In this document: piece by piece, positions 1-64,000 of the stretch
How the letters are laid out: each line of letters begins with the position of its first letter
How positions within the stretch are numbered: position 1 is the stretch's first letter
Origin: a virus
Reading direction: 5' to 3' (one strand)
Virus record (IMG/VR): IMGVR_UViG_3300047496_000382
DNA: 64,000 nt
Position numbers and translations under genes: made by a program
The notes under the pieces: generated by a model
Databases searched by the model: none
What the model was told of the DNA's origin: nothing
What the model saw: only the letters and a program-made list of their open reading frames with translations

Positions 1-353
1 ACAGTCCGGAGTAGTTCGACCGACTCGTTGACAGCGTCGCAGTCCGCGGTCCGGCCGCGTGCCTCCAAGACCACCCGCTTCGCAGCGTGTGCAGGATGGG
101 CGCAGCGTGAGACAACGTCAACGTGTCCTTGCACGCAAGGAGGCAGCCCCATGGTCTGCACTTCATCGCGCTGTCGCTGCGGGCAGCGGCGCAGCGCATC
201 ACGAACCAAGTCCGCTGCAGCATCGTCAGTCTCGAAGCGCGCGCACTCATCGCACCTCTCGACGTAGGCGAAGTCCGTGCGCCCACTGGACGCCATCGGG
301 AAGACCGCACCGGGCACCAGCGCCATGCGGCAGTACTCACACCAACGCGGCAT
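1..353 (-). CDS. hypothetical Cys-motif protein, partial (runs off window start)
   Basis: Manual translation MPRWCEYCRM...VERCDEC; SD GGAGG; downstream of the 412-441 promoter. Confidence 0.6.
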   Translation of the reverse strand, partial: MPRWCEYCRMALVPGAVFPMASSGRTDFAYVERCDECARFETDDAAADLVRDALRRCPQRQRDEVQTMGLPPCVQGHVDVVSRCAHPAHAAKRVVLEARGRTADCDAVNESVELLRT

Positions 354-411
354 GAATCCTCCAGAACGACGAGCTTCCCAGCCCGCGGGATGCGGAGGGG
401 CGTCGTCACTT

Positions 412-441
412 CTCTTATGCCCTGGAGGGCGTTGTGGTTGC
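412..441 (-). promoter_or_regulatory. class I phage promoter
   Basis: GCAACC-N14-GGCATAAGAG. Confidence 0.7.
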
Positions 442-599
442 TAGTAGACGCCGGTGGCCCGACAGTTGTGGAACGAGCCCACGACCACCCGAAAGCCGTA
501 GCGCTTGAAGAACGCCAACCAGCGAGCGCCCGGGAGCGGGAACACGAGGCGCCCGTAGCTCCAGGTGGTGTGGTGCACGCAGTCGGTAGGCAGGTTCAT
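441..599 (-). CDS. small hypothetical protein (52 aa)
   Basis: ATG overlaps the upstream TGA (ATGA); MNLPTDCVHH... Confidence 0.5.
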   Translation of the reverse strand: MNLPTDCVHHTTWSYGRLVFPLPGARWLAFFKRYGFRVVVGSFHNCRATGVY

Positions 600-1588
600 C
601 ACTCGTCCCGCAAGTCGTCTTCGAGCCGCGCGCGGTTGTAGTTGCGGATGGCGATTTCGAGCTGGGGCTTGTTTCCCTTCAGGCGCACGAGGCCGCTCTC
701 GTCCCAGATGAGGTCCGTGTCGGGGTCGAACTGGTGCTCGGCGAGCGCCTTCCAGCGGCTCTCGTACTTGCGGTTCGGACGCCCACCGTGGAAGTTGTGC
801 TCGATGTGCCCGTACGAGCAGCCGACCTCACCGTGCGTGAGCTGCAGCGCGCGGTCCTGCCACTCGAGGATGCGGCGGCGGTAGCCGCCGTTGATGGTGC
901 TGTTAAGGCTCTTGCCGCCCTCGCCGATGGCCGAGTACGCCATGTGCCAGTCGCCGGCGCCGAGGATGGCGAAGTCCATCAGCCCGCCGACGCGCTCGTA
1001 GAACTTGCGCGTGCACGCCCAGGCGTAGCCGGTGTGACCGTTGCCGTAGGGGCCATCGAGCCGCAGCTGGTCGTGTCGAAGCCCGCGCGATTGGCAGACG
1101 TAGCCGAAGCTGTTGACCATGCGCTGCGCGCGCCCACGGAAGCCGAGGTCGACAGCGCTCTCCCACGGCTGGATGAGGTGGAAGTGCTGGAGCTGGTGCA
1201 TCGCCTCGAGCGCCCACTTCGGGTCTCGGAAGAGGATGTCCATGTCGACCCAAGCGAGGTACTTCCAGTCGCGCGGAAGCAGATGCTTCACACCGAGGTT
1301 CACCATCGACTCCTTTATCCAGCACTGGCTCTCAGTGCGCAGATGCAGGTGCCGCGAGTGTCCCATCTCGACGATTTCGTGATGCCTGTCGCCGTACGCC
1401 GTTTCGACGACGTAGGCCGCCACGTTGGGCGTCTCTTCCATCTGCGCGACCCAATCGCGCGCATGTCGGTAGCGCGCCTGGAAGCGCTCCGGGTTCGAGA
1501 CCACACCGATGACGTGCAACGTGCTGTCGGTGACCAGGTCTGGATGTCTGACGTGCTGAACGAGGTGCTCTCGGTGCGTGCTGCTCAT
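599..1588 (-). CDS. GT-A fold glycosyltransferase-like protein
   Basis: WIKESMVNLG, LAWVDMDILF (DxD), GYAWAC and GAGDWHMA motifs. Confidence 0.7.
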   Translation of the reverse strand: MSSTHREHLVQHVRHPDLVTDSTLHVIGVVSNPERFQARYRHARDWVAQMEETPNVAAYVVETAYGDRHHEIVEMGHSRHLHLRTESQCWIKESMVNLGVKHLLPRDWKYLAWVDMDILFRDPKWALEAMHQLQHFHLIQPWESAVDLGFRGRAQRMVNSFGYVCQSRGLRHDQLRLDGPYGNGHTGYAWACTRKFYERVGGLMDFAILGAGDWHMAYSAIGEGGKSLNSTINGGYRRRILEWQDRALQLTHGEVGCSYGHIEHNFHGGRPNRKYESRWKALAEHQFDPDTDLIWDESGLVRLKGNKPQLEIAIRNYNRARLEDDLRDE

Positions 1589-1662
1589 GTCCCCTGAACC
1601 TCCGGCAGGAGACAGTAGCGCCCGTGCCGCGGCTTGTCATGTGACTACTGCGTGCTGCGCGT

Positions 1663-3399
1663 TTAGAAGCTCGGGGTCGAGAAGCGCGCACCCGTCGTTA
1701 GGTCCAGCGCGGCGTAGACGCCGTCGGTCGAGAAGTTCGCAGTGAGCTGCGCCCACGTCGTACAAGCCTGTGCGGGCAACGTTGGAACACCCGACACAAG
1801 AGGCGGAAGAGACGTCTTACCCCCGATGGACAGTTCTGTTGTTCCGGTGATTGTCGGAACAACGCCGAAGTCTGCCTGCACATTCGCGCCGGAATCAACG
1901 GCCAATCCGACGTCGTTGCCCGCGCCGAAGATAGTTGCCCCGCTGAAGAACTGCACAGTTGCGCCCTGACCGGCGAACATCCCACCTGGTGTATTTGCAG
2001 ACCCGAGGTGCGCACCGAAGATGCTCAGACGTCCAGAGATGTCGAGCAGGGAGTTACCCCCATAGACGGCATAACCGCCACCTGCAGCACCGCTTCCGAA
2101 GAAGGCGGTGTCATGCGTCTCAACTGTCGCGCCAGTGACCTCCAACAGGCAGTTGAAGAAAGTGCAGCCCGCGAACGCCCAGTACCCAAGGTTGACCTTG
2201 AAGAGGCCGCCATCGATAGTCGAGGTAGTGATGCAGCCCAAAAGGTTGCCTCCGGACCCGAAGGGCGTGCCGGTGATTTCGCATCCTTGAAAGATGTCGT
2301 CGTTGACGTTCTCAAGGCCAACGAGGGGACGCACCTTCACGTTTGAATAGATGACCTGCGTGTTCTGCGCATGCGAGCATGTGCGGTTGATTTGCACGGG
2401 GTCAACGAACTGCACCGTGTCGCCTGGCTGCGGATTGTCCAGCACTCCAGACGTCGGGACAACCCACTCCCCCGTCAAGTAGGACAGAAGACCGCCGCCA
2501 GTGAGATAGCCGACACAACGCACCGCGGGGCCGGCCCCAACAAGACAAATGACCTTCTGATAGCTGGTACCCAGCGGCGGTCCCGCCCCTACGAAGGCGA
2601 TGGTGTTGGCGAGTGGCCCGGCGCCGGGTGTGTAGCTCGAAACAATTTGCGTGCTATCGACGTTGACCTGCCCTTGAAGGGTAAGCGTGATGAACGACAA
2701 CGCCGGGTCGGCGCTCTGGAAGAGCCACATCGGTCGGTCTGCCCCCGGAAGGTCAGACAGGATGGTGATGGTGGTGCTTTGATAGAACTCACCAGACGTT
2801 CGGCGGTCAATCTCCGCCATCGTGCGAACAGGCGAACCTGGGTGTCCGTTCGCTTCGTCATTGCCTGAAGCAGGGTCCACCGTCCAAGAAGCCTGTGACT
2901 GCCATGTGACCGAGGGGATAGGCACCCAAATCCAGAAGCCACTCGTCGACACATCAGCGAAGACTGTTGTCGGGCCAACAACCGCGCCTGCTGGAAGTGC
3001 ACCAGGGCTCCACTTGAACCACCTATCAAGCGACGCAACAAAGGCCTGCTGCCCTGCCCGAAGACCCGAAGCGTCCACGGCGGCAAGTCCGGCCACGTTC
3101 GCAAATGAGTACGACACTGGCGTCGTGGACAAGTTGACCGGTGTCCATGTCACCAAGTCGGCTGAGAGCTTGTAGAGCTGCGCCGGCGAACCGGGCTGCG
3201 ACTCATCAGCAACAACGAGCGCGTGGCTGTTTAGTTTGCGCGTCGCAGGGATGATGGTCGTTCCATCTGTCAGCGAAGCAAAGGTAGGAACAGGGCGCAG
3301 CCCTCCCTTGAACCAGATGTCTTCCAGAAGGTACTTGTCCCCTCCACCGAGCGGCTCGAGGAACGAACTGACGAGTGTGGCGCCGGGCGTATTGGGCAT
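1663..3399 (-). CDS. tail fibre/spike-like virion protein
   Basis: N-terminal YLLEDIWFKGGLR motif; VDPASGNDEANG..SPVRT beta-helix entry motif; G/T/V-rich. Confidence 0.6.
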   Translation of the reverse strand: MPNTPGATLVSSFLEPLGGGDKYLLEDIWFKGGLRPVPTFASLTDGTTIIPATRKLNSHALVVADESQPGSPAQLYKLSADLVTWTPVNLSTTPVSYSFANVAGLAAVDASGLRAGQQAFVASLDRWFKWSPGALPAGAVVGPTTVFADVSTSGFWIWVPIPSVTWQSQASWTVDPASGNDEANGHPGSPVRTMAEIDRRTSGEFYQSTTITILSDLPGADRPMWLFQSADPALSFITLTLQGQVNVDSTQIVSSYTPGAGPLANTIAFVGAGPPLGTSYQKVICLVGAGPAVRCVGYLTGGGLLSYLTGEWVVPTSGVLDNPQPGDTVQFVDPVQINRTCSHAQNTQVIYSNVKVRPLVGLENVNDDIFQGCEITGTPFGSGGNLLGCITTSTIDGGLFKVNLGYWAFAGCTFFNCLLEVTGATVETHDTAFFGSGAAGGGYAVYGGNSLLDISGRLSIFGAHLGSANTPGGMFAGQGATVQFFSGATIFGAGNDVGLAVDSGANVQADFGVVPTITGTTELSIGGKTSLPPLVSGVPTLPAQACTTWAQLTANFSTDGVYAALDLTTGARFSTPSF

Positions 3400-3400
3400 C

Positions 3401-4327
3401 TCACACCCCCTTCATGTTGATGGGACCGAGGCCGAAGTTGAACGTACGGTTGAGGATGTACACCACGTCAATCCCGTTTGTAGGAACTACAACACTTCCA
3501 ACTTGGATGACGCCGCCTGGGTACAAGGGCGACCCTGGATTCGGGTAAACGAACCAGTTGGACGGTGTACCGAGCGGGACTGGGATGGCGACAAAGCCGT
3601 AGTTCGAGGCACCGGTATCCATCTGCGCGTCGATGCCATAGCTCGTTTGAAGACTGTTCGCGCCGAGGCCCGTCACGAACGCCGCGTCGTAGGAACCCGG
3701 GTCAACGGATGCACCATAGTAGATGCGCGCACCGGCAATGGTTTGCCCGACTGCCGTCTTGGTGTCCGCCCCGAACACAGCAGAAAGGGTGAAGACCTCT
3801 GTGCCCAATACCGCCGGAATGGAGATGAGCGTGCCATAGTTCCAGCTCGTGAAAGGCGTCGAGAGTGCCTGCGCAGGCGGATGGCCAGCGCGCAGCACCG
3901 ACACGCTGTCTGGCGTCCCTGCGTAGCTCGCTGTTCCTGTCGCCGCGAATGAAGCGCCGACCTCAACTAGGGAAGGCAGCACACTCCACTCCGTGATGCC
4001 GAGGGCAGGCACCGAACCCGGAACGGCAAAGACAATCTTCGAGCCGTCCCAGGTCAGCACACTTCCTGGTGGTCGGGTCGCGAAGGACACGGGGTCAAAG
4101 GGAAGACCGAGGGCTGCAACCACGCGCGCGACGCCAGAAGTAACAGTCACATCTCCGCTGGTGATGCCGCCTAGTGCCATCGCAAAGACGGCGTCGAAGG
4201 CGCTCCCGAGCTCCTGCCGCAGCTCATAGAAAAGACCGCCCCACCCTTGGCCTGGCTTCACCAGGCTCACGGACGAAGCAGTCAGCTTGCTGCTACTCGG
4301 CTTCGACGAGAAGAACGGGTTGCCCAT
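3401..4327 (-). CDS. putative virion fibre/appendage protein
   Basis: N-terminal ~45 aa nearly the same as that of 4529-7831; beta-rich composition. Confidence 0.6.
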   Translation of the reverse strand: MGNPFFSSKPSSSKLTASSVSLVKPGQGWGGLFYELRQELGSAFDAVFAMALGGITSGDVTVTSGVARVVAALGLPFDPVSFATRPPGSVLTWDGSKIVFAVPGSVPALGITEWSVLPSLVEVGASFAATGTASYAGTPDSVSVLRAGHPPAQALSTPFTSWNYGTLISIPAVLGTEVFTLSAVFGADTKTAVGQTIAGARIYYGASVDPGSYDAAFVTGLGANSLQTSYGIDAQMDTGASNYGFVAIPVPLGTPSNWFVYPNPGSPLYPGGVIQVGSVVVPTNGIDVVYILNRTFNFGLGPINMKGV

Positions 4328-4370
4328 GCATCGAGACTACCACCGCACCGTGTTGGCCTGGAATCGACGC

Positions 4371-4514
4371 CTACACCTTCCCCACCACACGACGCTCCAT
4401 CGCGCCATTTTGCCCGACCTGGCGGAAGTACACCGTAGCAGGAGGAAGTGCTGCGAGCTGCTCCTTCGTGAGCAGCTTGCCCTTCTCGTCATAGAAGCGA
4501 ACCGTGAAGTCCAT
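4371..4514 (-). CDS. small hypothetical protein (47 aa)
   Basis: Manual translation MDFTVRFYDEKGKLLTKEQLAALPP...; fills the gap between two genes. Confidence 0.45.
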   Translation of the reverse strand: MDFTVRFYDEKGKLLTKEQLAALPPATVYFRQVGQNGAMERRVVGKV

Positions 4515-4528
4515 CTAATTTTTGCCTT

Positions 4529-7500
4529 TCACGCGACACGCCACCACTGCGTGCCATCAGACTCCAAGGTCACCGATTGGTAGTCACCCATGAAGAAGTT
4601 GGGTGTTGCACCGTTGACCACGTTGTAGATGTTCTGCCCCCCACTGGTGAAAACTTGTAGCGAGCCCGTTCCCCCCTTTGTGATGCGAACGCGCGGAAAG
4701 CCAAGCGTTGCGTCGGGAAGGTTGATGACGTTGGTGGCGACAAGATTCGCAGTGTACGAAATCCAATCCGCCGAATGCGCGGTGACAGTTGCGCCATCTA
4801 CGGGGGTAACAGAGTTCCAACCCAGCGCACCGATGACGGGGGTGGGCCCCGTCAGTGTATCGAGCGACGGATTCCGCCACACGCTCGAGAGCGCGTAGGG
4901 ACACGTGCCCGTCTTGTTGATGGTGCCGAACGCAGCACCACCTTGGTAGAGCGTGCAGTGCGAGATAGTCAGCGAATCCGTACCGCTGTTCGTGGTCGAA
5001 ACGATTGAAGGACAGAATCCACCTTCAATCGTCACTTTCCCGGCGGCGTGCGTGAGAAGCCCAAGCCCTTCGGTGTCGACAAGAAGAAGCGCGCAGTTCA
5101 CCGTCGATTGCGTAATCGTCGCACCCCCTCGTGTGCGCCACATCGAGACCTGTGAATTCGCAGCAGGTGCTCCGCCGATACTAACGGGACCGCTGATGGT
5201 GCAGTCAGTGAACTCATGCCACCGAGCCCACGCACCCGTGAATTGGATGCCCCCACCACCCTCGAATCCAACGTTCGAGAAGTAGTTGCGCCCTGCACTT
5301 GAGTCGATGAGGTCAGGCTGCGTGCCGCCTGGGTACGCGAACTTGATGTCTTTGACCCGCACGTGCGTCGCGGTGCCTGAAATCGTCAAGTTCCCGGTGA
5401 CGACGATGTTCTGTGAATCCTTCGGCGTCGGTTGGAACGCCGCCAGATACAGACCCCCGTTGTAGTTGTTGATGACGAGATTTTCATTGTACGTGCCGGC
5501 ATGCACGATGATTGCGGCGTTCGCGACACCCAGCGCGATTGCCGCGTTGATGCCCGCCTGGATGGTCGTGTACGGATGCGCGTAGCTGCCATCGGAGACA
5601 CCAGAGTACGACCCCCAAACATGAACCTCCCAGTAGCCAACACCGGTGATGAACTTGCCCGTGCCGACAGGAGCGAGCGTGCTGTTGGCGTAACTCGCAC
5701 CACGGAGGTCGACGGTGACGCCGTCACCTGCCGTGATGACGCTTGCGCCTGCGCCGTTGAAGAGGTTGCCGAACAGCTTGGCACCACCCCAGTCGACTAC
5801 AAGCCCTGCGGGGTCGGCAGTCTCGACCGCCAGCGCGCCGGCAATGGTGCCGCCACCGAGGCAGAAGAATGCCGGGCCAAGCATTGGCGCAGGAAAAGCC
5901 GTCATGTCGGGGAACTGCACCTGCGAGGCATTTCCTGGGCCAAAGACGGACCCGAGGAGGCCCTGCACGCCTACGATGGGACCGATGTTGACCGCACCTG
6001 GTCCAAGTGTGTTGACCAGCGTAGCGCCGACCCAGGGTGCACCACGATTCGGCACGGTGATGTTCTCGAACGCCGTACTGACGTCGGTGTCGAGCGGGTA
6101 GCTCTCGATGTAATTGCACGTGCCGCTATCTGGGACGAAGATGACGGGTGTGCCCTGCGCCTGCACACCGTTGATGCTTGCGCCGTTACTGACTTGCACT
6201 GAACACAAGCCGTTCGCTGTGGGGGGCGCTCCTGGGCGGTAGTCAGCGCAAAATTGGATGACGCTGCCGATGCCCGCGTTCGGCCCGCTGACACTGAGCT
6301 GCCCATTCCAGACGCGAACACTCGGTCCGGTGCCGTTTGCATTGACGCCGACACCGTTGCCCGCGCTGCTGATGAAGTTGACCTGCGCGCTCTTGATGTA
6401 GAGTGGAACCCCTGTGCCCGACGGATTCCCGCCCGCGTTGTTGATGTTGCAGTTGAGGAAGCAGACGTCACTGAACGCGCCCTCCTGTGATGCCGCGGCA
6501 GACCCGTCCAAGTGAACCGTATTCGACACAAGGTCTTGCGTGTTGAATCCGATGTCTTCGAACGAAATGTTGCTCGGAGGGTACGAGCCCATCGGCGTCG
6601 CACCGAGCTGCCAGAAAAAGGAGGGTCCTGACTGCGCGCCGATGTTGGTTGCGTTCGAGCCCGACCCCCGGATGCGGATGTTGTTCGCGAGAGACAAAGG
6701 CCCCATCGAGAGGGACTCATTAGAGTAGCCCTCCGTGATACGGACCTCGTAACCGGAGTAGCCGAAACCGCCAGGAAGACGCGCAGCCGCATCTGCGGCC
6801 ATGATGGCGTTCAGTGCCGACTGGATGAGGTTGAAGGGGTTGTTGAACGAGCCATCGCCGACGGGAGCTGGACCTCCAAGACGCCCGCTGATGTCGACGA
6901 ACCAGAGGCCCGGCACCATCCCGCCCTGTGCAAGCGGAAATAGGTTCACAGTGCCCTGCCAAGCACCCTCATTCAGCGCCGACGCAGGCACTGTGTCGTC
7001 GTAGAAGACGTTCAACACGGGTCCAGGGCCAGCACTGAAGCTCGGCATCTGGAAGGGGTGCGTTGCGTCTGTCGGCAGGGCTTCTGTCACTACAACATTG
7101 AGCGTGCTGCCCGTGCCCCCGATGACTTGGGTGTTCCACGCACCCCCGTCCATGAGGTTCGGGAACGGGTTGTTGCACTTGTCGATGTAGAGGGTGAAGT
7201 CCGGGTTAGGAAAGATGCCCAGAGCAAGATTGTCGAAGTCACCCGCGCGTTGAATGCCTGCATTGTTTCTCAGCGAGAAGCGCGGACTGAACTCAGCGCC
7301 AACGTAGACCATGAACTCTGACGTCGAGTTGACGTTGACTACCAGCACTCCGTCGAGCTCGGCAGGCACGTATAGAGCTCCCAACGACGGCCCTGCTGTA
7401 TTGGGGTTGGTGCCGTTCACCGTTCCCAACACAGCGGGTGCGCTTGTTCCTGGTGCTGCGTGAAACACGGCACCGTAGATGAGCTGGTCGATGGGCCAAG

Positions 7501-7831
7501 GCGCAGGAGACTGGTAAGTACAATCGACGAAGACGTGAACGATGGCCGAGCCGTTGTTGAGACCTGCGGCAATCATTGCCGTGTAGAGCTCCCAAGGGTC
7601 GGTGTAGACGTTGCCGCCTGCGGTGCCTCCTGGTTGGTACACGAGCGCGCCGCCGCCACCTCCACCGCCCCCAGCGAGGATGGCGAGGTTCACCAAGTCA
7701 AAAGCCTTCTGCAGGTCTCTCCGCAGGTCGAAGAACAACCCGCCCCAGCCCTGTCCGGGCTTGATGAGCGCGACCGAAGAGCTGGTCAGCTTGTCCGAAG
7801 CGGCGGTTTCCTTGAAGAACGGGTTGGCCAT
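4529..7831 (-). CDS. tailspike-like protein with beta-helix modules
   Basis: Two motifs GDGSFNNPFNLIQSAL and SDGSYAHPYTTIQAGI; fibre-type C-terminus YQSVTLESDGTQWW. Confidence 0.7.
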   Translation of the reverse strand: MANPFFKETAASDKLTSSSVALIKPGQGWGGLFFDLRRDLQKAFDLVNLAILAGGGGGGGGALVYQPGGTAGGNVYTDPWELYTAMIAAGLNNGSAIVHVFVDCTYQSPAPWPIDQLIYGAVFHAAPGTSAPAVLGTVNGTNPNTAGPSLGALYVPAELDGVLVVNVNSTSEFMVYVGAEFSPRFSLRNNAGIQRAGDFDNLALGIFPNPDFTLYIDKCNNPFPNLMDGGAWNTQVIGGTGSTLNVVVTEALPTDATHPFQMPSFSAGPGPVLNVFYDDTVPASALNEGAWQGTVNLFPLAQGGMVPGLWFVDISGRLGGPAPVGDGSFNNPFNLIQSALNAIMAADAAARLPGGFGYSGYEVRITEGYSNESLSMGPLSLANNIRIRGSGSNATNIGAQSGPSFFWQLGATPMGSYPPSNISFEDIGFNTQDLVSNTVHLDGSAAASQEGAFSDVCFLNCNINNAGGNPSGTGVPLYIKSAQVNFISSAGNGVGVNANGTGPSVRVWNGQLSVSGPNAGIGSVIQFCADYRPGAPPTANGLCSVQVSNGASINGVQAQGTPVIFVPDSGTCNYIESYPLDTDVSTAFENITVPNRGAPWVGATLVNTLGPGAVNIGPIVGVQGLLGSVFGPGNASQVQFPDMTAFPAPMLGPAFFCLGGGTIAGALAVETADPAGLVVDWGGAKLFGNLFNGAGASVITAGDGVTVDLRGASYANSTLAPVGTGKFITGVGYWEVHVWGSYSGVSDGSYAHPYTTIQAGINAAIALGVANAAIIVHAGTYNENLVINNYNGGLYLAAFQPTPKDSQNIVVTGNLTISGTATHVRVKDIKFAYPGGTQPDLIDSSAGRNYFSNVGFEGGGGIQFTGAWARWHEFTDCTISGPVSIGGAPAANSQVSMWRTRGGATITQSTVNCALLLVDTEGLGLLTHAAGKVTIEGGFCPSIVSTTNSGTDSLTISHCTLYQGGAAFGTINKTGTCPYALSSVWRNPSLDTLTGPTPVIGALGWNSVTPVDGATVTAHSADWISYTANLVATNVINLPDATLGFPRVRITKGGTGSLQVFTSGGQNIYNVVNGATPNFFMGDYQSVTLESDGTQWWRVA

Positions 7832-7881
7832 CAACGGCCAGACTACTCCGCGCGACAGATTGCGCCAAAGACGCCTACAGC

Positions 7882-10800
7882 TCAGGCAGTGTTTGATGCG
7901 CCCGTTGGCGGGTCTACTTGCGCGCCCTCGGTGATGTCGGAAGAAGTGAACTCGAAGTCTTCTGACTGCGACTGGCCGAGCAGGCGACCTGTCTGCGTCT
8001 CAGGACGGCTGTATTTCCGGACTGGCAAGTCATTGCGTGCCACCGCGCGCGTCGCATCTTGGAAGGCGCCAGCGTAGCTCGCGTTGTTCACGGTGAGCCC
8101 GAAGAAGGCAGAGAACTGCCCACCCAATAGAAGGTCGACCGCCCGGTCAGAGCCCTTCTCGATGTAGCTCTTGATGAGCGCGTCAATGGCGGGCACGGGC
8201 TCCGCTGTGTAGCCCTTCACCGCGCCCTCGAGTGGACCCACGCCGTTGTAGGTCGTGGCCGCTGCGATGGTGAGCTGCTTGAAGAGTGCGATGAGCGCGT
8301 TCGCTGCCGTACTGAGCTGCGCGACCGTGGGGTTCTGGTTGGCGAGCAGCGGGTTGATAAGCCGATTGAGAGACTGGAGGAAGAGCGGGCTCTGTGTTGT
8401 GTTTGCGAGCCACGCGGTGAGCTGTGTCTTGTAGACGCTGTAGTCATTCATCGTGCCGACGCGCAAACGCGCCACCGGTGGAGGCTGCGGCGTGAACGTC
8501 CACGAACCTGACGCTACGGGCACATCGGGTGAGACGCCGATGAGCTTCAGCGTTGTATCGACCGAGGTGATGAGGAACTCACTGCCTACGACGGCATAGT
8601 TGGTGGGGTAGAACTGAAGCAAGTCTCCAGGTTGTAGTCCCCGCGGAATAGAAGGCAGCTGGAACCAGGGGGTGGTCGCCTTCGCATCTGCAGGCGCACC
8701 GAAGATGTAGTCCGAAGCGTTACCGCTTGGAGTCACCCTCGATGCGGTCGTTGTGTCTAGCGAGGTGAGCACAACATCCATCCACCCGAAGTCGCCCGTC
8801 ATGAAGACCGGGTCAGCGCCCGCACGCACCGTTGGCAACGGCGTCTGCAAGACGAAGTCGAGCGGTGAGGTCTGCGAGTCGATGCAGTACGTGCCCTTGT
8901 TCGGCCCCGCCGAGACGTTGAAGGTGGCGTACTTGGTGAAACCACTGACCGTATCGCCGAGCTCGAAGGCCATCGCGCCATCATTGGTGCCTGCGCCAGT
9001 GAAAACCAACACGTCTCCGACAGCGAGCGCCTTCGCCGTCGTGCCGCCGTTGATGGTCTGCAGCATGTACGACTGCAGAAGGTTCGCACCGCTGCGCACG
9101 ACCATTGCGTAGCCAACAGAAGCTGTTCCGCCGTAGGCAATGCTGGTGACAGTGAGCGTGAGCGTGCCCAGCGCGAAGACTGCTGCTCCAGCGCCCTGTA
9201 CTTCAGAGACCGTCACGGTCAATGCGTCAGAGAGATTCGAGCGCACAGGCAGGCCAGAAACCTGTGCACCGAATACTGTCGAGGGCGAGACTTGCGGCAC
9301 GACGGCTGTCGTCGACGACGTCTGCGAAGTCTTGTTCTTGATGTCCTTCACCAGTGTGTCGGCCGTCGTGAGCAAACAGTTCGAAGGCACACCCACCGGC
9401 ATGCCGAGGAGCTGCGCGCTTCCCTTCGACGGCGTGTCATCGCCGATGACTTCGAGCGCGAGCTCGGCAGGCACTTGCACCGCGGGGTTGGTACAACGCA
9501 CACGCACGAACTTGTTGGGTGGCCCCACCTCACAGGGCGCACTGCCTTGAAGCACCGTCGTGCCGGCAATCGTCAGAGTGGTTGATGTCACCGCAGTGAT
9601 GGGCCAGTAGCCTGTGTTCGCACCACTGGTGACCTGAAGGGAGTAGCCGGGCTGCACGCCCAGCGCGACGAAGTCTGTTCCCCCGAACGCCAAGGACACA
9701 ACAGGGTTGAGCCCCGCTGGGATGTTCACCTGGCCAGAGAACACGAGCGGATTGAAGAAGCTCTCGGCCACAACATCGAGACCCACCAAGGCGGCATTGA
9801 TGTCGCTCGCTACTTGGTCAGCAGAGCGCGTCGGTGTTCCGCCCGTGTACGTGCCGGCGGTGAAGCCCAGCACGGCCATCGCAGGTCCACCAACGATGGT
9901 GAACTGCGACGCTTTCGCCCCCACGTGCTGCACGTCTTGTAAGAAGATGCTCGTGAAGAACAACCCTGCCTGGACGCCGAGTGGTTGAAGTGGCGCATTG
10001 AGCTGCGCGACCACGGCATTGATGTCCGCCGGCGCGTTGAAGGTGACGGCGAAGGGGAGCGAGCCAAACTTCATGTTCAGTGTGAGTCCGTCGAGACTGC
10101 CGCCCGGTCCATACGTGAGCCCGGAGAGGTCACCACCGGCCGCCACCGCCTCGGTCGCACCCCCACTCGAAGTGAGCGTCGCAACGTACGTTGTGTTCCC
10201 CACCTTGAGCTTGAACTTGTTGTTGTTCGCCTGGGGGAAGCCGCTCTCTGGCACTGGGCTCGAGCCGTCGCCGATGACGAAGGGCTCGGCCTGGTTGCCG
10301 TCGAACTCTGCGATGGGCGAGGTGGCGAGCTGGATGGCGATGGGTGCGCGCCCGTCCATCGCGAGCGCGAGGGTGTCATTCACGCCGGCGACGATGGCGA
10401 AGGCACCGACCATGAGGCCGTTCACCAGCTGCGCGGGCGTCGCCTTGTGGTTCGCATCCGAGTAGCCGAAGCCGGTGCCCGTCAGCGCAAAGAAGTCCGT
10501 CGGCGGGTTGAAGGTGCCGAACGTGGTCACCGCACTCTTGGCCGCGAGCAGGTTCAGGATGGCGGTGCGCACGTAGCCAAGCCGGTCCTCGCGCGACAGC
10601 GAGTTCAAGACGTCGGCATCTGCCCCGACCAAGGCCGCTGCGTTGTTGAGCACGTTGGTCGCGAGGAGCTGCGGCAGGTTCAGGCCGGCGTAGTCGTCCA
10701 GCGCCCCCGCCAAGAGCTGCACCTTCGCCACCAAGGCCGCATGCTGCGCCGTCAGCTGACTCATCAGCCCCGGAATGGCTGCGCGCGCCTGTTGAGGCGT

Positions 10801-11277
10801 GAGCACAATCGCCCCATTCTGCTTCACAGCCTGTCCCGCAGGCCCATTTAGGAAGCTCGCGGCGTTGGTCGCAAACCGTTGGTACGCCGCCGTGCCCGTC
10901 ACATCCGTGAACCCGGCAGTGCGCGAACCTGCAGCAGTTCCAAGCTCTTGCAGCGCCGCCTTTGCATTGTAGAGCGGCGACACGTCCTCCACCGGCAGGA
11001 CCTTCCTCCCGAGGGAATTCACCGCGTCGAGCAAACTCGAAATCGTTTGTGATTCAGCGGGGATGTCTGTCGTCAGCAGCCTGTTTGACCCCAAAAATAC
11101 AACGTAGAACGGCGCGTTGCCGTACAGGACGAAAACCCCGGCGGCAGCCTGTTGGACATCCGTGAAGGTAACGTCAGTTCGCAAAACCCCGAGCGTATCC
11201 AGGGGTCTAGCCACCGTAGACAGAACAATCTGCTCGACCGCTGCCTGAATCTCGTCGGGGGTGTAATTGGCTGTCAT
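7882..11277 (-). CDS. large virion structural protein (baseplate/tail-associated)
   Basis: 1131 aa, T/G/A/V-rich, AIVAGVNDTL and ADQVASDINAAL modules; adjacent to fibre genes. Confidence 0.55.
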   Translation of the reverse strand: MTANYTPDEIQAAVEQIVLSTVARPLDTLGVLRTDVTFTDVQQAAAGVFVLYGNAPFYVVFLGSNRLLTTDIPAESQTISSLLDAVNSLGRKVLPVEDVSPLYNAKAALQELGTAAGSRTAGFTDVTGTAAYQRFATNAASFLNGPAGQAVKQNGAIVLTPQQARAAIPGLMSQLTAQHAALVAKVQLLAGALDDYAGLNLPQLLATNVLNNAAALVGADADVLNSLSREDRLGYVRTAILNLLAAKSAVTTFGTFNPPTDFFALTGTGFGYSDANHKATPAQLVNGLMVGAFAIVAGVNDTLALAMDGRAPIAIQLATSPIAEFDGNQAEPFVIGDGSSPVPESGFPQANNNKFKLKVGNTTYVATLTSSGGATEAVAAGGDLSGLTYGPGGSLDGLTLNMKFGSLPFAVTFNAPADINAVVAQLNAPLQPLGVQAGLFFTSIFLQDVQHVGAKASQFTIVGGPAMAVLGFTAGTYTGGTPTRSADQVASDINAALVGLDVVAESFFNPLVFSGQVNIPAGLNPVVSLAFGGTDFVALGVQPGYSLQVTSGANTGYWPITAVTSTTLTIAGTTVLQGSAPCEVGPPNKFVRVRCTNPAVQVPAELALEVIGDDTPSKGSAQLLGMPVGVPSNCLLTTADTLVKDIKNKTSQTSSTTAVVPQVSPSTVFGAQVSGLPVRSNLSDALTVTVSEVQGAGAAVFALGTLTLTVTSIAYGGTASVGYAMVVRSGANLLQSYMLQTINGGTTAKALAVGDVLVFTGAGTNDGAMAFELGDTVSGFTKYATFNVSAGPNKGTYCIDSQTSPLDFVLQTPLPTVRAGADPVFMTGDFGWMDVVLTSLDTTTASRVTPSGNASDYIFGAPADAKATTPWFQLPSIPRGLQPGDLLQFYPTNYAVVGSEFLITSVDTTLKLIGVSPDVPVASGSWTFTPQPPPVARLRVGTMNDYSVYKTQLTAWLANTTQSPLFLQSLNRLINPLLANQNPTVAQLSTAANALIALFKQLTIAAATTYNGVGPLEGAVKGYTAEPVPAIDALIKSYIEKGSDRAVDLLLGGQFSAFFGLTVNNASYAGAFQDATRAVARNDLPVRKYSRPETQTGRLLGQSQSEDFEFTSSDITEGAQVDPPTGASNTA

Positions 11278-11323
11278 CTGTTCAGTCCTCGGGGTCGAGC
11301 GCTACGTCGAGCACAGATTGTAT

Positions 11324-11650
11324 TCACCACCACCACTCAGGGTCGTCGGGCGTCAGGGCCGGAGCCCTCGCCTTGCCGGCAACTTCTGCCAGGCAGGCGC
11401 TCACCTTCAGGGCGTTCTCTACGGTGAGCTGGACGGAGACCTTCTGGAGTGGCCTGCCATCGAGCTCCGCCGTTATGAGCACCACGTCGACGGACCCTGA
11501 GCGATGGTAGCCTTGGATGTCCCAGACGAGCTTGCCCGGACGGCCGCGTGCCTGCCCGCGTCGGACGCTCCGCGAGGGGATTCGCGCGAGCACCAACAGC
11601 ACTTCAGCCAAGAGCGTCCAGACCACCCCGCAAGCGAATGCGACCCACAT
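11324..11650 (-). CDS. hypothetical protein with N-terminal TM helix
   Basis: ATGA-coupled start; hydrophobic N-terminus. Confidence 0.55.
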   Translation of the reverse strand: MWVAFACGVVWTLLAEVLLVLARIPSRSVRRGQARGRPGKLVWDIQGYHRSGSVDVVLITAELDGRPLQKVSVQLTVENALKVSACLAEVAGKARAPALTPDDPEWWW

Positions 11651-11928
11651 CAGAAGCCCGCCTTCGCAAGGAGGCACTCGCCCATGTCGACCATGGCGGA
11701 CGACAGCAGCAGGTGGAGCGTGAAGAGCTTCTCGTAGGGGGTGTCATCCCCGTCGAAGGCCGTGCCCCGCACGTTGTCGGCGATGCCTGTGCTCGCGTAG
11801 TTCCACGAGAGGTAGACGACGCCGTCGTCGAACACCTCGAGCTGTACGTCTGGTGCTGCAGCCAGGCAGAGCGCGTAGGCACGCAGGATGCCCCGCTTCA
11901 GCTGTTCTTCGGTCGGCTTCTGCATCAC
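11650..11928 (-). CDS. hypothetical protein
   Basis: Tiling, ATGA-coupled. Confidence 0.6.
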   Translation of the reverse strand: MMQKPTEEQLKRGILRAYALCLAAAPDVQLEVFDDGVVYLSWNYASTGIADNVRGTAFDGDDTPYEKLFTLHLLLSSAMVDMGECLLAKAGF

Positions 11929-12197
11929 ATCGCTCCGTTGGTCTGCGGGCGTCGGTACTTCGCGTCGTACGCCTCGGGGGTGTTCTCGGGGTCGAGGAAG
12001 AGGAGCCAGGCCTTCGGCACCTTGCGCACCCAGCCCTTCTCCCCGATGGTCAGCTCGTAGTCACCGCGCACCATGCCGCTGACCACCGCGCGGGTGCCCT
12101 CCGGGTACTTCAGCCCGCCGCGCGTGTTGATGTCGGCAGTGAGCACCACCCGACGACCGATGTCACGCCAACCGGCTGTTCGACGACGTTCGGGCAT
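11925..12197 (-). CDS. hypothetical protein, possibly SH3-like
   Basis: Tiling; short beta-rich sequence. Confidence 0.55.
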   Translation of the reverse strand: MPERRRTAGWRDIGRRVVLTADINTRGGLKYPEGTRAVVSGMVRGDYELTIGEKGWVRKVPKAWLLFLDPENTPEAYDAKYRRPQTNGAM

Positions 12198-12199
12198 GG

Positions 12200-12637
12200 T
12201 CAGTCTCCCAGGGGGTCGACGTCATCGGTGGAGTCGGCTGATGGGCCGCTGCGCGGAGCTTCCCCGCTATCGTCGATGTCGTCAGTCGGCGGGTGGCTAC
12301 TCCGCTTCGCGGTCGGCGTCTGCGGGTCGGTGGGCATGCCGAGCGAAGGAAGCGTCGCCGGCAGGAGCTCGCTGGTGCCCCCGAGGTCGAGGGGCAGGCG
12401 TGTGTCGAGCGTGCGCTGCAGCCGCTCTACGTGGAGCTCGAGCCACGGCAGCTTCTTGAGCAGCTCCTCGGTACGGTCACCAGCCTTCTCGTAGTTCAAG
12501 AAGTCCACACGTCCCTTCGGATGGAAGACGGTGGACTGCCCCACGCTCAGCGAGAACTCCTGCACCAGGCCGATGAGCTCGCCGTCCACGCGCAGCATCA
12601 CGATGCCCTCGTCCACTTCGATGGTGAGCTTGGCCAT
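12200..12637 (-). CDS. hypothetical protein
   Basis: SD present, tiling. Confidence 0.6.
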   Translation of the reverse strand: MAKLTIEVDEGIVMLRVDGELIGLVQEFSLSVGQSTVFHPKGRVDFLNYEKAGDRTEELLKKLPWLELHVERLQRTLDTRLPLDLGGTSELLPATLPSLGMPTDPQTPTAKRSSHPPTDDIDDSGEAPRSGPSADSTDDVDPLGD

Positions 12638-12640
12638 GAG

Positions 12641-12976
12641 CTACTCCCCCAACGAGACGGCGAGCCCATCGGTACGCTTGAAGCCGACGAGCTTCATGTT
12701 GTCGTCAAAAGTCGCAGCGATGTAGCCCCAGCCCGCGTTCTTGCTAGTCCCGTGGACACCCACGAGTCCGTTGAGAATCCCGAGCAGACCCACACCCCAC
12801 TTGCCTGCATCCCGAGATGCCTGGATGGTCGGATGCTGCAGCACGGCGTCGTTGATTTCGATGCGTCGCTCAACGAGCTGTTCGACGAGCGCGCGCACGT
12901 CCTCGTCCTTGATGATGGCGTTCAGTCGCCGAATGAGTTCATCAGCGAGCTGCGAGTCGGTGAGGGTCTGTTCCAT
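12641..12976 (-). CDS. hypothetical protein
   Basis: Tiling; GTAGACT 7 nt before ATG, no SD. Confidence 0.6.
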   Translation of the reverse strand: MEQTLTDSQLADELIRRLNAIIKDEDVRALVEQLVERRIEINDAVLQHPTIQASRDAGKWGVGLLGILNGLVGVHGTSKNAGWGYIAATFDDNMKLVGFKRTDGLAVSLGE

Positions 12977-13011
12977 GCGCGCGAGTCTACCTCGCGAGGG
13001 CGGAAGAAGGA

Positions 13012-13049
13012 GCTAGAAAAAGAAGCGGACTTGCGTCCGCTCCCTTCTC
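13012..13049 (-). terminator. intrinsic terminator ending TTTTTCTAGC
   Basis: GCGGAC-GCAA-GTCCGC hairpin plus U-tract. Confidence 0.75.
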
Positions 13050-13050
13050 G

Positions 13051-13443
13051 TCAAGACAAGAAACCCATGTGGTACACGCGCGTGATGTGCTGGCCCGTGA
13101 GCGACACGCGCTTCGGCGTGCCGCCCTCCGTGCCACGTGGAGCGCGTCCGCCGGCCAAGTACTTCGGCCACACGCAGCACTCGGAAGAAGGCGTGTCGTA
13201 CGAGCAGTACTCCAGCTTGGTGGCGAGGAGGTCCATCACGTAGTTGAGCGCCTTGTTCGCGGCGAGGTCAGCCTCGTTGTGAACGGGGTCGTTGATGAAG
13301 CAGCCTGCCGCGAGATGCAGCGCCTTACGCTGCTTGTCGGTGATGTCCGCGTCGGGGATGACGTAGAACTGCACCATGGCGGGGACATCTTCCCAGACGA
13401 GCAGCGTTGACGGGGCGGGCACAGGCACAGCAGCTCCAGACAT
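13051..13443 (-). CDS. hypothetical protein
   Basis: SD GGAGG; lies between promoter and terminator. Confidence 0.6.
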   Translation of the reverse strand: MSGAAVPVPAPSTLLVWEDVPAMVQFYVIPDADITDKQRKALHLAAGCFINDPVHNEADLAANKALNYVMDLLATKLEYCSYDTPSSECCVWPKYLAGGRAPRGTEGGTPKRVSLTGQHITRVYHMGFLS

Positions 13444-13539
13444 GATGAACCTCCAGGTAGGTAGAGCAGTCGAGGCCCCTCGTGGGGGCCTCGGCGGATT
13501 CGAACCGTCAGCACAGGCTGCTGTCGGCCGCGGTCATTG

Positions 13540-13569
13540 TTCTTATGCCTGAAGCACTCGATGAATTGC
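13540..13569 (-). promoter_or_regulatory. class I phage promoter
   Basis: GCAATT-N14-GGCATAAGAA. Confidence 0.75.
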
Positions 13570-13572
13570 AGA

Positions 13573-13611
13573 GCTAGAAGAAAGAGTGCGGGCTTTCGCC
13601 CGCGCTCTTCC
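13573..13611 (-). terminator. intrinsic terminator ending TTCTTCTAGC
   Basis: GCGGGC-GAAA-GCCCGC hairpin. Confidence 0.7.
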
Positions 13612-13953
13612 TCAGACCTCGCAGGTGCAGACCGCACCGCACGAGTAGCACTCCCACCACCAGGCACACTCCGGGTCGAAGTCCGCAATGCATTCGCCCC
13701 GGTTGTGCTCTTCTTCGATGAAGCTGACTGGAGCCGCGCGCACGCAGCACGTGGCACTGCAAGGACAACCACGACCAGACGGGACAGCGCGCCTTTGCGC
13801 GCAACCACGGCACTCTCCGTTGCGTCGATGCCCCTGTGTCCTACCCCCGCATGTTCGACAGGTGTGGGCTTTTCTCTGAACCGGCGGCAACGCGCGCAGT
13901 AGCTGCAACGGGTCGAAGCCGTGACGAAGACTGTTCTCTACGTGAACGAGCAT
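13612..13953 (-). CDS. Cys-rich putative zinc-binding protein
   Basis: SD GGGAGG; several CxxC motifs. Confidence 0.5.
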   Translation of the reverse strand: MLVHVENSLRHGFDPLQLLRALPPVQRKAHTCRTCGGRTQGHRRNGECRGCAQRRAVPSGRGCPCSATCCVRAAPVSFIEEEHNRGECIADFDPECAWWWECYSCGAVCTCEV

Positions 13954-13979
13954 GGCAAAACCTCCCGTCTCTTAGCTAC

Positions 13980-14315
13980 TCAGCCAGTGAATACGTGACC
14001 TTCGGCTTCCATCTCACGGCGGTCGACCTCGTCCATCGCGCGAATGCCCGATTCGCTGAGAACCTCGATGCCACCTGTTGCACTGTCACAACGAAACCCA
14101 CGAAGCAGCGCACGGGCTGTCTCCAGGTTGAGCTCCAGAACCGCCTCGTCGTGCACCTCGAGCTTCAGCGTGCGCAACTTCTTTGCGTTCTCTCGCGCCA
14201 AGAGACGCAAGCCCGCAACTAGAACAGCCTGAATGTGTGACGGGTCGAAACCTTCTCCCGGGATGTTTGTTGTGAATCCGTAAGCGACCTCGGTGCTCTT
14301 GGTGGGGATGTGCAT
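13980..14315 (-). CDS. hypothetical protein
   Basis: SD GGAGG; behind promoter. Confidence 0.6.
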   Translation of the reverse strand: MHIPTKSTEVAYGFTTNIPGEGFDPSHIQAVLVAGLRLLARENAKKLRTLKLEVHDEAVLELNLETARALLRGFRCDSATGGIEVLSESGIRAMDEVDRREMEAEGHVFTG

Positions 14316-14332
14316 GTGAAGGACCTCCATGG

Positions 14333-14362
14333 CTATTATCCCCAATTCCCTGCTGTTTTTGC
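14333..14362 (-). promoter_or_regulatory. class I phage promoter (variant)
   Basis: GCAAAA-N14-GGGATAATAG. Confidence 0.6.
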
Positions 14363-14412
14363 TTCAAGACCGTAAAGAAGAAGGGCCCACCCCGAAGGGT
14401 GAGCCCGTCTCC

Positions 14413-14634
14413 TCAACCAGCAGCTGCAGGCGGTGCATCCCGCACCACCGGCTTTGGCGCCGGCGGGCTCACCCACGTGATGGTGGGCCACGCGCCGACA
14501 CTCTTCTTGCCCGCTTTGTGGAAAGCGCGCAGGACGGGGATGTGCGGTGCGAGGGAGGTGTCTTGCTTGGCCACCTCTGCCTTCTTTGGATTGTGGCCGT
14601 GGTTGCAGTTGGGTCCGTGTACGTGGTCTTTCAT
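14413..14634 (-). CDS. small hypothetical protein
   Basis: SD GAGGG; MKDHVHGPNCNH. Confidence 0.5.
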   Translation of the reverse strand: MKDHVHGPNCNHGHNPKKAEVAKQDTSLAPHIPVLRAFHKAGKKSVGAWPTITWVSPPAPKPVVRDAPPAAAG

Positions 14635-14657
14635 GTACCCCTCGTAGTTGTTTCCGC

Positions 14658-14924
14658 CTAGCGGTTCAACATGCCCGCCCACTTCAACTTCAACAACGCC
14701 GACAGACGCGCGCACTCGGCGGCGTATCTGTCCGCACAACGCGTATGCGTCGGCTGGTCGACGGCAGGACTCTCTGCCGAGTCCCTCCATCGCTTCTCGC
14801 AGACCTCTGAAGCCTCCAAAGCCTCCTCGACCTCGAGCAACGTCGAGTCCATCGAGATGGTGGCTCGCGTCAGCTTCAACATCGAGAGCTCAAGCTCTTG
14901 GGCAGTAGCGCCGACGGGCGTCAT
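14658..14924 (-). CDS. hypothetical protein
   Basis: ATGA-coupled. Confidence 0.5.
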   Translation of the reverse strand: MTPVGATAQELELSMLKLTRATISMDSTLLEVEEALEASEVCEKRWRDSAESPAVDQPTHTRCADRYAAECARLSALLKLKWAGMLNR

Positions 14925-15208
14925 GCCTTGTACCCCAGCACGGGCTTCTCTTCGGCACCGTGGAACTGCTCGATGAACTCTTCTATCTTACAGTCGTTGA
15001 TGCCGAGCTCCAGCTCCGGCACTATCTGGCGAACAGTCTTTATGTTCGCCGCGAGCTCAGACGGCAGCGTGTTGACGCCCGTGTAGTGCTTCACGAGCTG
15101 AACGCTCTCTTTGCGCTGCTCCCGCATGCCTTCCTTCGCCGCATCACGCTCTGCGCGTGAGACATGGGAGAGAAAGCGGGGCGTCGCCGTGTCGTTGAAC
15201 AAGCGCAT
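14921..15208 (-). CDS. hypothetical protein
   Basis: SD AGGAGG; behind promoter. Confidence 0.65.
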   Translation of the reverse strand: MRLFNDTATPRFLSHVSRAERDAAKEGMREQRKESVQLVKHYTGVNTLPSELAANIKTVRQIVPELELGINDCKIEEFIEQFHGAEEKPVLGYKA

Positions 15209-15226
15209 GATGATGGCCTCCTACTT

Positions 15227-15256
15227 CTCTTGTGCCTGAAAAATAGCTGGAATTGC
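15227..15256 (-). promoter_or_regulatory. class I phage promoter
   Basis: GCAATT-N14-GGCACAAGAG. Confidence 0.75.
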
Positions 15257-15430
15257 CGAGCTTGTCTGCCCAACAGGGCGGCACCTTCTTCATGCGCACC
15301 CACGCGCAGTCGGATGTCGCGCGGTAGTAGTTCTTGGTCTGGGTGCGCCCGCGGTACTGGAGGGAGCACTTCGAGCAGATGTGCACGGCACCTGAGCTCT
15401 TGGTCGCGTTCCTCCAACGGTGTTTTTCAC

Positions 15431-15661
15431 TCACGGGCCGTCCCACATCGCGCGGTCCATCGCTGACATTCCGCACACCGAGCACGACGCCGAGGAGAAG
15501 GTCTCCCCCTCAATGCCGGGCCCGTCGGTGTCGCAGACATGCTTCGGGTCCGGGCCGCACATGAAAATCTGCGGCTCCGGTCCGTCAGCGTCGAAGCGCA
15601 TCTTGAGCACTTCGCGTTGTTCCAACCAGACACGTGCCCGGCGCTTGATGCGTGTGCTCAC
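15431..15661 (-). CDS. small Cys-containing hypothetical protein
   Basis: GTGA-coupled; CSVC motif. Confidence 0.5.
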   Translation of the reverse strand: MSTRIKRRARVWLEQREVLKMRFDADGPEPQIFMCGPDPKHVCDTDGPGIEGETFSSASCSVCGMSAMDRAMWDGP

Positions 15662-16311
15662 GTGCTCTTATCCTTCCTGCAGTTGGGGCAGACCCAACCA
15701 TCCTCTTTGGTCAGCACCCAGCCTGCCTTACGTGCCCAGGTGCGAAAGCGGCTGATGAGCGTGATGTCTTTGTCTGCAAGCCGCCAGAGCTCCAGCACTT
15801 CTTCAAGGAGTTCGCGGGTGAATACAACGGGCTCGTGCTGCTTGTACGTGCGCACGCCGTCTTCCATCAGCGCCTCGCCACACCATGTACTGGAGCCACT
15901 GTGGCACTCCTTGAGATGGGGCGGTTGGCGGTCGCCCATGATGCACTTGCCGCAGCGGTCTTGCCCCGGCGCACACATGTCTGGGCATCCGCGTTCTTTG
16001 CAAGCGCCCGACTTCGCACGCAGTCCGTAAATGTGCTCACGTGCCACAGTGCGATGCGCCAGCGCGTCCGCTTCTTCAACTGCCACCGCGAGGGCATCGT
16101 TGTGCGAACTGCGCATGATGGAGAACGCCGCGTCCTCGGAGTACTTCCCAGCCTGGTCGAGCGTGAGCGTGTATCCCTGCGAGTCGGCCTTCCACCAGAG
16201 GCAGAAGTCACCGCGCGTCCATTTCCACGAGAGCAGGTAGTACTGCTTCTCAGCGGCCACGGCGGTAGTGCCCCGTGTTGTTGCACCCTTCGCACTTGAG
16301 ACCGGGAGCAA
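15658..16311 (-). CDS. phage hypothetical protein (WWKADSQGYT type), start uncertain
   Basis: WWKADSQGYTLTLDQAGKY motif plus Cys clusters. Confidence 0.55.
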   Translation of the reverse strand: MLPVSSAKGATTRGTTAVAAEKQYYLLSWKWTRGDFCLWWKADSQGYTLTLDQAGKYSEDAAFSIMRSSHNDALAVAVEEADALAHRTVAREHIYGLRAKSGACKERGCPDMCAPGQDRCGKCIMGDRQPPHLKECHSGSSTWCGEALMEDGVRTYKQHEPVVFTRELLEEVLELWRLADKDITLISRFRTWARKAGWVLTKEDGWVCPNCRKDKST

Positions 16312-16459
16312 TCTTGCTGTCTCCCGTCCCCTCGCACAGGGGGCAGATGAGAAGTACGGTGTGAATCTCCTTCACCATCTTGAACAGGAAGTACTCGCGA
16401 ATGGAGTTCACAAGCAGGAACACCCAGATGGACACGAGCTGAATCCAGATGGCGTTCAT
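16250..16459 (-). CDS. small membrane protein with DnaJ-type Zn finger
   Basis: TM segment then CPLCEGTG and CEGCNNTG. Confidence 0.55.
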   Translation of the reverse strand: MNAIWIQLVSIWVFLLVNSIREYFLFKMVKEIHTVLLICPLCEGTGDSKIAPGLKCEGCNNTGHYRRGR

Positions 16460-16983
16460 ACTGTCCCTTTCGACGCAGCGACCATCTCGCGAATGCGCTT
16501 GTCTTTCGCCTCGCTAGAGTAGTGTGCGAAGTCGCCTGGTTCCGCATCCTTCGCAGAAACAACTCTCAGGATGCCGTGCGGGTCAGTTTCGTCGCCCACC
16601 ATGAGCTGCTGCACCGACCGCAGATGGTTTGTGGGGCAGCTGTTCTCCTCATAGTGGAAGGCGTCGTGCTGCGCCTGCGCGTCAGGGCCCCCGTCTTGGG
16701 TCGAGAAGCGCATCCCCTTCACCAGCACGAAGATGGGCTCTTTCTGCGGAAGAATCTGCAGGAGCACGTGCCGGTGGATGAGACGCTCCGCGATAGGGTC
16801 AATGAGTACCGTCCCGTCGTGGAGCACCTCGACCCGATACCCGTGACCGCAGTCGTCGCAGTACCAGGGCCCTGCGGTGCCTCCTGGTTTGATGTGGTCG
16901 ACGCGCTTCCCCTTCTGGTTATCAGGGCAGTGCGGACAGAGCACGTGCACGTACTTCACCGTCTTTGCAGGTTGCATCGTCAT
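16456..16983 (-). CDS. Zn-ribbon hypothetical protein
   Basis: CPHC and CDDC motifs; ATGA-coupled. Confidence 0.6.
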   Translation of the reverse strand: MTMQPAKTVKYVHVLCPHCPDNQKGKRVDHIKPGGTAGPWYCDDCGHGYRVEVLHDGTVLIDPIAERLIHRHVLLQILPQKEPIFVLVKGMRFSTQDGGPDAQAQHDAFHYEENSCPTNHLRSVQQLMVGDETDPHGILRVVSAKDAEPGDFAHYSSEAKDKRIREMVAASKGTV

Positions 16984-17446
16984 CGCTCTTGCGGCTCCCC
17001 GAACTCGTTGAAGAGCTCGTCCATGTTGGTGATGAACTTCGCCTCGCGGTACATCAGCTCCGGCTCGAAGTTGTCGAACTGGATGACGTAGCCCTTCGCT
17101 CCACGCCCCATCGCGTAGCCGAGCTCCCACGAGGCCGAGCGGCCCGAGGGGAGAATGAGCACGCACGTAGCTGGAGGAGATTGCGCCACGAGGACGCGAC
17201 GTAGAGGTGGTGATAGAAGTCGGGCGCTGAACCTACAAGACGAATGAAGAAGGTCTCATCCTTCTTCGGTCCGAAGTCGACGCCCACCGTCAGCCACGCC
17301 GGCGGTACCGTCAGCCACGCCGGCGGTACCGTCATGCTGTGCTCGATGCGCTTGAGCGTTTTGCGACAATCGCGGCAGTGGTCGCAGTTCGAAACCGCAC
17401 GGCACTTGAAGTGCCCGCAGCGCTCACACGCTCGGCGGTTGTTCAT
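16980..17446 (-). pseudogene. internally deleted nucleoside 2-deoxyribosyltransferase-like gene
   Basis: YVASSWRN in one frame abuts CVLILPSGRSASWELG in another; the middle is missing. Confidence 0.55.
17286..17334. repeat. 21-bp tandem repeat, 2.3 copies
   Basis: ACCGTCAGCCACGCCGGCGGT x2 plus ACCGTCA. Confidence 0.95.
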
Positions 17447-17975
17447 CGGTCTCGGCCTCCCTGAGCACGCCCATCTCGTCGAGGATTACGTACAGGTCCT
17501 TGTCCTTCTTTTCCTGGACGAGGCCCAGTGGCTTGAGCCACTCGATGAACCGGTTTGTGGCGTCGTCCCCGAACTCGAAGCGCAGGTGCTGGTCCCACCG
17601 TGCGCTCGTCCAGGAGCCGATGCGCACGAGAAGGAACTTGAGCATCTGCGCCGGCGTCGCCTCTCCCGGTTCGTAGTTGCCCTCGTTGGCTACATCTTGT
17701 GCCGCTGCGCGTTCGGCACGTAGTCGTGTACAGGCCTCATCGCGCTGATTCCGCATCAGACGGTTGGCGATGAGCAGGCGCCCCACCAACGTGCCAGGTG
17801 CTGCTTCGGCCATGTCGACGAGCAGCTCGCCGGCGGCAGCAATCTTGTCGGCTTCAGCCGCCGCCAACGTCGCGATGAAGCGGCGAACGAGCTCACCTTG
17901 CGAGCTCTGGGTCGAAGCCCAGTCGCGCGCAACAGCAATGAGCTCGTCGTGCGTATACGGCTGCGCGTCAGCCAT
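17424..17975 (-). CDS. hypothetical protein
   Basis: Tiling. Confidence 0.6.
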   Translation of the reverse strand: MADAQPYTHDELIAVARDWASTQSSQGELVRRFIATLAAAEADKIAAAGELLVDMAEAAPGTLVGRLLIANRLMRNQRDEACTRLRAERAAAQDVANEGNYEPGEATPAQMLKFLLVRIGSWTSARWDQHLRFEFGDDATNRFIEWLKPLGLVQEKKDKDLYVILDEMGVLREAETDEQPPSV

Positions 17976-18363
17976 CGGTCGTCACTTTCAGCTCCACGCC
18001 CTCGAGGGGGAAGAGCACTCCGTCGTCGACGTTGATGAGGAAGATGCGCGCGTCCGGGATGCTGCCGGGGCGTGGGGTGTAGCTGCCCTCGAGCTCGGGC
18101 ATCATGTCGTCGTAGTCGTCCTCGTTGTCTGCGTCGTTGTGGAGGTTGACCTTCACGCCGCGGTGGTCGAGCAGTCCGCGCAGGCGGTCCACCTCGCCCA
18201 CGAGGTCCGTGACCGACACGCGCATCTCCACCACTGCGCGGTCTTCGCCCGTCTGCTCGTTGTGCTTGATGACGTCGAAGTCCAACGTCTTCAGCCACGA
18301 GACCGTTCGCGTGATGGGGAACGTCTCTTCGTCCTGCTCGGTGTCCGTCTCACTGTCCGACAT
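17968..18363 (-). CDS. acidic hypothetical protein
   Basis: SD AGGAG, tiling. Confidence 0.6.
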   Translation of the reverse strand: MSDSETDTEQDEETFPITRTVSWLKTLDFDVIKHNEQTGEDRAVVEMRVSVTDLVGEVDRLRGLLDHRGVKVNLHNDADNEDDYDDMMPELEGSYTPRPGSIPDARIFLINVDDGVLFPLEGVELKVTTDG

Positions 18364-19156
18364 TCTTCTTCTCCTCGGTTGTAGGTGATACACCGTCTTC
18401 GAGAGTCTTCAAGACCTTCCTGGCGCCGGCAATGCTTTCTTCCGAAGCACCGGCCAGCGTTGCGAAGGTGACTGCCGCCGCCCAGCCAGCCATGGCTGTC
18501 GAACGCAGCACGGCGGCCTCTGCATCGCGCAGGTTGCACTTGTACCGCTCATGGAGGAGCGGCTTGAAGACGTTGCACCCACAGGGCCCGGAGAGACCCT
18601 CACGAGTCTCGCAACGGAAGGACGCTGACGCCCCACCGACACGAATCAGCATGTCGCCACCGATGGGCTCGTTATAGCCGGGCGTTCGCTGAAGAACACC
18701 CTTCGCCAAGTGCCGAGTAGTACGCAGCTCCTCGGCCAGCTTCTCCATCGTGCGCATGTGCTCTACGAGGACGGCGACGATGCCCTCGTTGATGTCCGTG
18801 CGCGGTTCCTGGATTCGATAGCTGGGGTAGGGGTAGCCCTCCTTCGTGCTCGAGGTCCAGAACTCACCGGGCACCATCGCGCGCAGCTGCACCATCGGCA
18901 GCGCCCCGACGACGTAGATGTCGAGGATGTGGTTTCGCGCGTACTTCTCCAGCCACAGTCAGGAGTGGTCGACAGCGTAATAGAGCCCGTCGTGTACCGG
19001 CAGCTCGAGCACCTGCCCAACTGCGCGTACGAGCTCGTGGCAGCGTAGGCGTGTGGAGAGCTTCACCTCGTCGAGGTTGGCGATGAGCGAGTCAGCACAC
19101 CGCATGAGCTCCTTCTCCTCTTCCGAGAAGACCTCCACCTCGCTGTAACCCTTCAT
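18350..19156 (-). pseudogene. hypothetical gene with one in-frame TGA (18959-18961)
   Basis: ORFs 18959-19156 and 18350-18895 are in frame: VDHS*LWLEKYARNHILDIY. Confidence 0.5.
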
Positions 19157-19338
19157 GTGCCGGGCTTGCTCTCGGTGGGCGTCTGCGGCACGCGTACCTC
19201 ACCGACGTCACCCTGCTCGACCAGGTCGGTGATGGAGGCGTTGGTCTTGACCTGCTCCTTCGCCGCCTCTGCAGAGTCGGCCTCGACAGTCAGCGTGCCT
19301 GTAATGGTCAGAACGTAGTTCACGTCGAAGTGCGGCAT
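19153..19338 (-). CDS. small hypothetical protein
   Basis: SD AGGAGG; VEADSAEAAKEQV motif. Confidence 0.6.
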   Translation of the reverse strand: MPHFDVNYVLTITGTLTVEADSAEAAKEQVKTNASITDLVEQGDVGEVRVPQTPTESKPGT

Positions 19339-19544
19339 GACGCCTCCTTGTAGCGGTTGAAAGCACGACGGCCGAAGTAGACGGCTTCGCGCCCGAGCCA
19401 CATGCCCATCGTGATGGGCCAGGTGACCGCGATGCCGATGCCGGTGAAGAGCAGGTCAGTGCTCTGGTGTTCGAGCGCCTCGATGACGGCTTGCCCGGAG
19501 AGCGCGAGGACACCGCCGGCGTAGAGGATGAGGATGGTGGTCAT
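19320..19544 (-). CDS. small two-TM membrane protein
   Basis: Two hydrophobic segments. Confidence 0.55.
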   Translation of the reverse strand: MTTILILYAGGVLALSGQAVIEALEHQSTDLLFTGIGIAVTWPITMGMWLGREAVYFGRRAFNRYKEASCRTST

Positions 19545-19936
19545 ACCGGGTCTCCACTGAAGGGGTCACGGTGATTGGCCAAGCGCCAGGCCTGTTGAAA
19601 CGCCTGCGCGTCTGCCTCGGTCACGAAGTACGCGCGCTTCTCCTCTTCGAACTCGCAGGACCACAGCGCGGCGAGCTCCGTAGGCGGGTGTACGACCAGG
19701 TCAGGCGCGGTGTACACGTACTCGAGGTCGCAGTTGTTGCACCAATAGAGGAGGCGCCCGCGCGTATCAGTCTGGGGCGTCTGCCCATCCCAATGCATAC
19801 GCGTATCGCCGGCGTAGTTGAACCCCTGTCCATCTTCCGTGCGACGAAGCAACGCGACACCAGGAGTTGTCTCACAGGTGCCCTCGGGGTCACCGCCACA
19901 CTTCGGACAGAGAGCAAGCGGGAATTCGGCCATCAC
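19541..19936 (-). CDS. Zn-ribbon hypothetical protein
   Basis: CPKC and CNNC motifs. Confidence 0.6.
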   Translation of the reverse strand: MMAEFPLALCPKCGGDPEGTCETTPGVALLRRTEDGQGFNYAGDTRMHWDGQTPQTDTRGRLLYWCNNCDLEYVYTAPDLVVHPPTELAALWSCEFEEEKRAYFVTEADAQAFQQAWRLANHRDPFSGDPV

Positions 19937-20439
19937 TTTCCTTTCTTTCGGTTGAGACGTTCTTCGAACTTCTTGATGTGCTCCCGAACGATGTCGTCGG
20001 GAACCACGGGAATGACCTCCTTGGCGGAGATGAAGACCGAGCCGCCACCGAAGGCACCGTCCTCCATCTTGCTGCAGGTCATCGCGTAGCTGAGGACGAG
20101 GTACTCGTTCTTGCGGAAACGCTTGAGGAACGCGTGGAGCAGGAACGCCGCCTGGCCGACGCTGCCTGCGTCCTCAGAGAAGAGACGTGCAGCGTAGTAG
20201 TTGCTGCGCACGTACTCCCCCTTCTCCTTGTCCCACTCCATGTCATCGATGACCTGGAGCTCGAAGTCGGGGAAGATGGTGGTGTCGAACTCGCGCCCGA
20301 ACTTCTTGAGGAAGGCGGCTTGCTCCGGGCTCGTGCCCTCAGCATCCTCCGTGCGCACACCCATCAGGTCCCACCAGTTCTTCTCTTCGAGAGTGACCTT
20401 GGGCACCTTCACGCAGAAAAACGTGTAGTAGTCCGGCAT
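19933..20439 (-). CDS. hypothetical protein
   Basis: SD AAGGAG; behind promoter. Confidence 0.65.
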   Translation of the reverse strand: MPDYYTFFCVKVPKVTLEEKNWWDLMGVRTEDAEGTSPEQAAFLKKFGREFDTTIFPDFELQVIDDMEWDKEKGEYVRSNYYAARLFSEDAGSVGQAAFLLHAFLKRFRKNEYLVLSYAMTCSKMEDGAFGGGSVFISAKEVIPVVPDDIVREHIKKFEERLNRKKGK

Positions 20440-20459
20440 GCAGAGTCTCTCCTTCACCC

Positions 20460-20489
20460 TTCTTATGCCCGAGCAGCGCAGGAAGTTGA
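20460..20489 (-). promoter_or_regulatory. class I phage promoter
   Basis: TCAACT-N14-GGCATAAGAA. Confidence 0.7.
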
Positions 20490-20492
20490 GGG

Positions 20493-20532
20493 GCTAGAAG
20501 AACAGGCGACACCCCGAAGGGCACGCCTGCTC
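20493..20532 (-). terminator. intrinsic terminator ending TTCTTCTAGC
   Basis: CAGGCG...CGCCTG stem with CCC-TTCG-GGG top. Confidence 0.65.
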
Positions 20533-20536
20533 ACCC

Positions 20537-21099
20537 CTACACCGCGTCGAGAATGCCCTGCGGGACGCCCTCCGCGTCCATGCAGACGAGACTGTGGTCG
20601 TCTGAGCCGAGCACGCTCTCAATGGCATAGACAGCACGCTCTGCTACCTCGGGGTGCAGCCCCTTGATGTGCACGAAGAGCGGCGAGTCTCGAGGTACTT
20701 GCCACTTCGTCATGAGGTCAATGAACGCACCCACCGTCAATCGAATGCGCGGCGTGGGCGGTCGCAGCGTGCCCGGCTTGGGACGAAGGGGCTTGTCCTC
20801 CTGGAGCGACAGCCCGAGCTCCCCGAGGACGAGGCTCACCTCCTTCAGGCACTTTCTCCAAAGCGCATTCGCGCCTTGAGCATGCGCGGTGACTGTCGAA
20901 TGAGCTGCCCCAGGAGCAGCACCGGGTTCGACCCCATCGTGAGCGCGTTCGCCGTGCGTACCGAAAACGGAAACCACTCGAGCGGGCACTTCAACGGGTC
21001 GTTGAGCTCCTCCAGCTCATCATTGTAGTTATCGCCGAGCAACGTACCCAGCTTCTTGAGCAACAGCTCCTTCTCGTCCACGACATTCACCTCGGTCAT
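20537..21099 (-). pseudogene. RNA polymerase alpha-CTD-like domain protein with a 1-nt frameshift
   Basis: FPFSVRTANAL...LGQLIRQ...RFG in one frame continues as RKCLKEV..LGELGLSL in another; one base missing near 20857. Confidence 0.7.
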
Positions 21100-21115
21100 G
21101 CAGGCCTCCTCGTAG

Positions 21116-21145
21116 TTCTTGTGCCCGAACCCTCGAGAAAGTTGG
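21116..21145 (-). promoter_or_regulatory. class I phage promoter
   Basis: CCAACT-N14-GGCACAAGAA. Confidence 0.7.
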
Positions 21146-21185
21146 CTAGAAAAAGACGAAGGGCGCCGAAGCGCCCTTGTCCTTC
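21146..21185 (-). terminator. intrinsic terminator ending TTTTTCTAG
   Basis: AAGGGCGC-TTCG-GCGCCCTT hairpin. Confidence 0.8.
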
Positions 21186-21202
21186 TCACGTGCTCACCGA
21201 CG

Positions 21203-21619
21203 TCAGTCGAAGAACAACTTCATCGCCTCGTTGAGGTACCGCGACGCTGCTATCGCAAGGCTCTTGGTCACACCTATTTCGAAGTCGTGGAAGACACACT
21301 CGATATAGGCCGCGGGCACCAGTGGGTTGGTCCAGAAGTCCACTGGCATGTGTGTCTTGAACGCATGCATGACCAAAAGCAGCTCTTCGGTCTTCTTGCC
21401 GTTGGTGTTGTAGATGTCACGCAGCGTCGGGCTGTAGAACATCACCAACTCAAAGTCGTCGCTGTCCTCGAGGTCGCTCAGCTCCTTCTGGAAGTTCAGA
21501 ACGACCGGGCTCAGTTCGTCTGGCTCGGATATCGGTTCCGACACCGCCTCCGTGGTTGGTGCTGCAATGTCTATCAACATCTCGTCTGATGTCTCCAACG
21601 GAGGGAGCTTGGCTGTCAT
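21203..21619 (-). CDS. acidic hypothetical protein
   Basis: SD GAGG. Confidence 0.6.
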   Translation of the reverse strand: MTAKLPPLETSDEMLIDIAAPTTEAVSEPISEPDELSPVVLNFQKELSDLEDSDDFELVMFYSPTLRDIYNTNGKKTEELLLVMHAFKTHMPVDFWTNPLVPAAYIECVFHDFEIGVTKSLAIAASRYLNEAMKLFFD

Positions 21620-21626
21620 GGCGTCC

Positions 21627-22232
21627 TCACTGCAGGGATGTGCGGAGGTGCTCGTCGACAGCGGTGGCAAAGGCCTGCCACACGTCGCCGGTTCGGCACG
21701 TCGGGTCTTTACAGCTTTGTCGGTGCTCCTGGACCCGCTTCACGAGGTGCGCGCTGACGCTTCGAAACACTTCTGTGTTGAAGGGAAGCTCGCCCGTGCG
21801 CGCTCCTCGCGCCAGGATTCCAGGCCCCTCTTTTTGCAGACGCGCAAGTACTCCCTCAGCTGTCATATCCTGCGTATGCACCTGAAGGTACCGACACACC
21901 TGCCGCGCCGTCTCTTCTACCGCTGCCTCCTCCGGAGACTGCGCAGGCGGTGAGTCATGCGAAGAGCGCGTGCCGGAGAGTCGGGCAAGCACCTCCTCTA
22001 TGGGAAGCAACAGCGCTTGCGGGCCTTCCTCATCACCAGCGTAGCTGGCGATGAGCGTGATGCCCGTCGGCGTCAGAACGGGCGGCATCACCTTGTAGCC
22101 CTCTTCCGCCAGGCCGTTGAGCATGTTCTCGATGTTGCGCGCGTAGAGTTTGCTGCTCTTCGCGGGCACGAAGTTCACGTGCTCGACCCGGTACAACTTC
22201 TTCTTCTTTTCCTTCGTCTCATTCTTGGCCAT
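21627..22232 (-). CDS. hypothetical protein
   Basis: SD AGGAGG. Confidence 0.6.
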   Translation of the reverse strand: MAKNETKEKKKKLYRVEHVNFVPAKSSKLYARNIENMLNGLAEEGYKVMPPVLTPTGITLIASYAGDEEGPQALLLPIEEVLARLSGTRSSHDSPPAQSPEEAAVEETARQVCRYLQVHTQDMTAEGVLARLQKEGPGILARGARTGELPFNTEVFRSVSAHLVKRVQEHRQSCKDPTCRTGDVWQAFATAVDEHLRTSLQ

Positions 22233-22542
22233 TGGTGTGCCTCCTTGCACGCTTGAGCCTTCGTCTGCTGACCAGGACGTCCGTCACGCAGCCGTAGGCC
22301 AGGCGAAGAGCAATCAGTCCGGGGACACGGAACCACCAGCGGTCCGCCCAGCACTTCTCATTGAGCCACGGCGTGCAGAAGAGCAGCACACCGGCCATCA
22401 GCATGAAGACGCTGTCACGCACGTTCGCGTAGTACGCCGCCTCGAGTTCTTCCTTCGTACACACAGGCGCCCTCCCGTTCTTCTTATTCCAGAAGGCGAC
22501 CACAAGTTGTACGTGAGCACTACTCGTTGTCGCTACGCTCAT
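22219..22542 (-). CDS. two-TM membrane protein
   Basis: Hydrophobic segments, tiling. Confidence 0.5.
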   Translation of the reverse strand: MSVATTSSAHVQLVVAFWNKKNGRAPVCTKEELEAAYYANVRDSVFMLMAGVLLFCTPWLNEKCWADRWWFRVPGLIALRLAYGCVTDVLVSRRRLKRARRHTNGQE

Positions 22543-23152
22543 CGTCTGCGGGCGGAAGAGCGCGTGCCGCAGAGCCTGCGAGCTCGCCGCGCCGGCGGTA
22601 CTCCGCAGGACGACCGACGTTCATCACGTTGTGCGGCGTGAGCTTTCGGATGTGCATCCGGAGCTGCTCTGGGTTGAGGTCGAGGGCGTCGCAGATGAAG
22701 AGGAAGCTCGTGCCTTCCTTGTCTTCGCGCTTGCGCAGCTCCCAGTCCGGATGCCCCGGCTTCTCGAGGAATAGCCAGGTGTACGCCTCCTCGGCGAGCT
22801 CCTTGCGCTTCATGCGTCGGCTGGTGCGGTAGAGCACCCAGTCGGAGGCCGCGCGTCGGATGATTTCGAGGAGCAGCGCGCGCGTGCCGTACGCGTTCTG
22901 CAGCGACTGCACATAGGCCTCGTGCGTGCCCGGAGGCGGCGGCGGGGGAGGCAGGCAGCGCGCGGGGAGCGGTGGCGAGATGAAAATGCGCGGCTTGGGC
23001 GGCTGCCGCTTCTTCGGCGCGCGCGGCGGGGGCTTGGGGCGCGCGAGCGCGAACTCCTCACGCAACTTCTCGACGTCGAGCTCGACCTTCGACGTGCGCA
23101 CCAGCTGTCGCATGGACGACAGCAGCATTCGGCGAAGGACGACGGCGCTCAT
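22520..23152 (-). CDS. phage hypothetical protein with Pro-rich linker
   Basis: ALLLEIIRRAASDW...WLF...SFLFICDALDLNP motif. Confidence 0.6.
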   Translation of the reverse strand: MSAVVLRRMLLSSMRQLVRTSKVELDVEKLREEFALARPKPPPRAPKKRQPPKPRIFISPPLPARCLPPPPPPPGTHEAYVQSLQNAYGTRALLLEIIRRAASDWVLYRTSRRMKRKELAEEAYTWLFLEKPGHPDWELRKREDKEGTSFLFICDALDLNPEQLRMHIRKLTPHNVMNVGRPAEYRRRGELAGSAARALPPADDERSDNE

Positions 23153-24054
23153 CAGGGTACGACCGTCACTGTCCCGCCCGGCACACTCACGCCCGGGTCT
23201 GGGATGTGGACGATGCTGAGGTCCAGGCGTCTGACGATGATGCTCGCGGTGCCTGGCGCGACCGGGCGCAGGACCAAGGTGTTGTTGGTCGGGAGGAGCA
23301 GGAGCACGGTCGGGTCGCTGCTCGCGTACGCCACGTCGCTGATGGCCGAGCCCTGAAGCAGCTCACCGTCGCTCGCGTACACCTGCGGCTGCACAACGTA
23401 GTCGCCGGCAGCGACCGACAGCGTGTACGGCCCCGGCGCGTAGAGCTCGACGAGCTGCACGATGGGGAAGAGCAGGTCGACGAGGTTCACGTTCACCGCG
23501 TCGGGCACCGAGATGTGCCTCACTATGTCCTCTGCGCCAGCGACGGTGACGCTGTACTTGCCGAAGCGGATGAGCGGAATCTGCGCGTAGCCCTTGTCGT
23601 CCGTCGAGACGATGACGCGCTCCTTCAGGATGCCCGCGCCGTCGAGCCAGAGCGGGTTGAACTCTGGCATGAAGTGAATCTCAGTGTTGCTCGCCGGCGA
23701 GCCGTCCGGCCCACGGAAGTACCCGAACGCGACGCACAGTCGCGGGTCGGTCGAGAGAGGCGGTGCGACGAGCTGCCCCGTCACCAGGAGGGTGTTCGTC
23801 TGTCCCGGTGCGAGCGGCGTCGGCAGCACCTCGAAGTACTGCGGGTTGGGAAGACTCACCGCCTGCTTGAAGTAACGCAGCTGGTAGGTCTGCCCCGAGG
23901 GGAGAAGAAACCCCGCCTGCCCGTTCACATCTGTAGTTGCCGTCGTGAAGAGAATGCGCCCGTCTTGCGAGAGCACCTTCACGAAGACGCCGGCGATGGG
24001 AGCCGCAAGCGGGGTTGAGTCGGTGACGAGGAGGTCGACGCTTTCGTAGCCCAT
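23152..24054 (-). CDS. putative virion protein with beta-sandwich/Ig-like domains
   Basis: ATTDVNGQAGFLL and STDDKGYAQI repeats; Big-2-like C-terminus. Confidence 0.55.
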   Translation of the reverse strand: MGYESVDLLVTDSTPLAAPIAGVFVKVLSQDGRILFTTATTDVNGQAGFLLPSGQTYQLRYFKQAVSLPNPQYFEVLPTPLAPGQTNTLLVTGQLVAPPLSTDPRLCVAFGYFRGPDGSPASNTEIHFMPEFNPLWLDGAGILKERVIVSTDDKGYAQIPLIRFGKYSVTVAGAEDIVRHISVPDAVNVNLVDLLFPIVQLVELYAPGPYTLSVAAGDYVVQPQVYASDGELLQGSAISDVAYASSDPTVLLLLPTNNTLVLRPVAPGTASIIVRRLDLSIVHIPDPGVSVPGGTVTVVP

Positions 24055-24061
24055 GGTGCCC

Positions 24062-25087
24062 TCAGAGCGTTCGGCGTACTGCGAAATCGATGTTGGGCTG
24101 TTGGACCGTGAATGCGTCATTTGGGCCGGCGGGGCCCGTGAGCATATTCAACGCCGTCACAGTCGGGTCGGTCGGCACGGTGATGTCGCGCGAGAGGTTG
24201 GTGCCTCCGATGGCGACACTCACGGCAGCTCCGCGCACGAGCAGCACCTCTGCGTGGCCGGTCCTATCGGTCAGGAGCTTCAGCCCTCCGCCAGCGACGG
24301 TGAAGCCCGCGACCTGCGTACCGTTGAAGGCGTTGTAGATGTAGACCTCTTGCCCGTAGAGGGGAGCGCCGGTGACGTCGACGAGGTCGACGTAGCAGCG
24401 CACCTGGTTGGCCGGACCAACGCCCTGCACCACGCGGCCGCGGAAGGGCAGCGAGTAGTCGCTCAGCAAGCCCGAGGTGCTGTTGTAGAAGCGCCAGCGA
24501 TACCAATAGGCGGGCGCCCCATTCGGGTCGACGAAGCCGTAGGTCTGTTGCGTGGGCTGGAGCACGAGGCGTCCGTCACGTCCGAAAGCGACTGACTGCG
24601 GCTCCTGCGTCGGCAAGCCGAGCAAGGGCGCCGCGTCTCCACCCACCACACGCAGCGTGACCTTCACGCCCACGGCAACAGTGCTCACGACGAGCTGCGC
24701 ACCGGCCACATAGGCGACGAGTACGCCCGCGCTCTGCGCCTGTATTTGCGCCGCAGCGTCGGCAAATGTCAGCGGGTCGACGCCGGTGAACGTCACGAGG
24801 ACGTCGGTCTCGCCCGGCGTTCCCTCATTGAGAAGAAGCTCGAGCGTCTTGCCTGAGAGCACGACGCTCGGCCCGGTGACGGGGGATAAAGGGGCTGCCG
24901 GTGCGTTGGGTGGCTGAACTGCCGGCATCCATGTGTTGTCAGTGAGGGCGTCGTAGGGCCCCTGCTCCGTGTCGCGCGAACGCCAGAGTTCGAGACGGTC
25001 ATACGACCCAGACCAGAGCGCCGGGTCAAGAAAGAGGTCGAGCTCTATGCGTTCGTTCGTCACAAGGACGACAGGGGCCGGGTTCAT
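24062..25087 (-). CDS. putative virion structural protein
   Basis: FnIII-like YWYRWRFYN segment; TFADAAAQIQA module also in 7882-11277. Confidence 0.55.
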   Translation of the reverse strand: MNPAPVVLVTNERIELDLFLDPALWSGSYDRLELWRSRDTEQGPYDALTDNTWMPAVQPPNAPAAPLSPVTGPSVVLSGKTLELLLNEGTPGETDVLVTFTGVDPLTFADAAAQIQAQSAGVLVAYVAGAQLVVSTVAVGVKVTLRVVGGDAAPLLGLPTQEPQSVAFGRDGRLVLQPTQQTYGFVDPNGAPAYWYRWRFYNSTSGLLSDYSLPFRGRVVQGVGPANQVRCYVDLVDVTGAPLYGQEVYIYNAFNGTQVAGFTVAGGGLKLLTDRTGHAEVLLVRGAAVSVAIGGTNLSRDITVPTDPTVTALNMLTGPAGPNDAFTVQQPNIDFAVRRTL

Positions 25088-25088
25088 G

Positions 25089-25454
25089 TCACGCCCGCGC
25101 CGTCTGGGGTCCGCGGACGATGGTGCCGTCGGGGCGGACGGTATTCGGGCCGACCGGAATGCCGTACTTCGCGGAGAGCTCGACCTGGAGTGTGCGAAGC
25201 TCGGTGCTCTCTTGCGTGAACTTCTCCGTCGCCTGCTGGCGCGCGTTGTCGAGCTGCTGCATCTGCAGCTGGATATTCTGGACGCGAAGGAACTTGTTCT
25301 CCATGCGGAGACGGTCCTCTTCCGTGAGGCGCGTGGGCAGCGCCGGCACGACCTGGGCAGGCTGCGCGCTCGCGCCCTCGGCGGGAGTCGGTACGCCCTT
25401 TACTGTTTCTGTGGGGGCCTCGACAGTCATCTCTTCTTTCGGGTCCATGCTCAC
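25089..25454 (-). CDS. coiled-coil hypothetical protein
   Basis: SD GAGGAG; Q-rich heptads. Confidence 0.65.
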   Translation of the reverse strand: MSMDPKEEMTVEAPTETVKGVPTPAEGASAQPAQVVPALPTRLTEEDRLRMENKFLRVQNIQLQMQQLDNARQQATEKFTQESTELRTLQVELSAKYGIPVGPNTVRPDGTIVRGPQTARA

Positions 25455-25463
25455 TCCTCGGTT

Positions 25464-25685
25464 TCAAGTGCCTACGAGAAAATCGTCAATCTCAGAGGCG
25501 ACCAGGTCGGAGGTCGCAGACACAGCGGACTGTGCCAACGTCTCCGACCCGGTGCGCCCCTGGAGGATTGTCTTCGCAGACGTCACGCGGTTGTTCAACT
25601 CGGCGGTCGCGGCCGTCGCCCAGTCCTGGGCAGCAGAAGCGAGTGCGTCAAGTCGCGCGTTGCGGTCCGCGAGTGTTCCCGCCAT
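25464..25685 (-). CDS. small Ala/Thr-rich protein
   Basis: GTAGACT 8 nt before ATG. Confidence 0.6.
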   Translation of the reverse strand: MAGTLADRNARLDALASAAQDWATAATAELNNRVTSAKTILQGRTGSETLAQSAVSATSDLVASEIDDFLVGT

Positions 25686-25718
25686 GGCGGCGGAGTCTAC
25701 ATCAGTCTCTGGCCGTTA

Positions 25719-25913
25719 CTAGCGGCGGAGTGCACTGGGCGGAAAACCGCCTTTCTTCAGCCACTCTTCGAGGCCCCCTACCGCCTGCACGAGCTCCAAG
25801 ACCTCGTCGGCGTCGGCGGTGATGGGGTTGCTGAGCGGGTCGCCGCGGTCGAGGTCGTCCCTCAACTTCTTCGCCCGTTCACAGATTTGTCTCCACGCTT
25901 CGTCAGGGTCCAT
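25719..25913 (-). CDS. small phage protein (MDPDEA...WLKKGGFPP type)
   Basis: Recognisable phage motif. Confidence 0.65.
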   Translation of the reverse strand: MDPDEAWRQICERAKKLRDDLDRGDPLSNPITADADEVLELVQAVGGLEEWLKKGGFPPSALRR

Positions 25914-26301
25914 CTGGTACAGCTCCCTGCTGCAGCGGCGCGCGCTTCTTCTCCGCAGCAAGCTCCGCCGCACTGAGGAATGCATCGAGCAACTGAGGGT
26001 TGCCATGGAACGTGGTCGCGAAGATGCAGCCGAACTTCTCACCCAGGTACGCGGCTTGATAGTCCGCGATGGGGAGAGAGCCGCCGACGTGGATGTTGGT
26101 CTGCGCGAAGTCGATGCCCGCGTTGAGCGCGTCTTGCGCAATCTTGATGTACTCGTTCATAAAGCCCGTGAGCTCGATGAACGGATGTGCGCCGATGGAG
26201 ACGGCCTGCGCGTAGAAGCTCGAGCTGAGGTTGCTCATTCGCGAGAGCATGAGCTTCAGCTCGGCACGGCGTTCTTCGGTGAGCTCTTCACGCGGGGACA
26301 T
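25903..26301 (-). CDS. hypothetical protein
   Basis: SD GAGG, tiling. Confidence 0.6.
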   Translation of the reverse strand: MSPREELTEERRAELKLMLSRMSNLSSSFYAQAVSIGAHPFIELTGFMNEYIKIAQDALNAGIDFAQTNIHVGGSLPIADYQAAYLGEKFGCIFATTFHGNPQLLDAFLSAAELAAEKKRAPLQQGAVPDGP

Positions 26302-26680
26302 CGGTACCTCGTGGAAGCCCGAAGCGGTCCCAGACCTCGTCGGGGAGGAAGGCGACGCGCTTCTTGAGGATGTCATCGCGCAGCTCGACCGACGACACCG
26401 CGCGCTCGATGAGCGCGTCCTTGACGACGACCCACCCACCACTGCGCCAGGGGTTCTTCATGTCATCAGTCTTCTTCTCGTCGACCGAGATGAGGATGAT
26501 GCCCTGCTGCATGTAGCCCTTGCACGTGTCGCAGGGCTCGTAGTTGATGACCACGGCACGTGGTGCCTCGGCGTCGTCGCGCAGCCGGCCAAAGAGGATG
26601 ACCCCCTTGTCGCCGTTGCAGAAGAAGCACTTCTCGATGGACGAGTTCACACCGTGCTTCGGGGACAGGTACAGCCCCAT
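26288..26680 (-). CDS. phage Zn-binding hypothetical protein
   Basis: LSPKHGVN...CFFC...EAP...PCDTC motif. Confidence 0.65.
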   Translation of the reverse strand: MGLYLSPKHGVNSSIEKCFFCNGDKGVILFGRLRDDAEAPRAVVINYEPCDTCKGYMQQGIILISVDEKKTDDMKNPWRSGGWVVVKDALIERAVSSVELRDDILKKRVAFLPDEVWDRFGLPRGTDVPA

Positions 26681-26682
26681 GG

Positions 26683-26907
26683 TCAGCCCTCCACTGGTAC
26701 GCCGAAGGCGAGGATGAGGTCCTTGCCTGCGGTCGAGATGACAGTCATTCCCTTCTTCAGGGCAGCGGCGCTGGCGTGGTCGAAGAGGTAATTCTCCGTC
26801 ACGCTCTCGAGCTGGGTGATGAAGCTGTTGCCATTGGGCTTGTCTGCCTGACACTGGAAGAGGTCCGGCGGAGTCAACGGAGCCACTTCCTTCTTGGGCT
26901 TGCTCAT
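26683..26907 (-). CDS. small hypothetical protein
   Basis: Tiling. Confidence 0.45.
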   Translation of the reverse strand: MSKPKKEVAPLTPPDLFQCQADKPNGNSFITQLESVTENYLFDHASAAALKKGMTVISTAGKDLILAFGVPVEG

Positions 26908-27284
26908 CCTGGTGTCTTCTCCTTCTTAGGGCGTGGTTTCTTCGGGCTGCCGAGCCTGATGATGCTCTTGCGGTCGCGCAGGTCGAGGTCAGCGCAGCAC
27001 GAGGCGCACGCGTTGTACTTCCACGTGCAGTCGTCGCAGAGCTTCGGCACACCTGTGTTCGGGTGCGACTGCTCCTTCTCGCACGCGAGGCACTTCCAGT
27101 TGGTGAACGCATGGCCGACGAGCTGCCCGCGCTTCAAGTAGAAGCAGGAGGCGCAGAGCCTCTGCTCGAGACGTTGCGTGCGGTCGCGGTCGGCGAGGAC
27201 GTTGAGCGCGCGAGAGACGGTGCTCTCGATGAGCTGCTTCGCCCAGTGGTTGGCGTGGAGGATGGATGAGAGGTCGAACTTCAT
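26904..27284 (-). CDS. Cys-rich Zn-finger protein
   Basis: Four CxxC-like pairs. Confidence 0.6.
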   Translation of the reverse strand: MKFDLSSILHANHWAKQLIESTVSRALNVLADRDRTQRLEQRLCASCFYLKRGQLVGHAFTNWKCLACEKEQSHPNTGVPKLCDDCTWKYNACASCCADLDLRDRKSIIRLGSPKKPRPKKEKTPG

Positions 27285-27289
27285 GGGGT

Positions 27290-27484
27290 TTAGTCCTTCC
27301 ACTCCACGCCGTGCGCGGTGCGATGTGGAGGTGAGTGGTTCTTTTCACGGTCACAACTCTCCATGAACCGAACCCGCATACAGAGCGGATAGTGCCGCGC
27401 GCACATGGCGCAGTAGCCAGTTCTACCCCCATCGCGTGGATACTCGATGCGGAGCTGAACGTGCGTATGCACAGGGCAGTTCAT
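27290..27484 (-). CDS. small Zn-binding hypothetical protein
   Basis: ATGA-coupled; CPVH and CAMC. Confidence 0.5.
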   Translation of the reverse strand: MNCPVHTHVQLRIEYPRDGGRTGYCAMCARHYPLCMRVRFMESCDREKNHSPPHRTAHGVEWKD

Positions 27485-27819
27485 GCTGCCTTCTCGCAGA
27501 GTGCCCGCCACTCGACGAAGAGGGGCCTGAGCTCCTCTCGGCACTTCTGGATGACCGCCAAGCGCGCGGGCGTGCTGTCCTCCGAATAGCAACTCACGTT
27601 GAAGTGCGCGCAGCTGACCCAGAACTTCCCGCCCATGCCGAGGCAGCCCTGGAAGCGAAACTCGGTGGTGTTCCCGCAGCTATCCGACGCCGGGTGGTGC
27701 CGCCACGTGTGGAACTCGACGAAGTCGAGCTCATTGTTCTCGTTCGCCTTGGCGTAGACGACGAGGACTTCGTACGCGCGCTTGAAGATGCTCTCGAGCT
27801 GGTCGGGGATGGTGGTCAT
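27481..27819 (-). CDS. phage hypothetical protein
   Basis: EFRFQGCLGMGGKFW motif. Confidence 0.65.
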   Translation of the reverse strand: MTTIPDQLESIFKRAYEVLVVYAKANENNELDFVEFHTWRHHPASDSCGNTTEFRFQGCLGMGGKFWVSCAHFNVSCYSEDSTPARLAVIQKCREELRPLFVEWRALCEKAA

Positions 27820-28502
27820 CACTTCACCTTGCGACGGTCCTTGCACGCCACGCTCATTCGGCCACCGTCATCTCGCTCCAGAACAATGCGCAGCCCGCCA
27901 GGGTTCGCCTGCGTGAAGGCTGCAAAAAACTTGTGGGCTGCCAACAGCGTGTTGTTCGTGTGGATGCTGTACGCAAACGAAGTCCCGTGCACGACTGGCG
28001 ACGGGACCACTGGCGCGGGCGCAGGCTCAATGAGGGCTGCGGGAGGTGTAGGGGCGGGAAGAGGCAGCTGCTGCGGGTACTGCTTGGTTACTGGGGTTGA
28101 AGACGCCGCTGTCTTCGCGGCCGCGATTTCTTCCGGGGTGCGCGGCGACTTGCGCTGCACGTACGCCGGTACGGCGCACGCACGTTCACGCGCAGCTCGA
28201 ATGGCCGCGGCGGGGCTGCCTGTGCGCGTTACTTCTTCATGGCGCTCGGCAATCGAGAGAGCGTTCTGCTCGGAGATACGCTTGTAGTTCTCAAGCAGGT
28301 ATTTCAGAGGGAATGTTCGTTTGCTGGATTGCCCAGGCGAGAGGTAGTCCACGCACACAACCCCACTGGGCCCGCGCACGCTCTCAAGAAGTACGACGAC
28401 TACGTCACCGGCTGTGTTGTTGGTCCACTCTGAGCGGACCGCCCAGTACTGTCCCTTTCTCACCAAGACCGTCTTCTCGTTGTCGTTGTTCGTCGTAGTC
28501 AT
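27819..28502 (-). CDS. hypothetical protein with Pro-rich linker
   Basis: SD GGAGG; behind promoter. Confidence 0.65.
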   Translation of the reverse strand: MTTTNNDNEKTVLVRKGQYWAVRSEWTNNTAGDVVVVLLESVRGPSGVVCVDYLSPGQSSKRTFPLKYLLENYKRISEQNALSIAERHEEVTRTGSPAAAIRAARERACAVPAYVQRKSPRTPEEIAAAKTAASSTPVTKQYPQQLPLPAPTPPAALIEPAPAPVVPSPVVHGTSFAYSIHTNNTLLAAHKFFAAFTQANPGGLRIVLERDDGGRMSVACKDRRKVK

Positions 28503-28516
28503 GCAATCCTCCACTG

Positions 28517-28546
28517 TTCTTATGCCGGAATTTCTAGGCGTTTCGC
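28517..28546 (-). promoter_or_regulatory. class I phage promoter (weak upstream box)
   Basis: GCGAAA-N14-GGCATAAGAA. Confidence 0.55.
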
Positions 28547-28713
28547 GTGTTTCATCTTCCACGCACGCCACTGGTCGCACTCATCCGTGTGTCACCACCC
28601 ACCAACCGCGTTGTATGCAAGGCGTGTCTCAAGACTGCAGCCACAAGGACATCCGCTGGGTTCCGGCGGCTCTAGTTCATCGCCTTCCAGAAGAGCCGGC
28701 GTGCGATAGTCCA

Positions 28714-29022
28714 TCATTGCTTCTGACGTGCCTCAACAGTCTTGTTCAGCTGGTGCGCGTCTATGGCCTTGTTCAACTCACCAAGGACCGCCGCGTCCTC
28801 CATCTGCTGGATGTCGTGGATAGCCAGGTCCATGAGTGACATGGGCCGGTCCTCGAGGCCTTCAGCGAAGAAGTTCCTGGCAAGCTCGATGACGTCTCCG
28901 TTGGGGAACTCGAGCGTGAGCACGCGGAAGTCCGGCCTACTCACTAAGCAGTACGAGCCCTTGGGGTGTTCGCCGTGTGCGCGCCGTGTGGTGTACGGCT
29001 TCTTCTCCGGACCGAGTCGCAT
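28714..29022 (-). CDS. hypothetical protein
   Basis: TAATG-coupled. Confidence 0.55.
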   Translation of the reverse strand: MRLGPEKKPYTTRRAHGEHPKGSYCLVSRPDFRVLTLEFPNGDVIELARNFFAEGLEDRPMSLMDLAIHDIQQMEDAAVLGELNKAIDAHQLNKTVEARQKQ

Positions 29023-29174
29023 TACGGCACCACGTGAACCCGCAACTCACCCGACGGCATGGTCGTGTGCTCGCAGTTGGTTTGGAACATGAAGCCCGTG
29101 AAGATGGACCACGCAATCCAGAAGAAGCCATTGCCGACTGCTTTGATGAGTCGCTCTGCCTGTTGTTCCGTCAT
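29022..29174 (-). CDS. small single-TM protein (50 aa)
   Basis: Manual translation MTEQQAERLIKAVGNGFFWIAWSIFTGFMF; coupled at both ends. Confidence 0.6.
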   Translation of the reverse strand: MTEQQAERLIKAVGNGFFWIAWSIFTGFMFQTNCEHTTMPSGELRVHVVP

Positions 29175-29437
29175 CACTTCGCTCCCTTCAACACCTGCTT
29201 GAAGGACATATCGAAGGCGTAATTCCTGCCAGGCTTGAACCCGACGAGCTCGCCTCTCTCATCGTGCACAGGCACGGACTCTCGCTTCGCCTCGAAGCTC
29301 AACGAGATGTCGCCCTTGTCCGCCCTCCCATCCAGGACGTCCTCGATGTGGATGTTGCCGTTCTCATCCTGCATCACGATACTGACGCGTATGTGCAGGA
29401 ACTTGGTCTTGTTCTGCGCCTTGGGCTCGTCGCTCAT
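29174..29437 (-). CDS. hypothetical protein
   Basis: SD GGAGGAG. Confidence 0.6.
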   Translation of the reverse strand: MSDEPKAQNKTKFLHIRVSIVMQDENGNIHIEDVLDGRADKGDISLSFEAKRESVPVHDERGELVGFKPGRNYAFDMSFKQVLKGAK

Positions 29438-29790
29438 GTCTCCTCCGGTTCGTAGCGGTAGACCTTCACCAGCTGGTCGAAGACCACGATGATAAGGCCT
29501 GGTGCCTGCAGTTCAATGCGCTTGATGGGCTGAAGGCGCTCGACCAAAAGTATGTGCTCGTCGAGCAGCTGCAGAAGTGCGAGCCTCTTCTCTTCACTCA
29601 AGTTGCTGTCCCACAGCACCAGATACCCGTGGTGCGACCGAGTCGGCAGCATGCTGTGTAGTGGGAGCTCAGGATTTAGGTCGGTGAGGCTCACAGGGTC
29701 AGCTCCGTCTTCTGTGGTGAGAATTCGTGGTCGACGCCGCGCACCACCACGCTGAGTCGCCAGGGATTCGGAATCACACGCGAGGCGCAC
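29434..29790 (-). CDS. hypothetical protein, start uncertain
   Basis: Tiling at the 3' end. Confidence 0.45.
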   Translation of the reverse strand: MRLACDSESLATQRGGARRRPRILTTEDGADPVSLTDLNPELPLHSMLPTRSHHGYLVLWDSNLSEEKRLALLQLLDEHILLVERLQPIKRIELQAPGLIIVVFDQLVKVYRYEPEET

Positions 29791-29930
29791 ACGACGCTGA
29801 CGATGCGCCAGGCACGCTCCCCCTGGTGAAGGAGCGTGCCCACGCGCAAAGCACCCTTCGGTGTCCCCTCGGCGTCAAGGTCCACGACGAGGCCGCGGCC
29901 TGTCACCTTGCGGACGTCGTGGACTTTCAT
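29691..29930 (-). CDS. small OB/EF-Tu-like beta-barrel hypothetical protein
   Basis: KVTGRGLVV..LRVG pattern; ATGA-coupled. Confidence 0.5.
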   Translation of the reverse strand: MKVHDVRKVTGRGLVVDLDAEGTPKGALRVGTLLHQGERAWRIVSVVCASRVIPNPWRLSVVVRGVDHEFSPQKTELTL

Positions 29931-30073
29931 GCGCGTTCCATCGACCAGCCACTGCGCTTGAGCCGATTCAGAATCGTCGATGTATGCATCCCTAGCTCAC
30001 GTGACCACTGGGCCAACGTTTGTGTTCGACCCCGAAGGGTGAGGAGCTTACGCTCTGCCTCGGAGCGCTTCAC
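29927..30073 (-). CDS. stand-alone HTH-like domain related to HNH endonuclease C-termini (48 aa)
   Basis: LLTLRGRTQTLAQWSRELGMHTSTILNRLKRSGWSMERA; GTGA/ATGA coupled on both sides. Confidence 0.65.
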   Translation of the reverse strand: MKRSEAERKLLTLRGRTQTLAQWSRELGMHTSTILNRLKRSGWSMERA

Positions 30074-30348
30074 TGGTCTCCGATGCCCAGCAAGTAGTTT
30101 GTATGATTCCGGCGTGCCTCCCGCAGCTGTTTGAGCTCCAAAGCCATGGCCTCGACGTCGTACCTCTCGAAGGCCTCCGTCACCTCCTTCAGCGTCTGGA
30201 TGTAGACGGCCTCGCGCAGCTCTGCGTTCTTACGCGCCTCCGGGTCCGCATGTAACTTCTGGATGCGTCGGTTCATCCCGATGCGCCCGTTGAGGAACTC
30301 CGCGATGCGCTCGAGTGGATAACGCCTGTCTTCTTGTTGTTCCGCCAT
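30070..30348 (-). CDS. helical hypothetical protein
   Basis: SD GAGG. Confidence 0.6.
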   Translation of the reverse strand: MAEQQEDRRYPLERIAEFLNGRIGMNRRIQKLHADPEARKNAELREAVYIQTLKEVTEAFERYDVEAMALELKQLREARRNHTNYLLGIGDQ

Positions 30349-30384
30349 GGTGCAAACCTCGCGAGTCTCCTATCGGCAGCCAGT

Positions 30385-30425
30385 CAAAAAAAGAAGCCGC
30401 GCCCCGTGAAGGGCGGGCTCCTCCT
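30385..30425 (-). terminator. intrinsic terminator after NADAR
   Basis: GC hairpin followed by CTTCTTTTTTTGAC. Confidence 0.65.
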
Positions 30426-30427
30426 GT

Positions 30428-30919
30428 TCACGCGCCTTTGCGCAGCTCTGTACGTGCTTCGGTGATGGCCTGCCCGAGCAGGTTCTGGCCTAACCAAGTC
30501 GCTTTATTCCAAGCGCGCGGGTCGGCCAGCGAGAGACCGATACCCCAGATTTTGTCGTGTGGACTGGCCTCAACGAAGATGTCGGTGTCAGCTGTTGCCA
30601 GCAGAAACTCTCTGAGTTTCGGATTCTGCCTGTACTTCTCCATCGTCCCTGCGAGCACAATGGGGTAGCGCGTCTCTGCCCACTTCGCGTCGTCGTAGTT
30701 GCGGACCTTGCGGCCGAACTCCTTCTGCGCTCTTGGATACGGGGACGCCAGAATCTTCGCCCGCACTTCCTCGTCGCCGAACGTTCGGGCCTTCTCTGCC
30801 ATCATCCACTGCTCGACGCAGTTGTATTGCTGCCCGTTGAGGAGAAAGACCGAGGGCTCCCAGTTCGACGGCCAGCCGCCCCAGAAGAGTATGAATCCGT
30901 TTCGAGTCACGATGTCCAT
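30428..30919 (-). CDS. NADAR family (YbiA-like) N-glycosidase / ADP-ribose eraser
   Basis: SNW, CVEQWMMAEKA, KEFGRKV, EASPHDKIWGIG and GQNLLGQA motifs. Confidence 0.92.
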   Translation of the reverse strand: MDIVTRNGFILFWGGWPSNWEPSVFLLNGQQYNCVEQWMMAEKARTFGDEEVRAKILASPYPRAQKEFGRKVRNYDDAKWAETRYPIVLAGTMEKYRQNPKLREFLLATADTDIFVEASPHDKIWGIGLSLADPRAWNKATWLGQNLLGQAITEARTELRKGA

Positions 30920-30934
30920 GGTGTACCTCCATGG

Positions 30935-30964
30935 TTCTTGTGCCCGAACAGCGCTACTTCTTGA
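30935..30964 (-). promoter_or_regulatory. class I phage promoter for NADAR
   Basis: TCAAGA-N14-GGCACAAGAA; overlaps the ART stop codon. Confidence 0.65.
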
Positions 30965-31613
30965 CGCGCACAACCTCGACATTCACCGACGGTGCTGAGA
31001 TGAGGTACTCGCCCTCGGTGGGGCGGAAGGACTTGCCGATGACGTGTGCGTAGAGCTCGTTGAACCACGGCTTGGTACGCTCTGGCGGCGCGAGCACCGG
31101 AGTGACGCCCTCGCCATCGACGAGCTTGATGATGAGCCCGACCTTGCCATCACCGGCACCAGAGAAGCGGTTCGTCGCCGCCTCTGAGGTAGACCACGAA
31201 GAGAACCCATGATTGCGCGTGACCGGAAGAGCTAGGCGCTGTCCGACCTGGAGTTTGGCGAGTGGGTCGTCCTTCGGCACCTTGAAGCCGCGATAGATGC
31301 CCACAACATCCGAGGGCGCAAGGTCCATCACCTTGCTGAGAGAGTCGCGGTGCTCGAGGAGCTTGCGCGCCATCGTTTGGCCTGTGTACCAGCGCCGTGC
31401 ACTGTGCAGTGTCTCGAAGAGCTTCTCAGGTGTCGTCTCGCTCATGTGTGCGATGGCGGCATCACGGTGCGGACTCTCCCAGTTGTGTATCGAGGACACG
31501 AAGCTCTCGATGTGCGCCTTCGTTCGCGGCGGCATCCGGTCGTTGCTCTTGATTTTCACCGCAGCAATCTTCTCGAGCTCATCGAGGAAGGCGCCCCATC
31601 GTGTCCGGTCCAT
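30954..31613 (-). CDS. R-S-E clade ADP-ribosyltransferase with N-terminal AFLDELEKIA motif
   Basis: IYRG, FSSWSTS and TEGEYLI motifs in canonical order. Confidence 0.75.
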   Translation of the reverse strand: MDRTRWGAFLDELEKIAAVKIKSNDRMPPRTKAHIESFVSSIHNWESPHRDAAIAHMSETTPEKLFETLHSARRWYTGQTMARKLLEHRDSLSKVMDLAPSDVVGIYRGFKVPKDDPLAKLQVGQRLALPVTRNHGFSSWSTSEAATNRFSGAGDGKVGLIIKLVDGEGVTPVLAPPERTKPWFNELYAHVIGKSFRPTEGEYLISAPSVNVEVVRVKK

Positions 31614-31638
31614 ACGTGCAGTCTACAACATGCACCGC

Positions 31639-32448
31639 TCACTCCTTCGGTTCCCAGTTGAGAGGGGACCACTTGAGCATCTTCTCGATGAGCTCCGCCG
31701 TCGCCTTGAGCAGCCCGCTTGCGATTTGAGCCGCGACAGCACGGTCGTCGCCAGGTCCACCGTCGAGGATGTACTGGTGCGCCTCCGCCTTCATCCAAGC
31801 GGCGATTTCGGCGCGCATCCGCTGACCGCCGGCGATGAAGGATGTCTTGTCGTAAGCCTCTTTCTCTTCACGCGGACGCCCTTTGGTGCCGGGCAACGTC
31901 GCGAACGCGTGAGGGTCTCCGTCGAGCTTGTTCGCGTGGATGAGGCCGTTGAGACTGGCGCGCAGGCGTTGCGCGTCGGTGACGATGCCGAGCCTGACCG
32001 TAGGAAGGTCGTTGCCTTCCTCGGAGCGCGGCAGCACCTGCACGTTCGGCTGGCTCGCTGTGGTGCGCCCGCTGGTGACCAACAGCGTGCCCAAGGGCTG
32101 ATTCAGCCCCTTGAGGCGCCACTCGGGAACGCCAGCGGCGATGCAAGCACGGCAGAGGAAGAGCGTGTTGCTGGCGCTCTCCGGGTTGACCCCGCACGTC
32201 GAGCAAAGCCCGAAGCGTTCGGCCACCTCCATGGCTTCGACGCGCAGGTCGTGGGCGAGGAACGGGAACTCCACCTCGCAGGCACCAGCGTAGGCCAGGA
32301 GCGCCGCTGCCGAGAACTTGTCGTGGTGCTTGTCGAGCATGAAGAAGGAACACTTCTCGTGCTTCCCCCCGGGCACGGAAGTCCCGTCGAGGCGCGTGAC
32401 CTTGTACTTCGAGTAGGCGCCTCGGCGCCGGTCGGTCGCTCTGCTCAT
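31639..32448 (-). CDS. phage hypothetical protein
   Basis: YSKYKVTRLDG..PGGKHEKC..F.LD..DKF..AALLAYA motif. Confidence 0.65.
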   Translation of the reverse strand: MSRATDRRRGAYSKYKVTRLDGTSVPGGKHEKCSFFMLDKHHDKFSAAALLAYAGACEVEFPFLAHDLRVEAMEVAERFGLCSTCGVNPESASNTLFLCRACIAAGVPEWRLKGLNQPLGTLLVTSGRTTASQPNVQVLPRSEEGNDLPTVRLGIVTDAQRLRASLNGLIHANKLDGDPHAFATLPGTKGRPREEKEAYDKTSFIAGGQRMRAEIAAWMKAEAHQYILDGGPGDDRAVAAQIASGLLKATAELIEKMLKWSPLNWEPKE

Positions 32449-32687
32449 GAAGTCTCCTTCTGGATGGCGTCGTACGCCTTCTTCTTCAACGGCGGCGGCA
32501 GTCGCACGATGATGGAGCCCTTGGTGCCGATGACCTCGCCGGTGTCTCCCTTGCCGGTGAACATCGCGACGAAGCGCCAGTCCCCGCCAACCCCGGCCCA
32601 GGTGACGCCGCCCTTCTCCCACTTCTTCACGCTGGCGAGCGCCTTGTCTGCCTCGGCGACGATGGCGGCCATCTCCGTCGGCGTCAC
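32445..32687 (-). CDS. hypothetical protein
   Basis: Coupled, tiling. Confidence 0.6.
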   Translation of the reverse strand: MTPTEMAAIVAEADKALASVKKWEKGGVTWAGVGGDWRFVAMFTGKGDTGEVIGTKGSIIVRLPPPLKKKAYDAIQKETS

Positions 32688-33325
32688 GAGCAGGTCATGC
32701 CTGCAGCGCGCGCCTGTTCCCGGGCTTCGTCAGGAGTGACGCCCAGGTCCGAGGCAACGAGCTGCCAATGGTGACTGTCCAGGTGCATCCCCATCGCGTC
32801 GATGAGCCGTGCGATGGGCGCGGGTTCCGGCTTGCTTGTGAGGAGCGCGTCGACATTGGAGATGAGCGAGTACGGGAAGTGCCCCGCCAGCTCCTCCTGC
32901 TGCAGGCGTTTGTACATCTGGCGCAAGTAGAAGAGCGCCTTCTCGCCGCCGACCGGCTGCATCGGTCCTGGACCATTCGGCGGCGGGTGAACAGGGCAAG
33001 GCCCCTCGCAGTGGTCATCACAGTTGCAGCGCGCAGTCGGCTCCGCACCTTTGGCCAGGCGCGTATTGATGCCCCGGCGCAGCAGCAACGGCAGCTGCGT
33101 GTGCGCGTTGTGGCTCTCGAGGTGGTCGTGTAGCCGTTTGAGCAGCGCGAAGCTGGAGAGCTCCGCGGCGTCGTGGACGGTCATCACCTCTTCCTGCTCA
33201 GCAGCCGGTGCGGGCAGCTTCTGCTCCAGCGCGTCGCCGATGCGCTCGAGGGCGCGAATGAGCTTGGGCACGTGCCCATCGAAGAACATTCGCCCCATCA
33301 CCGTTTCGAAGAATTGCGGTCCCAT
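32684..33325 (-). CDS. hypothetical protein
   Basis: FFETVMGRMFFDGHVPKLIRALERI motif. Confidence 0.6.
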   Translation of the reverse strand: MGPQFFETVMGRMFFDGHVPKLIRALERIGDALEQKLPAPAAEQEEVMTVHDAAELSSFALLKRLHDHLESHNAHTQLPLLLRRGINTRLAKGAEPTARCNCDDHCEGPCPVHPPPNGPGPMQPVGGEKALFYLRQMYKRLQQEELAGHFPYSLISNVDALLTSKPEPAPIARLIDAMGMHLDSHHWQLVASDLGVTPDEAREQARAAGMTCS

Positions 33326-33522
33326 CAGTTCCTCTTTTCCAACACGCCATTGTCAATGAGTAGCCCCTCGATGCGGTCGAGCTTGTAGGCGGTGTTGACG
33401 GCCTCGCTCTCGATGCCGTCGAACTTCTTCTTATCGACCACCGTCTCGGTGATGCGTTCGAGCAGCAGACGAAGCTGCCGCTCGTTGAGCTTCTTCAGGT
33501 TCTTCTTGTAGGACTCGCCCAT
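33325..33522 (-). CDS. small hypothetical protein
   Basis: SD GGGAGG. Confidence 0.6.
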   Translation of the reverse strand: MGESYKKNLKKLNERQLRLLLERITETVVDKKKFDGIESEAVNTAYKLDRIEGLLIDNGVLEKRN

Positions 33523-33524
33523 GG

Positions 33525-33722
33525 CTACCTCCCGTGGGTCTTGAGCTCCATCTCGACCCACTGAACGATTTTGTCGTAGGTGTTTGCCTCTCCGAACGCG
33601 CGCTCCTTACTGAGCGGGTCAGTGAAGTCACGAGCCATCTTCCTGCTCTGGGCGCGCTTGTTCTTCAGCAGCTTCAGGAGACGCCCGAGTACCGCCGGTG
33701 TCGATTCGACAACCATGGTCAC
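33525..33722 (-). CDS. small hypothetical protein
   Basis: Tiling. Confidence 0.55.
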   Translation of the reverse strand: MTMVVESTPAVLGRLLKLLKNKRAQSRKMARDFTDPLSKERAFGEANTYDKIVQWVEMELKTHGR

Positions 33723-34888
33723 TTCCCCACCACGGAGCCAAAGAGTTTGCCCGCCTCACGCTGGAGCTCGAGCTTCCGCTCCAGGTCGTCGACCTTGTTT
33801 GCGATGTTGCCGACGACAGAAGCTGCCCACCACAAATTAGCGACGCGCTCGCTGCCCTCGAACGAGATGGGCGGCAGGTCGATGATGGTCTCGCCCTTGC
33901 CGTCGAGGAGGTTCTGCACCGACTCGACGTCGGCCTTGCCGAGGAAGCGCGAGAGCTGCGTCTTGAGCTTGCTCCAGGGAATCTTCTCCTCGTGGGCCAC
34001 GCGCACGGCCTCGACGAGCTTGGTAACGACGCGCTCGGAGAGCTGCTCCTTCACGGCGTCGCCGATGGCACCCTGCTGAGCGATGACCTCCTTGCGGAGT
34101 GTATCCTCCGACAGCTCGAGGTCGCTCTCCTCGATGACGCTGCCGATGTGGATGCGGCTGATGGTCTGGTCGAGCACCGTGGAGGTGGCCGAGGCCACGC
34201 GCCAGAGCGTCATGCAGACCGACAGCTTGCCGGCGCCGAAGTCGCTGTTGCTCCACTCGACACCCATGCAGACGTACTCGCCAGGGAACGCCTCGTAGAC
34301 CTCGGGCAGGAGGCACTTGAGGGAGACGCGCACGTCGGTCGCCACCGCCTCCACCGGGCGCGCGCCCGAGGCACGGCAGGCCTCGACGAACGCGCGCAGC
34401 AACGGCACACTGGCGAGGTAGCGGTTGTAGCGCCGGCTCAGGAAGCCACGCAGCTCATTGCCGACGATGCGGTGGAGGAAGCGCACCTGGGCACCGTTCT
34501 TCTCCGTCCACTTCGGACGAGCGAAGAGCTCGTTGAGGTTGTGCGCTGCGAGCTCGCGACGCCACGCGACGGTGGTGTACGTCTCGTTCGCTGCCGGGTT
34601 GAGCAGACTGCCTGCGTACTGGAGCGGGAAGCCGACCTTCGAGCAGAGCTGCGAGAAGGCGTGCTTGTGGATGGAGAGCCCCGTCTCGCCGATGTCGAGG
34701 CGCAGCCCGGCCATGTCGAAGTAGCACGAGAACTTCATCGTGCTCGGCGCGACGAGCTTGTCCACAATCACCATTTTCTGGACCGACGCGATGAGTGCGG
34801 CCTCTTGTTGTGCTCCGGCGAGGAAGCGCTGCTCCATGCGACGGGTGGCGTTGTCACGAAGCTCGAACAGATTTCCCTGAGTACCCAT
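33719..34888 (-). CDS. DUF932-like phage/plasmid protein
   Basis: HAFSQLCSKVGFP, LRGFLSRRY and WSNSDFGAGKL motifs. Confidence 0.7.
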   Translation of the reverse strand: MGTQGNLFELRDNATRRMEQRFLAGAQQEAALIASVQKMVIVDKLVAPSTMKFSCYFDMAGLRLDIGETGLSIHKHAFSQLCSKVGFPLQYAGSLLNPAANETYTTVAWRRELAAHNLNELFARPKWTEKNGAQVRFLHRIVGNELRGFLSRRYNRYLASVPLLRAFVEACRASGARPVEAVATDVRVSLKCLLPEVYEAFPGEYVCMGVEWSNSDFGAGKLSVCMTLWRVASATSTVLDQTISRIHIGSVIEESDLELSEDTLRKEVIAQQGAIGDAVKEQLSERVVTKLVEAVRVAHEEKIPWSKLKTQLSRFLGKADVESVQNLLDGKGETIIDLPPISFEGSERVANLWWAASVVGNIANKVDDLERKLELQREAGKLFGSVVGK

Positions 34889-34917
34889 GGTCGTTCTCTT
34901 CTCTCGTTGGTCGGGGA

Positions 34918-35373
34918 CTACTTCTTCGTTTGCGCGCGTGCGGTCTCTTGCGCGAGGCGGTGCAACTCCTCGTCGACGAGCGCCTGAAAGCGACCAGGCA
35001 GCGTCTTCAGGTACTGCTGGATGTCGTACTTCTTCAGCAGGTCGACCACGATGCGATGTGCCGTCTCACCGACAGCACGGTTGCTCGCCTCTTGCAGCCA
35101 GCGGTCGGCGTTGTTCTCGAAGTAGTGGTCCGCCTTCGCACGGAACACAGCACTTCCGACATACGCCGCGCCCTTGCTCTCGGCGTAGGCCCCCACATGC
35201 TTCCACATGTGCTCGCTAGCCGCCTTGGGAAGTAGCTCCAGCACCGCGGCGGTGAAGCGCTTCCACATCTCCTTGTCTTCGACTTGGAGCATCCGGCGAA
35301 CCAGCTTGTTCGCCATCTGATGGTTGCAGTAAGCGAGCAGCGCGCGTGCAGCTCAAGTGTCACTTGTTGCCAT
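34918..35373 (-). CDS. hypothetical protein; SD-led ATG 35373 is separated from ORF 34918-35316 by an in-frame TGA (35353-35355)
   Basis: GGGAGG..ATG GCA ACA AGT GAC ACT TGA GCT GCA... continues in frame. Confidence 0.55.
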
Positions 35374-35389
35374 GCATCCTCCCTCAGTC

Positions 35390-35427
35390 AAAAAGAAACG
35401 GGGCCAAGCAGTACGCCTGGCCCCGTC
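35390..35427 (-). terminator. intrinsic terminator after tmRNA
   Basis: ACGGGGCCA...TGGCCCCGT stem plus TTCTTTTTG. Confidence 0.8.
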
Positions 35428-35448
35428 TACCTACTTCTTCTATTTTCG

Positions 35449-35818
35449 TGGACCTGAAGGGAGTCGAACCCTTGTCCGCAAGAGCGCTACAGAAATCTTC
35501 ATTCACGTGCGTAGGGAGTCTTGACCTCTTCGGCTCCCGTGGTGCCCGTCTCTCCGGGCTGTCCACGCTCTTCTTGTTCTCCCCCACCCGAGTCAAGTGG
35601 TCCGTGTTTGCGGAGCTGGAGTTCCAGCGGAATAGCTACCCTCTGGGGTTACACCGCCGAGGCTACTGGGTGCTGTTTCACCCTGGCGATGGCTCAGGCC
35701 GCGAGGCGCTGGGCGACTTCGTTGTCGTTGGCAACTAGCGTTGCTCGAATTGAAGGATACGAGCGCCCCTTGCACGCAGACTTCCGTTCTTCTCCCACGT
35801 CGAAACCGGGACAGGCCC
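35449..35818 (-). ncRNA. ssrA: tmRNA, one-piece; tag (A)ANDNEVAQRLAA at 35732-35694
   Basis: Acceptor GGGCCUG/CAGGUCC with G3.U70; 5' GG(U)UUCGAC motif; T-arm AAGGG-UUCGACU-CCCUU; discriminator A; CUAGUU before the resume codon; CCA not encoded. Confidence 0.95.
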
Positions 35819-35841
35819 TTTCAAGAACTACTTCTACTACT

Positions 35842-36033
35842 TCACTTCTTCTTGTCCAACTGTTTCATCAGTCGCATCTCGAGCTCGGCGAAGTCCACGC
35901 CCGTGACGACGAAGGGGTCCTTTCGTGTGAAGGCATCACGCAAGCGGCGCCCGAATTCGGTGCGCAGCGGGAGGTTCTGTAGCGCCGGCACATCGCTCAC
36001 GCGGCGGCCGGTCTCGGTCACTCGAGTGCTCAT
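35842..36033 (-). CDS. 63-aa mini-protein derived from family A DNA polymerase motifs 2 and A
   Basis: TETGRRVSDVPALQNLPLRTEFGRRLRDAF...VDFAELEMRL; ATG overlaps the sigma stop. Confidence 0.7.
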   Translation of the reverse strand: MSTRVTETGRRVSDVPALQNLPLRTEFGRRLRDAFTRKDPFVVTGVDFAELEMRLMKQLDKKK

Positions 36034-36821
36034 CAATCATCCTCCAGGTTCAGGCCCATGTGCTGCCGAAGAGTCGCACCCATCTGCGTCTTCAGCTTGC
36101 TCACCTGCGGCGCCGTCATGTTCATCTTCTTGGCGAGCTCGTTGGTCGAGGTGATGTGCGCGTAGCCGTTCGTGCCGAAAACGTGGTTGAAGAGTGTGTG
36201 GAGATGCGGCTGGTTCGGGAAGATGTCGGGCAGGATGTTCTGCGCGATGGCGATTTGCTGCTCCTCGAACTCGAGCGGGTGCTGCCGGCTGGTCGGGTCC
36301 GTCTCGAAGGCGCTCGAGGGAACGTCGCCGGAGCGCGCGGCCTGGATGCGGCCAACGAGCTTGGCCGAGAGTCCCATGTGCCCGCCAATCTCCTCGTGCG
36401 TCGGCTGACGACCCAAGTCCTGGCGCAGCGTGTCTTCTGCCTTGATGAGCTTGCCGATGTGTCCTGAGACACCCTCCGGCACGTAGCCGATGTTCTGGTG
36501 GCGGTTGTTGTACCGCATCGCCTTCTGCAGCCGTGTGTGCACGTGCGTATTGAGCGCCGCCCCTCGGTTCGGGTCGTACGTCTCGAACGCCTTGATGAGG
36601 TGCTTCTGGAGCTCCGCGCGCATCGAGGCCTCGGGCACGTTCGGCGCGCGGTACTGCGTCATCTTCTGCGCGATGACGGGCTTGTAGAGGTCGAGCAGCG
36701 GCGACAAGTCCTCGGGCTTCTTTGAGGTGCGCCACGTGTTGAGGAGCTCAATCTCGTGCTCCTTGCGATTCTTCTTCTGCGCCTCTTTGCCTTGGAGGTA
36801 CTCGTTGACGGGGTTCGACAC
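36033..36821 (-). CDS. phage sigma-70 family factor, FliA/WhiG-like
   Basis: Region 2 AFETYDPNRGAALNTH; region 3 LGRQPTHEEIG; region 4 HTH NELAKKMNMTAPQVSKL. Confidence 0.85.
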   Translation of the reverse strand: MSNPVNEYLQGKEAQKKNRKEHEIELLNTWRTSKKPEDLSPLLDLYKPVIAQKMTQYRAPNVPEASMRAELQKHLIKAFETYDPNRGAALNTHVHTRLQKAMRYNNRHQNIGYVPEGVSGHIGKLIKAEDTLRQDLGRQPTHEEIGGHMGLSAKLVGRIQAARSGDVPSSAFETDPTSRQHPLEFEEQQIAIAQNILPDIFPNQPHLHTLFNHVFGTNGYAHITSTNELAKKMNMTAPQVSKLKTQMGATLRQHMGLNLEDD

Positions 36822-36829
36822 GGCGTCTC

Positions 36830-37252
36830 CTAGATGGTGAGGCTGATTTTCACGTAGTCGAGTGACTTCTGCAGCTCGAGGGTGGCGTCGAGGTACAGAG
36901 TATCCCCACGCACCTCGGCGTTCGTCACCGTGCTGCCCGGCGGGAAGAGGAAGTCCTTGGCTATGCTGACGATGGCTTCAGAGAGCCCTGACATCTTCCC
37001 GCCGGGCAGCACGGTGACGAACGCCTCTACCGCGAGCGAGAGGGGCTCGAACGCCGGCACCATCATCTCTTCGACGCGCACCAGAGCCGCACGCTCGTCC
37101 CGCTCCTCTTCACGCTGGTCAGCGCCGCGCGCGTAGCACGCCGACGCTTCTATGCGTGGGTCCGCAAGACAAAGAAAGACCACCGGACCGTGCTGTTCAG
37201 GGGGGACCAAACATTGGTGCACGTGCCGGTGGTCGGGGTGGAACTGTACCAT
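36830..37252 (-). CDS. hypothetical protein
   Basis: Tiling, SD. Confidence 0.55.
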   Translation of the reverse strand: MVQFHPDHRHVHQCLVPPEQHGPVVFLCLADPRIEASACYARGADQREEERDERAALVRVEEMMVPAFEPLSLAVEAFVTVLPGGKMSGLSEAIVSIAKDFLFPPGSTVTNAEVRGDTLYLDATLELQKSLDYVKISLTI

Positions 37253-37286
37253 CACACCCTCTTCCGCCCAACCTGGGCGAGCGGTG

Positions 37287-37715
37287 TCAGCGAATGCCGA
37301 CGACGCGGACGACCTGGTCAGCCAACGTCTCGTCCAGATGCATGTGTGCGTGCTTGTGCTTCCCGTGCTGGAGCATCGGCGAATGCGGCTCACCCTTGTC
37401 CGCGTTGGCGAAGAGCTGTCGCATCTCTGCCTGCTCTGCTGGCGCAGTGGAGCGAGGGCTGTCGAAGAGACGGTCGATGAGCGAAGCGCGCCCGTCGTGG
37501 CTCTCGTGCATCACGGCCGTGGAGTAGACGTCCGGATAGCCGTTCTGGCCCTTCGGCGGCTCATCGCCCCACTTCGCGTCGAGCGTGCCCGGCGCGCGGT
37601 CGGCCGGGTCTTTGCGCACGTCGATGATGCCCTTGACCGTCTGGTCTTCGTTCGTCGGGGTCGTCAGTTCCGCGAGCTTCGTGCCGAGTGCCGTCTTCAT
37701 CTCCTCGAGGTCCAT
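37287..37715 (-). CDS. hypothetical protein
   Basis: SD AGGAG. Confidence 0.6.
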   Translation of the reverse strand: MDLEEMKTALGTKLAELTTPTNEDQTVKGIIDVRKDPADRAPGTLDAKWGDEPPKGQNGYPDVYSTAVMHESHDGRASLIDRLFDSPRSTAPAEQAEMRQLFANADKGEPHSPMLQHGKHKHAHMHLDETLADQVVRVVGIR

Positions 37716-37717
37716 GG

Positions 37718-37915
37718 CTACTCCTTGTCAGGACACCGGCGCAGGAACGCGACGATGTTGTCCTTGATGCGCCGTGCGACGTCCATCTTACCCTGTGCCT
37801 GGGCCGATTGGTACTGGCGCAGAGCCGGCAGCTGTTCTGGCTGCAGGCCGGCAGAGGTCACCAGTGCAAGGAGGTTGTCGGTGCTGTCAGCGGAGGGAGA
37901 CTGCGAGGACATCAT
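37718..37915 (-). CDS. small hypothetical protein
   Basis: Tiling. Confidence 0.45.
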   Translation of the reverse strand: MMSSQSPSADSTDNLLALVTSAGLQPEQLPALRQYQSAQAQGKMDVARRIKDNIVAFLRRCPDKE

Positions 37916-37952
37916 GGGAATCGTACCGAGGGGAGGGCGCGCGCTGGAAGTG

Positions 37953-38321
37953 TCACCCAAGTGAGCGACCGAAGACATCGAAGGCGCCGCGGTACTTAGC
38001 ACACTCCGTGACCGCAGCATCTTTCTCGGCAACCGCGGACTTCAGCTGTTCACCGAGCTGGAACTTCTCGCGCTCGAGGTCGTGCACCTTCTCGCGCATC
38101 ACGGACATGACCTCCACGTGGAAGTCGTCCTCGGTGAAGAAGCGCACGCCCTTCGGGTCCGTCAGCTTCTTCGAGACCTTCTCCCAGAGCTCCTCGTCAC
38201 GCACCACGCACTCAAGCAACAACTCCGTGCGCAGCTTCTCCGTGCCGACCGTCTTGGTCAGCGTGTTGGCCTTGAAGAACAACGTGACGCCGGGGACCTG
38301 CTCTTCGAACTCATCGGCCAT
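37953..38321 (-). CDS. coiled-coil hypothetical protein
   Basis: SD present, tiling. Confidence 0.6.
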   Translation of the reverse strand: MADEFEEQVPGVTLFFKANTLTKTVGTEKLRTELLLECVVRDEELWEKVSKKLTDPKGVRFFTEDDFHVEVMSVMREKVHDLEREKFQLGEQLKSAVAEKDAAVTECAKYRGAFDVFGRSLG

Positions 38322-38931
38322 GATAGGTGGCTCCCTTGGTGATGTGCGTGAGATTGATGAACAGCTCCATCGGCACCCCGCTGCCGACAGTCATTGCGTA
38401 CGCAGCCGCGGCCTCCCCGACAGCCAGACCCGATGTGCCGGGCCCGTACACGAGGATGAGACGCAACAGCACGCACACTTTGCCGAGCGTCTTCAGCGAT
38501 TGCTCGATAGCCACACCCTTGCGCTGGTTAGCAGAGAAGGGGTCGCGCTCTAACATCGCGAACTCCACCTGCTCCATCTGCTTGCGTCGTTCACTCTCCG
38601 CGAAGAGCTGGAGGAGGAAGTTGACGTGCCCGGCAGTCAGTACGCGGGGGCGAGCGAGTGGACTCCCAACGGTCACGGCGACGTGCTCGAAAATCAGAGC
38701 GACGCGACACGCGGAGTAGTCGGCGCCGCGCTGCTTCCCCTCTTCCCACAGTGCCTCGGCCTCAGAGTAGATGGTCGGCGGCGGGTCGGGGTCGTTCGGG
38801 TCTTCAAGACCAGAACGCGCAGAGCGCTGGAGGGCACGGTAGTAGCCCTCGTAGACAGGACATGTGTCGTCCAGAAGAACCTCCCGGAGGACAGAAACAT
38901 CCTCCAGGTCTCTTATACCCCTGCGCGTGAA
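38311..38931 (-). CDS. hypothetical protein, start codon unresolved
   Basis: Open frame extends 85 codons upstream of the track GTG with no ATG. Confidence 0.45.
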   Translation of the reverse strand, partial: FTRRGIRDLEDVSVLREVLLDDTCPVYEGYYRALQRSARSGLEDPNDPDPPPTIYSEAEALWEEGKQRGADYSACRVALIFEHVAVTVGSPLARPRVLTAGHVNFLLQLFAESERRKQMEQVEFAMLERDPFSANQRKGVAIEQSLKTLGKVCVLLRLILVYGPGTSGLAVGEAAAAYAMTVGSGVPMELFINLTHITKGATYHGR

Positions 38932-38939
38932 CTACTTGT
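38910..38939 (-). promoter_or_regulatory. class I phage promoter
   Basis: ACAAGT-N14-GGTATAAGAG. Confidence 0.55.
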
Positions 38940-40449
38940 TGCCGCCGGGGCTCGAAGCACCGAGGTCGACTGGCGTCGTCCCTCCAATGGAGCCCTTGAA
39001 GGCGCCGGCGATGCCGCTTCCGAATCCAGCGCCCTTTGGCTTTGCGATGTTGGCGATACTCGGACCTTGCGGAGTCGGAAGGCTCATGCCGGGCAGGCCG
39101 ACCTTCTTCGCAGCGCCCATGGCGGCCATCGGCGAGGTGCCGGCGCCCATCATCGCTGCGTTCTTCTCGAGGAGGTACGCAACGTACTCGCTGAGCTCTG
39201 ACGGTGACATCGCGTACTTCGACTTCTTGAAGTCGCTCGCGCTGAAGGTGACACCGTCGGGCAGCGCATCGGCCGACTTGTCCTTCGCACGCCCGCCGTC
39301 GATGTTCACGTCGGGGAGCAGCTCACTGCGCTTCTGGATGGCCTGGTCGAGGCGCGGCATCTGGAAGGATGGCAGGTCGCTCGCCATCATGAAGTTCCCG
39401 CGCGTGGGTGCACTCGCCGCGGTCTTCTTTGCCTCGAGCTCCGCGCGGAGTGCCGGCGCGTGCTTGAGCGCGATGTACCGCTCCAACATCCCCTTGCCGT
39501 AGCTGCCTGCCATCACACCGGCCGCAGACAGACCTGCGTGCTCTGCGAGTTCCGGCCCACCCAGGGCGTGCGTGATGAGCGGAGCGATGGCATCTCCGAT
39601 AATGTTCCTTCGTCCAAGAGCACCAGACGACCGTCCTGCGTCACGAAGAAGCTCTTCCTTCTCTTCCTCCGGTACGTCTTCGAGCCGAAGCATGTCGCTG
39701 CCGCGTAGCATCCCTTCGCCCATCAACGCGCCGAGCCCGAGACCCGCCAAGCCGCCGGCCACCGCGCCTCGGTTGCCGCCGCGAAGGTGGCCAAGGTTCA
39801 TGCCGCTGACCGCCATCGGCGCACCCATGCCGAGGTACGCGCCGAGACGTCCCTTCCAGCGCGAAGGCGCCTCGTTCGGGTCCGCCTTCGATTTTCCGAA
39901 GAGCATGTGTGCACCGAGACCGGCAGCAACAGCGCCTCCTCCGACGTTTGCGGGCGTTCGCAGAGAAGCAGGTGGCGGTCTGTTCTCCCACGCGGGGGTA
40001 GGGTTCCACGCCGCATTGCCCCCCGGCCGTGCCGCCGCAGAGCCTCGTGCCGCATCACTCGCACGGCGAGCACCGCGACCGAGGTTGTGACCTTCCGGAT
40101 ACTTCGCTTTCGCCACACTATTGAACTTCTTCTGCACTCCTTCGGGGATGGCAGCTTCGTTCATCATGCGCTGGAAGTCTGCGTGCGTGCCGCCTTTCGC
40201 GAGGTGCGGTCCACCGACCTGTTCCCACCACTGTCCGATGTTGGTGGTGGCGTACTTTGAGAGGAACTCCGCGCCATCGAAGTACTCGCGGAGGTCGGCG
40301 TACCAGACGGGCTCTTCAGCGGCGGTCTTCTGGAGAGGCGCCTCGAGACCTGGAATGCGCAAGGGCGGCAGCCGACTCGCACCGCTGGCGATGATGGGGT
40401 TCAACGGTGTCGAGTACTGACTCGTCGCGAACGACTGCTTCTCGGTCAT
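38932..40449 (-). CDS. putative internal head/ejection protein with glycine-zipper segments
   Basis: Repeated [LIA]xKx[AS] sites; GAVAGGLAGLGLGALMG. Confidence 0.5.
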   Translation of the reverse strand: MTEKQSFATSQYSTPLNPIIASGASRLPPLRIPGLEAPLQKTAAEEPVWYADLREYFDGAEFLSKYATTNIGQWWEQVGGPHLAKGGTHADFQRMMNEAAIPEGVQKKFNSVAKAKYPEGHNLGRGARRASDAARGSAAARPGGNAAWNPTPAWENRPPPASLRTPANVGGGAVAAGLGAHMLFGKSKADPNEAPSRWKGRLGAYLGMGAPMAVSGMNLGHLRGGNRGAVAGGLAGLGLGALMGEGMLRGSDMLRLEDVPEEEKEELLRDAGRSSGALGRRNIIGDAIAPLITHALGGPELAEHAGLSAAGVMAGSYGKGMLERYIALKHAPALRAELEAKKTAASAPTRGNFMMASDLPSFQMPRLDQAIQKRSELLPDVNIDGGRAKDKSADALPDGVTFSASDFKKSKYAMSPSELSEYVAYLLEKNAAMMGAGTSPMAAMGAAKKVGLPGMSLPTPQGPSIANIAKPKGAGFGSGIAGAFKGSIGGTTPVDLGASSPGGNK

Positions 40450-40456
40450 TTGAACC

Positions 40457-40858
40457 TCAACGCGGCAGCGCCGGTGCGGGGACAGTCGCCTTCTCGAGGA
40501 CCGCGCTGTTCACCGCCTTGGGTGCGGTGCGGAGGATGTGCTGCGCTGCCTCGTTCTCGGCGTCGTGTGCAGCGATGCCCGCGAGCGGCTTCAGCCCGGC
40601 GGTGAGACCCTTCGGCGCTGCGCGAACAGCACCGAGCAGCTTCTGGTAGCCACCGAGCGCGCCGGGCGGCGGGGGCATGAACGATGCCCCAATCTTCTCG
40701 AGCTCGTCGAGGAACGCCGCGAGGCGCACCTGTGCGGTCTTGTCGAAGCCGAACGAGCCGGCGAGGAGCTTTGCCATCTCCTCCATCCGTGTCGTACGTC
40801 CCGTGAGCTGCCCGTTGGTGTCGTAGTGCGCGGTGAACCCGGACCCCGTCTTGTCCAT
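40457..40858 (-). CDS. putative internal head protein (AAFLDELEKIG)
   Basis: Shared motif. Confidence 0.55.
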   Translation of the reverse strand: MDKTGSGFTAHYDTNGQLTGRTTRMEEMAKLLAGSFGFDKTAQVRLAAFLDELEKIGASFMPPPPGALGGYQKLLGAVRAAPKGLTAGLKPLAGIAAHDAENEAAQHILRTAPKAVNSAVLEKATVPAPALPR

Positions 40859-40866
40859 AGCGCCGC

Positions 40867-41874
40867 TCAGGCCGTCGCCCCGACGCCGACAGGAGGAGCT
40901 CCCCTGGCACGGAAGCGGTCGAGGAAGGAGCGTGCAGCGCCACCAGCCTGGCTGCCGAGAGCGCGCGCACCCTCAGCGGCACTCCCCGCCATGCCCTTGA
41001 GCGGGTTCATCTGCCCGACCTGCGCGCCGAGCGAGTGCATGGGCACGCCTTCGGGGCTCATGCCGCCGCGCGCGAACTGTCCGACGGCCTGACCTGCACG
41101 ACCGACAGCACCGCTGACGGCCTGTCCTGCCTGACCTGCCTGCCCCGCGAGGCTCGAGCCGAGACCGCGAAACGGGTTCATCTGCGCGAGCTGTTCGCCG
41201 ACGCCGTGCATCGGGATGCCCTCCGGGCTCATTCCACCGCGGAGCGCACCGGAGATGCGGCCTCCAACGGCGCGCGCGGCGTCACCCACGGCACCAACCG
41301 CCTTCTGTGCACCGCCGGCGACAGCCGCACCCGCTTGGCCTGCCTGCCCCGCGAGGCTCGAGCCGAGACCGCGAAACGGGTTCATCACGCTCAGACCGTG
41401 CATCGGAATGCCCTCGGCCGACATGCCCCCGCTGACGAGTCCCTTCGCTGCGCCCGCCGCGCGCCGGAAGAGGTCCATCGGACCGGCTTCCTTGGTGAGC
41501 AATGCCTCGACGGACGCGTGCCCCTCTGCTGCCGCAATCTTGCGGAGCTCGGCCTCAAAACCGTCGAAGAAGGCGCCCTTTTCGTCCGACCCGAACTTGC
41601 CGAGCGCCTTTGTCGCTGCAGCGCGGAGACCACCGAAGATGCCGGACTCTGCCGCCGGCGCTGCCTTCACCCCGAAGGACGCTGCGTTCGCCGCAGGACT
41701 GAAGCCCGCCTTGCGCGCGGCCGCAGCACCCGCTGCCGGAGCGGCCGTCCCACGCTGCGCGAGGCGCTGTGCCTCCGGCACGGCCAGGTCGTAGCTGAGC
41801 TTCATCAGCTCAATGAACGGTTGCTGAAACGGGCGGAGTGTCTCGGGCGTGAAGTCGAGCGCGAGGGCGTTCAT
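40867..41874 (-). CDS. putative internal head protein with three Gly/Ala repeats
   Basis: FEAELRKIA motif; three GGMSxEGxPMH..MNP repeats. Confidence 0.55.
   Translation of the reverse strand: MNALALDFTPETLRPFQQPFIELMKLSYDLAVPEAQRLAQRGTAAPAAGAAAARKAGFSPAANAASFGVKAAPAAESGIFGGLRAAATKALGKFGSDEKGAFFDGFEAELRKIAAAEGHASVEALLTKEAGPMDLFRRAAGAAKGLVSGGMSAEGIPMHGLSVMNPFRGLGSSLAGQAGQAGAAVAGGAQKAVGAVGDAARAVGGRISGALRGGMSPEGIPMHGVGEQLAQMNPFRGLGSSLAGQAGQAGQAVSGAVGRAGQAVGQFARGGMSPEGVPMHSLGAQVGQMNPLKGMAGSAAEGARALGSQAGGAARSFLDRFRARGAPPVGVGATA
41135..41386. repeat. exact 48-bp direct repeat (41135-41182 and 41339-41386)
   Basis: CCTGCCTGCCCCGCGAGGCTCGAGCCGAGACCGCGAAACGGGTTCATC twice. Confidence 0.9.
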
Positions 41875-41889
41875 GGTCTCTCCTTGGGA

Positions 41890-42264
41890 CTACTGTTCTA
41901 CACCAGCCGGGCCCACCGCCGAAGGCAGAGGAAGAGGCTTGTTCTTTTCGGCGTACTGGTCAGCGAGCGCACGCACCACTGGGATGGCGCCGCCGGCGAG
42001 GCCACCCTTGACGGCGTCACCCGCGACATTGCGAATCTGCTGGAGTGCGGTGCCACCACCGAATATCGGGCGTCCGGCGACGACGTTGCCGATGGTGGTG
42101 ATGGCAGGTCCTGCGACCGCGCCGACAGCACCGTAGCGCGCGAGCTGGTTGGTCAGCAGCTCCCGCTTCGCCGCGTCGAGCTTCTGCTTCACGGCGTCCG
42201 CGTGCCGCTCCGTAGCAGCACCGAGCTTCACCAGCTCATCGAGAAAGGCCGCGGTGTCCATCAC
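41890..42264 (-). CDS. putative internal head protein (AAFLDELVKLG) with glycine zippers
   Basis: Shared motif; GAVGAVAG. Confidence 0.55.
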   Translation of the reverse strand: MMDTAAFLDELVKLGAATERHADAVKQKLDAAKRELLTNQLARYGAVGAVAGPAITTIGNVVAGRPIFGGGTALQQIRNVAGDAVKGGLAGGAIPVVRALADQYAEKNKPLPLPSAVGPAGVEQ

Positions 42265-42719
42265 GTCTTCCGCTTCTTCAGTGCGTGCTCGACGCCGAGC
42301 TGTGCAAGAGAACCGACGCCGTAGCCGAGGCCCGAGCTGGCGAGCTCGCTGGCTCCAAGGGCGTGCCCGACTCCGGCCCCGGCGAGGGCGCCCAGCGCCG
42401 GGCCAACTTCGTGACTGGCGCCTTCGAGGAAACGACGAGCAAAGCTCGGTGCCTCGCCCGCAAGCGCTTCTTTCTTCTGCATCCCTGGGTACTTCTTCGC
42501 GACCGCTGCGCGCACGCGCGATTGCTCCTCCGACGAGCCGTGCATCTTAGAGAAGCCCAACGCGCTCTCGGCGTGCTGCTTGTCCTCGATGGGGTACTTG
42601 CGCTCTTCCGGGATGGCGAAGTTCTTCTCCTTGATGTGCGCGCGGGCAGACGACGTGAGGTCCGCGGCAATCTTGGTGAGCTCGTCTTCGAAGGCGGCTT
42701 GAAGCGTGTGAAGGTCCAT
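42261..42719 (-). CDS. putative head protein (AAFEDELTKIA) with DUF6582-like domain
   Basis: FAIPEERKYPIEDKQHAESAL motif. Confidence 0.6.
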   Translation of the reverse strand: MDLHTLQAAFEDELTKIAADLTSSARAHIKEKNFAIPEERKYPIEDKQHAESALGFSKMHGSSEEQSRVRAAVAKKYPGMQKKEALAGEAPSFARRFLEGASHEVGPALGALAGAGVGHALGASELASSGLGYGVGSLAQLGVEHALKKRKT

Positions 42720-42726
42720 AACGTCC

Positions 42727-43233
42727 TCAAGTATGTTCCGATGGGGAGTTGAACGCGCCGATACCGGTCGACTGCTGCGCAAGTCCGGTGATGGTCGTGG
42801 CATTGTTGCGTTGGTCGTAGCTGTCGACGACGTTGATGTTCTCCTGGCTGGGAACATCACCCTTCTTCTTCGGCTTGATGGCCTCCTGGTACGCGAACGG
42901 GCTCTCGCCCAGCGTCATCGGGTGCGTCTCGCCACGAACCACCTCACCAATCTTCGACTGGTCGGGGTAGTTGGTCTCCTTCGAAGGGACCTCGCCGGGT
43001 CGCTTTGGAATGCGGGCAGCACCCGGGTCGTCAGTGCCAGCGCTCGCCACGGGCTCCGCGCGCCCTGCAGCATCCGCCTTCTTATAGAGCGTGCCGTCCT
43101 TGTCCTTCTTCAGGAGCGTGTGAACGCTCATCGGACGGCGGCCCTCGCGCGTCTTCGGCACGTGCATACGCCCGTGCGCGGCGGAAATCTTCTCGAGCTC
43201 ATCGAGAAACGCAGCGTAGACGGGCGAAGGCAT
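42727..43233 (-). CDS. putative internal head protein (AAFLDELEKIS)
   Basis: Shared motif. Confidence 0.55.
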   Translation of the reverse strand: MPSPVYAAFLDELEKISAAHGRMHVPKTREGRRPMSVHTLLKKDKDGTLYKKADAAGRAEPVASAGTDDPGAARIPKRPGEVPSKETNYPDQSKIGEVVRGETHPMTLGESPFAYQEAIKPKKKGDVPSQENINVVDSYDQRNNATTITGLAQQSTGIGAFNSPSEHT

Positions 43234-43261
43234 GTGGATGTTCTACCAGAGATTTCGGCGC

Positions 43262-44068
43262 TTACGAAGCCTGTAGGCGCGGCAGACGCGGCCCTCCGCG
43301 GACGTCGTGCGCAGTAGCTGTCATGGCCTTCTCCAGCGGCCAGAACGCAAGTCGATAGCGCAGAACACCGAAAGGAACACGCAGCCTGCGTGCCCACTCC
43401 GCGAGGGGCAATGTCTCGCCTGCGTACGACACAAGACGCCGGCTGGCTGGTGTCAGAAGTGCTTGCTCCAGCGGCCATCCTTTCTCCAGACGAGAACTCA
43501 ACGTTTCGGCATCCAATCCCGCGCAGCGCGCCCACTCGGCAAGACACTGCGTCGTTCCGGCGTATGAGAGCATAACGTTGTTACGTTTGTTCCGCGCCTG
43601 CTCCTCCTTCGTTGCCCAGCGCACGTTGCCGGGCTCGTAGTCCTTATCGTTGTCGCGGCGGTCGAGAGAGTGTTTCCCAGAAGGACGCCGCCCCACTTCC
43701 GCAAAGAACAACTCGAAGGTGCCCGCTCCTACCCATGAAGGATGCACACCGATTCCGCGTCCGCCGTAGTCTGCGTACATCTTGTTCTTCTTATTGTAGC
43801 AGCGGTCGTACATCTGCTTCCACGCGCGATACTCCGCGGTGCGCGACATGCCGTGCCGCGTGAAGAGTTTCTTTGCACGCGTGCCTACGCCCGCCCGCTG
43901 CAGACAACCACAAGAGGTAGTGTCACCCGCCTTCAACGACGCGGGGCGCACCGTGCACTCTGTGCCGCAGACGCACAAACAAACACAACGCACGGGACGT
44001 CGTTCCATGCGCTGAACGACCAGGTTCACGAAACGACGACCTGTTAGGTCTTCAAATCGCGGCGTCAC
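43262..44068 (-). CDS. HNH homing endonuclease (YGGRGI type)
   Basis: SCGCL, YGGRGI, SLDRRDNDKDYEPGNVRWAT; two C-terminal HTH repeats. Confidence 0.9.
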   Translation of the reverse strand: MTPRFEDLTGRRFVNLVVQRMERRPVRCVCLCVCGTECTVRPASLKAGDTTSCGCLQRAGVGTRAKKLFTRHGMSRTAEYRAWKQMYDRCYNKKNKMYADYGGRGIGVHPSWVGAGTFELFFAEVGRRPSGKHSLDRRDNDKDYEPGNVRWATKEEQARNKRNNVMLSYAGTTQCLAEWARCAGLDAETLSSRLEKGWPLEQALLTPASRRLVSYAGETLPLAEWARRLRVPFGVLRYRLAFWPLEKAMTATAHDVRGGPRLPRLQAS

Positions 44069-47000
44069 TACCCCAAGATGGCCCTCGCGTACTGGATAGC
44101 AGCCACGTAGGCCTTCACCGCGTCCTGCTTCCGTTTACGGGTATCGCCACGAGCGGCAATAGCAGACCCGCGAACGATGCCAACGATATTTTCGATGTCA
44201 GGCGTTGTCAACCCAAAGAGGTCCTCGTAGGGGCCGAAGGCGCGCGAGTGGAAGCCCTCGATGCCGTTGATGACCTGGTGCCCCTGGTCATCCAGTGTCA
44301 GGTCGCGTGTGCCGAAGAGGTCGGTGAGCGTGGCGATGGGGCGCCAGGTGTAGCCCCGGATGTACTCGTCGACGTCGAGACCGCGAGCTCGCGTGGCAGA
44401 GTAGGTCTGGACGATGAAGGACACCGCGTCGGCGATGGTGGCGTTCTTGTCGAGCGCGAGGAGCGCCGGCGCATTCGTCAGCGGGTCGTCCGCGTCCGTG
44501 GCGCTTGCCGCCGTCGCCAGCGCTTGCTGCGCATCTTCGTACGACACCCCGAAAGAGCCGCCGGATGTGTCACTCACCTGCTGCTGGTCGGTGATGGCGC
44601 CCGTGTTGAAGAACTGGGTGTAGGCCTGCCCGATGAGAAGTGGGTGCCAGATATCACCGTACCAACCAGGGCGAATGTACTCTTCGGCGGGCAGGTCAAC
44701 GGTGTCTTTCCGGTAGCGTGGCACAGACTCGGTGACGCGGAACGCGCGGAAGGTAACGAGCGCCGTTGGGTCACCGATGAAGGTTGCGACGTCGGCACCA
44801 AAATCAGAAGCCTTCGCCGTGATGCCGACGGGGACGCTGATGCTTGGAGTGCGCGTGCCAGACCGCGAGGGCCCAGCAAGCACGGGAAACTTGCGACCAC
44901 TGGCAATGTCCTTGGCCGCATTGGCGGCTGTGACGTCTTCAACCGCAATGATAGGTCCAAGGTTCGGTCCAAGAGAGTTGATGGCTGGCGCGTCGACAGC
45001 CGCAATGACAGTGGCGCGTGCAGCATCGGTCGGAAACCGTCGATGCACCGTCTGGTCTGGGCGCAGTACGCCGAGGAACTCCACCGACTCGTTGTGCTGC
45101 CTAGCGTACGAGCAGTTGTAGTCCGTTGTGCCTTGTTGCTGGTCGACGGTGTGCGTGACTTCCGTAAAGTTCGCGAGGAAGTGGACACCGAGCAGGTCGT
45201 TGATGTCAGAGGTCGTGCCTCCCTGCTGTGCGATGAGCGTCTGCATCGCGCTGACACTTGCAGGGTCGATGTACTTGTCGATGACCAGGCCAGGGAAACC
45301 AACAGCCACCCAAGGATTGAACTTCCCCTTCACTTGCATCTGCCGGGCAGCAAAGCGGTACTTGAAATAGAGGAAATTTGTCGAGCGCTGCGCCAAGCCG
45401 ACTTTCGCTAGAGAGCCGTCCGACGACCCCGAACGTGCGGCGAAGATGTTGAGCTCTCCCATCTTCTCGAAGACGGGCAGGATGCCGGTGAAGAGCTCAT
45501 GCTGGAGAAGGTCATTCGAAAGGATGTTCTGCAGCTCCTTGCCGCCGGTCTTGAGCGTGAAGCCCTTTGGCGCGAAGTAGAACTGGTCAAAGAGCTCGTC
45601 CTCGCCGAAGAACTCGTCGTTCGTCTTGAGTAGCAGGCGCGTGGGTTCCGCGAGGAACTGCTGCGCAAAGGACATCGAGTGGTAGAGCTCGGGGAAGAGC
45701 ACGTTGCAACGCGGCGGCGCGCTGAACCACACATCCGGTCGGAAGATTTGTTGATTCAACCGCGCAGGCATCACACTCGCCGGCTGCTGTACCGTCTCCA
45801 TCGCAGTGACGCGCATCAACTCAGCTTGCGCCTGCGTGAGATAGGTCGATGTGGCACTGACTACAGTGGGTGTGGCGCCTGGTCGCCACGTCGCGACCTT
45901 CGCCTGCGCCTGTCCGAGGAGACGCAGCGCAGAGGTGTAGAAGGCACGCGCCTGACGCACACTCGGGTCGGTGATTTGGTTCACCACGCTACGAATCAAG
46001 GACTGCATCCCTGACAAGTCCGACACCATCGACGCCGGCTGTGGCGCCCCCGAAGTGCTTGCGGAGTTCGCGGAGAGAGTGTCGAGCAATCCGCTGATGC
46101 CGAGTACGAGGTCTTGCGCAGCTGACGCAATGTAGCTGAAGCGCGTGTCTTGACTGAGCGGCACGCGCGTCACGCCAGCAGGAGTGTCGCCTGAACCCGG
46201 CGCGTACATCGGACACGGCTGGGCGTAGGTCTCGTGGAAAATAATGCCCATCAACGCATTGATGGCCTGCCGAATCGACACCTGCTGCCCGAGGTCTCCA
46301 AGTGTACGTCCGAGCAAGCTGTCGTAGCCCGCAGACAGGAGGCGTGACGCCGTCGGGTCATCCTCATACGCCGTAATCAGCTGGGTGACGTGCAGGCGCA
46401 ACTCAGCGAGTGAAAAGAAGATGTTCTCGCCCGCAAAGGCCTTGCCGCTGTAGTAGCTCCCGCCGATGGCTTCCAGCAGGTGCGCGATGCCACCAAGCAG
46501 CCCCTTGAGCTTCGGGAACTGTACACTTGGTGTCTGGATGATGCGGATGATGGCCGAGCCTTCGTCCTCGAGGAAATCGGTGAAGAGGTTCGTTGAGCCG
46601 CCGGAGAAGAGCGCCTTCACCCCCGGCCCGAAGAGGTCAGTGTTGTTCCACTGGTAGGCGTAGTCCCAGTAGTTGCTCCAATCCATGCATTGCAGGACGA
46701 GCGACCGCTGGCTCTCGTTCTTCGTCCACTGCTGCCCAACGACCTCGCCTCCGAAGAGGAGCTTGTAGCGCCCGTCCTCGAGGTCCTTTGCGTTGACCGT
46801 GATTTGCGTCGGGTCGATGGACGGAGGGGTAGGACCACCAGGCCCATCGGATTCGATAGTGATGGTGCTGATGGTATTGCGCTCTGTGTCTGTCGGCTGT
46901 CGGTCTTTTCGCACGTCACGTGCACCCGACGTCGTCGAGAACGGACCCGCTGCTTGGTACATGTCGTAGAAAAACAGGTGCACCAGTGTGCGCGGCAGGA

Positions 47001-47145
47001 ACTTGAGTCCTGTCGGCAAAGGTGGAATCTGAATTGAGCACGCCGCCGGCGCATTCGGGGTGACTTGCACCGATGCAGAGATGACAGGAACCTCCACGCC
47101 CTCGAGAAAGAGCCGGAGCTTGAGGCGATGTCCGATGCCTGCCAT
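44068..47145 (-). CDS. baseplate hub-like tail protein
   Basis: RLFLEGVEVPVISASVQ start; position two genes downstream of the tape measure. Confidence 0.6.
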   Translation of the reverse strand: MAGIGHRLKLRLFLEGVEVPVISASVQVTPNAPAACSIQIPPLPTGLKFLPRTLVHLFFYDMYQAAGPFSTTSGARDVRKDRQPTDTERNTISTITIESDGPGGPTPPSIDPTQITVNAKDLEDGRYKLLFGGEVVGQQWTKNESQRSLVLQCMDWSNYWDYAYQWNNTDLFGPGVKALFSGGSTNLFTDFLEDEGSAIIRIIQTPSVQFPKLKGLLGGIAHLLEAIGGSYYSGKAFAGENIFFSLAELRLHVTQLITAYEDDPTASRLLSAGYDSLLGRTLGDLGQQVSIRQAINALMGIIFHETYAQPCPMYAPGSGDTPAGVTRVPLSQDTRFSYIASAAQDLVLGISGLLDTLSANSASTSGAPQPASMVSDLSGMQSLIRSVVNQITDPSVRQARAFYTSALRLLGQAQAKVATWRPGATPTVVSATSTYLTQAQAELMRVTAMETVQQPASVMPARLNQQIFRPDVWFSAPPRCNVLFPELYHSMSFAQQFLAEPTRLLLKTNDEFFGEDELFDQFYFAPKGFTLKTGGKELQNILSNDLLQHELFTGILPVFEKMGELNIFAARSGSSDGSLAKVGLAQRSTNFLYFKYRFAARQMQVKGKFNPWVAVGFPGLVIDKYIDPASVSAMQTLIAQQGGTTSDINDLLGVHFLANFTEVTHTVDQQQGTTDYNCSYARQHNESVEFLGVLRPDQTVHRRFPTDAARATVIAAVDAPAINSLGPNLGPIIAVEDVTAANAAKDIASGRKFPVLAGPSRSGTRTPSISVPVGITAKASDFGADVATFIGDPTALVTFRAFRVTESVPRYRKDTVDLPAEEYIRPGWYGDIWHPLLIGQAYTQFFNTGAITDQQQVSDTSGGSFGVSYEDAQQALATAASATDADDPLTNAPALLALDKNATIADAVSFIVQTYSATRARGLDVDEYIRGYTWRPIATLTDLFGTRDLTLDDQGHQVINGIEGFHSRAFGPYEDLFGLTTPDIENIVGIVRGSAIAARGDTRKRKQDAVKAYVAAIQYARAILG

Positions 47146-47148
47146 GGG

Positions 47149-48768
47149 TCAGACGTAATAGCCGGTTGTGTTCACCGGCGAGTAGGAACCGTCGGGTCCG
47201 GTGTTGTACGGCAGTCCGCCGCCGCCACCAGGGAGAAGCGTTCCAGAAACCAGCGCCATCGCAAACGCACTGGAAGTCCCGCCCACAGGCACGCTCGCGG
47301 CGTTTGATGTGCCGATGAAGGCACCGATACCCTGACTGGTCTGCACAGAGGAGTACTTCCCTCGCGTGCCGCCGCCCACCCCCGTCCCGGAGCTGAGACC
47401 AGGAGAAGCTCCAGCAGCACTGGGACTGAAGCTCGTTGCACTCGACAGCATCCGCAACGTCCCCGCATAGGTCGACGTTGACGTGACATTGCTGCCGTTG
47501 CTGAAGATGCCGCTGAGTCCGAATCCGCCGTTGATGCCGTTCGTCGTCGACCCATAGCTCGATGGGCCGAAGGTCGCGCTTGAGTAATTGCTGCCGCTGT
47601 TGAGCGGCTGTCCGACGGGGCTCTTGAACGATGGTCCGAGGCCGAGAGAGTTGAGCGTGCTCGGATTGTTGATGTCGGCGCCCTTGTCCTGTGCTTGCGT
47701 GATGGCGCTGTCGGAGAGGTCCTCGACCTCGTCCATCCCGGCGCGGTCCTCCTCCGACTGTGAAGGGTCTGCCGACGTCGTCGGGGCAGCGGGACCAGTG
47801 AACTCGTCAACGTTATCGGAAATCTTGCTACGCAGAGGCGTCGACCGCGTCAGGCCACCTGGCATGGCGCCGCTGGCCTGGAATGCTGCGAGCACGGCGT
47901 CGGCGAGGTTGCCGGGGATGTTCTGTTGCAGCGTCGCACCGGTCATCGCGGCGCGCTCGAGAGCGCTGGCGCCACCGAACTGGTCGACCAGCTGCTGTTG
48001 CCCACCTGCCTGGATGAGCTGCATCTGGGCGTCCGACAGCGCGGGCCCGTTCGTCTCTTGGATGCCAACATCTGCGGCCGCAACCGTGAAGGCATCTCCC
48101 GCGGTGAGCGTCACGTCCGCGGGCAAATTCACGCCTGCGCGGATAGGGTAGTTCGGGTCCGCCGCCGTCGCGTTGTCGCTGATGAAAGTGATGTTGGAGT
48201 AGTTGGTGAGGAAGAGACGGAAGCTGAGCTGCACCATCAAGGGCAGCTCACTCGTCTTCACACACTGCGCCTGCAGCATGTACCCCTCGACGATGTTGTC
48301 ATCGTAGAAGAGGTAGCAGCGCGCGCCCATCTCCACGAGCTTGGTGCCGCGCAAGTAGCGGTCGTAGTTCTCCCAGAACTCCGCGTACCAGTTGAAGTCG
48401 AACGAGTCGACGAGGACGGCAGTCACGTCGAGGAAGCGGGGCTGCTCGCCAAAGAAGTAGATGTACGGTTCACCGAACGTCTGGACGATTTGGTGCTTCT
48501 CCATCCGCGCTTCCTGCACGGACTGGAGGATGAAGTTGGTGTACTGCGTGGTACCGCCGTCGACGGAGCCCGAGTCGATGAGTCGAATCTCTTCGCCCGA
48601 CGCTTTGACGACCTTCAAAATCGCATAAGTATCGTCCTTGATTTCTAGGCCGCGAAGCGGACGTCGCGCACGACTGGCTCCCGCACGGCGACTCTTCGCC
48701 GTGTCTTGGAGCTTCGCAACAAACGTGTCGGCGAAGCCATCGGTGGTCAATTCAACGAAAACTGCCAA
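47149..48768 (-). CDS. tail tube initiator/baseplate-like protein
   Basis: NFILQSVQEARMEKHQIVQTFG..YFFGEQPRF motif; synteny. Confidence 0.6.
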   Translation of the reverse strand: MAVFVELTTDGFADTFVAKLQDTAKSRRAGASRARRPLRGLEIKDDTYAILKVVKASGEEIRLIDSGSVDGGTTQYTNFILQSVQEARMEKHQIVQTFGEPYIYFFGEQPRFLDVTAVLVDSFDFNWYAEFWENYDRYLRGTKLVEMGARCYLFYDDNIVEGYMLQAQCVKTSELPLMVQLSFRLFLTNYSNITFISDNATAADPNYPIRAGVNLPADVTLTAGDAFTVAAADVGIQETNGPALSDAQMQLIQAGGQQQLVDQFGGASALERAAMTGATLQQNIPGNLADAVLAAFQASGAMPGGLTRSTPLRSKISDNVDEFTGPAAPTTSADPSQSEEDRAGMDEVEDLSDSAITQAQDKGADINNPSTLNSLGLGPSFKSPVGQPLNSGSNYSSATFGPSSYGSTTNGINGGFGLSGIFSNGSNVTSTSTYAGTLRMLSSATSFSPSAAGASPGLSSGTGVGGGTRGKYSSVQTSQGIGAFIGTSNAASVPVGGTSSAFAMALVSGTLLPGGGGGLPYNTGPDGSYSPVNTTGYYV

Positions 48769-48777
48769 GACAGCCTC

Positions 48778-49041
48778 CTAAATCACCACGTTGGTCTTGA
48801 GGAGAGCGTCGCGGACGCCCCGGTCTGGGGTCAGGCCGACGTACGGCTCGCCCTGTTTGATGGCGAACGCTTCCGCCTTTACGAGCATCAAGTACGGGTC
48901 TTCGATGCCGACCTTGTCACGGAGTGTGAAGGTGTAGAGGCGCCCGTTCTTGCGTAGAACGAAGGACGTCTCCTGCCTGCAAGGCGTACAGCCTGGTGGC
49001 GGCGTGAAGGGCGTATCACCCGTGAACAGAAGGGACTTCAT
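48778..49041 (-). CDS. small hypothetical protein in the tail operon
   Basis: Tiling. Confidence 0.55.
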   Translation of the reverse strand: MKSLLFTGDTPFTPPPGCTPCRQETSFVLRKNGRLYTFTLRDKVGIEDPYLMLVKAEAFAIKQGEPYVGLTPDRGVRDALLKTNVVI

Positions 49042-49043
49042 GT

Positions 49044-52000
49044 CTACTTGCCCTCTGGGTTCTTGAACCCATTTTTCTCGATTGTCGTGAGCATGCTGTT
49101 AGTACCCTTGCCGATAGCCACCAAGTCCTCGAGGAACTTCGCCGACTTCTCGGCAGCCTTCAGCTGTGCCGCCGCCAACGGGTCGTTCGCTTCCTGTTCG
49201 CCCTGCTTCTTAGCCGTCTGTTTATCCTTGAATTCCTTCGAGCTGGTGACGTCCGAGATGATGCTTGCGGTCTTGCGCCCCTCAGACATACCTTTCTGAA
49301 CAGCCGCGAGGGTCTCCTTATCGCCGACACCGCTCATCGCCAGGAGTTTCTGCATGCCCTCATAGCTGTTGACGTCGATGTTCTTGAGCTGGTCCTTCGA
49401 CAGATTGAGACCGAGCGCCTCTGCCGCAGCCCCCGTCTTGCCCTTCCTGCGAGAAGATTTATCGAAGCGGTCCTCGACGCTGGCAGAGTAGCCAGCCTTA
49501 GCACCAGCTTCCGTACCTGCGAGCGCGTTCGCAACCGCACGCTTCTGTGAGACCGTCATCTTGTCGAGCAGGCGCTCTTGCTCAACGGCCTCGCCTTGCA
49601 TCTTCTCGAGGATGCCGGCGTCGACTTCTGCCGTGGCGGTCGTGCCACCGAGGTTCGACTTCATCACGGAGGCTCGCAACGCGTAAGACGCAAAGCGCGC
49701 AGCGTCTTTCCCTCCAGCGGTCTCGAGGGACTTCCGCGCATCAGCTGTGAGCGTGTTGGCCTTCGCGTCGTAGATGCCAAGGTTGGTTGCGGTATCGAGC
49801 TCCTTCTTGCCCTCACCGCGCTGACGACGGGAAATCTCACTGACGTTTTTCTCCCAGTCAGTGCGCACCGTCTGCATCGACCGCGTGGCCATCGACGCGA
49901 GCTCGTCCGGTTTGAAGGTACGCCCTGGCGATGAGAGACTGGCAGCGAACTTCTCCTTGTCCTCTGCCGAGGCGTTTGGATTCTTGTCCAACCACTCGGA
50001 GTAGCTCGAAGCTGCCATGAGGCGCTGCTTGACCTGACTCTCGGGGTTGTTCTTGTCTTCATCGCTGAGACCTGCGAGCTCCTTGGAGATATCCGCGCGC
50101 GCCTGTGCCGCAACGTCCTTGTCTCCGCCGAAGGTGCGTAGCGCGAGGTCGCGAAACTTGTCCGACTTGAGGAACTCACCCGCTGCCTGCTCCGCAGCGG
50201 CACCACCACCAGACACCGAGTCGGCGAACGAGCCCACTGCCTTGGTAGCAAAGCCGAGTGTGAGGAGGTTGCCGACACCACCGACCGCAACCGCGGTAGC
50301 CTTTTCCCCGAAGCTGCGCTGGTCCCCAAGTACGGAGCGGGCAAGAGCCGTGTTCTCCTCACGCGCGGAGCGGAAGCCACGGGAGCTGGAGGTGAGCAGG
50401 TCACTCGGGATGCCGTAGTTCGAAGCGAGAGACCCCGCACCGCCGATGCCCTGCGCGCGCTCGGCGCTTGCCATGTAGCTCGCCTTCTCCGCGAGCGTCA
50501 TCTTGCTGAACTTGTCGCCGGCCGCCTGGTCATGCTTCGCGAGTGCCTGGCCGAAGCTCGCGATGCGGTCATCGCCCTGCCCCGCGACGTGACCCATCGC
50601 GTACGCCTCGCTGAGCCACTTCCCCTTCTCGCCGCCGTACTCCGTGAGCACGCTCTTGTCGTAGCCGCCAGACGCGACACGACGAACCTGGTCGATGTCG
50701 GCGAACTTCGAACGAATCTGGTCGCTCGACATCCCGTTGATGTCGAAGCCCGCCTTGCGCAACTTGCTCTGCCCAGACTCACCGTGAAGGAGAAAGCGCA
50801 TCATCTCGCCGGAGCCCGCCATCGCGCCGAGAACACCGCCACCTGCAGCGCCAAAGAGACCACCGCCGAGCGCACCGCCCGCAGCACCGGCCATCGCGCC
50901 CTCGCCCATGTTCGTCAGGCCCTGGCTCATGCTGCCGCCTGCACGCAGCTGCGCCGCGAGGTCCTGGTCGCCCATCTTGCCGGGAAGCGCCAGACCCTTG
51001 CCGCCGAAGCCCTTCATGCCGACGCCGAACGCGTCACGTCCAGCCTTCGCACTGAGCACACCACCGCCCATCATCTGCTGGAACTTGTCGTCGATGTCCT
51101 TCGAGTACGTCTCTGTGTAGTGGTCGAGGAGACCGTTGAAGAACTCGTCGATGCTCTGCGACCCAGCATTGAACACGTCCTGCCCGACCTTCTGGAGCTT
51201 GCTGTTGATGTGCTCCTTGGCTTGGTCGAAGCGCTGCTTCACACCTTCGAGACCGTGACTCTTCCGAGCCATCGACTGCTTCTGGAAGTACTGGTCACGC
51301 GACGCGTCACGCCGCTGCTGTTCCAGAATCTCTGGCATCGCGCTCGCCATCTTGATGGCAGAGTCAACCTCGTCTCGTCCCATCCCGAGCTGTCGCTGCG
51401 CGAAGAGCATCGAGCGGTCGTCCATGTTGTTGATGTCGACGCCCTTCGACTCCGCCCATTCCTTGAGCTGGAGTGCGGGGAGGAAGCCGCCAAAGCGCTC
51501 CATCGCTGCACCGCGCAGACGGCCCTCGTTCCGGATGAAGTTCGCACGACCCACCTTCGCGAGGTGCGACTGGTCGTTCTTCATCGTCTCGCTGATGCTC
51601 ATCCCACCGGTGAGAATCTGCTGGACTGCTCCTTCATCCAAACTTCCATCCTTGCCTGCGACAGAAGCAAGTAGGCGCCGACCGCGCCCGCTTTGAAGGA
51701 AGCCAGCAGTGTGTTGCATCGAAGAAGCGGCATAGGCCTGCCTCCCTTCCGCACCGGTGAGCCCGGTGGTGTTGTAGATGTCCTCCTCCGAAAGAAGACC
51801 CATCTGTTGTGCCGTTCCAATCTGGCCGATGGTGCGCATGCCGGCCATCGCGCCTTGCCGTCCGAGACCGCCCATCGAGCGTGAAATCTGAGAACCAATG
51901 CTCGCGGCACCGGTGACTTCGCTGAGCGCGAGACCGCCGGACACCGAGGTGTTGCGCGCCATCGAGGCGAAGCCCATCGCACCGCGCGCACCGAAGACAC

Positions 52001-52688
52001 CCGACGACTTCGCGGCGTTGGTCAGCTCAAGCGCGCCCTCGAGCGTGGTGTTCAGTTCAGTCGCCATCGTCTTGAGCGCGGTGACTGTTTCTTTGAAGCG
52101 CTTGCTGAACTCCTTCACGTCGCGAACGCCTTGCATCATCCCCATCTGTCCCATCTTCGTGGACAGACCCGCGAGCTCCTTGAAGGAGGCCATCTCCCCG
52201 CCGGGACCGACCTGCTCGCTCATCTCGCGCATGAGCCCGCCGATGGCGCTCATTTCGTTGTGCTGGAACCCCTGCCCACCATGCTGGTTCCGGAACGCGA
52301 AGGTCTGCCGCAGCTGTTGGTTGAGACCCTGCTGCTGCTGAGCACCGCTCATCATCTGGTTGCCGGCGTACCCGAGCGCAGCACCACCCGCCATCAACGG
52401 AAGAGCGACAGCTGCCCCGGCACCCAGCGCGCCGCCGACGCCTGCGCCGCTACCGAACGCGGACATGCCTGCCTTCAGACCCATCGACATCGGGTCGAGG
52501 CCCATCATCCCCATCGCGCCCGAAGCCAGCGGACCGCCGACCGAGCTCGCGAAGTTCATCCCGCGGCCCATGGCAGCGTCGCCGGCGTAGCCAGACTGGC
52601 CAATCATGCCGGAGTACTGCTGTTGCTGCATCGCCTGCTGGGCGAACGCACCATTCATACTAGCAATTTCGCTAGAGCTTATAGGCAC
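49044..52688 (-). CDS. tail tape measure protein
   Basis: 1214 aa, helical, G/A/M/Q-rich with glycine-zipper tracts; upstream of baseplate genes; SD GGAGG and GTG. Confidence 0.75.
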   Translation of the reverse strand: MPISSSEIASMNGAFAQQAMQQQQYSGMIGQSGYAGDAAMGRGMNFASSVGGPLASGAMGMMGLDPMSMGLKAGMSAFGSGAGVGGALGAGAAVALPLMAGGAALGYAGNQMMSGAQQQQGLNQQLRQTFAFRNQHGGQGFQHNEMSAIGGLMREMSEQVGPGGEMASFKELAGLSTKMGQMGMMQGVRDVKEFSKRFKETVTALKTMATELNTTLEGALELTNAAKSSGVFGARGAMGFASMARNTSVSGGLALSEVTGAASIGSQISRSMGGLGRQGAMAGMRTIGQIGTAQQMGLLSEEDIYNTTGLTGAEGRQAYAASSMQHTAGFLQSGRGRRLLASVAGKDGSLDEGAVQQILTGGMSISETMKNDQSHLAKVGRANFIRNEGRLRGAAMERFGGFLPALQLKEWAESKGVDINNMDDRSMLFAQRQLGMGRDEVDSAIKMASAMPEILEQQRRDASRDQYFQKQSMARKSHGLEGVKQRFDQAKEHINSKLQKVGQDVFNAGSQSIDEFFNGLLDHYTETYSKDIDDKFQQMMGGGVLSAKAGRDAFGVGMKGFGGKGLALPGKMGDQDLAAQLRAGGSMSQGLTNMGEGAMAGAAGGALGGGLFGAAGGGVLGAMAGSGEMMRFLLHGESGQSKLRKAGFDINGMSSDQIRSKFADIDQVRRVASGGYDKSVLTEYGGEKGKWLSEAYAMGHVAGQGDDRIASFGQALAKHDQAAGDKFSKMTLAEKASYMASAERAQGIGGAGSLASNYGIPSDLLTSSSRGFRSAREENTALARSVLGDQRSFGEKATAVAVGGVGNLLTLGFATKAVGSFADSVSGGGAAAEQAAGEFLKSDKFRDLALRTFGGDKDVAAQARADISKELAGLSDEDKNNPESQVKQRLMAASSYSEWLDKNPNASAEDKEKFAASLSSPGRTFKPDELASMATRSMQTVRTDWEKNVSEISRRQRGEGKKELDTATNLGIYDAKANTLTADARKSLETAGGKDAARFASYALRASVMKSNLGGTTATAEVDAGILEKMQGEAVEQERLLDKMTVSQKRAVANALAGTEAGAKAGYSASVEDRFDKSSRRKGKTGAAAEALGLNLSKDQLKNIDVNSYEGMQKLLAMSGVGDKETLAAVQKGMSEGRKTASIISDVTSSKEFKDKQTAKKQGEQEANDPLAAAQLKAAEKSAKFLEDLVAIGKGTNSMLTTIEKNGFKNPEGK

Positions 52689-52763
52689 GGCGTGCTACCT
52701 CCCAACTCCGGCGGCAGGCGCGGAACAAGACGTCTGAAGGCACTTCACCGGAGGGAACGTAAC

Positions 52764-53585
52764 ATGGGTGGACGCGTACGCGAGGACCTTGTTGGTCGGA
52801 CTTTTGGGCGCTTGACCGTGGTCAGCGCCGTCGAAGGCGAAGCGAAACTGCGATGGCTCTGTCGCTGCAGTTGCAGAAACACGAAGACGGTTGCTGGGGA
52901 CAAGTTGCGGGCGGGCAACACTGCTTCTTGCGGGTGCCTGCGCCGAGAGACAACGGCGACCACAAAATTGAAAGACTTGACCGGGCAGCTGTTCGGGTCG
53001 CTCTCGGTACTTCACCGCGTGGAGAACAAGACGAAGCACGCGCGCTGGTGGGTGCGCTGCGTGTGCGGGACCGAGAAGGAGGTAGACGGCGTCTCTTTGT
53101 CGAATGGCAGAATTACGTCGTGCGGGTGCCTACGAGGGCACGCACGGGGTGACCAGTTGCGCACACACGGAGAGAGCAATTCGCCCGAGTTTGCCATCTG
53201 GGTACGCATGAATCAGCGTTGTTACAAGGAGTACAACACGGAGTACAAGAACTACGGCGCTCGCGGCATCACGGTCTGCGACCGTTGGCGAGGTCCTTCT
53301 GGTTATCAGAACTTCCTAGCGGACATGGGCCGGCGCCCTTCTCCCCAACACTCCATCGAGCGGAAGGACAACAACGGCAACTACTCTCCAGAGAACTGCG
53401 TGTGGGCCACCGCCCTCGAACAGGGAGCGAACAAGCGCAACAACCGCCTGGTCACTCATCAAGGCGAGACTCTCCATCTCAGTGAGTGGGCGCGCCGTAC
53501 TGGCGTGAAGAGGAGAACTCTTGCGGCACGCCTTGATGCAGGCTGGCCGATAGAAGAAGCACTAAAACAGGAACAAGAGAAGTAG
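52764..53585 (+). CDS. HNH homing endonuclease (YGARGI type)
   Basis: DLVGRTFGRLTV x2, ASCGCL, YGARGITVCDRW, SIERKDNNGNYSPENCVWAT. Confidence 0.9.
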   Translation: MGGRVREDLVGRTFGRLTVVSAVEGEAKLRWLCRCSCRNTKTVAGDKLRAGNTASCGCLRRETTATTKLKDLTGQLFGSLSVLHRVENKTKHARWWVRCVCGTEKEVDGVSLSNGRITSCGCLRGHARGDQLRTHGESNSPEFAIWVRMNQRCYKEYNTEYKNYGARGITVCDRWRGPSGYQNFLADMGRRPSPQHSIERKDNNGNYSPENCVWATALEQGANKRNNRLVTHQGETLHLSEWARRTGVKRRTLAARLDAGWPIEEALKQEQEK

Positions 53586-53595
53586 GAGGAGCACC

Positions 53596-54234
53596 ATGCC
53601 CCGAAGAAAAGCCACGCCCGTTGCATCACCCCTCGTCGACAAGAACATGCTCACCATGAGCAACGGTCGCACCATCGCGTACTTCCTTCGCAACACTGAG
53701 ACAGCCGAATCACTGAAGGCCCTCGACCTGGCGGAGCTCAACGAACTCTGCGCCCTGCTCGACGGACTCTGGACCGAGTTCCAGCGACGCGGGCTAGGTC
53801 TGAGACCGTACGACTACCTGCAGCGCGACAAGGAGTACCTCATCAACCGCGCAGCACGTGAACTCAACTCCCTGCGTTGCATCATCGAGTACGGACAAGA
53901 CGTTCTCGGCGAGCGCATCGATGAGCTCGAGGAGAGGGTGCCGAAAGGACCCGTGCTCACCATCAATCTCGAAACAGTCAGTTACGAGCAGGCACTCGAA
54001 CTGGTGCGCGGTACCTACCAAGTCGGCGAGCAGACCGAAGAAGACACATCCTCCGCGCTGGTAGAGTCGGCCAGTCAAGTCAGCTTTCTGCAGCAGGACA
54101 TCACCGCCCACAAAGAGTGGCGCACCAAAGCGAAGACCGCGCTGCAGGCGCTCGTCGAGCTCATCGGACCGTACCCCGACGCGCAGAACTACTTGACGGA
54201 CGTTCTCGCTGCCGCACCCACGGAGGAAAGTTGA
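53596..54234 (+). CDS. coiled-coil hypothetical protein
   Basis: SD AGGAGG. Confidence 0.65.
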   Translation: MPRRKATPVASPLVDKNMLTMSNGRTIAYFLRNTETAESLKALDLAELNELCALLDGLWTEFQRRGLGLRPYDYLQRDKEYLINRAARELNSLRCIIEYGQDVLGERIDELEERVPKGPVLTINLETVSYEQALELVRGTYQVGEQTEEDTSSALVESASQVSFLQQDITAHKEWRTKAKTALQALVELIGPYPDAQNYLTDVLAAAPTEES

Positions 54235-54494
54235 TGCTCACGCTCGAACAGCAGAAGGAGGTGCAGCGCGAACTGCTGACCGCCTTCTTTGAAGACCCGA
54301 AGATGAAGAAGGTCACTGTCGACCGGTGCCTCAAGCGCCTGCGGCAGAACCACCCACCGCTCGACGACGGGGACATGGACAAGATGGAGCTCGTCGTCGA
54401 GCTGACGAAGGACATGACCAACCACCCCAATGCCCTCGCCCTAGAGAAGGCTGTAGCCGCGCACGCCGCACAGCGTGCTGGAGTGAAGAAATGA
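54234..54494 (+). CDS. hypothetical protein
   Basis: TGATG-coupled. Confidence 0.6.
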   Translation: MLTLEQQKEVQRELLTAFFEDPKMKKVTVDRCLKRLRQNHPPLDDGDMDKMELVVELTKDMTNHPNALALEKAVAAHAAQRAGVKK

Positions 54495-54880
54495 GCAAGC
54501 TGACTGTCTGGAAGTTCCCGCTCCACATGGAGCAGCCCAACACGTTCGAGATGCCCAAGGGCGCCCAGGTCCTCGCGGCACAGGCGCAGCTGGGAGGACC
54601 GACCATCTGGGCTCTCTGCAACCCGCTCGCGCCGAAGGAGAAGCGCACGTTCCGCATCGTCGGCACGGGGCACGAAATCGAAGACCAGCCGGGTGTTCTC
54701 CTCGACCACGTCGGAACCTTCCAGCTCTATGAGGGCAAGTTCGTCGGGCACATCTTCGAGGAGGTCACCGGCGCGCAGCTCACCGAGCGGCTCAAGGCAC
54801 CGAGCAAACTCGGGCCGCTCCTCGACGCCGCACGCGAAGCAGAGAAGCTGAACGAGCCCATCGCGGTCAGTACGAAGTAG
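54491..54880 (+). CDS. DUF7352-like phage protein
   Basis: VWKFPL..EMPKGAQVL..QAQLG.PTIWA..FRIVGTGH. Confidence 0.7.
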   Translation: MSKLTVWKFPLHMEQPNTFEMPKGAQVLAAQAQLGGPTIWALCNPLAPKEKRTFRIVGTGHEIEDQPGVLLDHVGTFQLYEGKFVGHIFEEVTGAQLTERLKAPSKLGPLLDAAREAEKLNEPIAVSTK

Positions 54881-54909
54881 CAACTACACCGGAGTTTCTG
54901 GGATAAGAG
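54880..54909 (+). promoter_or_regulatory. class I phage promoter
   Basis: GCAACT-N14-GGGATAAGAG. Confidence 0.75.
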
Positions 54910-54913
54910 AGGT

Positions 54914-55285
54914 GTGGACTTCTCCCCTCACGGCGACGCAGGCACGCCCGCTGCCAGCACGTTCTGCAACCCACAGGTGGAGTGGCTCTTCACGGAGCCG
55001 GTGGTGTTGGTCTGCGTAGAGTTGACGCCGGAATTTGGCTTCCTCTTCGACGAGGACATCTACACAGAGCTTGACGACTACCCGCCTGCATGCGGCAGCC
55101 GGTGTGCCTGCTCGAAGTGTTATGGGCGCTACGGCTTGGTGTCAGAAAAGCCCCTCACCACACGTCAGGACTTTCGTGCCCTACGCGCGGAGGAAGAGGC
55201 GCATGAGGAGTGGTCATTCAAGCGGCGCGTCCGGATGCCTTCTCGGCGACACCCGCCGAAGAAAGTGCTTCGCGACGTGGAGTGA
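54914..55285 (+). CDS. hypothetical protein
   Basis: Between promoter and terminator. Confidence 0.5.
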   Translation: MDFSPHGDAGTPAASTFCNPQVEWLFTEPVVLVCVELTPEFGFLFDEDIYTELDDYPPACGSRCACSKCYGRYGLVSEKPLTTRQDFRALRAEEEAHEEWSFKRRVRMPSRRHPPKKVLRDVE

Positions 55286-55287
55286 AA

Positions 55288-55318
55288 GGAAGGGCGCCTG
55301 CGGCCCTTCTTTTCTAGC
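55288..55318 (+). terminator. intrinsic terminator ending TTTTCTAGC
   Basis: GAAGGGC...GCCCTTC stem. Confidence 0.7.
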
Positions 55319-55326
55319 CCCTTCGT

Positions 55327-55356
55327 GCAATTTTGTCTGAGTTTCAGGCACAAGAA
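55327..55356 (+). promoter_or_regulatory. class I phage promoter
   Basis: GCAATT-N14-GGCACAAGAA. Confidence 0.75.
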
Positions 55357-55420
55357 GAGTAAGGGAAAGAACACTACCAGGGCGGTTCTGGTCTTGTTTC
55401 GGACCCGATGCGAGAGACCT

Positions 55421-55717
55421 ATGAGCGTTCTGTGTGAAGGGTGCCATCGGCACAATCACGGGCTCAGGCACCCGACACGAGTCGGTGCGCGCACGCTGCT
55501 GCTGTGCGCTTCGTGTGTAGTGCGCTGCCTTCTTCGTGCTGACAGCGCGCCGGCGCTGCCATGTGCCGTTCTCAAGGCGGCTGCGGTGCCTGCGTCGACG
55601 GCGCGGTTCCGCTGGTTCAGCACTGACCTCCCGGAGACGCGGCATCTCTACAACGAGAGCGGCGAGCCGCACCTGCGGCGTATCCATCGACCCATACGCA
55701 ACGGGAGGACTGAATGA
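55421..55717 (+). CDS. Zn-binding hypothetical protein
   Basis: CEGC and CASC. Confidence 0.5.
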   Translation: MSVLCEGCHRHNHGLRHPTRVGARTLLLCASCVVRCLLRADSAPALPCAVLKAAAVPASTARFRWFSTDLPETRHLYNESGEPHLRRIHRPIRNGRTE

Positions 55718-55839
55718 TTGCCGCCCATCCCGGTTGGTCAATGGTCGTCGCGGTCGCCATGATGTTCGGCGCCTCGGCCTACAACATCTGGCGATTACAC
55801 AAGCTCGAGCAGGCGGCCGAGCAGCGGAAGAAGAAGTAG
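55714..55839 (+). CDS. small single-TM protein (41 aa)
   Basis: SD GGGAGG; hydrophobic helix with basic tail. Confidence 0.55.
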   Translation: MIAAHPGWSMVVAVAMMFGASAYNIWRLHKLEQAAEQRKKK

Positions 55840-55844
55840 GAATG

Positions 55845-55873
55845 GGGGCGCCGCAAGGCGCCTCTTTTTCTAG
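55845..55873 (+). terminator. intrinsic terminator ending TTTTTCTAG
   Basis: GGGGCGCC-GCAA-GGCGCCTC. Confidence 0.8.
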
Positions 55874-55882
55874 GGTCTTACG

Positions 55883-55912
55883 GCAATTACAAGGCAATTT
55901 TGGGGATAAGAA
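55883..55912 (+). promoter_or_regulatory. class I phage promoter
   Basis: GCAATT-N14-GGGATAAGAA. Confidence 0.75.
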
Positions 55913-55929
55913 GGATGAAGGAGGCTCCC

Positions 55930-56568
55930 ATGAACAAGTTCATCACCATCGCGTTTTTCGTCCTCATCGGGTGTGGTGGCACAGGCAACACGCTCGGTAG
56001 CAACCCCTCGACGGACACGGGCAGCAACAGCGTGGGCGCCACCGGACCGCAGGGTCCGCAAGGCGACCCCGGACAGGCAGGACCGCAGGGTCCGACAGGA
56101 GCGCAAGGACCCGCCGGTGCCCAGGGTCCTACGGGACCTGCCGGTGCGCAGGGCATAACTGGGCCGCAAGGTCCGGAGGGTCCGACTGGTCCGACTGGTG
56201 CGGTCGGTCCCGCCGGCGCGCAGGGACCGCAAGGTCCACAAGGAGTCGTCGGTGCGCAAGGTCCCATTGGGCCCCAGGGCGCAGCGGGGACCTTCGTGAA
56301 GGCGAACGTCTACTACGTCACCGCGACTGGCGATGTGCCGGCGACAACGGGTGGCTCCGTCTACGCCGCGTGCAAGTCGACCAAGGACGTTGTCCTGTCC
56401 GGCGGCTGCGTCGCGAAGCTCACCAACGTCCTCGGTCAGAACATCGTTGGCTCTTTCCCGGTAGCCGGAGGCGGCACGTCCGCTGACCGCTGGCAGTGCG
56501 AGGGCGCGAACAACACGTCAACCGACTTCTCCATCGCCACAACGGCCGTGTGCATCGCGATGCCGTAG
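55930..56568 (+). CDS. collagen-like lipoprotein
   Basis: Signal peptide with LIGC lipobox; 29 uninterrupted G-X-Y triplets; four-Cys C-terminal domain. Confidence 0.85.
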
Positions 56569-56576
56569 GAGGCTCC

Positions 56577-56834
56577 ATGATTCTCAGTCTGCTCGGCGGG
56601 GCTCCGATTCTTCGGGGGCTCGCCACGTTTCGCGACGTACTCAAGAAGGTCGAGAAGGCTGTCGTTCTGGTGAAGAGTGAACAGCCTGTTCTGCTTTCAC
56701 TCAACCTGGTCCTCCCTCGTGAAGAGATGGAGGCATTGCTCCGCGACCCGCGCGTGCGGCGTGGACTGGACAACGCAGAGGTCATGAAGGCGGAACTTCC
56801 GACCTGCCCGCAGTGTGGAAAATTCACCGGATGA
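56577..56834 (+). CDS. hypothetical protein with C-terminal CPQC
   Basis: SD AGGAGG. Confidence 0.55.
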   Translation: MILSLLGGAPILRGLATFRDVLKKVEKAVVLVKSEQPVLLSLNLVLPREEMEALLRDPRVRRGLDNAEVMKAELPTCPQCGKFTG

Positions 56835-56914
56835 CCAGGCACAAGAACAGTGGAGGTCGACATGGCCGACAAGGATGACGTGTACCTCCAGGCTGAACAG
56901 CTCGGCCTGGAAGT

Positions 56915-56944
56915 GCAAATCTCCACGAAAAGTGGGGATAAGAA
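56915..56944 (+). promoter_or_regulatory. class I phage promoter
   Basis: GCAAAT-N14-GGGATAAGAA. Confidence 0.7.
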
Positions 56945-56987
56945 CAATGGACGGTTCAACCCCCGTCCCACGAAGGAGAGCATCACC

Positions 56988-57398
56988 ATGAGCGCACGCG
57001 GCACCCACGCCACCCAGGAAACGCACGAAACCGCCACGCCCGCCGAGCAAGCTGTCGATGCCGCGGCTGGTCGCAATGAGCGACACGTCACGGAGGCCCG
57101 CTTCTCTCGCTTCGAGAACGAGGTGAGCTGCGACCACGCCAACCTCCACACCAAGGTCGACAGCATCGAGGGCGACGTGCGCCAACACGCCAGGCGCCTC
57201 GATGCTGTCGAGGGTCGCCTCGGCCTCGACCCCAAGAAGACGACGACGCGGACCGTCATCATAGCGCTTCTCAAGACCGCGGCCGTGGCGACGAGCTGGG
57301 CGCTCTTCACCGCAGGCGTCGCGCGCTACACGACGAAGAAGACGATGGCGTCGGCTGCCGCAGCTGCGGCGATTCCGATGCCGTCCGTCGGGGCGTGA
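56988..57398 (+). CDS. coiled-coil protein with C-terminal TM
   Basis: SD AAGGAG; heptads then a hydrophobic helix. Confidence 0.6.
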   Translation: MSARGTHATQETHETATPAEQAVDAAAGRNERHVTEARFSRFENEVSCDHANLHTKVDSIEGDVRQHARRLDAVEGRLGLDPKKTTTRTVIIALLKTAAVATSWALFTAGVARYTTKKTMASAAAAAAIPMPSVGA

Positions 57399-57420
57399 CC
57401 AAGACCGGCACGAAGAAGTT

Positions 57421-57461
57421 GAAGAGCGCCGCCCCTCACGGGGATGGCGTTTCTTCTTAGC
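57421..57461 (+). terminator. probable terminator ending TTCTTCTTAG
   Basis: CGCC.CCCC-TCAC-GGGG.GGCG hairpin. Confidence 0.55.
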
Positions 57462-57469
57462 CACCCAGA

Positions 57470-57499
57470 AGAAAAAGCCTTGGAATTACGGCATAAGAA
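57470..57499 (+). promoter_or_regulatory. class I phage promoter (weak upstream box)
   Basis: AGAAAA-N14-GGCATAAGAA. Confidence 0.55.
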
Positions 57500-57502
57500 G
57501 AT

Positions 57503-57567
57503 TGAAGGGTCGCCTCCTCCCTTCCAAGGTCGTTCCCTCCCGCCCGGGGGAGCGACCTTGTTTCTAG
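57503..57567 (+). ncRNA. candidate ~65-nt sRNA with anti-Shine-Dalgarno loop
   Basis: GAAGGG-UCGCCUCCU-CCCUUC hairpin, then a 15-bp terminator stem and UUUCUAG; no ORF. Confidence 0.5.
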
Positions 57568-57621
57568 CTCCTCATGCGGGTGACAGAAGTGAATCACCCC
57601 GTCGACTTGACAACTTTCTCC

Positions 57622-57655
57622 TTGCACCCATGCACTACTGTTCGTACAACAGTAG
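57622..57655 (+). promoter_or_regulatory. sigma70-like promoter overlapped by a palindromic operator
   Basis: TTGCAC-N17-TACAAC; CTACTGTT-cgtac-AACAGTAG at 57635-57655. Confidence 0.45.
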
Positions 57656-57672
57656 GCGAAAGGAGGACGTCC

Positions 57673-57951
57673 ATGTTCGACCCGGTCCTGTACAAGAACC
57701 CGCTTTTCGCGAACGCGGACGGGATGGTCCTCTTCTGCAAGGAGCTCTTGGAGAAGAAGGGCCTGACCACCGAAGCCACGAAACTGGCGGGGTACTACGG
57801 CATCAACGACGAGGAGACGGCACAAGCAGCACATGAGGCGCTCATGCACGTGCGCGTGCCCAACGACCGGAACATCCGGGAGTACATCAAACTCACCAAA
57901 GAGCTTCTCCTGAAGGCTGCGGGAACAGTACCGCTCCGACAAGCAAGCTGA
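57673..57951 (+). CDS. hypothetical protein
   Basis: SD AGGAGG. Confidence 0.65.
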   Translation: MFDPVLYKNPLFANADGMVLFCKELLEKKGLTTEATKLAGYYGINDEETAQAAHEALMHVRVPNDRNIREYIKLTKELLLKAAGTVPLRQAS

Positions 57952-57979
57952 AAAACACGCCCCTAGTGCGGAATAAGAG
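57950..57979 (+). promoter_or_regulatory. class I phage promoter (variant)
   Basis: GAAAAA-N14-GGAATAAGAG. Confidence 0.45.
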
Positions 57980-58023
57980 TTGTGATGACGTTCCTGTCAT
58001 CACCCGCGCTAGGAGGCGTGCAC

Positions 58024-58659
58024 ATGCGTTGCTTCACCGTTACCGATAGGCCTGTTTCAGGGCTCTACTACGACATGAATCCAGTACCGGCCCTCGCAGC
58101 CTGCAGAGGCTTCGACGTACAGCTGGACCCGGAGTTCGCGACTGAGATTGAAGTTCTCACCCACCTGGCATGGGATGAGGGCAAGCTGGAGTGGCCCAGC
58201 AAGTGGGCCTTGAAGTGGGCGACCCTAAACCAGCTGAAGGGTCGCGTGGTCTTGCAGAAGCAGTCGCCGGACCTCCGGCGAAAGAACCTGCAGGCACTGG
58301 TACGTCTGGACACGGCCGCGGGCATTGGCGGCACGGTTCGGTTGACCAGCTGTTTACGAGAGGAAGTGATGGTGCAGGGACGCGTGGTCTTGAAGGACCA
58401 GGTGTTCCCTCCACTGGGCGTGGCACCCCTGTGTGACGAAGCAACGGTGCGCGCCTTGCGTGAAGGCGTACCCGATGGTCTCAACGTGTACGTGATGATG
58501 AATCCTGGGTCGGCAGTGCGGATTCATCTCTCGGGCAGGCTCGAAGACCACCCGGCGACGCTGCAAGTGAAGTGGACGGGTGAGGACCTGCTGGTCATGC
58601 ACCCGCAGCAGTACGCAGCACGCCAGAAGACACCGCGGATGCAGTCCGCCGCGGCGTAG
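58024..58659 (+). CDS. hypothetical protein
   Basis: SD AGGAGG. Confidence 0.65.
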   Translation: MRCFTVTDRPVSGLYYDMNPVPALAACRGFDVQLDPEFATEIEVLTHLAWDEGKLEWPSKWALKWATLNQLKGRVVLQKQSPDLRRKNLQALVRLDTAAGIGGTVRLTSCLREEVMVQGRVVLKDQVFPPLGVAPLCDEATVRALREGVPDGLNVYVMMNPGSAVRIHLSGRLEDHPATLQVKWTGEDLLVMHPQQYAARQKTPRMQSAAA

Positions 58660-58663
58660 TAGT

Positions 58664-58695
58664 CGAGAGAAGGGCACGTTCGCCCTTTTCTCTAG
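58664..58695. terminator. bidirectional terminator between convergent genes
   Basis: GAGAAGGGC...GCCCTTTTCTC. Confidence 0.7.
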
Positions 58696-58865
58696 CCACT
58701 GAGGTGCTTCACGAGCTCCTCGAGCCGCTTCACCTGGAACACCCACCAGAAGAAGGTCTTCAGGATGGCGCGCTCGCTCCGAACGATGGGGTCGTTGCCT
58801 TTCGTCTGGAACCACTCGTCGAACTCATTGATGAGCGTGTTGACCTTCTCTTCTTGCTGCGACAT
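58692..58865 (-). CDS. small hypothetical protein (57 aa)
   Basis: Manual translation MSQQEEKVNTLINEFDEWF...; SD AGGAG. Confidence 0.65.
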   Translation of the reverse strand: MSQQEEKVNTLINEFDEWFQTKGNDPIVRSERAILKTFFWWVFQVKRLEELVKHLSG

Positions 58866-58891
58866 GACGGCTCCTACGCTACCTTCGGTCG

Positions 58892-59290
58892 ATGGTCCGC
58901 GTCGCCACGTTCGACGACATTCCCGTGCTCGTCGACATCGAGCAGCGTCTCTTCCCCCTCAACGCCATGAACGACACAATGCTCGAACGCGAGCTGGCGG
59001 TCGGTGGTGGGCTGGTCGTCGGCACCGTCCCCTGCGCCTACGCCTTGCTGCGCGACGACGGCGTGCGCCTCGACATCACGCGCCTCGGGGTTGTTCCGGA
59101 ACACCAGCGCAAGGGCTTCGGCGAGCTTCTTCTCGCTCACGTCGTAGCCCGAGGCCGCCGCACCATGCTGACGGTAGCCAAGAGCAACCGCGTCGCGCTC
59201 CGCCTCTACCTTCGCCATGGGTTCGAGGTCGTCGGCGAGCTCACCGAGGCGGCAGCTTGGCTGATGGAGCGGGGCGGTCCATCGCCGTGA
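58892..59290 (+). CDS. RimI-like GNAT acetyltransferase
   Basis: LGVVPEHQRKGFG (motif A); LTVAKSNRVALRLYLRHGF (motif B). Confidence 0.85.
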   Translation: MVRVATFDDIPVLVDIEQRLFPLNAMNDTMLERELAVGGGLVVGTVPCAYALLRDDGVRLDITRLGVVPEHQRKGFGELLLAHVVARGRRTMLTVAKSNRVALRLYLRHGFEVVGELTEAAAWLMERGGPSP

Positions 59291-59462
59291 TATTGTAGAC
59301 GGCGCCACAGCCGCCACACTTCATGACCGGCTTGCCATCAGGGCCCTGCGCCGGAGTTGCCAGTCGCTGGCACTTCGGACAACGCAGCCGTCCTGTTCCG
59401 CCTTCCGGCTGCTTGAGGATGGTGTTGCCCTTTAGGTCTCGAGTGCCGCGAATGGTCTTCAT
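59241..59462 (-). CDS. Zn-ribbon protein
   Basis: CPKC and CGGC; SD GGAGG. Confidence 0.6.
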   Translation of the reverse strand: MKTIRGTRDLKGNTILKQPEGGTGRLRCPKCQRLATPAQGPDGKPVMKCGGCGAVYNITAMDRPAPSAKLPPR

Positions 59463-59464
59463 GG

Positions 59465-59860
59465 TCAGCCTCCTCCGAACACAGTCACGCCCTCAGGAGT
59501 GGGCATCTCGATGAGCGGCGCGGCCGACGTTCGCGGGCCAGCGGCGTCCTCCTCCATCTTTTGGAGCTGGTTGAGGCGGTCCTGGATATAGCTGCCGAAG
59601 TCGATGCGTCCGCTGCTGTCCAGCACGCGCACCTTGCCGGCGAACACATCTTCAAGGACCTGCTGCAGCACGCTCTGCTGCACCTCGGTGACCTTCAGCG
59701 CGGAGCTGAACACTTCGGTGTTGGTGTCGAAGGCATTCTCCATCCGAGCCACGCGCAGTTGCAGCGCGGCGAACGCCTCATGAATTCCCGGGGGGCTTGC
59801 CGGGCCCTTCGGGCTTGCGGGCTTTCTTTTTTGTCTTCGGCTTCGGAGTTGCTGCGGCAT
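59465..59860 (-). CDS. hypothetical protein
   Basis: Tiling. Confidence 0.6.
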   Translation of the reverse strand: MPQQLRSRRQKRKPASPKGPASPPGIHEAFAALQLRVARMENAFDTNTEVFSSALKVTEVQQSVLQQVLEDVFAGKVRVLDSSGRIDFGSYIQDRLNQLQKMEEDAAGPRTSAAPLIEMPTPEGVTVFGGG

Positions 59861-60170
59861 CGGGAACCTTCGTGGTGGTGGAAGTCTTCTTCACCAGCTG
59901 GTCTGGCGTCCAGGGACGCGCGTTGCCGCGGGTCATCTGGAAGTGGCGCATCTCGTCGTAGTAGCCGAGCGCCCAGTCATTGAGGATGACGCTGATTTCC
60001 TCAAGCACTTCCTGGGGCACGACCTGGTCGGCGACGAAGACATCCTCACAGATGATGTTCGCCCGCGAATGCGACTCCTTCGAGATGTACGTCTCCTCGA
60101 GGTGCCGGTGCAGGACTTGAACGGTTGCGCGTTTCTGCGCAAGTCGCTTGTGGGTGGTCTCGTCGTCCAT
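59778..60170 (-). CDS. hypothetical protein with basic tail
   Basis: Tiling. Confidence 0.55.
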   Translation of the reverse strand: MDDETTHKRLAQKRATVQVLHRHLEETYISKESHSRANIICEDVFVADQVVPQEVLEEISVILNDWALGYYDEMRHFQMTRGNARPWTPDQLVKKTSTTTKVPDAAATPKPKTKKKARKPEGPGKPPGNS

Positions 60171-60195
60171 CGTAGAGTCTCACAGTAGCACGCAG

Positions 60196-60858
60196 TTAGG
60201 ACCGTAGAAACGCGTGAATACGCGTGAGTAAATCCCCACCGTTGCCGGTGTCTTTGATGATGTGCCGCAGCGGGTAGAGGTACACGTCCTTCTTCCGGCG
60301 CGCGACGCGGAGCTTGTCTCCCTTCAGTTGCTTCTCTTGTTCGAGCCTCGAAGCCACCCGAAGGTCGAGCTTCGGCGCCTTCACGTAGATGTCTGCGTTG
60401 TGCCCGAGCCGGATGAAGTAGTTCAACGTCATGCGCGCCCAGTCCGCCGTGTTCAGGCGCGCGAGACGTTCGCCAATGACCTGGTCACCGTTCCAGACCT
60501 TCTTGCACTCCGGGCAGACCAAGAAGCCATAGCCATTAGATGCGTCGGGGATGATGCCCCTGCAGTCGCTCAAGCCAAGCTCCTTGCCGGGGCACTCGTA
60601 ACACTTCGTATCGCCGCCACCATGTAGCTTCGCGCCACTCTCCCAAAGCGACAGCGCACCGGGGAAGGGAGCACGGTCAGTGCGGCGGTAGCTGAAGAAG
60701 AGTTCGATTTTGTACTTCGCCTTCTTCTGCGTAGCGAGGAGCTTGTCCATCGCCGCCATGCGCTGCTTGAGCGTGTAGAGTTCTTCCTCTGTCAACGTCG
60801 GTGCAACATCGATGGAGTTGTCTTCCCCGTACTTCACGGGCGTCACAAGTTTCGGCAT
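60196..60858 (-). CDS. Zn-binding hypothetical protein
   Basis: CYEC..C and CPEC. Confidence 0.65.
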   Translation of the reverse strand: MPKLVTPVKYGEDNSIDVAPTLTEEELYTLKQRMAAMDKLLATQKKAKYKIELFFSYRRTDRAPFPGALSLWESGAKLHGGGDTKCYECPGKELGLSDCRGIIPDASNGYGFLVCPECKKVWNGDQVIGERLARLNTADWARMTLNYFIRLGHNADIYVKAPKLDLRVASRLEQEKQLKGDKLRVARRKKDVYLYPLRHIIKDTGNGGDLLTRIHAFLRS

Positions 60859-60860
60859 CG

Positions 60861-61328
60861 TCAGCCCCCAGCCTTCCGATTCGCAACCGCCAGAGGACCG
60901 ACCATCATGCGGTCTGTGAACCCCGCACCGCGCTTCCCGCCGGCGGGGTTGTTCCGGTCCTTGCTGGCACCGGTCAACGGCATCTCACGCATCTCCACCC
61001 GCGAACTCTGCGGTGAGCTCGACACGTACTTTTGCAGCTCATCGTAGTACTGCGCGACGTCTTCACCCTGAACGATGATGCGCCACTCGAAGACGGTCTT
61101 GCCGCCCTTCCGGAAGTAGTGCTTCGAGATGTCGATGGTCCACTGCTTCCCGGTGCTCGCATCGAGCAAACGCCCCGTGAGGATGAGCCAGTTCTCGAGG
61201 TTCCGATTGAGCGGGTCGGGCAGGATGCGCCCCGCAAGACGAAGTTGGTTCAGCGCCTCCTTGGTATTGATGAGCTGGTAGCCGCAGCGCTTATAGAGCG
61301 CTGTCGTGAGAAGGTTGAGCGTGCTCAC
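60861..61328 (-). CDS. hypothetical protein
   Basis: Tiling. Confidence 0.65.
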   Translation of the reverse strand: MSTLNLLTTALYKRCGYQLINTKEALNQLRLAGRILPDPLNRNLENWLILTGRLLDASTGKQWTIDISKHYFRKGGKTVFEWRIIVQGEDVAQYYDELQKYVSSSPQSSRVEMREMPLTGASKDRNNPAGGKRGAGFTDRMMVGPLAVANRKAGG

Positions 61329-61331
61329 AGC

Positions 61332-61808
61332 TCACTCCACCCGCGACGGCATGCAGACGACGAAGACCTTGAAGTCGCCAAAGAAAAGCTCGCGCGCATC
61401 CTTGAAGAAGACCTTCTTCTCCTCCGCGAGAAGGTACGTCTCGCCATTGCACAGCAGCGTCGCGATGCTCTCCGACCGCCACCCGAAGACGTACTCGCCG
61501 CTGCGCAGGCGGCCATAGCTGACGTCGAAATCGGCCGTCGGTGTGCCCTCTCCCCCGCCGCTCACGACGAAGAGGCGGCCGGCGTGCTCGGTGGCGAAGT
61601 ATTGCTGGAGGACGTCGAAGTCGGTCTCACGCGAGAGCACCAAGTCGTGCCGCTGGAGCGCTTCCTCGATGATACGGGATGCCTCTGTGGGCTCGACGGG
61701 CTTGGCGGGTTCTCCTTCTGGAACCACAGCACCGAACCGTCGCAGCTCGTTGAGCATCGTCTCATCGACGAGCCCGGTACGGAGCACGGCTTGAGAGAGT
61801 GTGTTCAT
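61332..61808 (-). CDS. hypothetical protein
   Basis: ATGA-coupled. Confidence 0.6.
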   Translation of the reverse strand: MNTLSQAVLRTGLVDETMLNELRRFGAVVPEGEPAKPVEPTEASRIIEEALQRHDLVLSRETDFDVLQQYFATEHAGRLFVVSGGGEGTPTADFDVSYGRLRSGEYVFGWRSESIATLLCNGETYLLAEEKKVFFKDARELFFGDFKVFVVCMPSRVE

Positions 61809-62365
61809 GGAGTCACCTTCGGCGCCGGTGCCGGCGGGATGCTGAGCTTGTAGCTGCGCACCGTGTCGATGAGCGCAGTGGTCTGTCCGAACGCGCTGCA
61901 CAACACGAGCGCCGCGTCGTCGATGTGCCGGTCTGTCAAGAACGGCAGTCCGAAGAGCGTCTCTCGTGAAGTGAACGCCTGCCCCGTCGAACGCTTGTAC
62001 CAGGACCAGAAGCTGGTGTTGGCTCCTCCAACGAACGCCACGGGGTGCATGTGGTCGGCGGCCGCGTGGTCGAGCATGCACCCGAGGGCTTCTGCTGGAT
62101 TCTCCGGCAAGTCCGTGAGCTCGGTGAGCTCGTTGTTCCGGATGGCAGCGTAGGGAGTCAAAGAATCGAAGTCGATGTCGAGGGGCTTCTCGGCCTCACC
62201 CTCACGCACGAAGTGCCGGTAGGTCACCACGCCTTTCGCGTTGACCTCGATATTCTGCAGCCGAGGCAGCTTCAGAATCTCTTCGATGGCCGCGAGAAAG
62301 CCGCGGATGCCGGTGCCCTTCGGAACACCTACAGACTTCTTGACCTCTTGATAGCTGCTCATCAC
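61805..62365 (-). CDS. hypothetical protein
   Basis: Tiling. Confidence 0.65.
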   Translation of the reverse strand: MMSSYQEVKKSVGVPKGTGIRGFLAAIEEILKLPRLQNIEVNAKGVVTYRHFVREGEAEKPLDIDFDSLTPYAAIRNNELTELTDLPENPAEALGCMLDHAAADHMHPVAFVGGANTSFWSWYKRSTGQAFTSRETLFGLPFLTDRHIDDAALVLCSAFGQTTALIDTVRSYKLSIPPAPAPKVTP

Positions 62366-62544
62366 ACCTGCTCCGCGTCTGGCGCAGCTTGTTTCGCCAC
62401 GCGTGAAATCTCATCCGCCTCTACGAGCGCACGCAGCTGCAGCGTCACCAACGCGCTGAGCGAAACGCCTTGCCGCTCCGCCATTCTCTTGGCCTGACGG
62501 AGCAGCCGCGCGTCGAGACGCATGTGAAGGCGTCCTTCCTTCAT
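62362..62544 (-). CDS. ribbon-helix-helix DNA-binding protein
   Basis: RLHMRLDARLLRQAKRMAERQGVSLSALV. Confidence 0.8.
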   Translation of the reverse strand: MKEGRLHMRLDARLLRQAKRMAERQGVSLSALVTLQLRALVEADEISRVAKQAAPDAEQV

Positions 62545-62795
62545 GACTCGACGAACTTGATGGCATCCAGGTAGTCGCGCAGACCCTTGATGGCAGAGAA
62601 CCGCTCGACGATGAGGTCGAGGATTGTCTCGTGCGCCTTGTCCAGAAGCTCCTCGGTGAGAACCTGCCCTTCCAGTACGGGCTTGAGTTTCTCCTCGAGG
62701 AGCTTCTTCAGCTGTGGGTCGTGTCCGATAAAGGTCGGCACCCACATGAAGTTGAATTCCAAGACGCCCGGTTGTGAAGCCACGATGAGTCTCAT
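62541..62795 (-). CDS. hypothetical protein
   Basis: ATGA-coupled. Confidence 0.6.
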   Translation of the reverse strand: MRLIVASQPGVLEFNFMWVPTFIGHDPQLKKLLEEKLKPVLEGQVLTEELLDKAHETILDLIVERFSAIKGLRDYLDAIKFVES

Positions 62796-63139
62796 CGGAA
62801 GTCCACCTTCTCGCCAGGGGCGAACGCGACGAGCACGTCGGGCTCGCGGATGAGGCCTGTGTTCTCTTCGAGCTCCTGGACGATGGCCGTGATGGACTTG
62901 CCCTGCTGGTGCTCGAGGTTCTCGCGGAAGAACGCCACCTTCTCTCCGCACTCCACGCTCATCGGAACGAGCGTACCGTTGTGGCGACGACGACCCGGCC
63001 CGGCGCGCTTCACCGTGCCTGTGCGCACGCGCTGGGCGCCTGCACCGACGAGGATGATGCCCTGGACCGACGTCTCCGGAATCGGGTCGAGGTCGACCAG
63101 AATCCAGTCATGCAGCGGACGCACGCCCATCTCAGCCAC
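62792..63139 (-). CDS. groES: co-chaperonin GroES/Cpn10
   Basis: RPLHDWILV, QGIILV mobile loop, GTVKRAGPG, LIREPDVL. Confidence 0.88.
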   Translation of the reverse strand: MAEMGVRPLHDWILVDLDPIPETSVQGIILVGAGAQRVRTGTVKRAGPGRRRHNGTLVPMSVECGEKVAFFRENLEHQQGKSITAIVQELEENTGLIREPDVLVAFAPGEKVDFR

Positions 63140-63470
63140 CGTCCGCGACGTCGACAGTGTCCTCGGACTTCACCGGCGTGGCGCGTGAGAGGTGCATCTC
63201 TTCGAGCTGCTTCGCGAGCCAGACATCTGGCTTCATGATTTTGAGCGACGCGACGTAGCTCTCGCCATTGGGCGCACGCGACCAGAGCCCGTTGATGCGG
63301 TGCATGAGCTCCTGGTGCACCGTGCCGTTGTCGTCGGTCCACTTCACGAGATACGTGTGCGCCTCGGCGATGTCGACGACCGTCTTGGCTCGGCCTGTCT
63401 CCGCCCCCCTGCGCGACGGCATTTGCACGCCCACCGTACGACCAGCAACCTTGTTCTCTCCGTTCAGCAT
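63132..63470 (-). CDS. hypothetical protein
   Basis: Tiling, SD. Confidence 0.6.
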   Translation of the reverse strand: MLNGENKVAGRTVGVQMPSRRGAETGRAKTVVDIAEAHTYLVKWTDDNGTVHQELMHRINGLWSRAPNGESYVASLKIMKPDVWLAKQLEEMHLSRATPVKSEDTVDVADGG

Positions 63471-63982
63471 GATGCAGTCTCCCTGTCCTTACGAAATTGC
63501 GTGAGACGCGTGTTGAGCTCCTCACGCGTAGCCCACACGCCGGAAGTATTCCAAGCGCGCGGAAGATAGAACTTGTCGAGCGCGGACTTCACCAGGTCTT
63601 CCGTCCTGACGTAGGCCCATTCGGCTTCGCACATCGCGACGATGCGAATGCGACACTTCTTCGAGCACGTGAACATCACGCGCATCGGCTCATCCTTCTG
63701 CCGCTGCGCGAAGAGACCCGGGAGCGCAAAGATGCCATAGAACCCGCACCCCGGACACTCGAGAGTGTTCTCGCGCACGCGGAGGTAGACGTACTCTCCG
63801 AACCCGTCCGCCAACGTAGCAATGCCCGCAGGCAATGCAGGAACAGTCAGGGGAGTACTTGCCTTTTTGATATTGTCGAGCACCTCCGCAGGTGTCGGCA
63901 TTCGCACGGTCATCGCCTGGATGGCAGCGACCGGGTCGTCACGCAGAAGAAGCACGGTCTGCTCATCGAGTTTGTACGGCAA
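63464..63982 (-). CDS. Zn-binding hypothetical protein
   Basis: CPGC and CSKKC. Confidence 0.6.
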   Translation of the reverse strand: MPYKLDEQTVLLLRDDPVAAIQAMTVRMPTPAEVLDNIKKASTPLTVPALPAGIATLADGFGEYVYLRVRENTLECPGCGFYGIFALPGLFAQRQKDEPMRVMFTCSKKCRIRIVAMCEAEWAYVRTEDLVKSALDKFYLPRAWNTSGVWATREELNTRLTQFRKDRETASC

Positions 63983-64000
63983 TAGACCTTCACGGTCCGT

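What the first reader, a model, noticed from the sequence alone, without database searches (positions are those of the whole stretch)
38932..43233. Six proteins share an AFxDELxKI[AGS] helix: candidate capsid-targeting or protease-processing signal
Seen: AAFLDELEKIS (42727-43233), AAFEDELTKIA (42261-42719), AAFLDELVKLG (41890-42264), AAFLDELEKIG (40457-40858), GFEAELRKIA (40867-41874), and GAFLDELEKIA at the N-terminus of the ART 7 kb away. Outside the motif the proteins are unrelated and mostly low-complexity, Gly/Ala-rich or glycine-zipper. A shorter [LFIA]xKx[AS] core recurs within them (LQKTA, LSKYA, AKKTA, IQKRS, LEKNA, FDKTA, LTKEA). Established: T4 internal proteins carry a short N-terminal capsid-targeting sequence, and T4 gp21 and phiKZ gp175 cleave head proteins at short repeated sites. 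Inference: this is an address or cleavage tag that loads diverse cargo, including an enzyme and membrane-active proteins, into the head for injection. I do not recognise it as a named motif.
Basis: partly seen in the sequence, partly recalled or inferred. Interest (0 to 1): 0.8.

Follow-up and report, generated by a model that had tools for sequence, protein, structure and literature searches.

The report
Shared address helix on phage cargo
A 12-18-residue helix (consensus AFxDELxKIA) heads six unrelated proteins here and more than 100 protein families in one lineage of uncultured ~180-kb phages, and it most likely works as an address label that loads enzymes and small membrane-type proteins into the virus particle for delivery into the host, though no experiment yet shows this.

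Summary
The motif occurs six times in the window, against 0.0007 expected, always in the coding frame. Outside the motif the six proteins are unrelated.

The same helix is conserved in about 180-kb uncultured phages. Their nearest cultured relatives, Salmonella phage Arash and Vibrio phage D69, lack it. It sits 5-12 residues after the start codon in most cases. It is sometimes internal, and it occurs in 2-5 copies in 30 of the 104 best database hits.

With the tag masked, 106 tagged ORFs fall into 71 families. The recognisable cargo domains are InPase, SNF2 helicase, LigD-like ligase, C92 amidase, GNAT and an ADP-ribosyltransferase. This overlaps the domain set of "polyvalent" virion-delivered phage effectors.

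Evidence for a virion address:
- The tag cluster lies in an operon with homologues of proteins detected in Arash virions.
- The tagged SNF2 helicase is a full-length homologue of an abundant Arash virion protein.
- The best-conserved helix of the head scaffold-like protein closely resembles the tag.

Packaging, the receptor and any proteolytic processing remain inferred. The "short KxA core" claim is not supported. Other windows of this same genome had already noted the tag on other proteins.

The parts
42727..43233 (-). 168-aa tagged protein; tag at 43183-43215 (F at residue 9). Its N-terminal ~45 residues (tag plus an HG.M.[IV]PK..GRRPMSV motif) recur in relatives, where the same head is fused to an InPase domain (L007:13493-14509).
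42261..42719 (-). 152-aa tagged protein; tag at 42666-42698. The body matches phrog_16160 and weakly matches DUF6582.
41890..42264 (-). 124-aa tagged protein, Gly/Ala-rich; tag at 42220-42252.
40867..41874 (-). 335-aa tagged protein; the tag is internal (about residue 104, 41533-41565). The body is Gly/Ala/Met-rich with three ~45-aa repeats.
40457..40858 (-). 133-aa tagged protein; tag at 40688-40720 (residue ~47 from the first ATG, ~23 from an internal ATG).
38932..40449 (-). 505-aa untagged low-complexity protein and last gene of the unit. It is the only protein with a modest K.[AS] excess.
30954..31613 (-). 219-aa ADP-ribosyltransferase (R-S-ExE type) with the tag at residues 7-19 (31563-31595). 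In the model the tag helix is detached from the fold.
30428..30982 (-). NADAR-domain protein directly downstream of the ART and overlapping it. It is a likely antidote or partner of the ART, and the two are fused in one homologue (P0113).
44068..47145 (-). 1025-aa protein, homologue of Arash virion protein gp8. In 11 of 12 relatives with downstream DNA, tagged genes follow it directly.
47149..48768 (-). 539-aa protein, homologue of Arash virion protein gp6.
49044..52688 (-). 1214-aa Gly/Met-rich protein and first gene of the unit. It is syntenic with Arash gp4, an abundant virion protein; no sequence match was found.
36033..36821 (-). Phage sigma factor, homologue of Arash gp10, which is found in Arash virions. 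It bounds the interval that holds the tag cluster.

Best explanation
The AFxDELxKI[AGS] segment is a portable, amphipathic-helix address tag. Its full length is about 14-18 residues, with a hydrophobic residue 4-5 positions before the F. In one lineage of ~180-kb myovirus-like phages it is placed in front of many unrelated proteins, occasionally inside or behind them, so that one common partner can recruit them. The partner is most likely a head-assembly component, and the tag imitates the core helix of the scaffold-like head protein. Tagged proteins would then be co-assembled into the procapsid and later ejected into the host with the DNA. Shown: the tag exists, is modular, is under protein-level selection, marks effector-type cargo and sits in virion-gene operons. 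Inferred: binding to a head component, encapsidation and ejection. Removal of the tag by the prohead protease is possible but has no sequence support.
For: 1. Specificity: 6 observed vs 0.0007 expected in the window. In four complete relatives there are only 3-5 strong hits per ~190 kb.
2. Conservation: the invariant or near-invariant residues F, D, E, L, K, I hold across 71 tags from genomes of 42-70% GC, with free synonymous variation.
3. Position: 83 of 106 tagged ORFs have an ATG within 25 residues upstream, with a mode of 5-9 residues. In the exhaustive search, 86 of 104 hits have the tag within 30 residues of the N-terminus.
4. Modularity: 106 tagged ORFs fall into 71 clusters once the tag is masked. 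In the ART family (98 homologues, 53-72% identity), about 40 carry the tag before the conserved KIKSNDRMP start, about 45 begin directly at that start, and a few carry diverged helices. The AF2 model shows the tag as a detached helix (pLDDT <50) on a confident ART body (pLDDT 90).
5. Cargo: InPase (PF18823), SNF2 helicase, LigD-like ligase, Peptidase_C92, GNAT, His-phosphatase, ART and glycine zippers. InPase was defined in phage polyvalent proteins judged likely to be virion-packaged, with ART (T4 Alt), DarB and MuF fusions as the paradigm (PMC5512222). L011:12699-14276 is tag + DUF5661 + C92 + InPase. P0117 is a 1556-aa polyvalent protein with five tags between its domains.
6. Virion context: the cluster lies in one unit with homologues of Arash gp6 and gp8 and upstream of the sigma homologue. 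Arash virion mass spectrometry detects gp4, gp6, gp7, gp8 and gp10. The tagged SNF2 helicase (L122) is a full-length homologue (E 4e-47) of Arash gp217, which gave 38 unique peptides and 1148 spectra in virions.
7. Scaffold mimicry: a 255-289-aa acidic, Lys-rich protein lies between a 574-aa gene and the major head protein. Its best-conserved block is GRIMAH[SA][FYL]V.E[LM].K[ILV]. This block is the top non-tag PSSM hit in all four complete genomes. The syntenic Arash and D69 proteins carry three [DE]LEK[AVS]AAV repeats.
8. Both tag-bearing transcription units lack the GGNATAAG promoter word, which is otherwise 11-fold over-represented in the window.
Against: - No proteomic, structural or genetic datum exists for any tag-bearing phage, and none is cultured.
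- Arash and D69, the only cultured relatives, lack the tag. Packaging of the SNF2 homologue there uses some other route.
- Arash mass spectrometry lists 116 'virion' proteins, so some may be contaminants.
- The tagged InPase and LigD proteins have no detectable Arash homologue.
- The scaffold identity rests on gene order and composition only. The neighbouring 'protease' could not be confirmed: no Pfam, PHROG or PDB hit, and the AF2 model had pLDDT 39.
- In two of the four genomes the scaffold-tag resemblance scores only 14-19 bits, close to the noise level of 12-16 bits.
- The genes flanking the cluster could be tail or ejection-apparatus parts rather than head-internal proteins (one search gave a weak baseplate-hub lead).
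- The presumably packaged sigma factor carries no tag, and no tag scored at or above 12 bits anywhere else in the four complete relatives scanned. The polymerase genes were not located individually. The tag is therefore not the universal packaging route.
- Several comparable 'shared tag' readings in this scan did not survive later checks.
Confidence: 0.5

Rival explanations
1. The tag docks cargo onto a non-capsid part of the particle: the tail lumen, the baseplate hub, or an ejection complex built from the 1214-, 539- and 1025-aa proteins encoded just upstream. This would resemble effector loading in contractile injection systems or T6SS marker motifs. Cargo would still be delivered, but from the tail.
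For: In 11 relatives, tagged genes follow the 1025-aa gene directly. The ESM Atlas places that protein nearest to GpP/Gp44-like baseplate-hub clusters (score 0.93, a lead only). Arash is a myovirus, and its gp8 homologue carries a cell-wall hydrolase annotation. Many tagged proteins are Gly-rich and resemble tape-measure or pore-former proteins.
Against: The Pfam hub model PF21683 finds nothing in five relatives. In Arash the PAAR, tail and baseplate genes lie in a different module after the capsid gene. The scaffold-like head protein, not a tail protein, carries the tag-like helix. Cargo such as a 720-783-aa SNF2 helicase is large for a tube lumen.
Confidence: 0.15
2. The tag is a generic interaction peptide for a partner unrelated to virion assembly. 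Candidates include a host chaperone or protease, the phage RNA polymerase or sigma factor, or an intracellular compartment. It would co-localise or co-regulate tagged proteins inside the infected cell.
For: Cargo includes nucleic-acid enzymes (SNF2, LigD-like, InPase, ART) that could act together at phage or host DNA. The tag can be internal or repeated, which a free-terminus signal would not tolerate. One tagged protein has a DnaJ domain. Arash packages the SNF2 homologue without the tag.
Against: Most tagged proteins are small Gly/Ala-rich or glycine-zipper proteins with no enzymatic domain. Tags are confined to one phage lineage, and they diverge with it (L009 variants), as expected for a phage-encoded rather than a universal host partner. 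The operon context is virion-type. The net acidic character argues against membrane binding.
Confidence: 0.2
3. The motif is primarily a prohead-protease recognition or cleavage site. Multi-tag proteins are then polyproteins cut at each tag, and N-terminal tags are short propeptides.
For: T4 CTS peptides and phiKZ/SPN3US propeptides are removed by the prohead protease (PMC3012670, PMC10052503). Polyvalent P0117 has a tag in front of each domain. A conserved acidic pair D-E could supply a P1 Glu.
Against: The position that would be P3 is the variable x. No conserved residue follows the tag, and the linker to the ART body is 2-6 variable residues. KxA is not enriched. A pure cleavage site would not need a conserved 14-18-residue amphipathic helix. 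The protease of this lineage is not identified.
Confidence: 0.12
4. The shared segment is only a remnant of common ancestry, from duplication of one small gene, and has no common function.
For: Five of the six genes are tandem neighbours.
Against: There is no similarity outside the tag. The tag occurs on enzymes of unrelated folds and has been gained or lost on the ART family. Its residues stay invariant while the phages' shared proteins have diverged to 44-64% identity.
Confidence: 0.03

Closest known systems
Capsid targeting sequence (CTS) of phage T4 internal proteins (IPI-III, Alt)
   Same: It is a short N-terminal peptide shared by otherwise diverse proteins, including an ADP-ribosyltransferase. 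It directs them into the scaffolding core of the prohead for ejection with the DNA (PMC3012670, PMC5512222).
   Different: No sequence relationship was established. The tag here is longer and can be internal, C-terminal or repeated 2-5 times. No cleavage site is evident. Cargo diversity is far larger (at least 71 families). Function here is untested.
Polyvalent and MuF/portal-fused phage effector proteins (Iyer, Burroughs, Anand, de Souza, Aravind 2017; P1 DarB)
   Same: The domain repertoire is the same: InPase, SNF2 helicase, ART, papain-like peptidase and GNAT. The context is also among virion genes. Some tagged proteins are themselves small or large polyvalent proteins.
   Different: Here most domains are separate proteins, each with its own short tag, rather than covalent fusions to MuF or portal. 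No MuF or portal Pfam family appeared in the family tables returned for the 166 tagged proteins scanned (each table lists at most 25 families).
Scaffold- or protease-derived encapsidation peptides (P22 scaffolding C-terminal helix-turn-helix, HK97 protease C-terminal tail) and encapsulin cargo-loading peptides
   Same: A short helix borrowed from, or shared with, an assembly protein mediates docking to the inner shell. The tag resembles the core helix of the scaffold-like protein. This comparison rests on my own knowledge of those systems.
   Different: Those peptides are C-terminal, each serves one or a few cargo proteins, and they have different sequences.
N-terminal propeptides of giant-phage head and ejection proteins (phiKZ, SPN3US)
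   Same: Many internal or ejected head proteins in ~200-kb myoviruses with virion RNA polymerase have N-terminal regions proposed to target them to the prohead (PMC10052503).
   Different: Those propeptides are 20-254 residues long, are not a shared motif, and are defined by an A-X-E cleavage site. Here a shared motif exists and a cleavage site does not.

Membership tests
T4-type capsid targeting sequence | Short peptide at the extreme N-terminus of otherwise unrelated proteins of one phage | tested here: met
   83 of 106 tagged ORFs have an ATG within 25 residues upstream. 86 of 104 database hits are N-terminal. The bodies are unrelated. A minority are internal or repeated.
T4-type capsid targeting sequence | Ends in a prohead-protease site (L/I-x-E in T4) and is removed on maturation | tested here: inconclusive
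   No conserved residue or site follows the tag. Cleavage within the tag cannot be excluded. The protease itself is unidentified.
T4-type capsid targeting sequence | Sufficient to carry proteins into the prohead core | not testable with these tools
   This needs encapsidation assays or virion mass spectrometry. The only indirect support is that Arash virions contain a homologue of the tagged SNF2 helicase.
Polyvalent / virion-delivered effector proteins | Effector domain repertoire (InPase, SNF2, ART, peptidase, acetyltransferase) encoded among virion genes | tested here: met
   Pfam scans; operon context; definition of InPase in PMC5512222.
Polyvalent / virion-delivered effector proteins | Covalent fusion to MuF or portal domain as the packaging handle | tested here: not met
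   No MuF or portal family appeared in the Pfam family tables returned for the 62 + 104 tagged proteins (each table lists at most 25 families). The short tag takes that place.
R-S-E ADP-ribosyltransferases (window 30954-31613) | ART fold with catalytic Arg, S-T-S-like motif and E-x-E | tested here: met
   AF2 pLDDT 90. Foldseek's top three hits are the Vis ART toxin, probability 0.94-0.98. Nearly all of the VIA top-50 are ARTs, best Z 5.4 with rmsd 3.6 over 125 residues. R108, S138, S139, W140, E200 and E202 are invariant or nearly so in 82 sequences. No Pfam hit.
Phage head scaffolding protein (for the 255-289-aa protein of relatives) | Encoded between protease/portal and major capsid gene; charged, helical, low-complexity | tested here: inconclusive
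   Gene order and composition fit. There is no family or structure match. The upstream 574-aa gene could not be shown to be a protease.

The most novel reading that the evidence does not exclude
A whole lineage of ~180-kb environmental phages uses a plug-and-play address code. The code is a helix copied from its own scaffold protein, and any gene that acquires it becomes virion cargo. Tagged genes would then be a readable catalogue of injected effectors: an ART with a NADAR antidote, SNF2, LigD-like ligase, InPase, amidase, and dozens of unknown small proteins. The tag would also be a ready-made handle for loading foreign proteins into capsids.
Probability: 0.4. Interest if true: 0.8.

Novelty: new variant of a known kind. 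Interest (0 to 1): 0.7.

Why it matters
If the tag is a packaging address, it offers a sequence-only way to list the proteins that a large group of uncultured phages injects into its hosts. Most of these proteins are of unknown function, and they are likely to include anti-defence and host-takeover factors. It would also show an alternative to the fused "polyvalent protein" solution: the same effector domains, each carrying a short tag rather than being fused into one polypeptide. It would be only the second well-defined capsid-targeting peptide after the T4 CTS. The hypothesis can be tested with simple encapsidation assays and could be used for cargo loading. Even if the partner turns out not to be a head protein, a peptide this conserved on more than 100 protein families marks an undescribed recognition system.

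Tried and rejected
- **Family and collection searches on the window.** Pfam and PHROG scans of the six proteins and their large neighbours gave almost nothing. GenBank phages have no DNA or protein match to the cluster or to the 1025-aa protein.
- **The window's own genome.** No whole genome is held. The other tagged genes of this genome, noted by other windows, could therefore not be re-read here.
- **Baseplate-hub lead for the 1025-aa protein.** This came from the ESM Atlas. It was not confirmed by Pfam PF21683 in relatives or by a profile search of the PDB. No sheath family was found.
- **Protease and portal identity in the head module.** The profile searches for the 574-aa and 441-aa head-module proteins against the PDB found nothing. 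The AF2 model of the 574-aa protein failed with pLDDT 39, so the 'prohead protease' label is unverified.
- **Word-indexed protein search with the tag profile.** It returned only 16 hits because of E-value scaling. The exhaustive search replaced it.
- **A different shared N-terminal tag in Arash.** The search found only paralogue families.
- **Arash homologues of tagged cargo.** None was found for the tagged InPase or LigD proteins.
- **The KxA 'code'.** Rejected.
- **RNA or DNA-level element.** Rejected because of synonymous variation and because of internal and repeated protein-level copies.
- **Membrane-anchor helix.** Judged unlikely, because the conserved D and E make the helix acidic.
- **Literature.** A search for the motif letters found no paper.
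Full report
**1. Observation**

The window is a GC-rich (62%) stretch in which nearly all genes from 1 to ~53,000 run on the minus strand. A regular-expression scan of all six frames finds the motif exactly six times, each in the GC3-supported coding frame. Five lie in consecutive genes between 40457 and 43233, and one lies at the N-terminus of the 219-aa protein at 30954-31613.

- From amino-acid composition the core pattern is expected 0.0007 times. None appeared in 200 shuffles.
- Codon choice differs among copies. With the tag masked, the six proteins do not match one another.
K.[AS] occurs 23 times against 21 expected. Only the untagged 505-aa protein shows a modest excess.

**2. The tag is conserved in a whole phage lineage**

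The 1025-aa protein upstream of the cluster has 13 relatives in IMG/VR, on contigs of up to 195 kb, at 44-64% identity. In every relative with downstream DNA except the most divergent one, 1-5 tagged genes follow it directly.

About 55 of the 80 loci shown carry a clean tag.
- The short contigs among them are 10-27% complete by CheckV. That implies genomes of about 180 kb, so this is one lineage spanning 42-70% GC.
- An exhaustive HMM search of 1.84 billion representative proteins gave 104 clusters at E<=0.001.
- By terminase and capsid protein, the nearest cultured phages are Salmonella phage Arash and Vibrio phages D69/D181/D148, at about 28% identity. They lack the tag.
- The most divergent relative (L009) has only diverged variants on the orthologous first gene.

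**3. Anatomy of the tag**

- Across 71 tags, E and K are invariant, and F, D, L and I are at least 90% conserved.
- A hydrophobic residue usually lies 4-5 positions before the F, as in V-M-Q-A-A-F and I-I-H-Q-A-F. The helix is therefore about 14-18 residues long, with an F/L/I stripe.
- The tag window most often starts 5-9 residues after an ATG.
- It can be internal (the window's 335-aa protein; LigD-like proteins at residue ~490 of 664 and ~572 of 792). It can also be repeated: 30 of the 104 best hits have 2-5 copies.
- In the AF2 model of the ART, the tag is a helix of low confidence that is not packed on the confidently folded body.

**4. Modularity**

One hundred and six non-identical tagged ORFs form 71 clusters once the tag is masked.

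The ART family is a natural experiment. Of 98 homologues at 53-72% identity, about 40 carry the tag in front of the conserved KIKSNDRMP start. About 45 (200-204 aa) begin at that start, and some carry diverged helices instead. The linker between tag and body is 2-6 variable residues, which gives no hint of a conserved cleavage site.

**5. Cargo**

Recognisable domains on tagged proteins:
- InPase PF18823 (8 proteins over two scans), SNF2 helicase and LigD-like phosphoesterase-ligase.
- Peptidase_C92, GNAT, histidine phosphatase, DnaJ, DUF6321 and DUF5661.
- Glycine zippers and the ART.

L011:12699-14276 is tag + DUF5661 + C92 + InPase. P0117 (1556 aa) carries KTSC, InPase and GNAT domains with five tags between them.

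The InPase domain was defined in phage "polyvalent proteins" that were judged likely to be packaged and injected. That paper lists T4 Alt (an ART), P1 DarB (a helicase-methylase) and MuF fusions as paradigms (PMC5512222). The tagged set is thus the same effector repertoire in unfused form.

The window's ART is confirmed by fold and by motif. A NADAR-domain gene follows it directly (E 1e-43).

**6. Link to the virion**

Arash shows the gene order gp4-gp5-gp6-gp7-gp8-gp9-gp10(sigma).
- The window's 539-aa protein matches gp6 (E 2e-10).
- The 1025-aa profile matches gp8 (E 5e-9).
- The sigma factor matches gp10 (E 2e-22).

The tag cluster occupies the place of Arash gp9, between the gp8 and sigma homologues. 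Arash virion mass spectrometry detects gp4, gp6, gp7, gp8, gp10 and both RNA polymerase subunits (PMC10585845).

The tagged SNF2 helicase (L122) aligns end to end with Arash gp217 (E 4e-47). That protein is among the most abundant in the particle, but in Arash it starts without the tag.

The GGNATAAG word was noted elsewhere in this scan as the promoter of non-virion units. It is absent from both tag-bearing units and present 11 times elsewhere in the window.

**7. Link to the head scaffold**

In complete relatives the head module reads: terminase, 441 aa, 200 aa, 574 aa, a 255-289-aa acidic Lys/Glu-rich protein, ~470 aa, 117 aa, 174 aa, major head protein.

- The most conserved block of the 255-289-aa protein, retained even in homologues of 23-26% identity, is GRIMAH[SA][FYL]V.E[LM].K[ILV]. 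It matches the tag, including the upstream hydrophobic pair.
- With a PSSM built only from tags, this helix is the best non-tag position in all four complete genomes: 14-26 bits, rank 3-4 among 200-290 thousand positions.
- The syntenic Arash and D69 proteins carry three repeats with [DE]LEK[AVS]AAV.

I read this as the tag imitating, or deriving from, a scaffold interaction helix. The scaffold label itself rests on position and composition only.

**8. Mechanism and rivals**

- **Best explanation (0.5): a virion-loading address tag.** The tag docks cargo on a head-assembly component during procapsid formation, and the cargo is ejected at infection.
- **Rival (0.15): docking to the tail or an ejection complex.** This complex would be built from the upstream large proteins.
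- **Rival (0.2): a non-virion partner.**
- **Rival (0.12): a protease site. Not exclusive of the first.**
- **Rival (0.03): mere common ancestry.**

Points against over-reading: no tag-bearing phage is cultured, Arash packages the helicase without the tag, the Arash proteome is very inclusive, and similar "shared tag" readings elsewhere in this scan lost their bold part on later checks.

**9. Novelty**

No paper in the library holds the motif letters, and Pfam has no model for the tag region. The concept of a capsid-targeting peptide is known from T4 (PMC3012670) and from giant-phage propeptides (PMC10052503).

New here are the sequence, the lineage, the breadth of cargo, the multi-copy forms, and the relation to both the scaffold helix and the polyvalent effector repertoire. 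Other windows of this same genome had independently noted the tag on an SNF2 ATPase, an InPase and two small proteins. I could not re-read those genes, but I found the same architectures in relatives.

Noticed in passing
window 30428-30982 (-), overlapping the ART gene end at 30954-30982: A NADAR-domain protein (PF08719, E 1e-43) lies immediately downstream of the tagged ART, and one ART homologue (P0113, 363 aa) is fused to NADAR. It looks like an ART plus ADP-ribose-removing antidote pair. That would let the phage make an injected ART safely and hints at a nucleic-acid target.
   Followed up: partly
window 43262-44068 (-): A 268-aa Cys-rich ORF with lower GC3 sits between the 1025-aa gene and the first tagged gene. 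In relatives the tagged gene follows the 1025-aa gene within ~100 nt, so this looks like an insertion. It has no Pfam match.
   Followed up: partly
proteins P0116, P0117, P0121, P0122: Thirty of the 104 best database hits carry 2-5 tags. P0122 is four ~58-aa repeats that each open with the tag. P0117 is a 1556-aa polyvalent protein with a tag before most of its domains.
   Followed up: partly
Arash gp223 (OQ632216.1 148209-148976) and D69 VPHD69_0271 (L205:6633-7442): The syntenic scaffold-like proteins of the cultured relatives consist of three repeats of about 30 aa containing [DE]LEK[AVS]AAV...F.EA.ELVKEAS. This may be an older form of the motif.
   Followed up: partly
window 38883-38919 (-): GGTATAAG (the promoter-type word noted elsewhere in this genome) is followed at once by an 11-bp hairpin and a T-rich run, 13 nt after the stop of the 505-aa gene. 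This marks the boundary between the virion-type unit and the unit that holds the sigma gene.
   Followed up: no
window 35396-35428 (-): The strongest terminator-like hairpin of the region (15 pairs, 9 G-C, then a T run) lies between the 64-aa Pol I-fragment gene and the 132-aa gene.
   Followed up: no
window 40867-41874 (-): The 335-aa tagged protein contains three ~45-aa repeats (GMS.EG[IV]PMH ... MNP[FL][RK]G[LM][GA]S ... AGQAG). No relatives were recognised.
   Followed up: no
L009:6332-7467: In the most divergent relative (1025-aa protein at 44% identity), the orthologue of the 168-aa family starts with a diverged tag (MKEELLEITKAAA), and the next gene starts with IAEALLKIAS. The tag seems to drift with the lineage.
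   Followed up: partly
head module of relatives, e.g. L193:2327-3652 and L193:8305-8658: Two further head-module proteins (441 aa and 117 aa) have weak tag-like helices at orthologous positions in several genomes ([EG]F[VI]D[TA]LNKLA and VADEL.K[QS]A; 11-16 bits, near noise).
   Followed up: no

Follow-up and report, generated by a model that had tools for sequence, protein, structure and literature searches.

A predicted small RNA gene with a CCUCC loop in a phage from a moss metagenome, and its candidate target

Known RNAs that pair with ribosome-binding sites

In the C-rich-loop small RNAs of Firmicutes (the hairpins of RNAIII, RsaE/RoxS, LhrC), the C-rich loops pair with G-rich Shine-Dalgarno (SD) regions and block initiation. 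The c4 RNA of phages P1 and P7 is processed from an operon transcript and makes use of two loops. To our knowledge, few phage-encoded regulatory RNAs have been characterised, and almost none of them comes from large uncultured phages of soil or moss. It has been described that c4 is a phage small RNA (sRNA) located upstream of its target, that it pairs around the ribosome-binding site of the target, and that the differences between the phages are matched in both partners (PMC12197685). The alpha-r14 or cuckoo family was defined by a motif present in each of 2-4 loops and by alphaproteobacterial neighbourhoods (PMC4615179), and in this family NfeR1 silences ntrB by an 8-nt anti-SD (aSD) pairing at the translation start region, which suffices (PMC10746234).

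The window analysed here, 64,000 nucleotides long (IMG/VR record IMGVR_UViG_3300047496_000382), comes from a 184-kb contig of a moss metagenome. Its phage features are a gene for a collagen-like fibre, a sigma-like gene and a tmRNA of its own, and most of its proteins have no known family. The host may be a myxobacterium. At 57470-57567, on the + strand, a phage-type promoter box is followed by a 6-bp hairpin, a 15-bp hairpin and the tail UUUCUAG. The explanation that we consider most likely from the sequence is that this unit belongs to a real and new family of phage sRNAs, whose target would most likely be the SD of a downstream gene, named here gene B. In its full form, which we favour tentatively and with a confidence somewhat short of even, the unit would be a self-contained phage sRNA gene whose product occludes a ribosome-binding site, mainly that of gene B.

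By analogy with the described systems, the unit appears closest in layout to the c4 RNA of P1 and P7. In both cases a phage sRNA, here a predicted one, is encoded on the same strand as its candidate target and upstream of it, with pairing at the ribosome-binding site that is predicted in our case (PMC12197685), and in both cases the differences between related phages are matched in sRNA and target. Unlike c4, the unit has its own predicted promoter and terminator, a single loop and a seed directed to the SD core. As regards homology to c4, no similarity was found in sequence or in Rfam, which gave only weak matches at chance level.

The alpha-r14/cuckoo RNAs (NfeR1, CcsR1-4; RF02344) likewise have adjacent hairpins, variable stems and an exposed anti-SD motif (PMC4615179, PMC10746234). 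The loop in the window spells the cuckoo motif CCUCCUCCC, and its predicted pairing with gene B has the same size as the 8-nt pairing of NfeR1 with ntrB (PMC10746234). However, only hairpin 1 has the motif, with its last three C in the stem, while the loop of the second hairpin is CCGCCC, and the relatives of the unit keep just CCUCC. The unit is also phage-borne, in a non-alphaproteobacterial setting and with a phage sigma-type promoter; all its copies were found in metagenomic phage records of 106-184 kb and not in Rhizobiales or Rhodobacteraceae replicons. The Rfam model RF02344 (alpha-r14) was the only sRNA-type match at the unit, and it stayed below the gathering threshold (16.8 bits in the window against 58.8, E 0.25-0.5), with hairpin 1 unaligned or out of register; in the four relatives it gave no match at E <= 1. 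Membership of this family was thus discarded by motif, by Rfam threshold and by replicon, and the likeness looks like convergence. As an exact 9-mer, CCUCCUCCC has a single occurrence in the window, about the chance level; the weight of the observation comes from the signal context and the conservation, and not from the motif count.

The principle of a loop directed to an SD is also that of the C-rich-loop sRNAs (discussed as well in PMC4615179), which differ in being host-encoded and unrelated in sequence, and which usually regulate multiple targets and possess several redundant loops. Phage 5′-leader RNAs that work by anti-SD pairing or premature termination likewise have a promoter-proximal anti-SD hairpin and then a terminator upstream of a gene. 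Compared with them, the terminator of the unit is strong and lies 105 nt away from the next SD. Attenuators and riboswitch-like leaders are recognised by mutually exclusive terminator and antiterminator folds, and in the unit no antiterminator fold was seen in the scans described below.

Anatomy and conservation of the unit

A gap of 274 nt separates the start of gene A, the following gene, from the stop of the upstream gene (56862-57398). The upstream gene ends in its own terminator T1 (57427-57460, + strand), with a hairpin at 57427-57449 and the tail TTTCTTCTTAG. After it comes a class I phage promoter (57471-57499), formed by a GAAAAA box (57471-57476), a 13-nt spacer (57477-57489) and GGCATAAG (57490-57497), then AA; the element GGCATAAGAA is located at 57490-57499. 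Hairpin 1 (57504-57524) has the stem GAAGGG/CCCUUC, in which 57504-57509 are paired with 57519-57524, and its 9-nt loop, UCGCCUCCU (57510-57518), holds CCUCC at 57513-57517 and shows an unpaired probability of ~0.9. Directly adjoining hairpin 1 is the terminator T2 (57525-57568), a stem of 15 bp (57525-57539 with 57546-57560) including two G-U pairs, closed by the loop CCGCCC and followed by the tail TTTCTAGC, where TTTCTAG occupies 57561-57567 and contributes three U only. The class I box, the hairpin with its loop, the 15-bp stem and UUUCUAG had been pointed out in the initial annotation, and each of them was found where it had placed them.

Taking the 5′ end from the position of the box and the 3′ end from T2, the predicted small RNA has ~62-70 nt and runs over 57503-57567 on the + strand. 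With hairpin 1 at its predicted 5′ end, this RNA would be compact and nuclease-resistant. The 71-nt unit had a folding energy of -35.8 kcal/mol (z = -4.2), matched by no shuffle. The same annotation had stated that there was no ORF on either strand. This does not hold literally, as two mechanical ORFs cross the unit, 57444-57836 (+) and 57457-57942 (-), but its substance stands: codon-usage scores were negative in all six frames over 57340-57640, as expected of non-coding DNA, and the relatives share no small ORF. In the window's lineage only, the 5′ halves of hairpin 1 and T2 resemble a tandem duplication, with a 14-nt direct repeat at 57508-57541 (GGTCGCCTCCTCCC and GGTCGTTCCCTCCC, 79% identical, 20 nt apart).

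Both signals of the unit belong to classes that are recurrent in the phage, and for this reason it reads as a promoter, ~65 nt and a terminator. The class I motif, GGnAyAAG(A/G) with a CAAnT-like or GAAAA-like box ~15 nt upstream, recurs across the window and is typically placed 6-9 nt before GGAGG and ~20-25 nt before ATG. When the window and four related phage genomes were counted together (five genomes), about half of the class I boxes lay 1-70 nt upstream of a called start, against ~5% expected by position. The other recurrent class is a GC-rich hairpin with a U-rich run and CTAG(C), that is, terminators of the TTCTAGC type, usually with a class I promoter directly after them; within this class T2 has the longest stem and the shortest U run. 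The succession of class I box, aSD hairpin and terminator in non-coding DNA occurs a single time per genome, at the unit. A scan of 56800-58900 with the sigma-70 consensus found no promoter, and CTTGACA was not a recurrent promoter motif. Judging by these signals, the non-coding stretch would possess its own promoter and its own intrinsic terminator.

A moss metatranscriptome, filed twice, contained small contigs 100% identical to the phage, covering 53919-54105 and 56664-57409 only, and it follows that the phage or its RNA was present in the moss sample. Assembled metatranscriptome contigs cannot show a small RNA, nor can strand or level be read from them, and the end at 57409 is uninformative on the unit.

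The relatives were reached through a conserved 389-aa protein encoded 24 kb away and a 220-aa neighbour. Five related IMG/VR phage records of 106-183 kb have a conserved gene order around the locus (a count that excludes G004/G005 and G003), and four of the five carry the unit at the syntenic site, after the T1 of the upstream gene and ahead of gene A: G002 (L018), G009 (L041), G001 (L002) and G010 (L043), the last one close to G001. Together with the window this makes five copies in four lineages, in which the neighbouring proteins are 23-67% identical. In all the relatives the T1 hairpin and its tail precede the unit and both promoter boxes are kept, with a spacer that varies. The first hairpin begins 6-8 nt after the box in the five copies, and CCUCC in its apical loop is the only constant (the loops are UCGCCUCCU, UGUGCCUCC, CCUCCU and CCCUCC); the stems have no sequence in common between lineages. 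The exposed seed is thus conserved while the stems vary. The equivalents of T2 are GC-rich stems of 14-17 bp, unrelated in sequence, with U-rich tails, which in G009 is a canonical tail of 8 U. Between G001 and G010, T2 shows one compensatory change from A-U to G-C and two wobble-compatible changes, and none that is disruptive. The units measure 71-127 nt, with folding z-scores from -3.1 to -4.9. An extra hairpin is present at the unit site of G002, and two tRNA genes lie near the locus in G010 (L043 8122-8304).

In G004/G005, a fifth lineage, the unit is absent: a GIY-YIG nuclease ORF of 94 aa (L016/L017 1180-1464; Pfam E 2e-17) stands exactly where the unit and the spacer are found in the others, which may be a replacement of the homing-endonuclease type. 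Considering its retention in four lineages and its absence from this one, the element is conserved and yet dispensable.

Several other searches gave no relatives. The proteins of 58024-58659 and of the upstream 56850-57398 had none beyond the source contig in sets of 5.8 billion and 1.84 billion proteins, and pattern scans of IMG/VR with the proteins of both flanking genes, as well as an exact-sequence scan of IMG/VR for hairpin 1, returned nothing. No IMG/VR relative was found for a 1204-aa neighbour. The gene A alignment had no match in G003 (74% complete), nor in JGI metagenomes, IMG/VR or GTDB genomes, and the 220-aa neighbour had none in GTDB or by tblastn against GenBank phages.

Complementarity between the loop and gene B

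Gene A (57673-57951, + strand) encodes 92 aa with no assigned function, and three homologues with 52-57% identity were found on short Logan contigs. It is preceded by a spacer or leader of 105 nt (57568-57672, + strand) with a conserved TTGACA at 57607-57612 that has no conserved -10; no lineage showed a class I box in this interval after T2. The SD of gene A, GAAAGGAGGAC, is invariant in all lineages. In its leader an anti-SD-like tract (57613-57628) pairs with the SD (57655-57670) across an 8-bp hairpin (57635-57655), and these motifs recur in G002 and G009.

The candidate target, gene B (58024-58659, + strand; 211 aa), is the next-but-one gene after the unit. Its control region (57970-58023, + strand) is formed by the class I box GGAATAAG (57970-57977), a 5′ hairpin (57982-58003) and the SD AGGAGGCG (58011-58018), a layout that recurs in the relatives. 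No relative of gene B was found in Pfam, PHROG or PDB. Its structure model had a mean pLDDT of 53, and only the beta-rich C-terminal half, residues 88-194, was usable, at moderate confidence; no fold match was obtained with this half.

In every unit-bearing lineage the loop is a perfect complement, over 7-8 nt, of the SD of its own gene B. The loop CGCCUCCU of the window corresponds to AGGAGGCG, the loop GUGCCUCC of G002 to GGAGGCAC, the loop CUCCUCCU of G009 to AGGAGGAG, and the loop CCUCCAG of G001 and G010 to CUGGAGG. When the four loops were compared with the four gene B leaders, the cognate pair gave the longest match in every row of the matrix, with an estimated chance of ~0.004. In G010 the match is kept despite an insertion of 680 nt between genes A and B, whereas in the lineage that has no unit (G004/G005) the SD of gene B is weaker, UAGGAGC.

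For each loop, the 15 nt around its centre were then compared with all called translation start regions, and these were ranked. In the order of match length, gene B was number 4 of 105, 5 of 216, 13 of 238 and 6 of 226 in the four lineages (Fisher p 7e-4 with all genes included, 7e-3 when only strong-SD genes are taken), and among the 18 orthologue groups common to the four lineages it was the best by three orders of magnitude. The hits at the top of the ranking differ between genomes and are not orthologous, also between G001 and G002. The four lineages have the ancestral AGGAGG core in common, which limits their statistical independence. The predicted pairing is short. Accessibility-corrected seed energies of loop and gene B, from -4 to -8 kcal/mol, were modest, although comparable with the 8-nt pairing of NfeR1 and ntrB (PMC10746234), and by duplex energy the cognate pairs were not always the best, a picture less clean than that of match length. 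These seeds were used instead of RNAcofold dimers, in which loop-to-strand kissing is not modelled and which gave inconsistent pictures. With four lineages and p values of ~1e-3 to 1e-2, the conserved and co-varying complementarity to the translation start of gene B is suggestive. Related phages had been proposed in the initial annotation as a place to look for covariation, and there the architecture and the CCUCC loop are kept, the stems vary and the flanks of the gene B SD are matched.

Other targets were considered and left aside. By energy, 59241-59462 (GGAGGAGGC) was the best target of the window, and it showed no co-variation in its orthologues. The complement of the loop, AGGAGGCG, is indeed present, as had been noted earlier, both at the SD of 58024-58659 and at that of 19153-19338 (19341-19348, minus strand), and AGGAGGC does precede the collagen-like and alpha-CTD-like genes. 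The proposal of an SD-targeting repressor built on these sites finds support at the first gene, whose SD keeps the lineage-specific complementarity to the loop in all relatives, and none at 19153-19338, which has no orthologue in the relatives. A scan of all intergenic DNA for loop-exposed CCUCC yielded mostly the antisense of SDs and was dropped.

Apart from the unit, a tract within the spacer of the class I promoter of gene B itself is complementary to the SD of this gene and its 5′ flank: CUCCUAG, CUCCUCCUAG and CCUCCAG among the relatives G001, G002 and G009, with a weaker CCCCUAG in the window (window 57970-58023; L018 1790-1850; G009 ~10830-10908; L002 1775-1847). Given this tract in cis, SD-complementary sequences are common around gene B, a point against the sRNA reading. 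According to this arrangement, the SD of gene B would be masked in cis on read-through transcripts coming from gene A, and would not be masked on those from the proximal promoter.

Considering that the flanks of the loop change together with the ribosome-binding site of gene B, the predicted sRNA probably throttles the translation of this gene. Transcription, driven by the phage-sigma (class I) promoter, would begin a few bases upstream of hairpin 1 and would end at the strong hairpin T2, giving a compact RNA of ~65 nt. Its only notable open stretch would be the loop of hairpin 1 with CCUCC, which would base-pair in trans with SD sequences and block the binding of the 30S subunit. The preferred target would be the SD of gene B (58011-58018, AGGAGGCG), 450 nt downstream and served by its own class I promoter, so that the sRNA would cap or delay the translation of gene B.

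Alternative explanations and implications

An unlikely alternative, but one that deserves attention, is a leader or attenuator acting in cis. The promoter at 57490 would serve gene A and, by read-through, gene B; T2 would be regulated or leaky, the anti-SD hairpin would mask SDs on its own read-through mRNA, and the short RNA would be a by-product. This would account for the lack of a class I box after T2 for gene A in all lineages, when other cassettes of the window place a promoter right after each terminator, and for the short T2 tail of the window. It also agrees with the frequent presence, in this phage group, of anti-SD tracts upstream of SDs in cis, as in 57613-57628 with the gene A SD, in the promoter spacer of gene B and in the leader 38886-38905. 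Nevertheless, minimum free energy, centroid and repeat scans found no antiterminator pairing that competes with the arms of T2, and in the fold of the full leader both hairpin 1 and T2 are closed and another tract masks the gene A SD. The tails of T2 are on a par with those of T1, the terminator behind a real gene, and that of G009 is the canonical 8-U tail. Moreover, the loop and the SD of gene B still match in G010, where the insertion (~680 nt, 103118-103798) separates genes A and B. The reading as an sRNA and the reading as a cis leader are not mutually exclusive.

The initial annotation had gone further and proposed that the SD-less virion genes would escape such a repressor of SD-led mRNAs, which could act in this way as an early-to-late switch. 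Taken as a global anti-SD RNA that would repress all SD-led mRNAs, of the phage or of the host, and spare the leaderless virion mRNAs, this model seems improbable to us, although the conserved core is the generic CCUCC, AGGAGGC is present at several SDs, and ~40% of the called genes of the window lack an SD, several of them with a TAnnnT box 6-8 nt before the ATG. The flanks of the loop differ by lineage and follow the SD flanks of one gene, a match that a sponge does not need and that points to a specific neighbouring target; taken together with the loss of the unit in G004/G005, where the GIY-YIG gene is found, it disfavours a generic essential sponge. A single small gene with a single exposed site would also face an unfavourable stoichiometry, given the ribosome pool and dozens of mRNAs. 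The same lineage-by-lineage match with the gene B SD is left unexplained if the loop is taken to imitate the 3′ end of the 16S rRNA, as a decoy that would bind a nuclease, a toxin or an initiation factor, rather than as a seed for pairing with mRNA. CCUCC is the 16S 3′-end sequence and a stable two-hairpin body would be suitable for this role, but nothing specific favours it, and its probability is very small. Just as little probability is assigned to an emptied cassette or insulator left after gene loss, with no RNA function and with an incidental hairpin 1. The phage is made of promoter-gene-terminator cassettes, and the site is a hotspot of change, with GIY-YIG in G004/G005, the extra hairpin in G002 and the insertion in G010. 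In such a remnant decay would be expected, yet the boxes, the CCUCC loop, the position of hairpin 1 and the long terminator stem were kept across four lineages whose neighbouring proteins are only 23-67% identical.

Returning to the sRNA directed to gene B, a wider interpretation would be that translation is gated by a dedicated sRNA, through its 16S-like CCUCC loop, in a clade of ~170-185 kb phages with a putative RNA polymerase and sigma factor of their own, either as a lineage-specific lock and key with one gene or as a broad shift of ribosomes; we consider this rather unlikely. In the first case, one gene would be tightly controlled, perhaps a toxic or host-takeover gene, and the RNA could discriminate between co-infecting relatives, as c4 does for P1 and P7. 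In the second, the many virion mRNAs without an SD would gain ribosomes at the expense of the SD-led accessory mRNAs. Here a compact predicted sRNA comes together with a predicted seed and a predicted target nearby, and the four lineages supply natural compensatory variants, which makes the case directly testable by reporter fusions and cross-lineage swaps. If confirmed, a phage with putative transcription machinery of its own would also tune translation by RNA, and gene B would be flagged as a product that the phage must keep in check.

Class I promoters also head other stretches of the window. On the minus strand, the promoter at 13549 opens a leader of ~90 nt (13443-13549) before the gene 13051-13443. 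In this leader are an 8-bp GC hairpin and GGTTCGAATCC, a motif that resembles the T-loop of a tRNA; no tRNA was called there by ARAGORN or Rfam. Another promoter-proximal SD/anti-SD structure lies at 38886-38919, likewise on the minus strand: after a class I box, GGAGGA and UCCUCC pair in a hairpin, and a second GGGAGG comes next. Finally, the 428 nt of 55285-55714, located between terminators at 55312 and 55868, have their own class I promoter (55347) and, as the only candidate ORF, one of 41 aa (55714-55839), and may be another small or non-coding unit.
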